From positions 312,001-376,000 of the forward strand of contig CM119373.1 of the NCBI GenBank assembly GCA_051294905.1: a DNA stretch of 64,000 nt, in the 5' to 3' direction. This DNA is from Botryllus schlosseri. Taxonomy: Eukaryota. Numbering within the stretch: position 1 is the first letter of the stretch; every line of letters begins with the position of its first letter. This document shows positions 1 to 64,000 of the stretch, piece after piece. Both the position numbers and the translations under genes were made by a program. A model generated the notes under the pieces. The model worked only from the letters and a program-made list of their open reading frames with translations. It was not told the DNA's origin and made no database searches.

Positions 1-45
1 CCTTCGATAGTTGTGGTTCGAGTGATTGTATGTGACTCTTCCAGG

Positions 46-2357
46 CAGGACCGTAACTGCCGCACCCCAAACCCCCCAATTGGGGGGCCCGAGCTCGAAG
101 GGGGCCCAAAATTATTTCGCGAATTAGCATAAATTATTGAGTACTTTTCAAGTTGCCAACTTAGTTAGTTATTTGGTAGCCAGCTACTCTTTCCCAAGAC
201 AAAATACGCAAGATTTATCGCAATGGACATATCGGCAAGACATTTAAGGTTTTAGAACATGTAACATGCGACTCCAAGAAGTGTGCCAGAACGATCGGCA
301 GCGAGAAAACCTGAGCCAAAAAGGACTGCCCGCTTACGCTGACCGAAAACTTCGTTATATATGCAAAATGCATATATAGGTTTAATTGTCCATAGGCGCC
401 TAAATGACCGGTGCCGAATGTTCCTGTCTTGGCAATCTGAACCTCAGAAGACAAATACCATTCCGCAGGGGAAAATTGTATGCACGTAAAGAAATACCAA
501 TTTGAAATCGTGTGCGTCGTTAGTTTAGTACATTTTGGCGATTCTGTATTTTTTGATATAACAGACAGGAGATCACGAAATGACATCATGAAACGAAGTC
601 ATACCAACGGGGCCGCCCGCCCGAATATGTTTAATTATTATTTACGGGCCCTACAGTTTCCAAGCCACCTCATTCAGCTCTACCGGTAAATCTGATAACG
701 TGAAGAGAGAGAACAAGAAATTGATAGCAATATATATGCAATTCCCAATATTATTGACCGATTTTATCATGAATTATCGAAAATTTTCGCGCTGGCTCAC
801 TATATAGACCAGTGGTTCTCAACCGGGGGTCCGCGGACCCCTAGGGGTCCGCGAAGCAATTTCAGGGGGTCCGCGAGACCTCAAAATTTTCAAAATGATT
901 GATGACCTAATTTAATTTAATTTTTTGATTTGAGAAAGCATGAGGCAGTTTCGCACCGCAACTGCTAAAACCTCGTGACTCACATCATCATCATAATCGT
1001 CTGACATGAAATATCCTGCTGTGCAAATTGATTTTAATTGCGAATAGCCGTCTGATACAAACATATTCTATTGCTGTTTAGAGACGTTTTGTTGGGTCTT
1101 GTGGAAAAAATATAAATAATATGGAGATAGTAAGGTCAATCAGGATGACTCCGTAATGTTTGCGAAATCTTTTCGATTTGAAGTTGTCAGTCTCATCCAA
1201 TGATATAAATATATATATCATTGGTCTCATCAAATTATAGTTAACAGTCGTTTGAAATAAAAATTTCTGAAGTATTTTCCCTAATTTGCCCCAATGAAGG
1301 GGTTGAAACCTCGCCACGAAATCCATTTTATCCTGTGATATACGTAACCACTATTCCAGAATAACTTCAAGATGAGATGCTGCATAAAAATGACTAGGCT
1401 GGACGTGATATGTACATTACTAATACGTTTCTTCATTTTGGTGTCATAAATGTAGCGATCACACTAAAAGTATCGTCGGAAGCGTTGCGCGTTAATATTG
1501 CATTAGCCTCCATCTATCTTTGTGGAAATTGATTTTCGGCACTCATCGTTCATAAGAAATCGAAGGCACGGATTTTCAAGACACAACCACGTAGCCTACT
1601 TTAAGAAATACAACTGCAGATTTGAAATAATAAAGGTCGACCCAATTTCTACATAAATAGCATGATGTTGCTTTCAAGAAAAGTCATATTGTTGCTGTTT
1701 ATCACAAAAAGCCTATACAATTCACATTTGCACAAGACAGATGACATTTGCACCATAATTGAGCTAACTGTGAACTAAAACTTGAGGGGGTCCGTGAGGG
1801 TCCGTGACGGCCAAAAGGGGTCCGCGAAGCCAAAAAGGTTGAGAACCACTGATATAGACTGTGGGCCTTATTTCGTGACAAAAGCGAACAACGTGATGGA
1901 GGGGGGCGGTTTATCACCCTATGGGAGCCCAAGACCCAAGTTTTATTGAGGGGCCTGGCCAAGTGCTGTTTCGTTCCTGCGAACGGGTATACGCCCGAAG
2001 ATGTTTAATTATTATTGAGGGGTCCTACCATTTCAAACACACCTCACTCAGGTCTACCGGTAAATCTGATTACGTGGGCAGAGAGAGGATAAAAATTGAT
2101 AACAATATATATTCAATTCCCGATTAAATTGACCGATTCAATCATGAATTTTGAAATTTTTCGCGCTTCGCGCGTCTGCACGACATAAGCTGCCCCACTA
2201 AACGGACGGCCCAACACATATGATGAGTAGCGGTAAACAGCGTATAGCCAAGGGGGGTCTGGGGGGCGAAGCCCCCAAGAAGTTCGGTTTATCACCCTAT
2301 GGGGGCCCATGACCAACGTTTTTTTGGGGGGCCTGACGAAGTGCTGTTACGGCCCTG
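46..2357 (+). mobile_element. Non-autonomous hAT DNA transposon (family A), with a Charlie-type MITE nested inside
   Basis: TIRs CAGGACCGTAAC (46) / GTTACGGCCCTG (2357); 8-bp TSD CTTCCAGG/CTTCCATG (7/8); homologous copies at ~50433 and ~61990. Confidence 0.85.
810..1851 (+). mobile_element. hAT-Charlie-type non-autonomous element (family B)
   Basis: TIRs CAGTGGTTCTCAACC / GGTTGAGAACCACTG; perfect TSD ATATAGAC (802-809, 1852-1859); paralog at 54870-55690. Confidence 0.92.
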
Positions 2358-2909
2358 CTTCCATGACATGTCCGAATCTAGTAAAACCCCCAGGTATTTG
2401 GCATTTTTAGTGTTGGAAATTGGTTAGCCAGCGATGTCAACGGTTAGGTTATTCCAGGAGTTCACAACCAATAATTGAGATTTCGCAGCGTTAACCCGAA
2501 CGCTATTATGGGACGTCCACTCATGCACTTTGGGCATTTGATCACGGGAGACGGCATTCAAGCTTGCGGTAGGTGACGAGTAGGTGACGAGTATCGTCAG
2601 CGAAGAGTGTGGTATTCAATGATGAGGTTTCAAAGATATCATTGACATATAAAGTAAAAAGAACCGGTCCAATAGGAGAGCCTTGCGGAACACCACAGGT
2701 AACAAGGTGGGGGGAGGACAAAGTGTTGGATATCGGAACCATTTGATATCTCCCAGTCAGGTAGCTTTTCATGAGCTCTAGTTGTGGACCCCGGAACCCC
2801 TAGCGCGCCAATTTCGAGCGACGAATACTGCAATCGACGCAGTCAAACGCTTTTTTTAGATCAAAAAAATGCTACGCCCCACACTTCGTTTCTGCAAGAT
2901 GTCATAGTA

Positions 2910-3615
2910 GAGGGTTACCATATTTTTGTGGAGTGAATTCCGGGTGCTCTTTAGCGCCCACTAACGGATTTTAAAATGAGATATGAATCATTGTTTGTCG
3001 ACATGACGTCACACTAGAAAAGCTTTGCCTATCGGCCATAGGTGGTCACGATCCGGATCGGGAGCCGCTATAATGTTAGGTCAGTGCATTTATTTGGTTG
3101 TGCGTTGCAACCAGGACCGAACCAACATTTTTCAGCCCCTCCCGTCCAGATAAACACTGATCTTGAGCCCACCATTGGGTAATCGTTCAAGCTGATTACG
3201 TTCAACATCTTAGCGAACCTCAGAATAAAGACAAACGAGTCCCAGGTATAGAGTCACCATCTTTGAGTAAAGCATCACCTAAATGTCCTTAACCAACTCC
3301 AGGAACATACCGCTCTCCTATAATTGCGATTACAGTAAACTTTTTTCAGTAAATGATTGTTCCTTTATTAATTTTTAATTGCATGTTTTGGGAGGCAGTG
3401 TTTAACATATTAAAATCAATGAATACGGCACTAAATCGCGTGCTGCGCGAAGAAAATTTCTGGTTGCATAAATCTGCCCAAAAATAATGTTCATGAATTG
3501 CGAAAAAATTTAGATCCTATTTCAAACTTTCAAAATTCCTGACATTTAGGCATATTTTAGAATTTCCACCCGGACGCAGTTTGAACGGTGAAATTCCGGA
3601 CGTATGGCAACCCTA
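2910..3615 (-). mobile_element. hAT (Tip100-like TIR) non-autonomous element inside the LINE RT
   Basis: Ends AGGGTTACCATA / TATGGCAACCCTA; reverse-complement homolog of the outer parts of 46895-53848; TSD not recognisable. Confidence 0.75.
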
Positions 3616-3728
3616 TTTGCGGAAGCCGAATTGTTGTGGAGAAATTATAGATATCTCGGCGAGGAACGAAGATGGGCGGGAGAGGAGCAATTTTTCGAAC
3701 ACTATTTCAATACACGGTAGGACATATA

Positions 3729-4068
3729 TAGGCTTACCATACGTCCTCTTTAGAGCAGATTTAGAGCAAATTGCGAGTGATATGCCGCATATCAGCAGAA
3801 AAGTGAAGCTCCGACGGGGGAAAATCGGTGATTTTAGCTCTGAGCGAAAAGATCACCTTTTTTTTTTTTTTTAGTCATCCACCTGGCAATGTGGAGTAAA
3901 AAACGTTATTTTGAGCTCTGAGCGGAAACGATGACCTTTTTTTTTTAAGTTAGCCGATCGCAAAGTCGGAAAAATTAACCGATTTTTGAGAATTTCTCTC
4001 CGGTTTTGCAAGTTGCAAATTTCTGAAAAAGTGTCCTCTTTTTTGATTTCCAAAATATGGTAAGCCTA
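3729..4068 (+). mobile_element. hAT (Tip100-like) MITE
   Basis: TIRs TAGGCTTACCATA / TATGGTAAGCCTA; perfect TSD GACATATA; splits the RT just after NYRPI; related pieces at ~15500-15925 and ~50012-50336. Confidence 0.9.
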
Positions 4069-4559
4069 GACATATATAGGTCGGTAGTTGGTGACATTAG
4101 TTCTATCTCCGGCTTTGTTAACAGGGACAACTCTGGCAGTTTTGAGATAATTTGGGTAGACACCATTTTCTCTCATGAAATTGAAAAAAATTGGCAATGA
4201 GATGGCCAATGTGTAGGCTAATCAGTTTTAAAAACCAGGCTGGAATTAGATCATATCCAGCTGCCTTGTTAGATTTAAGTTCATGAATGGCAAGTACCAT
4301 TTCTGTGGAAGTTGCAGGCTCGAGCATGATAGAATATCGGTCTGGTGTAACTGACCATCGCAGTCGAAAAATACCATGATGTGAATACCACAATACAACA
4401 ACAACGATGCACTGTGGGCTGATTAATGCTTTGGATCGTTTTGACATATCTCATGGTGGGCAGCAAAATGAAATTTGTCGGAAAAGTGTGTCACGAATTC
4501 GCGATCGGAAAAAAGCTGGGATTCACTGGGCTAAGTACTACAATTTTTGATATTTTGTT

Positions 4560-5400
4560 ATTGGCCTACTCTTTACATCGCCTAGGTCAAGGTGGGTGTC
4601 CGATTTCACAGACTACTCGAAATCGCTTCGACACCTTCCTATCTCTCATTGTACTGCATTTTTGTGGTGTATTGAACTGATAAAATTGCCAATAAACCAA
4701 TGATGACGATGATGCATAGCGACAACTAGCATCTGCGGAAAGTTTATTGTGAAGGGGTATAGACTTTCGCGAGATAGCGCTGTTGAGGTGCTAGGAGAAT
4801 GAGTACGTTCAGAAAGAGAGGTCTTCGATCTCCGAATGGTAGCCGCCAGCCGGTATCCCTACTGGTTGCTGACGATCACCCTCCGAAAATCTGCCGGTTG
4901 TTTCTATATGAATATACTATTCATTTGTATATTGAAGTTTTGTATTTCCAAGCAGCTCTTCAAATAAACCTATGATGAAAAAAGTCGCGGCATATTTGCA
5001 AAGACTACTCCAAGTCGTTTCGACACCTTCCTATTTTGCATTGTATCGCAGTCTTGTGGTGTTTTTGAAACAATAAAATGATCTATCGAATATGCCGGAC
5101 CTGATTTGTGTAACAGTATCACGCCTGCTATCAAACGGTAATCGATTATGTCCACGTTCAAGTCGAAATACAAATAATTTCCACTGAATAAATACTTGTT
5201 AGCCCTCTAGTTAACTGGACCGTGACCTGACATATTGATCTTGCCTTCTGACATAGTATGCCTCCTTTTTACATTGCCCAGGCCAGGTGGGTGTTCGATT
5301 TGGAAGACTACTTGAAGTCGCTTCGACATCTTCCTATCTTTTTCATTGTATCGCAGTCTTGTGGTGTATCGAAATGATTAAATTTATAGCAACAAATTGA
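4560..5400 (+). repeat. Cluster of LINE/SINE 3'-tail copies
   Basis: Three copies of the GACTAC..GTCGCTTCGACACCTTCCTAT..CATTGTATCGCA..TTGTGGTGT module, one ending AATAAACCAATGATGACGATGATG. Confidence 0.7.
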
Positions 5401-6386
5401 ACTGAATTAATCAAGTCAACTCAACACCTTCTGCAACTGTCTATTACCTATCCATGAAACAGAAGCATAATATTGCATATAACTTTGTACATGAATTGCA
5501 GTTATATTTCGGCTTACATCATAACCCACACACAGGTCAATAAACACCAAACAGTGATTGGGAACTATCAATTAGGCTTTGAATACAAAATATGTAAAAA
5601 ATTGGGCTTCAATATTGCGAATTAGGATAAATTTAACAAGATTGTGCAAGAAGAATGCTTTGCTATTGCAAGATAACTGGGACAAACCAAAATGCCGAGA
5701 AGTCAAGTCACAAGTATGAATCGACAATTATTTGTAATGATTCAAGTCCAATAGTTAGAGATGAATTTTTCAAGTACTGATATGATATGCTCCTTGCCAT
5801 TAAGAGGTAATTTATCAACGACGATAGTATTTTCCACAGCGGAAGACTGTAAACCTAGATTGGTGGTATTGCAGCATACGAAACATGTAGTACAAAGCTA
5901 GGCATGTTACTGGAAATGACGTATCTGTCAAGTCCAGATCAACCCACCCCCACCGCATATTGAAAAAATACAAAATCATCATTATTGTGATGTAAAACTG
6001 GCATAATATTATTGGTGGCCGCATAAAAGTTATTCATTCCAACATTCCATATCATACGTACTGTTATGATGAATGATACTGGAATGCTCAAAGCCTGATA
6101 CTCAATTTCACCAATCCCTAATGACTTCCCTGACTCGGATCGACTTGAATGAGGGGCACTTTACAGTGATACATTAGTGGCTGTTCACAGGATAGGCATT
6201 GTGATGGTAAAATATGCATAAAATCATTCAGACACAGTGAAATTAAAGAAACAGAACAGATAGATGTTGAAAATATGTGCATAAAATTTTACAAACAGAC
6301 ACCCAAAATAAATTAGATTAGCTACCGGTATAGCTGTAGCTACTATACCATTTTCATCATCACACTGAAACACAGTGGTTCTTAAC

Positions 6387-6863
6387 TAGAGGTCGACCGA
6401 TTATCGACATGGCCGATTATCGAGGCCGATATTTTATATTGAAAAAAATCGAAAATTTCGGAAATTCAATGCTCTCAAGAAATCGATGACCCAAAGAGCG
6501 ATATATGACAGATTTACCCTTGCAGGACGAGTTAAGCTGGGTGAGCATGCAGAGAAACTATGCTTCCTGAATTACAATCTACCTTTTCTGGACTGATCTG
6601 CAATTCTGTATCATATTTTGCTTTTTGGGTTATCCCTAATTTCATCGAATGTGCACAATTAAGCAATAATTCATTTCAGTTTTCTCGTTTGTTGTTCAGC
6701 TTTCTGTGGCATACTGTACGAATGCCACTGTGCCTAATACATAATCTTTTTGTTGAAATTGTTCTCTGCTCCTTCCTTATTATTGTCGGCCTATGATATC
6801 GGTGTTTTGAGTGAGCCGATATATCGGTATCGGCCTGTGAAAATCAATATTGGTCAACCTGTA
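6387..6863 (+). mobile_element. hAT MITE inserted into the TIR of a Charlie-type element
   Basis: TIRs TAGAGGTCGACCGAT / ATTGGTCAACCTGTA; TSD TTCTTAAC/TTCTCAAC is part of a CAGTGGTTCTCAACC terminus starting at 6373. Confidence 0.8.
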
Positions 6864-7473
6864 TTCTCAACCTTATAGGTTAGACAGGTAAAAATTTCAA
6901 AACAAATTTTGCAGACCTATGCACCATAAAAAATTTAACTCGATCAAAAATGTATATATGTATTCTACAAGTACATTTTGCGACTAGTATTATTTACCCA
7001 GGTGGTTTTAGAACTTCTGCTTATAATTGACAGTTTTCAGTTTTTTTCCAGCTAAACTAGGCCTAAAACACTTACTTTTGTACCTGTAAATGGCTACTTT
7101 GGAATGAGTGGAAATTGATGGCGTTACTTCTAGTTCTACTCGAGTACCGACGATGACTATATTGATAATCTCTGTTAAAAACAATCAACTCACCGCAACT
7201 TTACGATGATGTTCCTCCTGAGCAGAATTGAACTAGAAGATTTGTAGCTAGTGTAAATTAGACTAAAATGGGAATTATAGCTATCGACCTACGACCTACC
7301 ATTCACGTTTTTTTCCGAATTAGACAGAATTGGAATGATAGCTGCACAGTTTTTTCCAAATTAGATGAGAATTACTGGATTCGGAAATACTTGGAAATTA
7401 AATCAAGTTCAGGTCAAATCAAATCGCTCTATAATTAGTTTAATTAGACAACTAGAATAAATTAGTTTATCGA

Positions 7474-8321
7474 TTATAGTCCCGAGGGGTTGATCATGAA
7501 ATCCGGTGGCTCGTCAGGCAATACTGGTGGTTGAACCAAGCTTGTAATATACTGCATATTACTCGATAGTACATAAAACTTTTTCAACTTTGGAAACAGC
7601 ACTGAAAATCTTTCACGGTGACTGCATAGCGAATCTGCTTCACTTGTGCTATGTAGGCTAGTTTGTACATGATCGACAGTAAACATTCATACAATTGTTT
7701 GGCATCTCGAATAAAAGGGATGCACGGGGCTAATCGACATTGCCCCAGGCCTGTAGCCGATACATTCTTAGATACATCCAAGGTTCTGAATATACTTTCT
7801 TGTAAATCCATGAGGCATTCCAAGCAATCCATAATACCAACACAAAGATCATTGTAATTCATCTTGCCGGCATTCCCAAATGCTTCCAAGGCTGCATCTT
7901 TGATTGCGAGATCGCCGGAAAACTGATCATATCTCCCGGTAAATTCTAGTCTGCGAGTTAGATATTTACAGTACCGTGATATTATTGTTCCATATCCAGT
8001 AGTAGCATACCCCCAATTGTTTCCAAGGTCGTTAATCAGTTGTTTGTATCGTAATGAGTGATCTAGCGCATTTTCGTGGCCGTCTCGTAGTATTTTGTGC
8101 AAAACGTGACAGAATTTCCAGCAAGAAACGGCTTTTTTTGACAGTTGCAGATGCGGCACCACATTCCAGAATGTCATGGCTCCTTTTTCTTGGTACGTGC
8201 CCATTACGGTGATTCTGATGTGCTTTTCTTTGGCCGCTGTCTCGTCCTGGTTGATGGCTTTGGTGATGCTGGTGAATTGGACTTTCTCGAAAGCTTCACT
8301 GTCCACTTCATGTCTTTTCAT
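7474..8321 (-). pseudogene. HIP1-like: HIP1/HIP1R (Sla2-family) ANTH-domain-only intronless copy with a 5-bp frameshift
   Basis: Motifs SITKAIN..KEKH, GTYQEKGAMTFW, CWKFCHVLHKILRDGH, GQCRLAP; homology continues in another frame (LHSTSEADSLCSHRERF..SSNMQY..PVLPDEPPDF) after a GCCTA insertion within TAGGCTA at 7654-7660. Confidence 0.9.
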
Positions 8322-10479
8322 CCCAGGCCTAGTTATATATGTATAATTAGGGTAGGCAACTAGAAATAAATGAATAAAAAACTTTAACATCTCTGTTGCC
8401 AGACTTGTAGGCAGTAAGTACAGTCTGCATAACCAATTGATTGACTTGAGTACCATGTGCAAACATATCTGAGTGCTTCAATTAATAGAAGTAGCCTACT
8501 TCATTGACAACCTCTGCCAGTGCATATTAACTAAAAATTCAGAAGGATCTAGTTTGTTCACTGATTAGAGACACCAAAAAGAGATGGCATCACATCTGGA
8601 GAAGTGGGCTTCTAATTGCTCGTCAACCATAATACCCTTGCTAAGAAACTATAATCATAAACTAATATTACCACACATTGCACAAGATGTATTGAAAAGC
8701 TACTTCAAAATCTAACCTATACAGTAACGGCTATGCTATATCCCACACCTACAAAATGCGGCTGCTCTCCCCATATCTAGGTTACTTTGGCAAGCAAGAG
8801 GTTTGTAATTTGACAATTACTAATAAAACTCATGACAAGTCCAGTAATTGGATAAAAATTCTGTCAGTTCTATTTCCACAGTGTACTATTTAGTTTCAGT
8901 TTTAAGACTAATACTAATAGGGTGGAAATTATCAAGGCAACCAATGAGCTTAGGTATGGTTAAATATTAACTGCTAGGCCTAATAGAACATTAAGTATTG
9001 ACTTTACTTTTTAGCCTACATTAAAATAGACTACAATGCAATGATCAGTCAGAGCCATCATCAGCTACGATCCTTTTTGGCATCTATATTCCACCCTATA
9101 AACTTGACGCACAAATGCCTTCCGCATTATATAGCATATGATTGTAAATGTTGTATATTCCAAATATTGGGGACCTCTTTCAAAATTCAAAACAATCTAG
9201 TCTAAAATTGCTTAATTTTGAAGTATCAAAGAGCGTTTCAAGTCATTCGTGCCTTTTCAGTGGAGTTTTTGAAGTGAAAAACATTGTAGCATGTGAATGA
9301 AAGGCGAAGTTTATTAACGGACTGTTTTTAGCCCAATAATAGCCTTCCTCAAACCAAGAATAGCCAAGCTAAATCACATCTCATGACTTTTGAAACCCAG
9401 CAACAAAGTGGGCTTACTTTAATATATATGTCCACTGACAATACTGGTTACTCGTGTTAACTAGCATTTGAGGGTGGTGAAAAACAGATTGGGCAACATA
9501 ATAATGCTTGAAGTACAGATTTGAATTGATAATTTATCATTTAGTATTTTGAAATAATGTACAGTAAGCAGTAACACAACATAATTAACCGGGGAAGAAC
9601 GAGTGGTGACACATGTCACATGACCCTACATTAGTCGCCGTCCACCGGAGATCTAGTGACAGTAATTGCCAAGATTATACAATAAATAAATGTAGTAAGG
9701 TAGAGAAACGGCGGAATATCTTGAAATATACATACAGCATATTTTTATCTACAAGAGAATAAGAAGAGTATGGTATATTACATGCTCGGTTGATATTAAC
9801 ATCGACCTCCAAAAAGGAGAACCAAACATGAATCACTTCTTGCTCTTTGGGGTATCAATGTAACTTACACTTGAAGCCTGACCTTTACCAGGCGAAATCA
9901 GCTTTGGTAATCTATAAATCTGCCCGCAAATTTTCTAGCCTTCGAAATCAAATTCCCAAATACCGGTACCATGCACAAGGCGGCATGGATCCAATGAATC
10001 AGAATATTTGAGATATCAACCATGGCCCCGATCATTTAAAGGCCAAAGGCAGTAGTCTCGTGAAAGCAAATCACGGCATTGGTCAGCAATCCATCCAGAA
10101 TGACAATTTGTGAATTTGAGGAAGCCAAGGGAATTTCAAATTGACATGAACACACTTGATAAACGCGAATAGAACGGAGATCCGAGGATGAAATAACTTA
10201 ATTGGCCTAATGGCTAATGGTAATACAGGAAATGAATAATGAGCAGCAAATCTTGAAATCAGTCAAATGAATGTTCAAAACAAATACCCAACGCAGCGCA
10301 GCAAGCACACACCGAGTCCAGACTTGTATAAACTACAAATTTAGTTGGTCAACTGTTTGGGGGGCTGCCAGTAAAACTGCACTCGAGCCCGAGCCACTGC
10401 ACAAAATGCAATAAAACGTACTGTCGTACTCCGTATTATAGCTAGAAGCCTAGAACCCCAAAGGGGCCTGGTTGTCCAT

Positions 10480-10650
10480 CAAACAAGTCGCTGCTGAAGA
10501 GATTCGGTGTCCTGAACACAGAAGATTTGCAGAAACTAGAAATTGCCAAGTTTATGTATCAGTTCCACTGCGGTCATTGCCGCGAATATTTCAATGACGT
10601 CTTTACCTCTGAATCAAAAGCGCACAAGTATAGTACATTCATCGAATGTA
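10480..10650 (+). pseudogene. LINE ORF2 C-terminal fragment
   Basis: LLKRFGVLNTEDLQKLEIAKFMYQFH..EYFNDVF resembles the L2/CR1 ORF2 tail. Confidence 0.55.
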
Positions 10651-11334
10651 AATGTAAACATATGGTATGGCAACAGCCGATTTGGTAACTTCGTTCCGCT
10701 TCGCTGAGGCTTTTTTAAGATTAATTTAGCGGCAGCGACTGTGAGAGAGAGAGTCTTTATTTTCATCCAACCAAAATACATAACAAACGGCAGTGATGGT
10801 GGTAGAGAAAATATGCATGCACAGTATTCGGTATTAGATAGGAATGATCGATAAGACCGTGACGGTCATCTAGTCTAATCACACCAGCATCAAACAGGTT
10901 CACTTGACTCTGAACAGTCTGGCTGTAAAAATGTTTAGTTAAAAAAAGGAAAGTAGAAGAAAAATTAAACGATGGTAGCAAATGATCAATGAAGCAATAT
11001 CTGGGCGAAGTAGGGCAGTCCCAAGCGGTGCGCATCTCGTATTCCCAATGTTGTCTCCAGCGGAGACAATTGAAGCGTAGCCATTTTGTCTCCTTGGCTA
11101 CCTAGTCGTCGGAAATTTTACCTGGGCGCTTATGGGTTTACGCATTGTACCTTCATAAAACGGAGTAATAATCAGGTACTGTTAGTTATCAGCCGCCCAT
11201 CTTTTGATATTGCGTTTATACTAAACCATTTATTCGTATAACTTACAGATTATAACATCGGGAATTCTGGGAATAGAATAAGAAGTACGATAGAAACAGG
11301 ATATAACTCAGATGTCAGAACAGCAGTTATAGCT

Positions 11335-11880
11335 ATCATCATCATCATCATCATTGGTTTATTAGCAATTTTATCAGTTCAATACACCACAAAAATGCGA
11401 TACAATGAAAAGACAGGAAGATGTCGAAGCGACAAGGAGTAGTCTATGGAATCTGACACCCACCTTGGCCTAGGCGATGTAAACTAAAGAGGAGGCATGC
11501 ACATTAAATGAAAGTAAAGAAGATAGTATAGAAGAAAAATGCGACAAGAAATAGGGCGGCATGTCATGGGAAGCGAGATCGATAGGTCAGGCGTGGTCCG
11601 GTAATCTTGAGGATGAAGAAGTAAGATTCACAACTCTGAACTAATATCACTGATCACTGGGTGATCCTTTTAAATTTTTCATCCATATGCATTTTCACAT
11701 CCATGTACAGGTGATTCCAAGATAATGTCGAGGGGGTGGGGATCAGTCGGTCAGGTGAGCTGTGCTTATAAGTTATAAGCTTATGGCTGTACAAAACGTT
11801 TGAAGGCAGTATCGAGTTTGTGAGGAGTTATAGCGAGGATGAGGAAATACAGTGTAAGCGGCGATATCCACTTACTTTTT
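11335..11880 (-). mobile_element. 5'-truncated L2-like LINE 3' end with (TGA)n tail
   Basis: Minus-strand WNHL ORF2-end motif (~11710), then the shared 3' UTR module, AATAAA and (TGA)n microsatellite tail at 11335-11354. Confidence 0.7.
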
Positions 11881-11999
11881 ATCTGTGAGATTTTAGCATT
11901 TATAAGGAAGACAATTTTTCATCTAACATTTTGCTTGATGCCAGCTTGACACTTTGAAAAATTTTCTATTTACAGATACATGAACAGATGATTGTATTA

Positions 12000-12165
12000 T
12001 GCATTAGTTTGCAGCTGAAGGAATGCTTAAGAACACCTGATTTTACTATGGTATGTGTTCAGTTTCCCTTGGAAGCAATGATGCTCTAAAGAACGAATGG
12101 ATTAGAGACATCAAGAGAGAAAATTGGAAGCCCTCAAAATATTAAAGGATCTGCTCCAAAGAATG
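12000..12165 (+). pseudogene. THAP zinc-finger remnant, probably transposon-derived
   Basis: FP..EWIRDIKRENWKPSKY*RICSK matches the THAP W..KR..W.P...ICS pattern; in-frame stop. Confidence 0.6.
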
Positions 12166-12501
12166 GAAAGAGCTCTGAAACAATGGAATGAGCAAGAAAG
12201 AGCCGCGGAATAGAGACCAACACTGAAAAGAACTGTGACATCGAGCAGACGAGCACTAGGCCAAGGTGGATGCCAGTTTGAGAAACTGCAACTGGTCGTT
12301 CGGCATGCTCCTATCTGTGTGTGTCTTGATCAGATGAAAATATAATCTGACGATTTTTGATTTATTTTCACCAGCGGCCTGACTTTTCCGTGCTTAGTAG
12401 CAATTTGGTCGAAAAGCTGTCACAGACCCAATGAAATCGTCTCGAGACCCTCACTTGAATAGGGGGTGAAATTTCTACGGAAATTATTTATGTATAATTA
12501 T

Positions 12502-13329
12502 TAGGGCGGTTTTTTTGACATGTCAAAATTGTAGCGTTAGGTCAAAATTTTTCATCAAGTCAAAATTTTTTCGACATCTGCATTTCGTTTGTATCGTAGA
12601 TTCTGCACTGTCGGTGTACATATCATTTGATATTTTACAGCTTGTAGCCTATTTTATAGGACTACCGTTGTAAATGGCTAATTGTCTGCTCATTGTGAAT
12701 CGTAAACGGTCAAATAAAACAAATAGGTAGACATGGTGTTATGGTCAACATACCGCAATATCCTAACTGAAGAAAGACTTCTTGGACATTGCATCATTCT
12801 TACATTAAGAAGCGCACGATGAAAAATTGTGATGTAGACAACATTGTCAGAATAAAGCAACACCAGCAGTGTACGCACAACTTGAGTGTTGTCAGCCAAC
12901 AACTGCTGCTGTTGAACGTCCTTGGCAAGCTTCTTAGTAAGGAAATGCACCTTCTACCCAAGAATGTAGGAAAGTATCTCTCATTGTACTACAACATCTT
13001 TTAATTATTTCTACCATAATACATATTGTAACCACTGGAATTCTTCATAGGGCCGGATTTCGTTAAAATATTGTTTTTTTCATGTAAAAAGTTGCCTGTT
13101 TCTAAGCCAAAAACGTTTTTTTTCAGGCCAAACTGCGTCGTTAGGACAGTCAGTTCCAGCCGGAAATGAAGATTGAGTGGTACAATTTTAACATTATGTG
13201 GGAAAACACCTAATTTGCATATGTTAGGCCAAAATTTGGTCAAGATTCAGTTTGTTTAGGTCAAAAAAAGTCAAAATTTTGATTTTTTAGGTCAAAATTT
13301 CCCGTTTTTTTAGGTAAAAAAAAGCCCTA
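12502..13329 (+). mobile_element. hAT deletion derivative retaining a transposase C-terminus (hAT19/CGGBP-like)
   Basis: TIRs TAGGGCGGTTTTTT / AAAAAAAGCCCTA; TSD ATAATTAT; internal CQPTTAAVER..KLLSKE..KNVGKYLSLYYN with frameshifts. Confidence 0.8.
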
Positions 13330-14484
13330 ATAATTATACATACATACATACATCTAGCTAAAAATCGCCAAAAGAAAATACTATTGTAAAGAACTAGTTC
13401 CATATATTTTAACAGTTCTACCATAAAAATCTTAAAACCTCGTATACCCAGTGTGTCTTCCGATACAACCCTAAAGCCAGATTTCACCCAAAAGATTTCA
13501 ATGTTGACAATCGGCAACTATATCAACTCCACCAGGAATTATTTCAGTAGCATCAATGTCAACATGTTTCTTTCTTGGCTAGTTCTGTTTTAAATGCAAG
13601 TGTTCAGCATTCCTGACACTCAAGCAATTACATGAATTAGTTTTGTTGTTCTGTTTCTGATATTTTGGTTTTACAGGGTACCGTTTTCAATGACAAGCCT
13701 ATTTGGTCATCTCAATCTGCAAGAAACTAATTATCCTTCTTTATTTCGGTGGCACAAATAACTGGCATATTTCCGGCAACGTTGAAAACTATTTATGAAT
13801 TGCCCAGTTGAACCATACTCTTTCTATGTGGATCGCTAAAATAAAAATACCGTATATCACAATGATCTCGTTGATATATTTCTGGTGCATAGAACCATAT
13901 AGTCATAGTGCAATTACAGTTTAATAACCGTGGCAAAATCATGGACAGGGCAGAAGCAGTTTAGGTTTAGATAACTTCTTTGAGACATCGAGAGCAAACT
14001 TGATGTGTTCCTGCACTCGCAAGCAAACATCACCGAAGGCGATTAGAATCACTGCTACTCAAGACTGCTTCACGTTGAGTTTGATGTAGTCAGAAGCTAA
14101 AAGTTGAAATATTCGCGTCGGAATGTCGTTGCAATGCAGTATCCTTCGAAGTTACACACGAGTCTTCGCCGTTTTAGATCCATCTATGGATACTGAAGTC
14201 GCAAATGCAATCCATGGCGTCATTCAAGGCTGACATACCTATTAGAAAGAGTATACTATAGTTCATTAATATGGTCTGTGTTAGTTTCGTGATAAAACAT
14301 ACTTATTCCAGACGAAAACCCCTCGAAAAGCGTAAAAACACGGAGAATCCCAGTAGTTCACCATAAGCACCAGTGCGCAAGTAGGTAGCCAGAGCAGTTT
14401 TTCAATTTTCTCCGCCGTCACGGTAAGTTGCGCACTCCAGTGTTTATATAGCTCAGTGGGCAGTCCAAAAGTTATCTTCTAGAG

Positions 14485-15301
14485 CAGTGGTTCCCAAACG
14501 GCGGGGAATTCCCCACTGGTGGGGAATTTTGGGATTTTTGGTGGGGAATAGACTCACTTTTGAAAAAATATTTACAGTAATATTCTCCTTTATTATTAAA
14601 TGTCGTTTTGAAATGCTAACAGAATATTTCATAGCTCAGTTGCAATTCAGCGATTCATATTATCAGTGCCTCCAATTAGCGAGAATTACTTGGATAGCGA
14701 CACGCGTTCTCCAGACATGTTTTATTCATTTGTACACCATCATCGGTCACGAAACGTAGTGATAGAAAAATTCTGATTCGTTGTAATAAGAGCTCATATT
14801 GCTGAACATGTATTCAAGGGAGACCGTGAACTCGCTAATTGATAGCACATCTGGACTCGTGACAATGGAAATTTCATATTTATGTTATTTCAAGTTCTTT
14901 CAGTATTGTGCGAAAGTATATTTTACGGCGGCTTATCTAACCCATGTATTATTCGGTATTTAGGTATGTAAATTGATGCGACCCCGCAACATTTGGAAAA
15001 TTTTCAAACCCCTCTTATTTTTCTGTTGGCTGCGCGACGGGGTGGATACATATATTTACGGAGGTGCGTTTACGGTTACCAGTTCACCGCTGCGTTAATT
15101 TTATTGTGTGCTGATCAATTCCGGGGATCTTAGCAATCACCAATAGCACGTAGGCTACTATATACTAAGCAAAGTCTTGCAAAATTTTATTGGAGGTTGC
15201 ACTTTGAAGGGTAGATATGAATATAAAGTTTTTAGGTGGGGAATGAAGGCCCGTAGTAAATCGGAAGTGGGGAATTAGGATGAAAAGGTTGGGAACCACA
15301 G
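14485..15301 (+). mobile_element. hAT-Charlie-type non-autonomous element
   Basis: Ends CAGTGGTTCCCAAAC / GGTTGGGAACCACAG; TSD decayed. Confidence 0.7.
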
Positions 15302-15499
15302 CGCAGAATTTACTGAATCTGGTCTTGATCGAAAGCTACTGTCGCACTGATTCCGGCACACTCCCGATAACTTGGCTGTTGATCATGTCATTACCAAAGT
15401 CAAATTAAATCAGCATTAGATTCAATTTAGGATTTTGGAACAGGACCTATAGTAATAGAAAGGTCCAATCGCCGATATATACATTGGTGTTACACAGTG

Positions 15500-15925
15500 G
15501 TGGCCTTACGAACGGGAAACCAGAAATCTGCAACTTGGAAAACCGGAGTAGAATTCTCAAAAACCGGTTAATTTTTCCCACTTTGCGATCGGTTGAAAAA
15601 AAAGGTCATCTTTTCCGCTCAGAACTAAAAAAAAACGTTTTTCTCTTCACATTGCCTTGCCAGGTGGATGACTGAAAAAAAAAACAAGGTCATCTTTTCG
15701 CTCAGAGCTAAAATCATCGTTTTTCACTCCGAAATACCCGCCGGAGCGTGACTTCTGTGCTAATTTGCGGCATATCACTCGCAATTTGCTCTAAATCTGA
15801 CCTAAATTTTCAAAAAAGAGGACAAAATCTCAAAAAAGAGGACAAAAGGGCGTCCTCCGAGGACACTTTCAAAAAAGTCAAAAAAGAGGACAAATCGTCT
15901 TAAAAGAGGACGTATGGTAAGCCTA
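15500..15925 (-). mobile_element. Partial Tip100-like hAT MITE
   Basis: Reverse-complement homolog of 3729-4068; ends TATGGTAAGCCTA; AAAAAGAGGAC subterminal repeats. Confidence 0.75.
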
Positions 15926-16524
15926 CGTTAAAGAGTAGTTTCCTGTTTTTGGAGCGGTTTTAGAGCGAATTTGATGTTCTCAAATCGAAAGAAAGATATG
16001 TGGCGTTTAAATATTGTCGAATACTTCAAAATCCAAAATGAACTCGCGCGGGCCGCGTGTTTGAAACCTCTGAGGCCAAGGCGGGTGTCTGATTCCTAAG
16101 ACTATACTGCAAGTCGTTTCGACACATTCCTGTCTTTTCATTGTATCGCATTTTTGTACTGTATTGAAGTGATAAAATTGCCGATAAACCGACTCATGAA
16201 GCCTTTTCACATGGAGAAATTTGTTGTCACGACACACCTGAATGCGTCATGAGATTTCCAGTTGATCGGTTATGTGTGACCGATTCGAGAGAATACTGAG
16301 CTCGTCGTCATGACGGCCGATTTTATCGTGTGTTTTGCCGTGAGTGTTGACACTCGTCTTTGGAGCAGGGTATTTCACGCTTTGTCGTGAGAAGTATGGA
16401 AGATCGCTGGCCGAGAAATGTTAGCGGCTAAAATAGATTTCAATTGATCGGCGAATTCTCAAGAATTTCACACGATATATGCTTCCTTTGCAGTTCTGTG
16501 GTTAATTAAGTATACGTTACGGTT

Positions 16525-16967
16525 ATGTCGGAGTCCGCAAGCAATAATATCCAGAAAAAGGTAAGATACCGTACGGTATACATCTAGTTTATTTTAACAA
16601 TTTCCAAACATGTCTGCGTATTTTTTGGTAAAATTTAAAGATACATTTTCGTTATTTTCGCCCCCTAGAGCGCCAAATCGCCCCCTGGGGGGCGATATCG
16701 CCCACGTTGGGAACCACTGATCTAGACAAAGAACGTCTAAGCATAAGAGAAAACGTATGCTCTATTTCTTTGTTTATTGAGGTAAAAAGAAAAGTATGTT
16801 CTTGCTACCTACTAGGATCTGGAAGTTTTGAAGATAGACTGTTCAGCCATCTTGACGAAGAGCGGAAGCTTAGGCGTGAAGAACTAAATGCTCTACAGCA
16901 AGAAAGCCAGGCAAACCGAGAAATGATGATGAAGTTAATGTCATCTATCACTCGACTGGCAGATTAA
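16525..16967 (+). pseudogene. Remnant of the Harbinger Myb/SANT-type accessory gene (first and last exon only)
   Basis: ATG exon 16525-16560 with GTAAGA donor; last exon from 16816 encodes coiled coil RLFSHLDEERKLRREELNALQQESQANREMMMKLMSSI; the Myb domain itself is not visible. Confidence 0.45.
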
Positions 16968-17003
16968 ATGCAGAAATGAGGTACGGCTTATCGGAATGGT
17001 TCC

Positions 17004-17163
17004 CAGGGTTGTAACCAAGTCTCGAGTCATATGTTTTAGTCCGGGTCGTGCGCAATGACTCTATTACAAGTCGAGTCAATACACAAATTGACTAGAGTCG
17101 AGTCATTTTTAACAAAATGACCCGAGTCACCAAACAATCACTACTCGAGTCATTACAACCCTG
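17004..17163 (+). mobile_element. hAT MITE with GACTCGAGTC subterminal repeats
   Basis: TIRs CAGGGTTGTAA / TTACAACCCTG; TSD ATGGTTCC/CTGGTTCC; same TIR family as 37783-39342. Confidence 0.8.
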
Positions 17164-17183
17164 CTGGTTCCTATTGCTAGGCT

Positions 17184-17667
17184 TGTTATTGTATTTTACT
17201 ATTCATTAAATTGTGCTAGTCTTAGATGTACTACGATGCCCTTTTCGACGTCATGCTATCGTGGAGATTTTACAGAATTGTCAATCGTCACATGTCCGCC
17301 GTACCGAGCTCTACTCATGGTGTGTGAAGTCATCGTAATGATTTCGACCAACTCGAAAACAACGATCTGGCAATATACTTGGAGGCGATTCTGACCAACC
17401 ACGTGTTGTCCTACCGCGACAGTCGACTGTTTTCTTCTATATACATGGGCCACGGACTGAAGTGAATTTTGCCTTCATGTGAACAGCGACGGTGCCACTC
17501 TGATGATTTGAGCTGGCACATGAATGAATTTGTGTATTTTTTTCTATGTGTGCTATTTACTTAGGTTAAATTGTGTTGTTATTCCATTTAGAATAACTTT
17601 TATATAATAAAAGCAGTATAAAACCTTGTGTTGCATATATCTGTTACGAAGGAGTTCACAAACAACA
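17184..17667 (+). mobile_element. Possible solo LTR
   Basis: TGTTATTGT...ACAAACAACA termini, AATAAA ~40 bp before the end; TSD not clean. Confidence 0.4.
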
Positions 17668-19029
17668 GGACTTATATCTTGAGTTAAGTACAAGTATAGG
17701 CTAAATCCGAAGATATTTGGTTAGCTATACCTCAAATACAGATCAAGCAGAGACAGATTGGCTTTAATTTCTGGCAGAAGTGAGTAACATGACAGCTTAA
17801 AGCTACAATTCTGGATCGTCCACCATCACTCCAGCAGGTTGTTTTTATTGTCTGGCACTCCGAATGCCTTTCACTTCGTTATACTTAAGAAGGCAAAAAC
17901 GTAGTCTAGAACATATGCCTATCTAGGTCTCCTGTATCTCTTAAACGTACTAACATTGGCCTGCCTACGCTCTACGAGTCTACATTCATACCAGAGCGAC
18001 AATACTAAGGATTCAGATAAGTCAATTTTGTGACAGGCTGTTCACGAAATACGATATCCGAAAAAGACTATTATATGAAACAATTACCAGAACAAAAAAA
18101 ATCAAGGCAACTAACGAGCGAGTCACTGGCAAATTTGTCACGGTAGTATATCACAAAGTATGTCTTATACTACGTCTGAGCGGAAGATTTGTGACAATGT
18201 GTTCAGTCAGCACATGACGGACGTCCGTTGCATTAGGTAGTTGTGGAGAGGGTGAGGACACATCAGCAGATTTGGCATCATTTGGGAGGAAATATAATTA
18301 GTGCTTAACCACCCAATGATAGGGGTGTGGGAGCGCTCACAAATATTGTGTAGAACACAGCATGTTGCAATGATTTGAGGAGCCAGGTCTATTCTTGCAT
18401 CAATTTTCTTGCCAATGATGCGCCCGCGTTCTTTCAACTTTCCGAATGCGTTTTCCACCACTATCCTGATGCTGCTCAGGTGTGCATTAAATGACTATTT
18501 GGCAGGGTCCAAATTTCTCCCAGTGTAGGGTTTTAGAAGCCACGGCAGCAGAGGATAAGCAGGATCTCCTAGAATCAGCAATGGAACCTCCACGTTGTTT
18601 ATTCGCACTGGAGCCTGATAAAGGGAACAACAGTCGTGTGACAGAGATCAACATGACAACAAAAGCATGATACCTACCCTTGGTAACAAATTCATACTTT
18701 CATAGAGTCGCGAGTTTTTGAAAATGAAGGCGTCATGACAACTTCCAGGCATGGTGACATTATTATCCCAGAGACTGTTACGATCACGTTTCAATCACAC
18801 ATCTTTGAAGGGTCGAATTTTCAAGGAACTCACCAGTAATTGTCATCAACAACAGCTTGCAATACAATAGACTCTCATCTTTTTCTATTTTGATAATCTC
18901 GCTTGCCATTTACTGGAGCGGTGATTTGAATATGGCTGCCATGAATGCATCAGAGAACCTAGAAAATGGCAGCGTTGGTGGGCACGTCAACTCGTGGACA
19001 CATAGTGCTATAATTAGACTCGTGTATAT

Positions 19030-19334
19030 ATAAATGGTTCTATACCAACACCGAGCAAACCATTACCGAGAATGGACACCACTAAGAATGGCCACCACCG
19101 ATAATAATGGACATTACCGAGCATGGCCAATGCCAAGAAACTAACTTATTGAGAAGGCGTTGTCGAGAAATTTACATCCGAGACTCGACACCATATGTGG
19201 CAAAGCCGTCATGCACATACACACGACCTGTACAAGTGTACATATGCATAACATGCCTGCATTGTATTCATTGCATTCTCGGTGGTGTCCATTCTCAGTA
19301 ATGGTTTTCTCGGTACTGACCGGACACCATTATA
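19030..19334. mobile_element. Foldback MITE in a transposase intron
   Basis: Inverted arms with repeated ACCGAGAATGGAC motifs, reverse-complemented at 19275-19334. Confidence 0.65.
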
Positions 19335-19608
19335 AACACGGTATTTTCCGTGAGATATTTGCAATGCACAATATATACCTGAGGAAAACCATATTTGACT
19401 CCAATTCTCTGTGCTATGTCCTTGGCTTCCTCATCTGATGGTGGATGTATGAAGTCCGGTAATTTGAGGCATATGGTAGTGCAGAACCTACAATAGCAAA
19501 ATAAAATAGCGTTGCAATGTTCTTCTTTCATGTAACCAGGGCTCTCCAAACAAAGTTTAGATTTTTATACTTTCACATAAATAATTCCAGAAGACATCGA
19601 ACGTTGAA

Positions 19609-19646
19609 CTATAGACTACCAACCTCCGTAGGTTAGTAATCTATAG
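19609..19646. mobile_element. 38-bp minimal palindromic MITE (CTATAG family)
   Basis: CTATAGACTACCAACC..GGTTAGTAATCTATAG, with GTTGAAC at both junctions. Confidence 0.65.
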
Positions 19647-22417
19647 TTGAACACGTTCGAACCGCAGTGTTGCGGTTGTACTCGGTGACAATTAGGTCGG
19701 TGGTATTGATTACCAGTCTTTAAAAGGTAAAAAGGCACACAATCACTTCAGAGTCACAATTATCATCAGCATCCCAAATTGCAATTATCAGCATCGCAAA
19801 TATCTTTATTTCTATAGCTTATTCATAAGTCTGGATTGAATAAAACTCACTAACATTTTCGAGCCGATCCAGCAGACGGACAGTGAACACACATCGTCAA
19901 AATGTGATTTACGTTTGTATCAATTTAGGCCTGGCACGAAAAGAATCATCACATTATAACTATTTGAATAGAATTGTTGTACTTCATATATATTAACTAT
20001 AAGATATAGACACCATGATGGGCGGACAAATGTATGATGCCATCATACAAGCTATCAGGTTATAATTTTCAGCTACTATGAATATTTTGAGTCCAACAGA
20101 CTGATAATAGAGACTGATCTGATATCAAAACATTTTTAAGTAGAGCATTGTAATTCCAATCCAGGATTCGGGTATACTTCTGTTAAGTAGGCTATTTAAT
20201 CTCATGGCAAAATATCTTCAAATATAGGAGCAGAAAAAAATGTAAATATAATATAAATATAATAATGAATGTGTCCTAGTGATTGAAATGTCGGAACGCC
20301 GAACGGCCCATTGCTGTTACATCGTTGGAGCGTACGACTACGGTAGCCTACTCGGTACCTTTAAGTGGCCATAATAACATGGTCTAGCGACCAAAGATGT
20401 AACTAACAGATTGACAATGGTTGCCATAACTATACTTGCTTCGTTAGCGAAATACCAAGCTGCGACCTTCTGATATATTACTATTCCCCTGATACGCGAT
20501 TAGTTTATTGCGCCTATGGTTCTAACAAATTTACGGCATTACGAGTCACTTCAAGTCCACTCGAGTCATTTTCATTTTGCCATCGAGTTAGCCCGAGTCT
20601 GAGTAATTCTAAGAAAGGTCGCGTCCAAGTCCAACTCACAAATTTCAGTCTGGAATCGTTCAAGGGTCCGGTTTTGTCATCATGATTTGGAAATTAGCGA
20701 AATAGTGAATGTTCCACTGCATGGTAGCGTTTGCAGTTGATCTGATAGTGAAGTTTGATGAATAGTTGAAGGCTTTCGGAGCAATTTAAGAGGGAATTTT
20801 CACTTTATAACCTGAAAAGATATATGTGACACTTATATTTTGTAAAATTAATAAAAATCTAAAATGTCGTCGCGGGCAGCACAAAATGCTCTGGCGGGCC
20901 GCATGCGGCCCGCGTGTTTGAGACCTCTGCTTTAAATGATCTTCGAAATTGTTCCCACCTGGGCTCATTTCCTCGCGTACTAATTCCGTGATCTCGTAAA
21001 ACGTCTCCTTTCTCATGCGGAAGTTCTCAATCCAATCATACTCGGAATAATTCGGGACATTACCGTACCTATAACTTTGCACTCTGTAAATTATTTGCAT
21101 AAGAATTTAATTTTGCGAAACGAACAGGAACATCATATGGTCTGCACCTTCTTTTTTTCCAACAGCATCGTCATCGCAGGTGCCTTTTCTGTAGTTGAAG
21201 CAAATTAATCGAAGATCTCAACTTCAGCATTCTAATACGTCTCATCAACTGCCTTTGCCGAAATCACGCCAGCATCACATACATAACTAACGAAAATTAT
21301 CTTAACAGTCCCCATCACCGTAGTTAACCGCGTCGCGTCAAGTCAATGCGTCATGTGAAAACAAAAGTTGTAAATCACTCCGCGGATCTCACGAATTTTA
21401 CTGCTGAAGCGTGAGAAGACGGCAGCCGCTTCGCTTCATTGGACTTTGTCGTGATAAAGACGAGACTCATGTGAATGGACTGAAAATACGATTCTATCCC
21501 GGAAGTCTGATCCACAAAGTGGCGCTACTGAGCATTGGGTAACAGGAAATTTATATCGCGGATAACAAGTGGACTTTTCGTCGTTCCCGTAGAAGAATAG
21601 CTAACCATAAGCTTAGCTGCCTTGGCTACATTAACTTGAGAGTCACATTCCTGAGGTTGTAAGGCATATCTTCAATCTTGATTATAAAAGTTACGGAACT
21701 AGTGAACTATGCACCAACATTACCCGTTCATGGTGATCATTTTATTGACTAAGTACTTTTACACGTCACCTTTTTTTTCTTTTATAATACTCTCGAATTG
21801 ATATTTCATGACTCACCAGATTTCTAGTTACGAGGTTTCAGTTTTTTCCGTTTACGCCCATTACGTAAAATACTTCATTAGATACCTATTACATACGATG
21901 CGCCGCCGGTTTATTTTTGTACGCCTTATACCTATCGCAATGTTACTTCTAAAATTACCAAATTTATCACACCACACTTCACTTCTTCCACAAAACAAAC
22001 TATGAAAATCACATATTTATCTCCAAATCTCAAACACCCATTCTTACCTTCAGATTTAGTCATTCTCCGTTGTGTTCCGTATTACTCTTATCGCCATCCA
22101 TTGACTTGTTCCGTTTCGTCTCCTCGTGTTCCTCATACGACTTAAAGGTCAACTGCATCTTAAAAATGACTTTGCCTTATTTCGTACATTATGTGGTTGG
22201 GAATATGAATAAAATATTGAAAATTGAAAATACCTTATAGTTTTCAAGTAATTTAAATTGTAAATCGAAAAGCCAAAAAACGGAAACGAAACCATTCAGC
22301 CATGAAATGACGTCATGTAACTGACACAGCAGAAGACTTGGTACCTGGTTTGCATAAAGTTAGCCCTGTTGCTGTGGATTTGAGTATTTCAGTTTGATCA
22401 TGAAAGCTGTTGAGAAG

Positions 22418-22625
22418 ATGAGGAATGGAGGTAGACGTTATGTCGCGTATGGCTGCTACAATACGCAATATGCGGTACTCAAAGTGTCCTTACATCGCTT
22501 TCACAAGCCATATGCCGGCAGCCGACTGGACGCCTAGCTGAACAGTGAACACCGTGAAGACCAAAATTGCGCACAGAATCATATTTATGCGCGGATCACT
22601 TCCAGCCATCTTGCTTCAATGAAGT
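22418..22625 (+). pseudogene. THAP domain of the Kolobok transposase gene, degenerate
   Basis: RRYVAYGCYNTQ..VSLHRF...W...LCADHFQPSCF. Confidence 0.75.
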
Positions 22626-23721
22626 ATCCGAGATACACAAGCTAGTTGACTATCGAACACAGGCAACTATCGCATGTACAACACTTTATTTTCATGGAGG
22701 AATACCGGTATACTCCTCTGAAGCTACGTAGTGTCCGAAATCGGTAAGTGAAAATGTATTGAGTCAGCTAGTACTATAAGAGTAACTAACCGTTTCTATT
22801 AGTATTGACTGTGGTGCTAATGAAAGTAGTTATTGTTTGCACTCAAGTGTACATGTAGAATTAAGTATATGCCTTCAAAAACTTTTGAAGTGGAAGTATT
22901 CTAAAATTAAGCCACTTACTTCGCTCATTGAAAGAAGTAGTGGCATTAGTTATTGAAAAGGGAGTATGTAACCAGCTGACTGCATGACCTGATGGTTACG
23001 TCGTTGACCACCTTTATGGACTCCGTGGTTAATTGAAAAGGACGCGACTCGAGCCAAAACTATAGAAGTGAGATTGACTTGTGACTCTAAACTTTGCGAC
23101 TTGGCTACAACCCTGATAAAATCATAGACTGATGAAGCTGTAGCCTATGAGTCAGGATGCCTGCTTATCATATAAGCAGCAAAAGCAACAAGATAATACC
23201 GATGATCCATTACTATATCGTAATCTATGTCCCTCTCAAGATGTTGGCAGCTCAGCAGAGATGAGAAAGTACCAGTATCAACATAACAGTCGTAAAGTAC
23301 TGTGTTAACTGTTCAAAACAACCCTTATAAGATTTCACCATATTCACAAGCCATACGCATCATTGTAGGATGCAGTTGGCAATCCTTAATTTAATGATAA
23401 TTAAGAATACAACGTTTGGAATACTGCCTTCAATCTGAACTGGAATACTGCCTTCAATCTGACTGTGTTAACACCTTGTGATATTCTTTTGCCTTCTCTA
23501 GATTACTGCAATGAAGAAGTCGATGCACTCATCAAAACAAATCCAGGAACGGCAGAGTTCATCAATTTTATTTGAGTAGCGGCATCGTCAAAATTAGCTG
23601 GGATGATGATATTGCTGGACACAAAATCGATATATTTCTCTTCCTGATACAAGCAGTGTCAATGGATTAGTTTGTTGCGTTTACTGTTTTTAATAAAACT
23701 ATTCATTCACAATTAAGCATT

Positions 23722-24135
23722 TCAAAATTGAAATCCTTTGAAACTACTGGATGTGAATTTTGATCGGATGGCAGTAACGACATGCGCAGGCAGGATTTTC
23801 CGTGTTGTTTTCTGCAGAATCCCCATAGCAATCGGACGAAATTCCTGTGCAGTGTTTCTCAGCTTCCTGAAAAGTGTAGTTGTGTAAGGCAAGTTGTGTA
23901 CTTGACAACAGACTCGCCGTTTCATCTTAATGTGGCTCATTCACTCATGCTAGATGATTCACTAGATGTTATAATTCTGTGGCCATAATCCTGTTCATAT
24001 CTATAGTAAACCATCTCCAATGCATCACCATCCCAACAAGCTGATTGAAATCATGGTAATGCTGTGATTCACTCTTATTCTGTCAGCACACACTCTCCCT
24101 GATAGTTGGCATTCAAGCTGGCAACCTCCATACTA
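23722..24135 (-). pseudogene. KolX / P2X7 C-terminal (ballast)-like domain remnant
   Basis: MPTIRESVC*Q (MPT..E..CC pattern), DALEMVY, and terminal RKILPAHVVTAIRSKFTSSSFKGF matching R..LP.CVV..IR..F.....GF. Confidence 0.75.
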
Positions 24136-24662
24136 ACACCCGTGATTGATTGTAGCAAGATTCCTTATTGAAACGAGGTAATCCACCAAATTATACAGGC
24201 CGCTACCATACTGCATTTCATTTAGTTTAGACAAGCGGCTTTTACGCTGATCACACTACTGATTACCACCCGACCCTTCATTATACGAAGCTGCTAGGGG
24301 TTCCACTGATGTGGGATCGAGTGAAGCACCACCTGAAGTGCGTCCGCATTTCATACTTACATTGAAGTACTCAGACTCAGTTTCAACACCATACAAGCGA
24401 GTCCTTCGCCATACAACTAACTAAAATATTCGCCCAGCGTCTGGGCGAACGCAAACATCCGCTGTGGTGAGAATAGAGATGTCATGTACTTGACGTCACA
24501 ATGCACATTCTGCTTTTTCTGTAAACATGCCAATATTAAGACTTTCAGTCAAAATTACGGCAATTTCCGATTGAGTTGAATCACGGAAAGTCGGCAATTT
24601 CGGTATAAAAAAAAGTTCTGAACATGATTCCGCAAAGTTGTCTATAGAGATGCAGTTGACCT

Positions 24663-25230
24663 TTAAGGTTCTACGTCGACGACACCTTATACAACCTACC
24701 CATAACACAATCACCAGAGCTATCAACCCGGTTACCATCATTATCACAGCAACCGGTTTCAGTGTAGGTATCAGTTTCGCACCTTCCATAATCATCATAT
24801 CGATAAAGTTTAATCCACTTACCTTATATCCACCTTCCATCATCACCAGTTCGTGCAGCCATCGAGTATAGTTGTGGTCAACGAAATCTGTGGTTGTCTT
24901 CCCCACGGTGGTTCTTGATATTCGGGAATACTCAGGAGCGGGTGTTCCCAAACTTCGGGTTTTCTGCCCGGGCTGCGGCGATGTGTTAGCCATCGTTGAC
25001 TCCAAGGTAATATTCATTAGTTCGACACTCTTCGAGGACGAGTCGTCTTTGTCGTCCCCTGTTGAATACAAAACAGTTGTTTCGGTACTTACCTTGCGGT
25101 TGTGGTCTGGGTTTTGGTAGTCCGTTCCGATGTCGGTCCTGCCGTCTTCCGTGGAGTTCTGCAGAGCCTTCGCAGTGGTGACCGGATGCACTCGCGTCGT
25201 TGTAGGTGTTTCACCAATGATTTTCTTCAT
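24663..25230 (-). CDS. Env-like single-pass membrane ORF of the Gypsy element, interrupted by the Kolobok; tail continues 22141 to ~22055
   Basis: Thr/Ser-rich region with N-x-S/T sites (NST, NIT, NTS, NYT), TM VAVIMMVTGLIALVIVLWVGCI, then RCRRRR; removing the Kolobok restores the in-frame tail RTLSRMRNTRRRNGTSQWMAIRVIRNTTEND*. Confidence 0.55.
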
Positions 25231-26379
25231 TCCGTAGGTTTGGTTTCACGCGCGAAGAGTTTGCAACTGTTGCTTCCCATAAGTCGCATCAGTTGGTTTG
25301 ACAGTTTTATACTCCCCCTTTTTGTTAGCCATCGATTTCGATAGTCTTCCTTGCACCAGCCTCGCTTTCATCCGCCATTGTATTGTTAGGGGTGGCAGAT
25401 GTTTCAGCGCTGTAGTGCTTGGATCATAGTCTTGCGCCGCTGGAGTTACCCACGTCGGACTGTAGTAAGCGATCATGTACACTTCTTGGGATGGGGGTTT
25501 ACCTCTGACGTCCGTCTTGCTACTATCGAGTGCGACACGTCTTGTCTTGTAGTCTTTCATTTATTTTCTCATGAACAACAAAAATAGCCAATTTTCATTC
25601 GGCAAAACCTTGTTCAATAATACCAAAATCAGGTATTATATCTATTGCTTCCTTTAGTGCCTTCGCCTGACCCTCCCGCGTCAGGTTATAGGGGCCAGAA
25701 ACGAAGGGCTTAGTCGATGGGTCCTTACGTCCGATGTCGCATTGGTATTTCATGGATTGGGGGGCTGAGTTGGCCCCGCAGGCTATCAAGTTCGGAAGCA
25801 AATGGATCATAAACGGCTGTCAAGACTCCTTCAGGAATGGCGATATTTTCTAGGCCAGCCAAAAGTCAGGAGGTTTGTATGACAGTTTCGCCAGAGCTAC
25901 CGATTGTGCACAGAGACTTTCGAGTTCCGTCTTCACGCTGGGACTGGTGTCTTGTTGTAAGGTTAGGCTACATAGTAATTGGGCCAGTTATTGGCCCAAT
26001 GCGAATCTCGTGATGAACGGGGTTTTGGTGTTGGTGGAGAGAGGGCGAGGTTCTTCGTTGTCAGCGGGGATTCCCAACCTATTCAATCTGACCTCTGATC
26101 TCGGCGTGTGCCCACGCCTACCGTCACGCCGGCGGATTCGATTGCCGCCGGGGCCCGTTTCTGGGGAGACGTGCATCTTAAAATCCCCAGACTCCTTGCC
26201 GGACATGACCGGGCGTGTGTCCGGTTGACCGACAATAGCTGCTTCGTTTGAACCTTTGGTAAATTACTCATAACTGTGGCTGTCGTCATGCATCTTTGGG
26301 CCGAATTGTTACAGTTATTCGGACAAGTGCATCCACGAGAGCTTTCAGGACCAGTTTTCTCGTGCAGGTCCTTATTTAC

Positions 26380-26700
26380 GTCAGCCGGGATTCCGCGCTC
26401 GACGTCTTCATTATTGGTGCCGTCAGGGATTCCTGACTCGACACATCTTCAGTTAGTGCCAGCAGTGCTAACTGACCCGACACTTTCTCGACTAGTGCCA
26501 GCAGGGGCTACCTGACCCAACACTAGGGATTTCCCATATTTTTTTGACCTTTTGGGAAAGAAGGTAAGACATTTGCCGTCGTAAGATCGGCGTATTTATG
26601 ATTGGTGCCAGCAGGGATTCCTGACTCGACACATTTCGCGCCAGTGGTGATTACCATCTCGACACTTGCGCCAGCGGCAACGGCCTGCGGCGACACAGAC
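26380..26700 (-). repeat. Degenerate tandem repeat (~36-45 bp units) between Gypsy PR and RT
   Basis: About 7 variants of GTGCCAGCAGGGATTCCTGACTCGACAC (minus-strand peptide VESGIPAGT). Confidence 0.7.
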
Positions 26701-29700
26701 AACGTGCCGGCTCGACGCTTATCTGGTTTGCAGCTTCCATCAACCCATCATCGGTTACAGTGTCGCGAAGACTGCTTCCGACTTTGGTTCCGTCCCGTTG
26801 ATCACACGAGATCCCGTCATGAAGCGTTACTAAAGACAACCCTTCGTTTGCATTAGGCGGAGATTCAAATTCAGTCGCTATGTTTGGTAATTGTTGTACA
26901 TGATCAATCCATTTTAGACCTACAATATCGAGAGGTCTCCTTTCTCGATCGCAAATGGAGCCGATAGCCCGTCGAAATTGATTATTACTAAGGAGTCAAC
27001 GTGGGAGGAGTCACCTATATCACGTAGTTTCATGTCTATAGGTTGCCGCTTCTCCCAGCTTGGCGGGTATTAGGTTTCTACGACGTTTTTCAATTTGAGG
27101 ACGCTTCCCGTGTCGGCGCAGAAAACCCCAGTTGTGATCCTTCGACGATCTTTTCTTTTCATAGATTGGCGTTCGCAGATAGTAAGAAGGTAATCGATGT
27201 GTTCGTCTTCAGACTCTCCCCCGTCCACTGAAATTGCCAAGAAATGACGCTGAGCCCCAGAATCCCAGTGGTGCCTCCATTTGATTATAGTGTAGCTTCA
27301 TGGCGCTTGCCATACAAGTATTCCACACTTGGTTCGATTTACTTCACAGAGCTCAACCCCATCTCCTGGCTTTTCCACATTTTTCCACACCCCTTATACA
27401 ACCCGGTTTTGTCGACGTTGATTGAAGCATTGGTTGTAGATTGATCGAACGAAGCAGTGACCTTGGAAGGTCCAGCGGCTCAAACTATTCATACAATAGA
27501 CAAGCCCCTTGGCTTAATTCAACCAACATACTCCAATAATTATCATGCAGACAGCAATGAAGTATCTATGCAAAACTCGGTTAAGTTGGCACACGGAACA
27601 TACGCCAATCACTACACGAGTCAAGATTTAACCTATTCATATTCATGCACGATTAATAACAGTTCAATACTCCAAGGTGTGTTTACACCATAAATGTGAC
27701 GGTATTTCCTGCCGACAATATACATGCATATAATATACAAGAAATATGCCAATCGATGCCACAAAAAAACAATACCACACAGAGTTCAAGTTGACCAATT
27801 TGCCGACCACCTTGTTTATAAGAGTTCCCCAATCTTCCAGATGCAGATATCAAACCGCAATTAGTCCAGGAACCGACCCCTTGTTTGAGTCGTTACTACT
27901 TAGGATCATCAAGTAGCCTACTTGCGTGATTTCGATTCGGAGATCGGGCATTCCAAGTCCCACAGAACGCGGGGTTTGTTGAGGGTTCGTTGTAACGATA
28001 TTCCGAATGCAATACCTCTATGTTCTTGGCTCTTTCCATCTTTAGCTCATCGGCTTTATGGAGCGATTCCAGCAAATTTAATCGAGCTTCTTCATTTATG
28101 TATACATTGCAATTTCGGTTAGCAGTCGCTCCTATTTCATCGCACTGCTTTATTTCTGTATACTTTGCAACTGCGGCAAGCAGCCGACCCAATCAATAGC
28201 ATGTCAAGATTTTTCAGAGGGACATCGGAACATCACCCTTCAATCTCAAAATACGTCAAACCCTTCCGCAATGCCTCCGTCAATGTCCGGTTTTCTGGAT
28301 ATAGTCTGCTACTGGATGCTTCGTTTGGGGCTCTGTTTCAGACTGGCGGATTTACTTGGCATAGAGTCACAAGTTCGCCGAAACTAGCGGACGCACCGAT
28401 GTCGTCTTTATATGCAATAATTGGATACTACAACTGAGTGTACAATTCATGTGGACATCATACATGGCATAGATATGCATACATATATCAGTCATACTTC
28501 GGCTCACTGTAAAAGCTCGCATACATGAAAAAATGGTGGCGCCATTTTTGGTTAAGCAAACTGATGGTATAGCTAACACTTAACATGCATACGACACAGT
28601 CCCAGATAAGCACAAAATGATACCATCTCACTTATAATAGTCATATGTGAACCAATATCCTAATTGTAATCATGCTATATTCCTTAATTTCCAGTATTGG
28701 TGTGCTTAAGCTTTTTTATTCATTCGTATATATCGTGCTTCATAGGCAATAGACTAGGCTTATCGCGAATTTCGAACTCACATATGCTCCAATGCCTTAC
28801 CCCAAGAGGTCTTTAAATACCCATATTTCTATTGTCCTATGGTCCATTACACATCAAATTTTCAAACTTTTGTCCCGTTGGGGTGAAGGGTCCTGACACT
28901 AGTATAGGGGCGGGGTCTGTTATGACGCCTTATTAATACCTACAGCTGCAGTACTCGCTATTAAATTACTGCAGTAACAACCAACTATTCTCATATTAAA
29001 TGTTCATAACTTATACCTATATTTAAGACATGTTAGCGTCATCTTAAAGCAATATGATGGTAAATGTCAAAGATTAGGTAAATGCAGTACTTGAACAATA
29101 TAAGAAAGATAGGCGTCACGTTGCAATAATACGTCATAGTAAACCCTCCCATGAAAATACCCTTTTGCAGATTGATTTTTGCCAATACAGTAAACTTCAT
29201 AGTTCATACACGTCATGATTGCAATACGACAAAATGGCGCTCGTCAGGCGCATTCACTTCGTAAAGTGAATACGCGGACAAAGCGGGTTTTAGGCTAGTG
29301 TCATATTCCATCATCGACACATCAGTTTCGAAAAACGAATGTGTGGATAAGTTCAACCATGGGTTACTTTTCTAAGGTCTTTATATTAGCAGTACTGGCC
29401 TGAAGTATTCCTAATGTTATAGGCCTAGTAATTCCGGTTATATAATATTTCTGTATTTATTGTAGTTGGTGCCTAAAACGTTTTGGAAAGTCTGTCGATA
29501 TCTTGGTCTAAAGACCAAGGTATCGATCCATTATTTTAGTAGCCCTAATCGTTTTGGAAAGCATATCGGTCTTCTCCAGGGTCTACCACCAAGGTACCGA
29601 TGTAGCAATTTGATTGAGTCAGACCCGGACAACTAGAAAATTTTCAGCTTTTCCTAATTAGATGAAATTTAGAGCTACACAGCTTTTCCAAATTATGTTA

Positions 29701-30705
29701 AAATTAGAATTAGAGCTGCGCAACTTTATCCAAATTAGATTAGAATTAGATTACTTGTATTTCGTTCTAATTCAGTGAAATTAGACAACTAGTATTATTT
29801 AGTTGTCCAAGCCTGGTTCGAGTCGCCTGCTTGCAGTACCATTAATAAATCCAATTTGACTTTGTCCTTGTTATTACTTAATGCGACAAGTAGGTATATT
29901 TCTGAAGCTATTCTTGAGTTAGTGCGTTTCATCTTACGTCAGCGAGGTAAATTGTCCTCAAAAACACTAAACAAGAATGCTCTAAAATGCTGACAAAACC
30001 ATGGAATATCTAGGTACAAAGGCACCCGCCTTATTGTCGGCATGAATATGCACAGCGAACGGCACATATTTATTGACGCACTGCGATACTACACATTTAC
30101 AACGCCGCAACATACCCTACGGAAACTTTATCGCTGCTAGTGATTATTTTTCATCCTCACTAATTCTTGGTCCTAGTTCTGCCCATGTAAGCTTACACGA
30201 AATAATAGAGTGTTTTTCGGCATATTCAAATCTTGACTGGAGTCAGGCTCACTTTCAACTAGACACTTTCGTCTCGCCAAATCTGTCGCAGCCAATTACT
30301 ACACGCGACAGGATAGTTAGTACGACTGCCCTGGATCGCAGTTTCGTGGTGTTTTGAAATGATGAAAATATTATTAAAACCGATTGACTAAACGCGGCAT
30401 AAGCACTCGTCATTTCCTGCTTTTATATCTCCAGACATTAGTATCTCTGGACTTTAATTAAACTATACTAACTGTCCTACTCAAATTTTCGCGTAAATGA
30501 ATTACATACTTTTCGTATTGATTATTCGAGCGGGTTTCTGCAGATATGGATCAATACCGTTAAGCCTGATCCGTTTTGAATACTATCGATAAAACGTGTT
30601 AATATGGTGTAGCCTTCTTTGTTTCATCCATGGCGACTAGGACTATATACCGCGCATGTTTGAGAACAAACGGCAATATTCGCGAAGGATTTCATATGTC
30701 ATCAC

Positions 30706-31711
30706 TAGGGCCATTTAAAGTCATATCTTTTTCTATGCATCAGTAAGTCGTGAAATCAATTTTAACGCAAAAACCGCATCCATATGGGGTATATTAAGAA
30801 AGTTATAAAGTCATATAAAGTCATATTTTCCTGGTTAGATCATATTTGAGTTATAAAGTCATATTGTTGTATACTTTAAATAAAAAGTGCCAAATGAAAC
30901 AATTAAGCACTAAGAAAGTAAGGCAATTTCCGATTGAACGAAGGCAAACTGTAAGGTTAGCCTACATAACATTACAGTCGCAGACTTACGAGGTCACACA
31001 TTGCATTATGAGGTCACACATTGCATTGTGTTGCTACACAATCTGTTTTACTTCTGTGCACTGAAGTGGGACGTCATTTGAAGTTCAGAGACTTCCACAA
31101 GTGAAAGAAATAGTCAACGCATGGGAAGCTGAAGGAGTTTTTATAAAGAGCGTCAAAGATTCAGTGAACGAACCAAAGTTGACGAGTTAACAGAAATATG
31201 CCTCCACTACAACAATATTTCAAACTTGATACTGAAAATGTAACGTACACTATCAAAGAGGCTCATGCTGATCTAAATGCCCTCGAATTCGCAAAAGATC
31301 CGCTTGAGCTCAAAAATTACATTAAGAAGCGATTGGACAAAAACGATGCGAAACAAATTATGGAGCTACAAAGACAAGACATTTCACCAGCGCTGTATGC
31401 AAAACTGCAAAGTGTCAACCCACATCAGCGTCTGTGGAGCGCTCATTTTCCTTACTAAAGTAATTTTTACGTCCAATCGTAACTTTAAAGTCTCCAACAT
31501 TCCACACTACATGAAACTACTACAAAAGCGGTTTAAAATAAAAATGGATGCGTATTACTGTTATGTTGTCCATGTCTTACTCGTCAGTTCCATGAGTGAC
31601 GTTGGTTACATGTAAAAATACACGATTTTCGCATAAAGTCATATAAAGTCATATTTTCCCAAAAATAAAGTCATATAATTGATTTTTTAAGGTCATATAA
31701 AAATGGACCTA
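30706..31711 (+). mobile_element. hAT deletion derivative with hAT19/CGGBP-like transposase C-terminus
   Basis: TIRs TAGGGCCATTT / AAATGGACCTA; TSD GTCATCAC; AAAGTCATAT subterminal repeats; KNYIKKRLDKND..ISPALYAKLQ then CQPTSASVERSFSLLK after a frameshift. Confidence 0.85.
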
Positions 31712-31752
31712 GTCATCACCCATTCGAATTACAACAGAATATGACTGATATC

Positions 31753-32741
31753 CAGAGGTGGTTAGTCACGAAGTACTTCTACTTTTTGGAAGTACTCAAG
31801 TAGTTTTCCTCTACTTCTGGTACTTATTCAAGTAGATCTGATTTTCTCTACTTCTACTTCTACTTCGTAATATTTTGTGATCTACTTACTTACTTTTCGC
31901 TATTTTCAGTTTGTCAAGTAGAAGTAGTCTAATTCCCCAATACGAACGATAACTTGGGGAATTCCGCGGCTGTTTTCATGGAGTACCAACATTTAATATT
32001 CATAAGAGTCAAGTAAAGCCCAGGAATGTTATTGCGCTTCGCGCATAGTAGTAATGGAGTGACAAATGTGTTTTCATGAAAGTATCAGTGAATGTAATTT
32101 AGGTACCGGATTGCTTGGTTCCTCTCACACCGCATTGTCGTCCTTATCAAATATTTCATCACAGTAAATATGGCCCACCACAACGTTTGAAACTACTGTT
32201 TCACAATCTAGCAATTGCCTATCATATTGTAATCTAGCAGCCCCTTACGTGTCTTGATACGCAAAGTGATGTAACCGTATCCGATACATTTTCTACGTAT
32301 TGCTCTTTGCCTAAACTTGTGGCCTTATAATATGGGGTAGGGCGCAATCCCATGATATTCTCTAAAAACGGGGTGTTCCAGTAAACAAAAGATAAGTATC
32401 GCATTTTCATATCAGTACTATAATTTGCATCCCATGATGCGAAACAATAGTTATTATGTCGAAAGTTGATACCTCCTGGGATGCATCAATACGAATCAAG
32501 CTCCCTGCACGGGCCGCATAGCTCAATTCGCAGCTTTTGACAGTCCATGCGAACGAATTAAGACTGTTTTCAAAACTACTTACTTACTTGAGTAGATATA
32601 AAGTCAGTTAATTCTACTTCTACTTCAAGTAGTTTTAGGTGGCTTATTGAAGAAGTACTTCTACTTGTACTTGAGTAGATTTTTCCGTCGCTACTCCTAC
32701 TTCTACTTGAGTAGCTTTCTTGACTACTTTGGTCACCTCTG
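31753..32741 (+). mobile_element. hAT non-autonomous element with CTACTT subterminal arrays
   Basis: TIRs CAGAGGTG / CACCTCTG; perfect TSD CTGATATC. Confidence 0.88.
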
Positions 32742-34249
32742 CTGATATCATCCATAAGTCAGTTTTTCTTTTCTTTAGCAATTGTCATATAATTCGGACC
32801 CTCTCTGTCTTTCAGCGTTCCCTTTATTTGAATTCAAAACGACTATCACTTTTTATACAGTTGCACTGTGTTCCAGAATAGCTATAACCATAAACTCTTG
32901 AGACCTCAGAACAGTGTGGAGATCAAACCACTACCTCCGAGTCACGAGTCACCTTGAGACATTACACATTTCGACCCGAGCCCAGCCAAGTACCGTCAAG
33001 TCACCATTCAAGCCAAATTGAATTTTCGAAGTATGTATGATGATGCAAAGTCACTACACTTTGCCAACTGGGTGTAGGACAAATTAATTGGTTACGCTCA
33101 CTTCGGTATATTATCCTACATTGCTGCGATCTCAATCATACCAATCAGAAGACACATGTATTTACACCTTAACAACACAGAATAATTGTGACAATTGACG
33201 CAGCTTGCTCTGTGAGAGGTTTTCAACTTCTGGTAACGAGTCAAATGAAAGAAGAATCAGACCATATTCAAAATTGACGTCAGAAATACGTGTTTTTAGC
33301 TTGCTCCTCGTGAATTTCATTGTTCAACTGCATCGTATTTCAGAAAGGTCTATACGAAATTTTCAGGCAGTGGTATGTGCGCCCGCATTAAACAGGGCAC
33401 TGAGTAGTCCTAATTTATTAAATTTGTTCAGCCGCTACGTTCAATGTACCAGGAGAGCAAGATGAGATACTCATTCTCGATCACAAGATTATGCGTCGGC
33501 GATATTTGTGTTTTTTGAGGAAAATTACCATTTCATACCTCAGCTCATACACCCGTGTAGGCATAGCGTAACTGATTCATGTCGATGTAGACTACCATTA
33601 TACCGTGGCAATGCCGCAATTTTGCGATAATTATTTACTATGTCGCGGGCCAGTTCGAAAGGGATGAACTATTCGGCGCCTGGGCACCTTTATCATCGAA
33701 AGCTTTGAGCAGGCCTAGGTTTCACAGCCGACGGTCCTTCTGCGAGCGCAAACGGCGGGGAACACTCTATCTCGTAATCGCAAATGCAGTTCGGCTCAAT
33801 TCGATACATTAGGCGTTCTTTCATTTTTACAAAGAGGTAACCTTATTAAAAGCAAAAAATCGAGCGACAACATGTTGCGCAAAGCGTGTAGTAATAATCA
33901 TTTCACGTCCTTCTGTTCTAACCAGAGGCTCCAATTCGGACATTCTCGCGGGCCCCTCTACCAAGTCTCGGAGGTGCCGCAGCCGCGGCATCACTAATAG
34001 GGATATTCAATATAGCAATTCCAAGTGGGCCCCATTCGACGGGTTTCCATAAACGAGAATCCCACAATCGTCAAAAAAATCCAAATTACTTATGATAGTA
34101 TCTTACGTTTGACACAAAAAAACTCAGTACTTCAGACATTCCAACAGGATCGCCTATATGCCAACCGTAATTTGTAATTTCGAGAGCCATATTATGGCGA
34201 AACTTGCCGGGATTTCCACAGCAACTTTGGAGCGAACTTCAGCCTTTTT

Positions 34250-34560
34250 TATTTAAAAAGATACGTGGCCTTTAAATATTTTGTTCAACACTTGAAATTT
34301 CCAAATTCCGCCGCGGCCCGTCCGAAACATAGGCATGGGTGCATGCGGCCCACGGGCTGTCCCCGAAGCTTTTACCATAAGCCGCTCGCATCTGTGAGCC
34401 CAGGGGCTCAGATTCAAACTGAAAGGACCAGCACGATCAAAGACAATCGAATAAGAAAACACAGGCCGGCTTTTTACAATCGGGATCATACTCGGTGTAC
34501 TAAATTTTCTCTTTACAGGGCGCAAGCACAAGGCGACTTGGTGCGCACTACTTCAAGCGC
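34250..34560 (-). pseudogene. Possible LTR-retrotransposon integrase fragment
   Basis: C.C..KRKFSTPSMIPIVKSRPVFSYSIVFDRAGP resembles the zinc-finger-to-D.(A)GP segment; heavily decayed. Confidence 0.35.
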
Positions 34561-37500
34561 GTAGAAAACCGAGCAAAACCCCAACCTTCCACGTCTGCAA
34601 CTTCGTTTAGCTACCGCTACATGGGACACGCAATATTTATAAATTACTCACTCAGTGCTGTGATCTTTGCCGTAGCCTCGGTGCAAGAATGCCCGTCTTG
34701 CTCCTGTGTTCTTTCAGCTTCAATTCCTTCTGCTCCGTGTTGCGAGTCCAGATCAGACTGGATAGATGGTGATTCGAGGCTGCTTATATGCATTTCTGTT
34801 TCAAAAACAAACAAAGACTTCCCTGCCAAGAGCTGGCTATAAGTTTCGGGCCCAGTTCGTGATGAGTTATTTTCTTTTTAATCTTTTTATGAATCACAGT
34901 TCGTGCTCCAGCCGCGGCCATTAACTAATTGTTTTCGGCTCTATCAGCTACCAAAATGGCACAGCTTTGTGTGCGAGTTAATCTCCCTCATCATTATAAA
35001 TGACCCATTATAACGACTTCGTGCACGAGCAGAAATGACTAAGTGTCACGATTCGGCCTCGGCTCCTTATTTGGATAGAAACATCGGTCGCCATTTTTGA
35101 TTTTGCGTCAACACAATACCTTGCAGTAGCCTACCTCGCTCGCTGCAATCACCTTTTCCCCGCTCAGGGAAATACTTTACTTTTTGGTTGCAAAGTAGGT
35201 ACCCTATTTAGGTTTTCTTTCACCAGCTTACTCAGTAACCCACACGCAACAACGTCTAACCACAAGAATTCTTCAATTCGGATTTCCATGCGAAGCCTAG
35301 CCAAAACTCCGAGATCTCAATATTTTTAGGCGTCAGAGGCATAGCCTATACGATTCAAGCCACGTTGACCCATAATTGGCTGAAGCGCCGACTTTGAAAA
35401 TCACAATTAGCCCCTTTTTATCAAAAAAGACCCCTATCTCTTTAGGTCGCCAGCGGGCGCTGTTGCTTCGGTATGCGCACGCAAAGTGCAACCGAGTTTT
35501 CCACAAACTGGATTATGGTACACAAATTTACAGCATACGTCTTAACAATTGGTCTCTTTTAATGTTACATTGAGGCCTAACCAGCTCATGGACCTTTTAT
35601 GTACAACTGGGTCTTTCCTTACACCTTTTCCAGGATATAACTGAACCGAGCGCCATTCGTAAATCATGTCATTTGAGATTATTCGCTCGCGCCACTAACG
35701 GCGCGCAAGGTTCACGTCAGATCAATGTTGCAATGCTAAGATCAGATTACTTGCATTCGTCCCAGTTTTACGAAACACCCCAGTTTTCATGATGAAGAGT
35801 ATCGCCTTACAGTTGACATTTCTGGTTACTGGAGTAAGGGGTACATTCCTTTTGATTTGCCTCGAAGGAATGAACTAATACAATATAGTCCATTATAAAA
35901 TCATTTCGGCCGTACGGGATTATATTCCAGTTACCTTAGGACGACCGTTTTCGAAGCTCTCAGTCAGGAAGCCGCAGCGGGTTCATGCGGGTTTCATTAT
36001 ACAGTGACCATATGGCGCAACCTCGTTACTGTCACGATCTTATTTCCCCAGAATTGCAAATCCCGATGGTTTGAAACTCGACCCGTGATGCCGCCTCGCC
36101 CGAAAAAGTCCGCTCAGCCAATCTACTTGAATTCAAACTACTTGAACAAACGCGGGATTCGCGCTACAGCCAATCCCACGCCGAGCATTCCGACGATTGG
36201 ACATATCAATATCGAAGGTTTTGGTCAACCAGCGACGGTCATTTTGGCAGAGGTTTTATCGCCACCGACCTTGTTGGCACAGGACTTTCCCTATCGGTAT
36301 GTCGGACAGAACTTAATGTCTTCATGTGTTCCAGCGCGGAATGGGTTGGCTTCGCAAGACCTATGTCACCTAGTTACGCACCCGATCGCTGCACACCCCT
36401 ACGTTAGGGCATCTTCTATATACGGGTGAAATCAGAATACCTATATTCTTGCGCGTTGCGTCAAACACATGTGGCATCATATGCCGGCGATCGCTAATAC
36501 ACGGCGTTGATCACCCGAATTTAGTGCGGGTTTAGAATTCCGAACAATCGAGGCTACGCGTAGCTTCCATATACCGTGTCGGAGGTTCACCTGGGCTCCT
36601 CACCGCTGACCTCACTGCATGTGCACTTTTGTGCAGTGTCGTACGAAAAGCCCAGATGAAGCAAGTTAAGTCGAGCTTACGAAAATCGGCTGCAACTGAC
36701 CCCGACGAGGACACGTGCCAGAGAGAGTGGAAGACGCGAATGAGAATATGACTGGAAGTCGTTCAGAGAAATCGCACCACAAGCAAAGACCGGGCGAAAT
36801 AGACAATATTCATGATCGGGCGTAAATGACCTTGTCGGCGTTAAGCGCCAAAAATTATTCAATAGAGGGCAAATACAACTATACCGTAATCATCCGATAT
36901 TCTCGTACATATTTATCGCGTAGAGACGAGTTTTGGCCAGCCGGGTATTTAACTGCAATTTAACTTTCTACCTTCCTTTCCCGAATAGTAACAAATAAAT
37001 GCGGAGTTTAAAATTGTCAAAAAGAAATGCAACTACAGGTCACATTAAACTGGCCAGGGAGTAATATTCCAGAGGTGGTTTCAAGAGACATCATTCTTGT
37101 CATCTCCAATCGTATCGCTACCCTTCCCCGCCATGAGTATTGAGCACGGCTTTGTGAGCGATTTTAATATTGAGTAGACTGGTACGAACTGGATACCGCA
37201 TCTCTTTGGTATCGAGTTTACCGTATGGCAACGATTATGAAATTTGACTCCTTATAACTTCCTGAATTTGCCTCGCACGTCAACAAGCTTTAACGGATAT
37301 TCACTCTATCGGGCCAGATTTAAAAATGTTGCCGCAGTTCGCTGATTATAGCCGCGGCGTCTAGTTCATATTTCGACTCATTCAAAATGGCCGACGAATT
37401 ATTCTTCTGTCAATTTATGGTTGTTTCTAGCAATTATCCTTGTTACACGTACACCACATTAATACCCTCAAGTTCAGATTACTCTACACTACAATTCTAC

Positions 37501-37782
37501 CTTTTTCTTTACTCTTACACGACAAATTTTGTTTGTGTTAAATTCACCTGTTCCATATAAGTTCAAATAAACTTTAGTAAAATATATGCCTCGTCATAAT
37601 ACACTTCTTTTACAACCATTCTCTCGAATTTCACATAGTGTTCTCCGTGTAACAGTAGGTATTTACTGCACGTGAACCAAAGTTACTGTCAATACATACG
37701 AAGTGTAATTCAGACGCTTGTGAGGCACCTTTCATAAAGTTATTCTGTTCGAGTTGCGTCGGGTACGACTTATATAGCCTAC

Positions 37783-39342
37783 CAGGGTTGCAATGACTCG
37801 AGTCAGACTTGACTCGAGTCATTTTCTTGAAAAGGGAAAATGACTCGACTCGACTCGAGTCAATATTTGGATTGACTCTACTTGTACTCGAGTCTTTACG
37901 CATGACTCGACCCAAGTCATTGACTCGGCATATTTTATATGACTTAAAGATGAAGAAATTTGCGAATCGTACTGGCTAGATCAACGCATATGACGAATTC
38001 TGCCGATATCGCTATTTGTCGCCACTGCTTTCGTTGCACTCGTTTGATATCAGATATGCCGCCGTACAAACAACAGACAATGTCACATATAGTAGCGATG
38101 CATTGTACAAAATCATCCTGTGATGAAGAGGTAATAGATCCTCCGCAATCAAAGTACTCGAAGCTTTTCAATTATACAAGCAAACAATCGAAGCAAAGTT
38201 CAATTAGAGGCAATGAAATGACTCAGATGGTCAAGTACTTGGAAGAGACTGATAAGCTCATGTGTAGATTTGAAGGCGATGATTCTCTGCATTATTGGGC
38301 GACCAGAAATAATGAGTATCCAATGGTCTTCAATGTGGTTCAAAAATGCTTGTCAATTCCTGTATCTAGTGCACCAGTGGAACGTGTTTCAGTAGATGTG
38401 GATTTATTCTAAGGCCATGCCGCTATAACATATATGAGGATCTCCTTTCCACTTTAGTATTTCTGAATTGTAACTCATCATTGATTTGATCAGTGAAAAC
38501 ACACAATACACTCCGTCCATTTGACGTCTTGTTAGGTATGTACATTGTGCACGTGAGTAATAATGAATGGCTAATGTTGTGAGATGTTTGTACAATAGGG
38601 TTGTTCAAAAATAACTTCTTATTTATTTTACTGGGTGGCTACTTGGTAAGATAGTTATGTTGCATAAAAAAAAACTGAATCTGAATTAATTTTAAAAAGT
38701 AGAATCAATGATATGAGAGGAGAAAATTTTATATTTGAAAATAAAGGGAGTGTTTTTGGTGAGAAATTATTTTATATAATTTTATTACATGCTAGTAGTA
38801 AGCCGACTATTTCTTCATATCCGAAATATTCCACTCTAAGAAATTCGCTTTTTCTAGTTGGAATTGAGCCAAATTTGCTATAAATCATATTTTTACACAA
38901 TATAACAATATCATGAGGTGGGCCGGTAAAATTCGAAAATCTCTATTTGTAGTTAATCCAAAATTTCCTCTCATATTAGTAACGCTCCAGCGGCTATTTC
39001 GGAAGCTGAGAAGGAATGCTGACCTTTTTTTAGTCAACCACCTGATAATGTGAAAGAAAAACTATACGTCTACATAAGCACGCATCTGTTGATTCTCTAT
39101 CAGCTGGTATCTAGACGTGAATTCGTTGGTTCTATATCAGATAGCATGTAGAATGAATTCGTTGATTCTCTATAAGCTATAAGCTAATTCAGGATTGAAA
39201 ACATGAGTTGAACATGACTTCAATACTGTGGCTTGGACTCGACTCGGTGATGAATTGAAAATGACTCGACTTGACTCGAGTCAAAACCACAAAAGTAAGA
39301 TTGACTCGTGACTCGGAACAATGTGACTTGGTTACAACCCTG
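37783..39342 (+). mobile_element. hAT deletion derivative carrying the hATC dimerisation domain
   Basis: TIRs CAGGGTTG / CAACCCTG; perfect TSD TAGCCTAC; GACTCGAGTC arrays; SLHYWATRNNEYPMVFNVVQKCLSIPVSSAPVERV at ~38280-38390. Confidence 0.9.
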
Positions 39343-40593
39343 TAGCCTACTCGAGCTATTTGCGACAGGATTTAATAATATTTTGCTGTCAAATTGCTTT
39401 GATATGCACGATTTCCATATTCACAGATTTCCTTGTGTTGTTGTGCGTCGTTGATGTTGTGAACAGGCGGCAACCCTCGAAGAGACGAGACCCGGAGCCC
39501 ATCATTACACCTACGCCCCGTTATTGCTTCGTATAAACGGGAACGCTACAACGGACGGACGAAACGCACACAATAGCTCATTCATGAAAAGTATCCAATA
39601 TCAGAGGCTAACGATGGGAAGCGAACTATATATCATGCCTACATCAATTACAATCGACAATTATATTGAGATATATACCTAGCTGTGATCTTTGACGGCG
39701 GTCGTAGTTCGTAGATCTTTATATGAAAAAGATATACAGAAAAGGATCTGAAAAAGTGACGAGTATGGGAAATGGACACGGAAATGGAAATCACAGTCGC
39801 ATATAGGCAAGTCACCGAAATATCACCATTTGTGAATTCCATTGCGATGGCCGACTGTTTGCGAACCACTGCAGATGTCCACGATGTCCTGGCGATTGCT
39901 AATTGCGTTTTGACTTGAATGCTGAGTACGCGGCAGGTTTACTTCAAATCCGCCGTCCTCTGCTCAATATGGGAGTAAACAGACGAACCATAAAAGTTGA
40001 AATGTATACGGGCTTTTATAAACTACCAATGTAATTAGTTGACGGTCAAGTAACTATACTATTTTTCAGAAGTTCAAGTTTTAGTTCTAGTTGTGGATTT
40101 TGAAAAGTGATTATTCCTAGTTTTGGTTGCACATCTCAAATAATTTAGTTGCTCAGCAGCTACAAATCATATGTTGTTTGACGTGAATCGTGATATCGGT
40201 GTTCTGTTGTGTGATGTTCTTGCAGTCATTGCTAGCTCGTAGTCATCACTACTAACAGTGGCGTATCCAGGGGCAGGTTTTGGGGCACAAGACCCATCCC
40301 TTTGCAAAGTTGTACTTACGAAAAGCCGTTCCAATTCCGATAAACTGAATATTAATGATTTTCGTCGGGATTGAACCTAGTTAAAAGTGTTTTTAAAGAT
40401 CGTTAGTTCTAGTTCTTGTTCTAGTTGCGAGTTTTGAAATCCAGTACGAGTCTGATTGGCGCGCATTCGGTGTCTTTCGCAGAACATTATATCTTCCCAT
40501 GACATTATTTTAAATTGCGGATATACTCAATTCAAATAATTGATATTGAAGTCACGGATAACTTGCATCAGTGGCATTCGATAAAGAAACGCC

Positions 40594-40870
40594 ATGACAC
40601 ACCATCAAGATTCGAATGTTGAAGAATGTAAAAGAGTGCAGATGAGGGTAGACGAAACAAATGACTGTTTCAATAAGATGCATGATATCATTCATCTAGC
40701 ATTAGAGACTGACGAAATGCTTCTCAACCACTCAAAAGAAATATCAAATTCTGCAAGCAGAGACATATTAACGAGGATCAAGCTCCTGTCTGAAAATATA
40801 ATTGCAGAAAGAGACGCAAAGCAGCGAATAGTTGTGGATATGATGCAGATATATGACAGATCGTATGATG
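40594..40870 (+). CDS. Coiled-coil/ZU5/UPA/tandem death-domain gene, coding exon 1 (helical coiled coil)
   Basis: AACGCCATGA start with an in-frame stop just upstream; upstream acceptor TTTCGCAG at 40481; donor GTAAAT, phase 1. Confidence 0.7.
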
Positions 40871-41383
40871 GTAAATATTATTATTATTGTTGGTTGGTTG
40901 ATTGTTTATATTACTGCTACCGTAAGCTGTATACTATTGTGTAAGACCGAATCCACGTCCATTAAACAAATGTTAGTTTATTCGAAGGCGGAACCCGGTT
41001 ATAATGGGATCAAGACTCGCGCAAACCACCAATCTAGTTATTTCACGTTCAACCAACTACTAGCAGTTCTAGTTTTAATTGCGTATATTGAAATGTGAAT
41101 AGTTTTAGTTCATTTTGAAAATCTAGTAGGCTACTCTGTACAAGTCTTATCTATATCCAAAACTGCATCTACGTCCAAAGCAATCTGATACGCTGTACTT
41201 GTCAAACGCGTTGGCACAATGGGAACATACTATAATCATGTACAATAGATGTCAACTTGCTAACCGCCAGTGACAACGACAATGCAGAAGACCTGATAAC
41301 AACAATCAGTTAGATATAATACTGTTATGACGATCTGCTTTGTCACTTCTTGCACAAATCTAGCCTACTTTAAAACTTTTCAG

Positions 41384-41671
41384 ATTATCGACAGGCGCTT
41401 GAGATGAATGAACCACGAGACATCATGCACTTCGGGAATGCATACGTCGCCAGATTTGAAAAACGCCTAGATAAGTGGCTCCCATTCGTAAAGAAAGTTA
41501 ATCCTTCTTACGACAAGCACTCAACAGAAATGAAAAGACTTCTCAGTATTCCACCAAGTGATAAAAACTTCTACAGCAAGCTTTCCGCGGAAATATCTGA
41601 ATATCGTTCCAAGTTGGAGATTGCACACCGAGATGTGCACCTAACGCCTTTTGTAAGAAAATCGCTGCAAG
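41384..41671 (+). CDS. Coding exon 2 (coiled coil, TRIM-BBC-like)
   Basis: TTTTCAG acceptor, GTAAAT donor; 288 nt, phase 1-1; joins in frame as SYD-DYRQALEMNEP. Confidence 0.75.
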
Positions 41672-42417
41672 GTAAATCCGACAAAATATTTCATACATGC
41701 ATCTCAAAATACCGGAGCATCCGAGCTGGATTTTTGGCGAAAATATTACGATGCGAAATGATCCGATTCCACCTATCCAGAGTAGTCTTCGTTCATATTC
41801 AAGTAGCGATAACGTCGTAATTTTGTACCCAAGTAGATGTAGAAGTAGCTACTTCGAAGTAAGTATAAAAGTAGGTACGCTACTCTAGGTCTAATTTTGT
41901 CTAGGAAATTTAAAACTGTCAAAACCGTATGTGAGCTCAGTAACCTGCTCGATGGTACACACATGCAAAACTTTGGTAAGCACTGGAATAGCAATATGAT
42001 ATCCTAGAACAGTCGTTTGTAACCGTTACCAACCTGCCCAACAATCTGCAAGCTTTCGGGAAAATCCACGACCGTCATCATTCGACTGCTGATTGGCCCT
42101 TTTGCCTGCAACAAATGAGGGCTGAGACGGCCTTCTCATCGCAAATCATATATGAGTTGAGTGTATGTCTTAACCTACAGCGCGCCGGTGATAATGGCTC
42201 AGGGAACACCTGCTTGAGAACAACTGCTTTAGAACATAACCTCTGACAATTACGCTTTCATTATCCAAATCGGCGGATATTATCGTTGATCTGTAAGCAG
42301 TATTCATTATACGAATATCGCTAGCGCACGCATGAAGTATCTTAAGTTACAGAGTCAGCTTTTTGACTATATAAAATTAGATCTAAATTACAATTATTTT
42401 TGTTTTTGACCACATAG

Positions 42418-43248
42418 GTTTCGATGCTAAATCCGTCAAAATGGTTCCCCGCGAATCTAGCACGGTTACTATCGGCAAGGAAGCGAAAACGATTGAAGTT
42501 GGAGGATGCAAAGTCAGTTTTCCGGCCGGTACATTTACCGGGGCTCAGCCCGTCAAGATGACGACAGAAATCGACGCAGAAAAGTGGCCTTCCGGGAGGG
42601 AAGCTATCACACCAACACTTTTAATCACCGCTAAAAACTTTCAAAAACCAGCAACAATAGCGTTACCGTCCTGGTGTAGTTTGAAAGATGAAAACGTAGG
42701 CATTGATCTGATGCTGTTCAACGAGGACACGGAAAAATGGAAGGTGATCACGCCGGAGGCAGTGAGAAATGAATCATCTCTAGAATTTCAGTCGGGCCAA
42801 GGCGGTCAATTCATCGCGACTCTGAGGGCTGAGCAGTCCTCTACGGTTACATATGTGGTCCGGCCCATAATCTGTATTAAAAATTCCGAATTCGTGGTGG
42901 CTTTAATCCGCGATATGGAACTAGACAGAGATAAACTGATGGACGACATGAAAAGTAATTTCGGCGACGATTTCATGACGAAAAAGTTTTGCCCGCTGCC
43001 GTGCGCGATGACTCAGACAATCGACAGCTGTATCAAGTGCGTGAAGCCTCGCCAGGGTTTCGAATTCGTGGCGAGCGGAACCTTCTCGCACAACATTGAA
43101 AGCATCATAAAATATGCGATACCGTCGTACGGTCTGTGTGAGTTGGAGAGTGACGCCCCGAAAACGAACGTAACACTCGAGTTTGAACTTCGGGAGGGTG
43201 ATAAGCCGTTGCGCAAGGCAGATTGTTTTCGGTATTGTTGGGAACCTG
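42418..43248 (+). CDS. Coding exon 3: ZU5 + UPA-like domains
   Basis: CATAG acceptor, GTGAGT donor; 831 nt open; ZU5 pattern IGKE..GCKVSFPAGTF..AITPTL..FQKPATIALPSW. Confidence 0.85.
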
Positions 43249-44761
43249 GTGAGTGAAAGCGTTTTTTACTCGATTTTGCCAACTGCATGATATGATTGAT
43301 GAGTATAAACACCCATGGTCTTGGTGGAGAGAGTGTATATACGTGATGTGCGGTAACGTTCATCGTTGGTGGCGTACTGACCCTTTTAGAGTCATATTTA
43401 CCAATTGTAGACCGAAAATGGTAGATGATTCAGTTGGAGACTTGTTTCTTTGGAGATTACCCTTCTTCACACACACGCTGTAAAAAGATACTACGCTTGA
43501 ACAATTAAAGGCGGATATGTTTGAAATATGCATACCAGCTACATCTGTGAGAACCTATATTTTCTCTGCACTAAACATTGGTCATCGAATCTACACGATT
43601 CATGCTATCGTATGTTTGCGAATATGACAGCGTCTCCTTTATCTTAGCTGGGATTGAAGGATTGCTAGCCAACAATGAGTAAAGCTAATTAATCTGTCCG
43701 TCACCTGATTGTTTTTTTTGGCGCTGTCATTGTAAATAACAACCCCCCATTTCGCGATTTTGTGGGGGTTTTGATGCTCTGATATTATCTATTTTTAGAT
43801 TTATGGAATTAGTTCAACAATAGCATTTTATGAATACCAGTAATTATAAGTGCTGAATTATTTTTCGCTATCACAAGTGAGGCTTGGCTTGTCTGTGCCT
43901 CGCCTCTTCATTCGCACTCTATTTTTAATCAATAAACATTCAAATTCCGTGAATTTGGGTGTAAAAACGTTCATAATTTAGTCATTCATGAACATGAACA
44001 TCGATACGACAAATGAGACACTGCCTCACTTTCCCCACTGACCGAACGTTACTGGTGTGCATTCGCCCTCAAAAGGTGATACATGAAAATTAGCCCCACC
44101 TCAAAGTTCAGAAATCCTGTTCCCGGGGTGCCGATCGATTATTTAAACGGACTTGTTAGCGGCTGAACATGAACAGTCTGCTTCCATTTAGAGCCGATTT
44201 GGGCAAATCATCATGATCAATCGACGTTTTTCTTTCCCTGTATGTATTCAATCGCTACTTCGCAAGTTGGATTTTGATGAGTAGGATTTACACATCCCCT
44301 CTTTGTTATTAGTATCATACTGCGTCCGAATTAATGCGTCCTTTATGCATATTCATTAGTCATAGACACAAGTGCGATGTTAAATTGCTTCATGTAGCTT
44401 GTAGTTAGTTTTCAACGTCCGCATTTGCCTTTAACCATGCAATTTTATCCAATCTTAATTAATTGCGTATTGTTATAGTTAGTTCTGCTTTCCTCAATAA
44501 GCAACTAGACATCTTAAGTAATCAACTGAATTCCATGAATCTTTGGAAATAACATACGTCTTTATAAATGCTTGTCAGTCAGCTTGTGAATATTAAGGCC
44601 TTGGAAGCATGGGCGCACCAAAATCGTTAGTCTCGATTACAAAGTATTCCTCCGAATGACCTCGGTTTAGCTTTAGATTATTGCACATGTCGCTGCAACA
44701 GTGTCAAGCTACTTTTAGCGTTTAGCGACTGCATCTTATCACAAGGCTGGTATTATCGCAG

Positions 44762-44971
44762 GTATTGTGGTGGAGAATACAAAAGACCAAATTGAAGAAA
44801 CCTTCGACGATATATCATCATGTTTTATTAACATTGAAACATTTCGAGTATTTGCGATTTCTAAGAGAGGATTTGGCCTTACTGACACCCAATTGGCGAA
44901 GGTAACAGATGACCACACGGAAGACTATAAGCAAAGAAGATCCATCCTATAACTATGGCGTAAGAGGAAAG
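44762..44971 (+). CDS. Coding exon 4: death domain 1 (in-frame TAA at 44950-44952)
   Basis: CGCAG acceptor, GTAATT donor; 210 nt; FRVFA..GFGLTDTQLAKVTDDH..RRSIL*LWRKRKG. Confidence 0.75.
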
Positions 44972-45744
44972 GTAATTTAACATTGCTGGAGATTTGTGAA
45001 GCTGATTCTACCATCTGCGTATAGGAATATAGTATTTTCTAGTCTGACAACTGATATCTCAATCAGATCGTTCACTAGCTGATCATGTTTCTAGTCGGGA
45101 CAGACTTGTACAAACTACGTTAATTTGAAAATGCGCAACGAGATCTAGAACAACTGATTTTTCAAAACTAGAACCTGAACTACTCAAAAATCCAGTATCT
45201 AGTTTAACATCCACTAACAAGATTGATATTATGTTACGAGTCTGAATCAATGGCCTATAGTGATGTGGAACATTGGAAAAGTTCATGGGCAGCGCCTGAC
45301 ATCCCTCCGGCTATCATGCTGTTTACAATGATTGCTTCATTGCATGTATTCTAATCAGTTCAGAGAAAATCAATGTCGTAAATATTTTGCAATGGCGTAA
45401 ACAACGTTGTAGGAATGTTTTACGAATGATCGAATATCATGCGGATATTTAACCGAGATATTCAACTGAATTAAAATCCGCTTTATTGACGGTTCTAGAA
45501 AACCGTACTGCATATTGAAGAGTAAAACATAAATCAGTATACCAAGTCCTTGATGAAACAGGCACCAATGGTAGCCTATACCGACGATTTGAAGATCTTA
45601 ATTACCGTCAACCATATACTTTCGACTGACATTTGATTCGAATTATTATGTGCATTTCATCATTTCACACGCATTCAACATGTATTTATTAATAAATGTA
45701 GACAAGTCTCGAATAAATAAAAATCGATGTATTTTCGCGTTCAG

Positions 45745-45822
45745 GGACCGATGCTACGGCCAAGAAATTGCGTGAACTGGTTGACAAGTATTTTGCCGGA
45801 AAACATGAACTGCTACATCAAG
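45745..45822 (+). CDS. Coding exon 5: end of death domain 1
   Basis: TTCAG acceptor; TDATAKKLRELVDKYF; weak donor GTTGGC (read-through would stop at 45845); 78 nt, phase 1-1. Confidence 0.7.
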
Positions 45823-46156
45823 GTTGGCAATTCCATGTGGCCTGAGGTGCAGTCCCACTCAACTGTGACATACACAAGTTGACGCCTTTAACACACTGCA
45901 TATTGGACCACAGGCATTCACGAATGATAAAATCTTGAAAAACTACAATAAATTATAAATATACGAATAAGACCACATCATAAAGGAAGGCGTGTCTAAA
46001 AAAAGGTTGAGAACCACTGTTCCAGCCACATCGACAATTAATTGTTAATAAATAGCGAATCGTGTAAAGAAAGTGACATGCCTTTGATAGACCTACATGG
46101 AAAGTTGTTGACAAAGCTAATATTACAATACAGCACATGTGCCGATGGCTCGACAG

Positions 46157-46776
46157 TAGGGCTGTTCAAAAATAACTTTTTTTCCTGAATCTTGCTGGTT
46201 ACTTGATTAAATCGTTAGGTTGCCTTAAAAAACGACGCATACCAAATTTGAATTCATTCCGACAAATATTCGCGGGTTACGTAGAGTTTGAAAATTTTGG
46301 ATTTGCCCAAAAACGCAAAAGAAAAAATTTCTCAAATTTTTTTGCCAACCCCATGAAATTGTTGGGCTGTCTTCAAAACCTATGCAAAACAAATTTGACT
46401 CAATTCCTAGCTGTAGAACCGGAGTTATTTCAGTTTTTATTCGAAAATTCTGGGATTATCCTTGATTGGTGGATAATCCATGAATTATCACCGAAAAACT
46501 GGAATAACTCCGCTTCTACGGCTTGGAATTGAGTCAAATTTGTTTTGCATAGTTTTTGAAGACAGCCCAACAATTTCATGGGGTTGGCAAAAAAAAATTG
46601 AGAAAATTTTTTTTTTGCGTTTTTGGGCAAATCCAAAATTTTCAAACTCTACGTAACCCGCGAATATTTGTCGGAATGAATTCAAATTTGGTATGCGTCG
46701 TTTTTTAAGGCAACCTAACGATTTAATCAAGTAACCAGCAAGATTCAGGAAAAAAAGTTATTTTTGAACAGCCCTA
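46157..46776. mobile_element. Near-perfect palindromic (foldback) hAT MITE
   Basis: ~290-bp inverted arms starting TAGGGCTGTTCAAAAATAAC; perfect TSD CTCGACAG; related end at ~38597. Confidence 0.93.
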
Positions 46777-49740
46777 CTCGACAGCCTGAAAGCCCTGAAT
46801 AACTATCATGAGGTCATTATGCCATCAACCGATTCAAACCCTTGCAAGAGTTCATTCTTGCTATTTACATATTTTTAATGCAAATTCTTTATGATAAGGT
46901 TGCCATACGTCCGGAATTTCCCGGACATGTCCGGAATTTCACTGTTTTTACTGCGTCCGGTAGGAATTTCGAAAATATGCCTAAATGTCCGGAATTTTGC
47001 AGGCTTGAAGTAAGGTCATAATTTTTTCGTAAATCAACATAAACAAGATTGTTTTTTGGCAGATATACGGAATTTTTCTTCCCGCTGCGCGCGATTTAGT
47101 ATCACATATCCTCGTTTTAATATGGGGACTACCACCCTCGCAAAAACGGCGATAAATAATATAACATAGCATTTGTTACTGAAATAAGTCTAATTGTAAT
47201 CGCAATTACAAGGTAACGGTATATTCATAGAGTCGGTTGAAGCCGTTTGGATGCTTTATTCAAAGATAGTTTACCTTTATTCTGGGGTTTGCGAAGATGT
47301 TAAACTATAGATAACTAACCTACGGATAGATACGCAACACCCGTCGTCACACTTGCTTGCCCGGAGGTGATTACTGCTCAGCAATCTGAACGCAACATAA
47401 TTTTAATTATAACTGGCGACACGGGTGCTTAAATTCAACAAAGTTGATCTTATTTGAAAGCAACTGTCGCACTGATTCCGAAAATATACACATTAAAATC
47501 GAATCAGGGCAATGGAACCCCCTTGAAATACACCTCAAAGTATGAAAATTGGCATTGTTCTGAACAATCGCAACCACGCAAGGGCGATTGTTATTGTCAT
47601 TGTGATGCGTCGCTGCGATTGGTTAGAGTTAAGGCGAATTCACACATACCCGGTTCGCACGGTAAATTCGCGCGTAACGCACGTATCGCAAGACTCAATT
47701 CACACATTCACGACTCGCGATTATACGCGATCACTATACGGTAGCCGTGCGACGACCAGCCGGACGTATATTCACACTGCCGCGGTCGATCAACCACGGT
47801 TGCAAGCGGTACACCCTGATTCCATTCCAGTTTGCTATGCCTCTTTTCAACATATTGAAATATGACAGGCCTATCTAAAGCCCAGGTGGTTAGTAAGGAG
47901 TACTCATAGGTTTTGTCTACTTTTTCAATAGGTTGTGTTTTATATCACTTCCACGCAACAACATAACTAATCTACTTTTTGCACTACTAATCTACTTTTT
48001 GCACTTTGGAATATTTGCACCTATTTGTAGTGTCACAGGTCAGTTTGCGATAGTCACAAAGATGCACCCTGCAATTTAAAAGTGACCACCTCTGCTAAAA
48101 CTATTCGAGCCATCAACCAAATCGACTATTTAAAACTACTTGATCACCTTTCATTTCTTCATTTCCTACACTTGAAGTAGTTTCCACGTGTCTCTGAAAT
48201 TGCTAATACTACTTGAAGGCGAGTAAAACTTTACAGCAATACTAATGTATGAGTAGCAACGCTGAATATTCTGACCACCTTGGATAAATAGTCACCTATT
48301 CCTGATCACTTCAAGAAATCAAGTGTGCCTTACAATACAGAATTGAATTTTCAATCATGTTATGCAAAGAAATGATGAACAATAAAAAGAAATGGTTACA
48401 CTTGAAAGCAACATTTGCAAATAGAGAATGCATACATTTGAAGAAAGAAACAAGAATAATATGCAATACAACGGTACCAATTAAATCGATGCAGTAATAA
48501 TCATAATAGACAAAACAGTATGCATGATATAACAGTGCTAGTTTTCAACTGGTTGTGATCATAAACTTGGACAAGTTTGCATAATGTCCTTCATTATTGC
48601 AGCAGCACACACAGCCTCCGTTGACTCGCAACTGTGCCGCCATAAAGTTCGCAAAATGATCATATTAGTCCAGCGTGCAGAAAACTGGTCAGTGCTCTTA
48701 TGTAGAAACTTTATCATCTCACCCTGAATAAGATATAATTTATATGTTACATGCATAGCGTGAAAAGTCATACATCACAGCTACACCTACCTGCATCAAA
48801 TGTCTGTCATCATAGTATCTTCGCTCTTCCCTGGTAATTGTCTGCCAATTGTAGAGTTCAATGATGCGTTGTTGGTGGATGCAAAAGATGACGTAGCAGT
48901 GCTGGTTTACACATCAGCTGGTTTCACATCATTTGTCTCTGGCAGTGGTGTCTAAATCCCAGTATTAAAACATTTGAAGCTTATTTTACAGCAATGCCTT
49001 TGAAATTTAATATGCCATAAGGAATTTTACTTCATGCAAAGATTCACCACAATTCACAATATCTGATGTTGTCACTTTAACCAATCATTGCTTCATCTTA
49101 TTCTGCTGCTGTAATCAAACTATCAGAGTAGTGAACTTTTTCAATATCTGGCAGGTTGGCAACAGTGATAGACAGACGAGTATGGTCAACAAAGAAGCTA
49201 AAAATTTATACTTTATCACGACCTATTCTCTGCGTTGGATGCGAGACACATTTTCTGCTAGTATGACGTCCTATCTTGTGCAAATGCAGCATTTCAACTA
49301 GGAGTAAATGAATATGTTTCCCCCTTTCCCAAAAATTGCTCCTCGAAGTCGACCATCGGGTTTTCACTTGCCCCACTGAATGAAATTACAGCAGCAATAC
49401 TGAAATGAATATTAGAAATGAATGGAAATGGACATACCAGATGTTTGCAGTACATCAGCAATTGATGTTGATGTAGGCTGTCATGAACAACTGCCTGGTT
49501 TTTTACTAGTGGAAAGGATTATAGAGTACAATTTCTGTAAACAGATGTAGTAAGATTGAAAAGACACCATTATGTAGTAAAAATGCATGCATCAATATAA
49601 TATGTAGTAAGATTGAAAACACACCATTATGTAGTAAAAATACATGCATCAATATAATATGAATCTGAACTCATCTTAGTTGATAAAATGAAATAGTGTT
49701 GCAGGAATGAATTAACAGCTTCTATCAACTAACTATAAGT

Positions 49741-51766
49741 CAGTGATTCCCAAGTGCGGCCCCGAGGGCCGCATGCGGCCCCCAGATAGCCTTCCTGCGG
49801 CCCCCAACATATATTAAGAAATCGATTTATGACAAAAATAAAATTTATATTTGTAAAATACTCTTGCTTGGCTTGACCTATGTGGTTTTTAATTATAGAA
49901 TTGCAGGAAAGTTGTGAATTGTGAGTATCGACTGCTAACGTTATGTCACTGCTGTTTCAATGCAATGTGCCCCAACTTTCCAGTTGAACGAGCAGTAGCT
50001 ATAGATATAAATAGGTATTGATAACTTTCAAAACCGGAGGAAAATCTCTCCCTCGTGGTCGCTTGACTGAAAAAGAAAGAGGCTCAACTCCCGGAAAATA
50101 CAGTTTTTCTTTCACATTAACAGGTGGTTGACTGAAAAAAAAACTTCCAGGTCCAGCTCCGAAATAGCCGCCGTATATAGCGTTCCTACAGTGCTGACTT
50201 GATGTATATCAGTCGAAGTTGGCCCTATGTAACCAAAATCCTCAAAAAAGAAGACATTTGGGCGTCCTCCGAGGACACTTTAAAAAAATCAAAAAAGAGG
50301 ACAAATCATCTTAAAAGAGGCCGTATGGTAACCCTATGATAACTAGATGTGCTACACGTTACTCACGGTTGAATACGCCGAGATGCATACTGCTTAGTCG
50401 GCTAAAAGCAGCATAATTGGTAGTCCTATATTCAGGGCCGTAACTGCCGCACCCCAAACCCCCCAATTGAGGGGGCCGAGCTCGAAGGGGCCCAAAATTA
50501 TTTCGTGAATTGGCATAAATTATAGGGTATTTTTTGAAAATTTATGCAACTTCTTAAAAAATTTTTCGCGCTGGGCGCGATTTCAATTCGCCGCATATCT
50601 TGATTATTGGGTACTCTTCCCCAAGAAAAAATACGCAAGATTTATAGAAATGGGCATATCAGCGTTGGCCATGACCGCACCACAACGCACCGAGACATTT
50701 AAAGTTTTAGGCCATGTAACATGTGACTCCAATAAGTGAGAACGATCGGCAGCGAGAAAGCCATGGCCGTAAAGGACTGCTTTTATGCTGACCAAAAACT
50801 TCGAAATACCAAAAACTTCGTTATATATACAAAATACATATAGGTTTATTTGTCCATATAGGCGCCTAAATGACTGGCGCCGAATGTTCTTGTCTTGGCA
50901 ATCTGAACCTATCAAGATAAATACCATCCCGCAGGAAAGAAAATTACATGCCAGCGAAGAAATACCAATTGATCTGAAATCGTGTGATCTTCCAGTTTAG
51001 TAGGTTTGGGCAATTCTACATTTTTTGATATAGCAGACAGGATGTCACGGAATAACATTATGTGAAGAAGTCATACCTAGGGGTCTTCCCGCCCGAAGAT
51101 GTTTAATTTTATGGGGTCTGCAGTTTCAAAGACACTCAGCTCTACCGGTAAATTGGATTACGTGGGCAAAGACGACAACCACGCAATTCCCGATCTTATT
51201 CACCGTCTTTATCATGAATTATCGAAATATTCGGGCGTCGCGCTGTCTCAATAAACAGTACAACTTTAATTTCGTGGCAAAAGCGTACAACGTCATGCGG
51301 GGTCAGTTTATCACCCTATGGGAGCCCGGGGTCCTGACGAAGTGCCGTTACGTTCCAGCCAACGGGTACCCCCGGATATGTTTAATTCCTATTGAGGGGG
51401 CCTATACCTTTACAAACACACCTCACTCAATCAATCAGATTACGTGAACAGAGACAAGATGAAAATTGATAGCAATACATGCAATTCCCGATCATATTGA
51501 CCGATTCAGTCATGAAACTAAAGAAATTTTTCGCGCTTGGCGCGTTTAGACGAGAAAATCTGATTCACTCAACAGACACCCAATGCAGCAGATAAGTAGC
51601 GGTAAACGGTGTACACTTTTGGAACCTCGCCAGGGCAATAAAACTACTCCGAAATAGCCATTGTGACTGTTTGGGTCCGTTTCATAGCCATAATATTCGT
51701 GCGGCCCCGACCGTAATCTGAAATTCTAAATTTGGCCCTCACACCGACAAAGTTTGGGAACCACTG
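49741..51766 (+). mobile_element. hAT-Charlie-type element inside the Harbinger
   Basis: TIRs CAGTGATTCCCAA / TTGGGAACCACTG; GCGGCCC motifs; perfect TSD CTATAAGT. Confidence 0.9.
50433..51610 (+). mobile_element. Family A hAT copy, 3'-truncated
   Basis: Starts CAGGGCCGTAACTGCCGCACCCC; colinear with 46-2357 without the family B insert. Confidence 0.8.
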
Positions 51767-54417
51767 CTATAAGTACTCATTTGCTACATGATAATCACAT
51801 TACAGGACATGGAATTCTAGGTTAAAATGTCAAATGCAAATAATTAACATCAACTACGTATATACAAGGATAACAAGGTTATGAAATGACTTGTAGCAGT
51901 CCTTCAATCAGACACACACATTGAACCAGAATAAGTGAATAGCAGGCAGCCCTGTGATCAGTGATCACAAGCAGTGATTTATCAGGTATGCAGAAAACAG
52001 ACTGCTGTAGAAACACGTGCAGCTGAGTCAGCCTGATCGCAATATCGTTGCCAGACGCAAAACACTCATCGCATAGTAATATAGAATAGCCACAACTGGC
52101 GAGTATACAAACAAAACGACTGATTACTACTGCAGAGTGCAGATTACTGCATGGCAGTACCATCACCAGTACCGGCATGCCGTCTGGTACGTATCTACAC
52201 ATCCTACCGGTAAACTCACCTTCTCATATCACATATTTTTCGTACAACCAATATACACCCTGAACACAACATAGAAGCACTCAATAAATTCATCTCGACA
52301 AGCTGCTAAATCCATAGGAGCACACTTTCGACTGAGCTCACGGCAGCAACGATAGCCACGGAAAGTTCGTTTGATCCAACTTTCCGTACGGCAGCAAAAA
52401 AGCGAAGAAATCGACCGTACGATAGCCGTAGCGACAGCCGCCGTGAACGAATCGTGCATGTGTGAACATTTCCACGGCAAGACGGCCTGTTGACCGTACG
52501 ATGGAAAACCGCGCGGCAAAAATCGTGGCCGGGAACCGTGCATGTGTGAATTACCCTTTAGAACAATGCCGATTTTCAGACGTTGAGGTGTATTTCAAGG
52601 GGGTTCCATTGCCCTTATTAGATTTCAATGTATATTTTCGGAATCAGTGCGACAGTAGCTTTCAAATAAGATGAACTTTATTGAATTTAAGCACGCGGGT
52701 CGTCAGCTATGGGATTAGCAATTATGTTGCGTTCAGATTGCTGAGCAGTAATTACCTCGGGGCAAGCACGCGTGACGACGGATGTTGCGTATCTATCCGT
52801 AGGTTAGTTATCTATAGTTAAACGTAATCAGCTTCCAAAATAGGCTGTGAGTAAGTCTGGGCAAATTTGCCGACCTTTAATTAGTAGGCCTAATCAGCTG
52901 GGCCACGCCAAGTTGGAAATGGAGTCGCGACCATAAAAGGTTGTAAACTACCGGATGTGCGGTCTTTATGTAGCTCAGTGGTGTAATGCGCACCCGCATT
53001 AGGCTGATAAATAATCTTATCGGTGCATGTGACATGATCATGAAGAACGCTACTTGCATTTTCGAAGCCATCATCCTCCACCAGCTCTACCGCTAACTCT
53101 GATCATGTGGGCGGAGAGAGGATAAAAATTATATAGTAATATATGGAAGAACCAATGTTATTGACATAATTCCACAATACGCGGGGATATAGCGTTTTAG
53201 CATAAGTGGTGACAATAAGGGCTCTCTAATCGGGCGGTCCAGGTGCTTATCTGGGCTCATCTTTCCCCGCCGTAAAAAGCCCAGAAAAAGATCCGGCGAA
53301 AGAAAGCACTCACAAGGAATAGAAAGAACTAGAAAGGGCCGCGGCTTCAAAAATATCAACATCAAAAAGAACTGTGACGTCGGGCACTATAGGCATGTAT
53401 CTGTTCATTGCAACGCATTGTGTCTTATCGCATTGTACCGTGTGTGTCTTGTTCTGGTAAAAAAAAGGTCCTAACGAATAATTATTATCATTATCGATTA
53501 TCGAAGAGGATTAGTATTCTGCACTTTTCAGTAATTCATTCAAATCATGTACGACCAGATGCATAGCCTAATAGTAAGCCCCCAGAAGTTGCATCGATTA
53601 CCGTACGGTGGGCCGATCAGTGTTTATTGTGCGGGAGGGGGCTGAAAAAATGTGACTTCGGCCCTGGTTACAACTTACAACTCACAAACACATACTCCTG
53701 ATCAGGATCGTAACCACCTCTTGTTGATAGCCAAAGCCTTTCTGGTGTGACGTCATATTGATCGAAATGTGTTCATACCTTATTTAAAATTCGCTAGTGG
53801 GCGCTAAAGAGCGTCCGGAATTTGGGTTACAAATATATGGTAACCCTACTTTATGACTAATAAATAATAATAAAAATAATACCCGAGAAAACATTTATAT
53901 GGTAGATCGGTGTACCATGACACGGACTGGGTAGGAACAACTGATCCTAATTACTTAATTCAATTCAGTTCATTGCTAAAATTTTTATCATTTCATTACC
54001 CCACAAGACTGCGCTCCAATGAAAGAGAGGAAGGTCTCGAAACGACTTGGAGTAGTCTTCGAAATCAGACACCCACCTGGCCTATAGGCGATGTAAAAAA
54101 CGAGGCATGCAGACTGAATGTAAAATAAAAGCATATAATATATAAATACAGGTGATAAAAAAGGTGGCATGTGTATGTGTCGGAAGGCGAGATCGATATG
54201 TCAGGTAGTAGTCCTAGACGTCTAACTAGTATTCATTCATTAATATTAATTTCAAGAACGATCTAAGTGACGAACTATAGCATACGAATGGCAATGGGGT
54301 CCCATTTTAGAACACAGCATATTAGAGCGAAGACGAACATTATAACACGATGGAAGTGTTAGTGATGTAATTTACACCGAATCTCGAGGATTTCTTTTAT
54401 TTCATCACCAACTGCAG

Positions 54418-54609
54418 AGAAAGAGCGATTAGAAGACGCATTCACGGACATATCCTCACGTTTCTCAAGCGCCCAAGAATTCGGAAAATTTGCGTTTGCC
54501 GGTTCCGGACTCGGCTTAAGCTTTGTGGAAGTAGACGAAATTAAGAGCGACAATGCAAGAGAACTCGAGAGAAGAGTTGCTATGGTTCGACTCTGGTCTC
54601 AAAGAGAAG
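54418..54609 (+). CDS. Coding exon 6: death domain 2 (intact; absent from the ORF track)
   Basis: CTGCAG acceptor after a pyrimidine tract, GTTACT donor; 192 nt; KERLEDAFTDISSRF..FGKFAF..GLGLSFVEVDEIKSDN..RRVAMVRLWSQREG, paralogous to exon 4. Confidence 0.8.
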
Positions 54610-54869
54610 GTTACTATATATTTATGATATCTATGAACTATATCGCCGAGCCGATGCCTGGTTTATGGTTTAGTTAGGGCTTCAGGCATTGTCGTTAATG
54701 GGTTTTCTACCCCGACAACCAGAATTGCACAAACTAGCAATCTAGTCGAGTCAGTTAGCAACTACTGTTATTTGAGTAGTGTAGTTCTGGAAGGTGATTA
54801 ATTGAGTAGTAGGCCTGCTATAGTTCTAATGGGTCATTTTAAGTAATTCTAGTTCCCTAAGAACTAGCC

Positions 54870-55690
54870 CACTGGTTCTCAACCGGGGGTACGCGAAGCA
54901 TTTTCAGGGCGTCCGCGAAACCACCAAATTTACAAAATGGTTGATGACCTAATCTTTACATTTTTAAATAGGAGAAATTACGAGACAGTTGTGCTTCATA
55001 ACTGCCAAAACTTCATAACTTACATGAACAGAATGGTCGTCTGATATGAAATAATAAACTTTATAAAAATTCCAAATTGCCAATAGCCTACTGATACAAA
55101 CATATTGCTGTTTAGAGATGTTTTGTTGGGGTTTTGGAAAAAAAATTGTTTGCAAAATTCCATTTTCTCCATTGATTCCATTTTCTCCTGTGATATGCAT
55201 AATCGCTATTCCAAAATAACCAAGATAACCTGCTAGATAGAAATGGCTAGGATGGACGTTATATGTTCACTATAAATCAGGTTCCCAATTTTGATGTTAT
55301 GTGTTGCGATCACACCCAAAGGTGTCGTCCGAATCGTTGCGCGATATTATTACGTTCGCCACTACCTCTCAGTGTGGAAATGTATTTTCGGCACTCTTTC
55401 ATATCAAATAGACGGCGTGGATGTCCAGGACATGGCCGCATATTTGAAGAAATATAGCTACAGACTTCGCTTCCAATTCCTTACCAATTTCTACATAAAC
55501 AGTATATGCTATGGTTTTATTTTCAAGAATGGTCATTTTGTTGCGGTTTATCACTAACCTACAGTTGATATTTACACACATGCACAGGACACGAAGATGG
55601 TGCAAAAATTAAACTAAAACTATGGGGGTGCGCGGGACTCCGTGACGGTCCAAAAGTGGTCTGCGAAGACAAAAAGGTTGATAACCACTG
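54870..55690 (+). mobile_element. Family B Charlie-type element in intron 6
   Basis: TIRs CACTGGTTCTCAACC / GGTTGATAACCACTG; perfect TSD AACTAGCC; colinear with 810-1851. Confidence 0.9.
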
Positions 55691-56194
55691 AACTAGCCTA
55701 CGTGTTTGGAGTGATTCGTGATACCGGTGTTCTATTGTGTGATGTTCTTTCAGTCACCACTAGCCCAGAATCACCACTGCTAAAAGTAACGTAGCCAGGG
55801 AGTCAAACGCATCCCATTTCAAACTTGAATTAACGTTCATGTGGAAAACCGATCCTAATCCGATAAAAGAAGACTTCATAATTGGGTCTAGTTAACTGTG
55901 TTTCAGTTAGTTAGTTGTGGATTTTTAATGGTCGTTAGTTATAGTCATAGTTGCGATGCGATCGAGTTTTAAAAAGTGAATAGTCCTTTTTCTGATTCTA
56001 GTAGCGAATTTTGAGAACGCAGTATATATTGAGCAGTTGAGCACGCTGCTCGTCGGATCGGATTTACTGGGTTCCAATAAAGTTATTTTATTAGGCGGTC
56101 GAGAACAATAGACTGATAAATCTGCCCATGTTATTTGCGTAATTTCCAATTTCTTGAAAAACTTCAAACCATGAATCACTTTTTCATCTTTCAG

Positions 56195-56265
56195 GGGAAA
56201 GAGGAACACCCGCGAATTTACGCAAGCTTGCCGATCAGTATTTCGACAGTCAAAAATCTACATGA
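56195..56265 (+). CDS. Terminal coding exon 7: end of death domain 2
   Basis: CATCTTTCAG acceptor; ERGTPANLRKLADQYFDSQKST*; paralogous to exon 5. Confidence 0.78.
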
Positions 56266-56282
56266 ATAAGTTTGGAAAGTTC

Positions 56283-56288
56283 AATAAA
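56283..56288 (+). terminator. Candidate polyadenylation signal
   Basis: AATAAA shortly after the exon 7 stop codon. Confidence 0.45.
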
Positions 56289-56385
56289 GAAACCTTCGCA
56301 TCCAATATTTCGGGACGTATCTTCTTTTTCGACATCAACCTGCAACTTCTGAATTCATTACACTATAGTCACAACTAGTGATAAT

Positions 56386-57360
56386 CAGTGTTGGGATCAA
56401 GTCACTACCTTCGAGTCACGAGTCATTTCATTTCGAGTCATTGCACATTTTGACTCGAGTCAAGTCAAGTCGATCGATTTTCGAAGGTGACTCGAGCCAA
56501 GTCAAGTCACTCGGTTTTTGGAGGTGACTCGAGTCAAGTCAAGTCAAGTCACGAGTCAAGTCACAATTCAAGTCAAGTTCCTTTTTCGAAGTATGAGGCA
56601 TGTTTACGTCATCGCATTTTGCTAGCTGTCTGAAACACAGATTGAATGGTCATTAATTTTCAAACGATAGACGAATATAGAGTTACATATACACACAAAA
56701 AGGCGCTGTATCACTCATATATACGTTGAACTGATAAACTACGTAAGTAATTGCATAGCCTCAGTTTATAGTTATCAGCCAAAATAGAGAATAGAGAAAC
56801 GAATTGAACAGATGCAATAGATTACCAGCTTACAAATTGATATGATACAATTCGAGCCTGTGTCAATAATTGAGGGCTATATAAACTATATTCGAATTCA
56901 ATTTCAATAAGACAAGAGGTTTGGTTAAGGTCTGAACATAGAGCAGAAATAGATATTTTGCTATTAAATTACTTTACTATATTAGTTTACGACAACGTAA
57001 GCTGTAAGCTTCGATCACTTCGTTCGCAGCCAATTTATTTGTGACAGAATAATGGAGGCACAGTAAAACGCACGATCATTGAATTATTGGTCGTTCTCAC
57101 GGGCTACATCAGCGTTTCGCGAACAATCCGAACATATGCAAGATACAGTGATTTTTATCGGCACCGATTACTTGATGACTTGAAATTGACTCGTGAATTT
57201 AGCTCCGAGTCACGAGTCAATCCACATTTTTGATACGCCGAGTCAAGTCAAGTCAAGTCAAGTCATTTTAGCAAAGTGACTCGAGTCAAGTCAAGTCATA
57301 CGAAAAAGGTGACTCGAGTCTGACTCGAGTCAAGTCATGACTCGAGTCATCCCAACACTG
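56386..57360 (+). mobile_element. hAT non-autonomous element with GAGTCAAGTC arrays
   Basis: TIRs CAGTGTTGGGAT / ATCCCAACACTG; perfect TSD GTGATAAT; related fragment near 32912. Confidence 0.92.
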
Positions 57361-58089
57361 GTGATAATTCATTGAGACATTGTCAAGAACTCAACAACCT
57401 CGGTCATCCCATTACTGCAATTTGAAGCAATGTCTCACCCCGTTAGCAAGTTTGTCCGAAACGCAATCTCAATAACTGAATTGTATTCAACATAGGAATT
57501 TGGTAGTAGCCGTAGCAGTAGCATATTTATCGGTTGTACGTTTTTGCTGTATAATAAATATATCATTTATCACCGATTAGTGTGTATAGCGCACGACTAC
57601 GCATAGGTTTCAAGAGATACTCAATTGCCGCGTGATAAGACACTGCGCAGAATTTTTCATAGATACCTCAAAATGCTTGTTCAAGCTTTAGCAATACTAA
57701 AAACGACTGACGAATAAATATCTTATTGGTGTAGCTACAAATTGAGCAATAATATTCATCAGTGCAAGATACCCTGAAAGTGCCAGTGATACTGATAATA
57801 TGGTGACCAAGTTATGCGGGGTGTTTCAACAGTCAACAGTTTCAGGTCTGCGTCAGCATTAGAATCATCAGCCAATAAATGGAAATTGTATTCTATATAA
57901 GATGTTAAGGATATAGCAGTTCAGAATTAATCATCATTTTGATATTTGAAAAGTAAATAATTTTAGATTACAATAACTCGAACTCTGACTAAATGATCAT
58001 ATAGAATATATCCAGAAATGGCCAGTTGGCCACGTGTCAATAACAGAGTATCAGCGGAGGAAGTACCTAGTTGGAGTAGTTACGCAAGT

Positions 58090-59735
58090 GGTTATGTTTG
58101 TAGACTAACTTCCTCTTCTACTAGAACGCTTTCAAGGCAAAACTGTTTACTTTTAACAAATTTGGATCTTGAAAAGTAGGAAGTAGTTTTGCAACAAATT
58201 AGCGTCATTTTTAAAAGTGAAATTGCCAGATTCGCGTGAAGCAGCATGATTTCTCGTTTTGTTTTAAATAGAAATAGTTTGGGTGCCTGCAATCACATCT
58301 TAAATAGACATTGAACTTCTCTGTTGCTGAGATACTTTTTGCTGAATGGGAATATTCAAACCAAGATTTTTTACGAAAGTGAGTATATTCAGTCAAAATG
58401 AATGAGCGCCAGAACAAGAAGTAATCGAAAAACAGCAGAAAGTGATTATTTATACGTAACATGTTACGGAAATGGGTTCAAATAGGCATCAGCTAACTTT
58501 CCCGAATTATTCGCTTCCTGCCTCACCTTCTTGAGGACACTTAGGGACGGCGCATCGTCACGGTTTCCAGATTGATAAACATCCTCCGGTATTTTCCCAA
58601 GATAATGCAAGTAGGTCTCGCGAGGTTCTCCAGTTCTCATGATCTTTTTGAACTCTAATCTGCGATTTCGGGAGAGCCTCGTCGACTTGATACCAACATG
58701 AACGATTTTCCCGGCAAAGAAAACTTGAAATCTGCGCGGATTTGCTCGGTGACATAGAAGTTTAATCTTGCCGTGGCACGATTCGAACGTGCATTTGCCG
58801 TAACACACCAGGACATGCTTGGAGTGAAGTCCGTTGAAATTGTGTCGTTTGAAAGCGTAACTACAATAGGGATTGCAACCCTTCAACCCAGCCCGCACGA
58901 TATCGGTCCATGTGTTCAATGTTATGGTCCGGCCAACGACGGATTCGGAGATCGACTTCCAGTCGTGGCGAGATATCTCAAAGGAGCGTTCGTTTGGCAT
59001 ATTTTCACCAATCCAGACTGGCCTTTCTTCGAACGGGTGATACATGACTGGACTTGAATTTGAGTGCACCCCAGAAGGGATGTCAAGGTCCTGAACGTCC
59101 AACGTTTCTGGCTGGCCTCTTCGGTCAGTACCTGGCGTACTAGCAGAGTCTCTATCTTTCAAACACGTAGTTGCTTCATGACCTTTACATGGTGGATAGT
59201 TTGATACTGTTTTATTTGAATTATTGGTATCATCCACTTCCTTAGTAAACATACATGTATCATGATCGGAAAGGATGCTTTCATGCGATGGATGAAGATA
59301 ACCCTCCACTGTGCTATTACCAGCAGTATTCACGTCGATGCACACTGTTGTAATTGGTAATCCAATCGCAATATCCATATCGGCAGTATCATCCGAACCA
59401 GTGCAATCAACATCACTGATTGACTCGACATTATCTGATTGCGGGCCAATCTCGGTTAACTTGGCCAAGATCTCAGCATTGCGTTTCTCCCAAAAACCTC
59501 TTCCTAATCTCATTACGTTTCGCTTATCTTTTTTGGAGAAATTACGATAGCCAAAGAGGTGTTCCACGATGAAATTCCAGAACCCGGGTACTTTGACGTC
59601 ACTTGCGCCGAACGCGTGCATTGCTTCAGCAAAATCGCCGACATTGAACATCGTAGACCTCATATCAGCACTATATAGATAAATCGTCGTCAAATCAATT
59701 GATATACCAACGCTGGAAGCAGAAAGAGGAGACAT
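58090..59735 (-). pseudogene. Mutator-like (NOF-type) transposase N-terminal part; 423-aa open frame followed by frameshifts
   Basis: W..I..WTD..NPYCSYAFKRH..GKCTFESC..H..R.SR.RR..GNRD..VLKKVRQE resembles my recollection of NOF-FB/MULE N-termini; a degenerate YLD..G follows at ~58300. Confidence 0.6.
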
Positions 59736-61499
59736 ACTTCAATTGGACCGGTGAAATAACGAATTGTAATTGGATTTAGCGCAGTAAAATCTAAAGCAGT
59801 GGTTCCTAACGTTCCGTAACCTGCGGACCATTTACACTAATTTGGGCAAACTTCGACAACTACATAGTTGTAGTTGTCTACTTAGAATAATTAAAGGAAA
59901 TAGCGGTAATCTAATTTGTGAAAAGTTTCCATGCTCTCCATTCAATTCAAATCTAATTTCAGGTTTTCAGGAAATTTCCACAGGCTGAACTGTATCGTGC
60001 GAAATCAGCCAAGCTTGCTGTGCAGACATTTGATATTCTCGTGCTCGTGCGAATGAACTTTGTTTAATATGAACCGAAGTCGAGTAAATGTCCAATTCAA
60101 TAATTTTAATCTAATTTCGAAACAAGTGTGTAAGTGCAATTCGGAAAAACTGTGCAAATATAATTCTAATTGTAGTCCAGGGCTGGCCAACCTTTTTGCT
60201 ATTCACGGCCGCATTTCGAATACTTATATGTAGCTTACGGCTGTATTTCAGGACATGGTCGCAATGAAGTAACTGGCCTTCAAATACCAATGCTAAACTG
60301 TCTATGTCTAGTACCAGTGAACTCTGGACTAATCTACTTTTTCATATCGTCTAACTATACGCATCGAAATCGCTAATGGCCATGTAATGAATATTTACTG
60401 GGAGTGGTTATGGTTGCGAATTTTTTTCAGATTCACGAATGAATGCCGTCATTAAAATGAGCAGTGGCACATATTACTATCAAATACATATCCTTTCTCA
60501 GTCCACGTGATAAAGTTGATGGAGGGAGTGTTTTAGAAAATTTTGGGTAAATTATAAATGATGATGCATATTCGTGGGCCAATTGTTATTAGTCACTTTG
60601 TTGCACGCTGTTTTCTCTTGACATCCCATCAGGATTGTAGGCATAGTGGTAAGATATTAGAGTCTCCGAAACGGACCAGAAACAAAATTCTTTCGTGAGA
60701 AGCACTCGATTCCAAGTTGGTATTTTTATATGGGGTGCATCATTTTCCTCCCTTGTTCGCATCTGCACTACGGAGCTCAGATTGCAATGGGCGCTGTTAT
60801 GCTAAAATCGAAAAATGAGGTCGCATTGAATCGCGCACGGCGCGAAGAAAATTTCAGGATCAATTAAATCTCTCAAAAATTCAGGAGTCAATTCGTAAAT
60901 TCAATTTTCATGTCGACGGCCGCCAATACATATTAATTGAATTACGTGTCCACTGCCGCACAAACTTCCTTCTACGGCCTTCTAGTCGAATTTGAAAAAG
61001 AAATGTGCTGCTATAATTCTAATTCTAGTCTAATTGGGAGAAGTAGAAACATATTCTCAATGCTCATGTCGGAATCTGCAAGCCTTTTCGGAGACCTAGA
61101 TTTTCGCTGAGCCATAAAAACAAAAATGTACCACAATACATATCTGACGGCCTGACGGTGTTGAATGCACAAAACCATTAAAATATGATTTTCACACTAA
61201 ACGAAAACATAATAATGAATATTGATTACAAGTCTGTATGACTTGTGCAGTTCCCTTTCAGATACCAGTTAAGAAATACGAGACTTCACCTGGGAAAGTG
61301 GCATCGTATTTCTCGGTTTATCGCAACAACGTGATATCTTAATTACTGGACTCATCACAATAATAGTCAAAATTCGATTGCAGCCCGCAACCAATGAAGG
61401 CCAAGACGGGCGTATCATCACAAATCATATGTACGATAGTTGAGTGTGCGTCTTAACCTCCAGGGAGGCACTGCGATGTGTTCTGGGAAGCCCTAGTGT

Positions 61500-61677
61500 C
61501 AATGTTCCCTCTAAGCTGCACACGTGCGCAAATGCGCAGTGCTGAAGCGGTCTCTGCGCACAGAAAATCTAAGTTGCGCACAAAAAATCCGAAGTGATGT
61601 TTTTTTAAGTCGCTGCGCACTGTTGTCCAAGGGACCACGCACGCGCGTAAACTAGTGAAAAATTAGAGGGAACATTG
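61500..61677. mobile_element. Short hAT-like MITE
   Basis: TIRs CAATGTTCCCTCTAA / TTAGAGGGAACATTG; TGCGCA motifs; TSD not clean. Confidence 0.7.
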
Positions 61678-61989
61678 CCAGGGGCAAATAGTGTTATCGC
61701 TGAAGTCTTACACCGAGGTACAAGTGCGGCCCGCAAAGGCAAATATTACGCTCCGTGAAGAAATGAGACTTTGCAATCACGAGCGCCTAACGAAAAATCT
61801 TTTCTTCTAGTATGGTCTCGTACGCGTGAGCGATACTGATATCATTTCAATAGCGCATTATTTTCTGGGAATGGCAAAATAACATGGTTTAACAAAGTTA
61901 TAAGTAACAATGGGTTAGCTCGAAGTTAATATGCGAGAAACTAGCGCATAGTCTTCTCCGCGTGTCATGAAGATTGCGTAAGATTTCCT

Positions 61990-62810
61990 CAGAACCGTAA
62001 CTGCCGCACCCCAAACCCTCAATTAGGGGGCCGAGATCGAAGGGAGCCCAAAATTATTTCGTGAATTAACATAAATCATGGTGTATGTTTTGGGAAGTTT
62101 TCAAAATATTTTTCGCGCGGCGCGCGAATTAATTTTGTCAAATATCTTGATTATTGGGCACCCTTCCCACAACAAAAATACGCGTGATTAAGAGAAATGG
62201 GCACTTGGGCGTCGGCCATTACCTTGCCACGACGCACCAAGACATATGAAGTTATAGGCTATGTACCATGCGACTTCGAGAAGTGCGCCAAAACGATCAG
62301 CAGCGAGAAAACCTTGGCCGAAAAGGCCTGTCCGATATGCTGACCGAAAACTTCGATTCATACATATAAGTTTAATTGTCCACAGGTGCGTAAATATCTG
62401 GCGCTGAATGTTCGTGTGCTGGTGATCCGAGTCCCACAACAAGACAAATGCCATGTCGAGGGAACATTATTTGCCAGTAGAGAAATACCAATTTTAAATC
62501 GTGTTCGTGTTTTAGTTTAGTACGTCTGAGCGATTTCAATGTCTTTTGACATAGCCGATAGGACGTCACGAAATAGCATCATGTAACGAAGTCATTATAC
62601 CAACGGGTGCGCCCGAAGATGTTTAATTAATATTTAGAGGACCTACCTTTTCTAACACACCTCACTCGATCAGCTTTACAGGTAAATCTGATTATGTGAG
62701 CAGAGAGAGGATAAAAATGGATAGCAATAGATATATGCAATTCCCGATCATATTGACCGATTCAATCATGAATCATATAAAATTTTTGCGCTTCGCGCGT
62801 TCAGGCGACA
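61990..62810 (+). mobile_element. Family A hAT copy, truncated
   Basis: Colinear with 46-800 (CCGTAACTGCCGCACCCCAAACCC...). Confidence 0.8.
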
Positions 62811-62899
62811 CAACCACGCAACCGGCCCCCGATGTAGATGATAAGTATTGGCAAAAACCGCAGTACGACACCATAATTGCAGCAGAAGAAATAGTTCAG

Positions 62900-63530
62900 G
62901 CTATCGATGGTAGATGTTGCCGGACTAACAGATTACTCTCATATCAGCAGAAGATATCAATCACTCTATTTCGCGCACAAATGAATAACAACCCCATCCA
63001 GACTTCGCGTGCCGCTGTGCTTTGTCGATTCTCGCTAGTTGGCCACACGGATAACGCAATTTGCATAATTTCAAATGAGCGAGGAAATATTAGAGATACA
63101 ATCGGCCTTTCAAACTGACCAGTTTCGGGTTTGAAATGAGAAAGGGATGTCCTTGGCAATGAGAGCTCCTCGAAACCGTCCTATGGCTACGCCATTGTTC
63201 ATCGCAAGTCATATCTTTTTGTATTTTCATTCACCTTCCGTGAATATAGTAAGTAAATGTGTCTATACCCGATCTAGAAGGAAATACGGTGTATCGAGCG
63301 ACCTATCATGTAACGCACTTGTCGTTCGCTGTTGCAAGATTGCGGCCAGCGGCCTCTACCAAATTGGAAAAGTGGCATTCGTTCATTCAAGTTGGTGACT
63401 CCTGATCGCTAAGTTCGCTGTCCCAAGACAGTACAGCGTTGATTCTCATTTTGGCCTTGCGGCATCCCATATGGGGAAACACTTAGCAGCACCCGAGCAA
63501 TGGATCAGCTTTGCAAGGTTTCCGAATCAG
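62900..63530 (-). pseudogene. Possible decayed MULE transposase fragment
   Basis: Weak: FPRSFEI..GLLFICARNRVIDIF..NLL resembles the segment before the MULE DGTF motif; several stops. Confidence 0.3.
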
Positions 63531-64000
63531 CGTTTTAAAGCACGGTATAAATAATGCCTGATAAGTTGTGCAGTACTACGCATATCAATATATTCATATG
63601 TGCAAATTATATCTTAAACTGAAATAGCAATACTAATGTGTTGAACTAACTATAGGCCTACTACTAAAATAACTAAAACTATTGTAGAACTACTGTTCTA
63701 AAACCCGTTTGCATCTATCTCCAAAGCAATATCTCAGCGTGCAATTTCTAACAGTATCGCTACCGACTTACTAAACGAGTCTGCAGAAATGGACAGTCAA
63801 TAACTGCCATACAATAATCCCGATACGCAGTGAAACTCGGTCGACATGACAAGGCCGTTATAATATTCCCGACTTGAAGTAATTGTTATTTACTGGAATT
63901 GATTACGCTCTTCCGAACTGTGAAATTGGATTAACTTGAGTGTGGTGCGTATATCGCACAACACAAAACGATACAGTGGCGTGGATATCTGGGTCAGTGC

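Follow-up and report, generated by a model that had tools for sequence, protein, structure and literature searches.

The locus studied here raises the question of whether one gene of Botryllus schlosseri joins a ZU5-UPA module to two death domains behind an N-terminal region of its own and, if so, whether this is a new kind of system. The window, that is, the whole stretch of DNA that was analysed, comprises 64,000 nucleotides (assembly GCA_051294905.1, contig CM119373.1, positions 312,001 to 376,000, forward strand), and all coordinates given below are positions in the window. An earlier note on this DNA had proposed seven coding exons joined in a single phase. This model was confirmed: every intron runs from GT to AG, all introns are in phase 1, and the exons sum to 1947 nt. 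The peptide motifs that had been quoted were found at their places in all cases (10/10). The features are as follows.

40594..40870, plus strand: exon 1, opening with ATG and supplying codons 1-92 of the orphan N-terminal region; GT donor
41384..41671, plus strand: exon 2, orphan N-terminal region, part two; 95 whole codons, 6 prolines; AG/GT, phase 1
42418..43248, plus strand: exon 3, complete ZU5 (exon peptide, roughly residues 10-128) and UPA (roughly 130-276)
44762..44971, plus strand: exon 4, first two thirds of predicted death domain 1
44950..44952, plus strand: in-frame TAA, codon 529, inside exon 4
45745..45822, plus strand: exon 5, last third of predicted death domain 1; weak GTTGGC donor
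45947..45952, plus strand: AATAAA, 125 nt past exon 5; possible alternative 3' end
54418..54609, plus strand: exon 6, first two thirds of predicted death domain 2
56195..56265, plus strand: exon 7, last third of predicted death domain 2; TGA stop at 56263-56265
56283..56288, plus strand: putative AATAAA signal, 18 nt beyond the stop codon

We examined whether this gene is transcribed in RNA contigs of three runs (X1, X7 and X9, one each from three studies). Exons 1-4 and exon 7 were found. The joint between exons 1 and 2 was present in contigs of two runs (X1 and X9): X1 record 2 and X9 record 17 cover 40481/40496-40869 and then continue at 41383. The 5' UTR of exon 1 extends in these contigs to at least 40481, and an in-frame stop lies three codons 5' of the ATG at 40594. 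Exon 3 was covered from 42496 to 43208 and exon 4 was covered in X1, X7 and X9, while a unique bin of the intron (43432-44085) had a depth of 0 in all three runs (3/3). Further contig ends coincide with predicted splice sites. An end at 41669 is compatible with a used exon 2 donor, the end of X7 record 11 at 44969 with a used exon 4 donor, and the start of X1 record 7 at 56193, with 92 further letters upstream, with a used exon 7 acceptor. No joint between exons 3 and 4 was found among the contig joints listed (15 of 165). Exon 6 was present, unspliced, in a sequence from another data set (P0047). With these data we are highly confident that the gene is real and expressed.

The assignment of a ZU5 and a UPA domain to exon 3 is supported by fold and not by Pfam. 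Pfam ZU5 (PF00791) gave no match to exon 3 at E <= 1, and the family profile found no ZU5 chain among PDB sequences. The link to PF00791 is transitive only, through P0027 and P0029, which carry PF00791 where they are aligned to exon 3. The exon 3 model (pLDDT 92.7, pTM 0.87) contains ZU5 and UPA in one exon and one model, and Foldseek matched it to UNC5b (3g5b) with E 7.4e-13 and TMq 0.70. The Z scores of VIA-align were 19.4 with UNC5b, 17.8 with ankyrin-B, 16.8 with NLRP1 (7crw_A) and 16.5 with CARD8 (7jn7_B). Superposition on 3g5b gave an rmsd of 3.1 Å over 255 residues at a sequence identity of 11%, the model range 11-274 aligning with residues 542-828 of UNC5b. Model residues 10-140 matched ankyrin ZU5 domains with Z 12.3-13.7. 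The UPA directly follows the ZU5 and is packed against it, and the C-terminal fragment of NLRP1 (UPA) aligns to model residues 130-270.

Because the NLRP1 C-terminal fragment begins at model residue 130, the placement of the self-cleavage motif column in the family alignment is confirmed. F-S or F-C occupies this column in 21 of 31 family sequences; the window gene reads QGG. Judged from the alignment, the exon 3 module has lost the F-S self-cleavage motif that most of its relatives have kept.

The two death-domain units were said to be paralogous, and comparison of exons 4+5 with exons 6+7 bears this out (27 of 86 aligned residues identical, 31%). When exon 6 was used as query in a whole-genome search, exon 4 matched at E 1.7e-4, and exons 4+5 align over their full length with death domains of the family. 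Exon 4 is unique in the genome and has no match to Pfam Death. Exon 6 alone reached 12.8 bits (E 0.14) against Pfam Death (PF00531), the cut-off being 22.6, and an intronless paralogue, L027 (47% identical to exon 6), scored 22.6 bits, equal to the cut-off. The exon-6 family profile, compared with PDB, found death domains in 21 of 22 rows (best E 0.012). The death fold was modelled on L027, which serves as a stand-in for the two intron-split domains of the window. Its model (pLDDT 87.0) has five helices, and the first 25 Foldseek rows listed were all death domains (TMq 0.45-0.67, best E 0.044). The paralogue, the exon-6 profile and the exon alignment together argue for two paralogous death-domain units.

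The N-terminal region encoded by exons 1 and 2 is about 187 residues long and rich in charged residues. By a crude periodicity script, exon 1, which has no Pro or Gly, shows a weak 3.5-residue periodicity, and exon 2, with its prolines, contains amphipathic segments; the region is probably helical, but the coiled coil named in the earlier note is not supported. Exon 2 had no family, Atlas or database match, and exons 1-2 matched none of 43 comparison proteins (best blastp E 0.37, a Logan protein). As had been noted, neither a transmembrane segment nor a RING or B-box was found in the predicted protein, the best 19-residue Kyte-Doolittle mean being 1.4 at residues 334-352, inside the UPA.

Paralogues of exons 1, 2, 3, 6 and 7 occur at other places in the genome. 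Full-length copies of exon 2 occur only in this gene, in a neighbour that we call gene N (63%) and in paralogue B (60%), and the N-terminal module as a whole has just these three copies. Gene N consists of exons 1, 2, 6 and 7 without the ZU5-UPA, its exon 2 being joined directly to an exon of the exon-6 type. The exon 7 copy in gene N is 82% identical, and the DNA likeness between the two genes is not confined to the exons (79% over 387 nt, 84% over 163 nt). Paralogue B carries an exon-6 copy downstream of exon 3, with a decayed exon 5 remnant containing stops between them, and has lost exons 4 and 7. Since it lost these exons and its N-terminal exons have dN/dS values of 0.8-1.3, the cluster is partly decaying. 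Selection was estimated from 63-276 codons. In comparison with gene N, dN/dS was 0.52 for exons 1+2 and 0.21 for exons 6+7, the latter being without stop or frameshift; in comparison with paralogue B, it was 0.30 for exon 3. The branch estimate of exon 6 for this gene was about 0.33, and exon 6 is under purifying selection in comparison with gene N. The proposed shuffling of phase-1 exons is visible between these neighbouring paralogues, as gene N shows.

An open frame of 648 codons plus stop, as claimed in the earlier note, does not exist in this genome, because the TAA at codon 529 in exon 4 closes it (RRSIL*LWRKRKG). In P0044, an unspliced contig from another sample, Gln stands in place of the TAA (it reads RRAILQLWRKSKG), and the stop is therefore allele-specific. 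Read in the same frame, this contig matches the window at 84 of 90 positions. It might derive from a sister species rather than from another individual. The nonsense change in death domain 1 of the assembly haplotype is probably recent. Translation from this haplotype would terminate after residue 528, which falls in the long helix 4 of the death-domain model. Only skipping of exons 4-5 would avoid this, and it would keep the frame because all introns are in phase 1.

The TAA in the reference could also be the first visible lesion of a transcribed pseudogene, the whole locus decaying like paralogue B with its lost exons and its stops in the exon 5 remnant. The dN/dS of exons 1+2 against gene N, the coding differences between P0044 and exon 4 of the window, all of which change the protein (4/4), and the stops in 4 of 41 family matches in the genome fit such decay. 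However, the TAA is the one disabling change in 1947 nt, the splice sites are intact (12/12), and the other sample has a sense codon at the stop position. The dN/dS values of exon 3 (0.30) and of exons 6+7 (0.21) also speak against a pseudogene, and spliced RNA was found in runs of three studies. We consider a pseudogene improbable and keep to the view of a working gene of which the assembly carries a disabled allele.

Do exons 6-7, which lie beyond a repeat-rich gap of 8.6 kb, belong to this gene? Exon 6 offers no in-frame ATG ahead of its death-domain part, and no further copy of exons 1-2 was found upstream of exon 6; exons 6-7 therefore need an upstream partner. It is conceivable, though very improbable in our judgment, that the gene comprises exons 1-5 only and that exons 6-7, left behind when an N-like gene was partly duplicated, are present in no productive transcript. 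The gap itself, the likeness to gene N running beyond the exon borders, and the finding that neither an exon 5-exon 6 nor an exon 3-exon 6 joint was among the joints listed (15 of 165, all at repeats) would agree with a leftover. Against a leftover stand the dN/dS of 0.21, with intact splice sites and a frame free of stops and frameshifts, X1 record 7, which fits a spliced exon 7, and the order of exon 3 followed by the exon-6 type, which is kept in paralogue B. Exons 6-7 are thus likely to be part of the gene.

Another way to read the same exons is that the transcripts have alternative 3' ends and no tandem: some would terminate in exon 5 by way of the poly(A) signal at 45947, others would pass from exon 3 straight to exons 6-7, and none would encode both death domains. 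Exon 5 could be a terminal exon because the AATAAA lies 125 nt downstream, and if its weak donor is left unused the frame stops 7 codons further on. Both forms would be in frame, the introns all being in phase 1. In X7 the depth at 56231 in exon 7 was 0, although exon 4 was covered. The paralogues also lend themselves to this reading, paralogue B having only the decayed remnant of exon 5 between exon 3 and the exon-6 copy, and gene N joining exon 2 straight to the exon-6 type. However, among the RNA joints listed exon 3 was not joined to exon 6, no contig showed a poly(A) end beyond exon 5, and GTT-type donors are in use elsewhere in the family (GTTACT at exon 6 of this gene, GTTTGG in gene N and GTTTGT in paralogue B). 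We regard alternative 3' ends without a tandem as unlikely, and we give the presence of both death domains in one protein of intact alleles slightly less than an even chance.

The explanation that we favour, with a confidence somewhat above even, is a real, transcribed and lineage-restricted ascidian gene for a cytosolic death-fold adaptor, composed of the N-terminus, the ZU5-UPA and death domain 1. Death domain 1 is most likely followed by a second death domain (exons 6-7), which is common to the short gene N. How such a protein might work we infer solely from its likeness of fold to UNC5b. By this analogy, the death domain next to the uncleaved ZU5-UPA would be kept closed and inactive, as in UNC5b; once the module opens, one or both death domains would be released to assemble homotypically. 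Self-association, or pairing with gene N, might be the task of the N-terminal region that the two genes share.

A bolder and rather unlikely extension is that this gene, gene N and the decaying paralogue B show the shuffling of phase-1 exons while it is still under way. A cassette of ZU5-UPA and death domain would sit inside an N-like adaptor, with the orphan N-terminal exons on one side and the death-domain exons on the other, and the result would be a signalling protein with tandem death domains. Working and null alleles of it would still segregate in the population, a pattern that would suit a rapidly evolving immune or self/non-self gene close to the end of a chromosome.

In netrin-receptor apoptosis, in the PIDDosome and in the inflammasomes of NLRP1 and CARD8, ZU5-UPA modules control the timing of death-fold assembly. 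No invertebrate group is more closely related to vertebrates than the sea squirts. The genome studied here holds at least 41 ZU5-UPA matches of the exon 3 type, and the cleavage motif is present in most of those aligned (21/31). A compact, motif-less gene with an orphan N-terminus, a short partner gene and a natural null allele offers a simple setting for the restraint of a death domain by an uncleaved ZU5-UPA. It also illustrates clearly, within one locus, how symmetric phase-1 exons allow domains to be gained or lost. In the library searched, no paper on such ascidian families was found.

Among known systems, UNC5b is the best structural match of exon 3, and it shares with the predicted product of this gene an uncleaved ZU5/UPA junction and a death domain after the UPA. 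UNC5 differs in being a type-I receptor whose Ig and Tsp1 domains and membrane helix have no counterpart here; in contrast, this gene has an orphan N-terminus, possibly a second death domain, and no Pfam ZU5 match. PIDD1 also places a death domain after ZU5-UPA, and the PIDD death domain is a weak match of our profile (2of5_H, E 1.7). PIDD1 contains LRRs, two ZU5 domains and two HFS cleavage sites, whereas this gene has one ZU5, no LRR match and no HFS, a motif that also occurs in UNC5CL.

UNC5CL (ZUD) has the domain order predicted for our gene. It is described as a short protein, essentially the ZU5-UPA-DD supradomain without the UNC5 ectodomain, that keeps a transmembrane helix and autoproteolytic activity (PMC10084454). 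Unlike UNC5CL, our gene has no hydrophobic segment or transmembrane helix N-terminal to the ZU5, and QGG stands at the motif position. The FIIND of NLRP1 and CARD8 has the same ZU5-UPA fold and a cleavage motif SF/S of which the second serine is required (PMC3210808). F-S or F-C is kept at the SF/S position in the 21 family sequences mentioned above. This gene has neither Phe nor Ser/Cys there, carries predicted death domains instead of a CARD, and lacks NACHT and LRR domains.

The only named sequence relatives are uncharacterised proteins of Styela clava (e.g. XP_039247777.2, XP_077965983.1 and XP_077972327.1), which share the ZU5-UPA-like module. Their identity to exon 3 is at most 36%, they combine the module with NACHT, with caspase, or with kinase plus RNase 2-5A domains, and none of them matched exons 1-2 among the 43 proteins compared. 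At the N-terminus of one of them, XP_077972327.1 (P0031), lies a death domain of the exon-6 type, which matches the profile with E 1.2e-15 and is 34% identical to exon 6. To call the architecture unrecognised, as the earlier note did, was an overstatement. It is the known ZU5-UPA-DD supramodule, as found in UNC5, ankyrin, UNC5CL and PIDD1, behind an orphan N-terminus, and the gene is a variant of this supramodule, an unusual member of its family and no new kind of system.

The model of the candidate adaptor gene, as rebuilt from the sequence, has the following exons (window positions, here and below, unless a contig is named). The window corresponds to 312001-376000 of contig 3.

Exons of the gene studied
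40594-40870, plus strand, exon 1 (N-terminal region)
41384-41671, plus strand, exon 2 (N-terminal region)
42418-43248, plus strand, exon 3 (ZU5-UPA)
44762-44971, plus strand, exon 4 (death domain 1)
45745-45822, plus strand, exon 5 (death domain 1)
54418-54609, plus strand, exon 6 (death domain 2)
56195-56265, plus strand, exon 7 (death domain 2)

These are the seven exons proposed in the earlier note, with GT..AG at all introns, phase 1 throughout and a sum of 1947 nt, and the peptide motifs quoted there were found at their places (10 of 10). An in-frame stop lies three codons 5' of the start ATG. The observation stood in its exon model but not in its open frame of 648 codons, and its interpretation was supported in part. 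A TAA at 44950-44952, codon 529 in exon 4 (RRSIL*LWRKRKG, the asterisk being the stop), leaves a joined frame of 528 codons in this assembly. Aligned to L027, an intronless paralogue that we modelled, this stop maps to helix 4 of the death domain, the long one, and precedes the last helix. An internal exon 4 donor (AAG/GTAACA, 44901/44902) was rejected as a bypass of the stop, being in phase 0 and unfit for the phase-1 acceptors; an assembled contig (record 11 of sequencing run X7) also reads straight across it. That record differs from the window in two places within 44845-44969. A scan of 36001-64000 gave no additional hidden death-domain or ZU5-UPA exons besides exons 3, 4 and 6.

The stop codon is not present in another data set. 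A protein search with the death-domain alignment found P0044, a 90-residue ORF of a 1855-nt Logan contig, which from 44770 onward matches the window frame at 84 of 90 positions and has Gln at the window's TAA (RRAILQLWRKSKG). Of the five remaining differences, three change an amino acid, one is the start residue set by the caller, and one puts a sense codon at an intronic stop. Because P0044 continues past the exon 4 donor into the intron, it comes from unspliced DNA or pre-mRNA. Exon 4 has no second copy in the genome, thus P0044 is either an allele or an orthologue from a very closely related species. Most likely, death domain 1 in this assembly carries a young nonsense allele. Another database entry, P0047 (ENA), is the window's exon 6 reading on into its intron.

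We examined transcription by aligning three assembled-contig runs from three different studies (X1, X7 and X9) and one raw RNA run (X19) to 38200-57800. The contig runs are labelled 'RNA?' or '?' in the run records, and among the matches listed no run is on record as RNA; only two features led us to treat them as RNA, namely contigs that join exon 1 to exon 2 by splicing and a unique intron bin without coverage. The exon 1-2 joint was seen in X1 record 2 (from 40481) and X9 record 17 (from 40496), both of which run to 40869 and resume at 41383, with one ambiguous base. The unique bin at 43432-44085 had depth 0 in all three contig runs, and the bins with exons 3 and 4 were covered. Three contig ends lie two bases off exon borders: the second piece of X1 record 2 stops at 41669 (exon 2) with 134 letters beyond, X7 record 11 stops at 44969 (exon 4) with 197 letters beyond, and X1 record 7 starts at 56193 (exon 7) with 92 letters upstream of it. 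These ends look like splices between an AG-ending exon and an AG acceptor. X9 record 19 (44499-44765) is unspliced and ends 4 bases inside exon 4; in X7, exon 4 is covered and exon 7 shows depth 0 at 56231. In the raw run, of which about 13 in 100 was read, nothing aligned to exons 1-5 or across 40816-45393, which is uninformative on expression. The gene is most likely real, expressed and lineage-restricted.

The joints listed (15 of 165) are all at repeats, and the repeats of intron 5 and the 3' flank hide low-depth gene joints in the read tables. Dense high-copy repeats fill 45998-54300, within the 8.6-kb intron 5, and 56386-57800 in the 3' flank, with depths of hundreds to thousands in the RNA contigs. 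Among them are an inverted pair at 46153-46776 and, from 56420 on, a GAGTCAAGTCA-type satellite.

The ZU5 and UPA domains of exon 3 were undetected by sequence methods and were settled by structure. Pfam gave no match at E <= 1 for the 276-residue exon 3 peptide, and none of the seven exon peptides reached a cut-off. A 31-member family profile found no ZU5 chain among PDB sequences (its sole row was unrelated, E 0.27), and a word-based search for longer relatives yielded 0 of 805 candidates. An exhaustive search of 1.84 billion representatives returned 36 proteins at E <= 0.001, the best 48% identical. Among the 23 of these scanned with Pfam, ZU5 was found in three, NACHT in four and no family in 12; one has a caspase domain, and one has a kinase with RNase 2-5A. 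In P0027 and P0029 the Pfam ZU5 lies exactly at the exon 3 alignment. The 10 named relatives that were checked all come from the ascidian Styela clava and are uncharacterised, and this search found no close orthologue in that species (best identity 36%). The AlphaFold2 model of exon 3, built from a 31-sequence alignment, had pLDDT 92.7 and pTM 0.87. Its top Foldseek match was the UNC5b cytoplasmic domain (3g5b, E 7.4e-13, TMq 0.70), followed by the ZU5-ZU5-UPA-DD tandem of ankyrin-B and then the FIINDs of NLRP1 and CARD8. VIA-align against UNC5b gave Z 19.4 and an rmsd of 3.1 Å over 255 residues, with Z 17.8 for ankyrin-B, 16.8 for NLRP1 and 16.5 for CARD8. In the same alignments, model residues of about 10-140 match isolated ZU5 domains, and residues 130-270 match the NLRP1 C-terminal fragment (chain residues 1214-1350).

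PMC3210808 describes self-cleavage of CARD8 and NLRP1 at an SF/S motif where ZU5 ends, for which the second serine is needed, and places HFS at the corresponding position in PIDD and Nup98. Since the NLRP1 fragment starts at model residue 130, the motif corresponds to residues 127-129, which are QGG in the window. At this column 21 of the 31 aligned sequences have F-S or F-C, 12 of the 21 being from the same genome; paralogue B, a clustered copy on contig 3, has E-G-G, and P0001, the closest foreign relative, has E-S-G. With QGG at the motif position, the gene is predicted from the alignment and the model to lack autoproteolysis, like UNC5b and the ankyrins. By its cleavage motif, which is absent, the gene does not count as a functional FIIND. 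Of the 17 ZU5-UPA exons aligned from this genome (a subset of L002-L020), 12 retain the FIIND cleavage motif as H/N-F-S or H-F-C, the one at L013 having HFS; judged by this motif, there are probably many self-cleaving ZU5-UPA proteins in this ascidian. Stops are found in 4 of at least 41 genome matches to the ZU5-UPA exon.

The two death-domain units, exons 4+5 and 6+7, are paralogous as had been claimed, with 27 of 86 aligned positions common to both. Taken alone, the exon 6 peptide matched Pfam Death weakly (E 0.14) and the exon 4 peptide had no Pfam match, and relatives stood in for the spliced domains. Exon 6 matched six places at E <= 0.01 in the whole genome (495.5-Mb assembly), with exon 4 among its matches (31% identity, E 1.7e-4). 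L027 (contig 7, 12503928-12504116, minus strand) encodes the complete domain in one uninterrupted ORF, which scored 22.6 bits against Pfam Death, exactly the curated cut-off, and its matches to PDB sequences at E <= 10 were death domains in 6 of 6 cases. A six-sequence profile of the exon 6 type matched death domains in 21 of 22 PDB rows (best E 0.012), the chains being those of Fas, RIPK1, FADD, TNFR1 and PIDD and the odd row a polcalcin. The AlphaFold2 model, made for the L027 domain, had pLDDT 87.0; Foldseek gave nothing at E <= 0.001, and the first 25 rows listed were all death domains (TMq 0.45-0.67). In an alignment made by script, both units can be matched from end to end with L027 and with the death domain at the N-terminus of P0031 of Styela clava. 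Through these relatives and the L027 model, a death fold is probable for both units.

The L027 gene is intronless and carries a death domain of the same subfamily at its end; orthologue-like ORFs (P0045 and P0046) occur in two other Logan data sets. P0031 (XP_077972327.1) starts with an exon-6-type death domain (E 1.2e-15). Downstream of it come a ZU5-like module, in which the motif position reads E-F-S, and then a protein kinase and an RNase 2-5A (KEN) domain. At 19 other family loci, a death-domain HMM found nothing convincing in the 1.5-kb flanks (best E 0.024). One weak death-domain-like ORF (E 0.0068) lies upstream of a 41%-identical ZU5-UPA module on contig 2.

The N-terminal region (exons 1-2, 187 residues) matched no Pfam family. 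With exon 2, the best ESM Atlas score was 0.87, under the 0.9 threshold for more than a lead, and a word-based search for longer relatives yielded 0 of 60 candidates. The region is likely helical, with the coiled coil of the earlier note a candidate; exon 1 has no Pro or Gly, and exon 2 has six prolines. No membrane segment was found anywhere in the model. Exons 1-2 have three copies only in the genome, in this gene, in gene N and in paralogue B.

Gene N lies on contig 3 at 378917-381755, minus strand (L025, L030 and L033), just beyond the window end and convergent with the gene studied. It consists of copies of exons 1, 2, 6 and 7 alone, spanning 2.9 kb (identities of 57%, 63%, 86% and 82%, respectively), and encodes the orphan N-terminus and one death domain without ZU5-UPA. 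Its exon 2 must join the exon-6 type directly, which the common phase 1 permits. Paralogue B (contig 3, 501589-452357, minus strand) contains exons 1 and 2, a chimeric fragment present in three copies, an exon 3 that is intact and 76% identical, an exon 5 remnant with stops and an exon-6 copy (65%); exons 4 and 7 were not found in it. Exon 4 being unique, the layout of B indicates that the order of exon 3, death domain 1 and death domain 2 predates the split between the two genes. Neighbouring paralogues have the same flanking exons with or without the ZU5-UPA-DD1 block between them, which supports the earlier idea of exon shuffling; insertion and loss fit alike.

The chimeric fragments of B are three repeated 87-codon open frames in its long second intron (L035-L037; contig 3, minus strand, 462341-462550, 481291-481500 and 487287-487496), each of which fuses residues 1-47 of the ZU5 exon to the final 33-34 residues of exon 2. 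They resemble scars that recombination left in a tandem duplication. Three other open frames were noted in the window, all on the minus strand. That at 58464-59738, between the gene studied and gene N, has 424 codons and no Pfam family at E <= 0.01. That at 7584-8477 (297 codons) has an ANTH domain (Pfam PF07651, E 6.8e-45) and probably belongs, as an exon, to an endocytic adaptor gene of the HIP1 or CALM type. The frame at 24496-25245 (249 codons) lies where the window is richest in G+C (0.46-0.48); it has no Pfam family and encodes a Ser/Thr-rich stretch, then a hydrophobic segment, then a basic stop-transfer-like run.

Selection was estimated as dN/dS by the Nei-Gojobori method in scripts, on few codons. 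Against paralogue B, the ratio was 0.30 for exon 3 (dS 0.46), 1.3 for exon 1 and 0.81 for exon 2; against gene N, it was 0.21 for exons 6+7 (dS 0.36) and 0.52 for exons 1+2. For exon 6, the branches of the gene studied, N and B gave about 0.33, 0.10 and 0.52, respectively. The exon 6 open frame has no ATG upstream of the domain, and no further copy of exon 1 or 2 was found upstream of exon 6. The constrained exons 6-7 would therefore need the upstream exons of this gene for their translation. One AATAAA lies 125 nt 3' of exon 5 and another 18 nt 3' of the final stop. With these two sites, intact alleles may yield a single protein carrying both death domains, or two isoforms that carry one apiece.

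The proposed layout is an orphan helical N-terminus, an uncleaved ZU5-UPA, death domain 1 and probably death domain 2. By analogy with UNC5b, the ZU5-UPA would keep the death domain next to it masked, and a signal would then open the module; because the cleavage motif is absent, this opening would have to be conformational. The N-terminal region, which gene N also has, is a candidate for self-association or for pairing with N. Among the papers searched, on ascidians, tunicates and Styela clava, we found no published account of ascidian ZU5-UPA/death-domain families. The closest known kinds are UNC5b and the ankyrins, with an uncleaved ZU5-UPA-DD, and UNC5CL, a short protein made of the ZU5-UPA-DD supradomain. 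Unlike UNC5CL, the gene studied has neither a membrane helix nor a cleavage motif; its N-terminus is an orphan region, and a second death domain may be present. It is a variant of the known ZU5-UPA-DD kinds.
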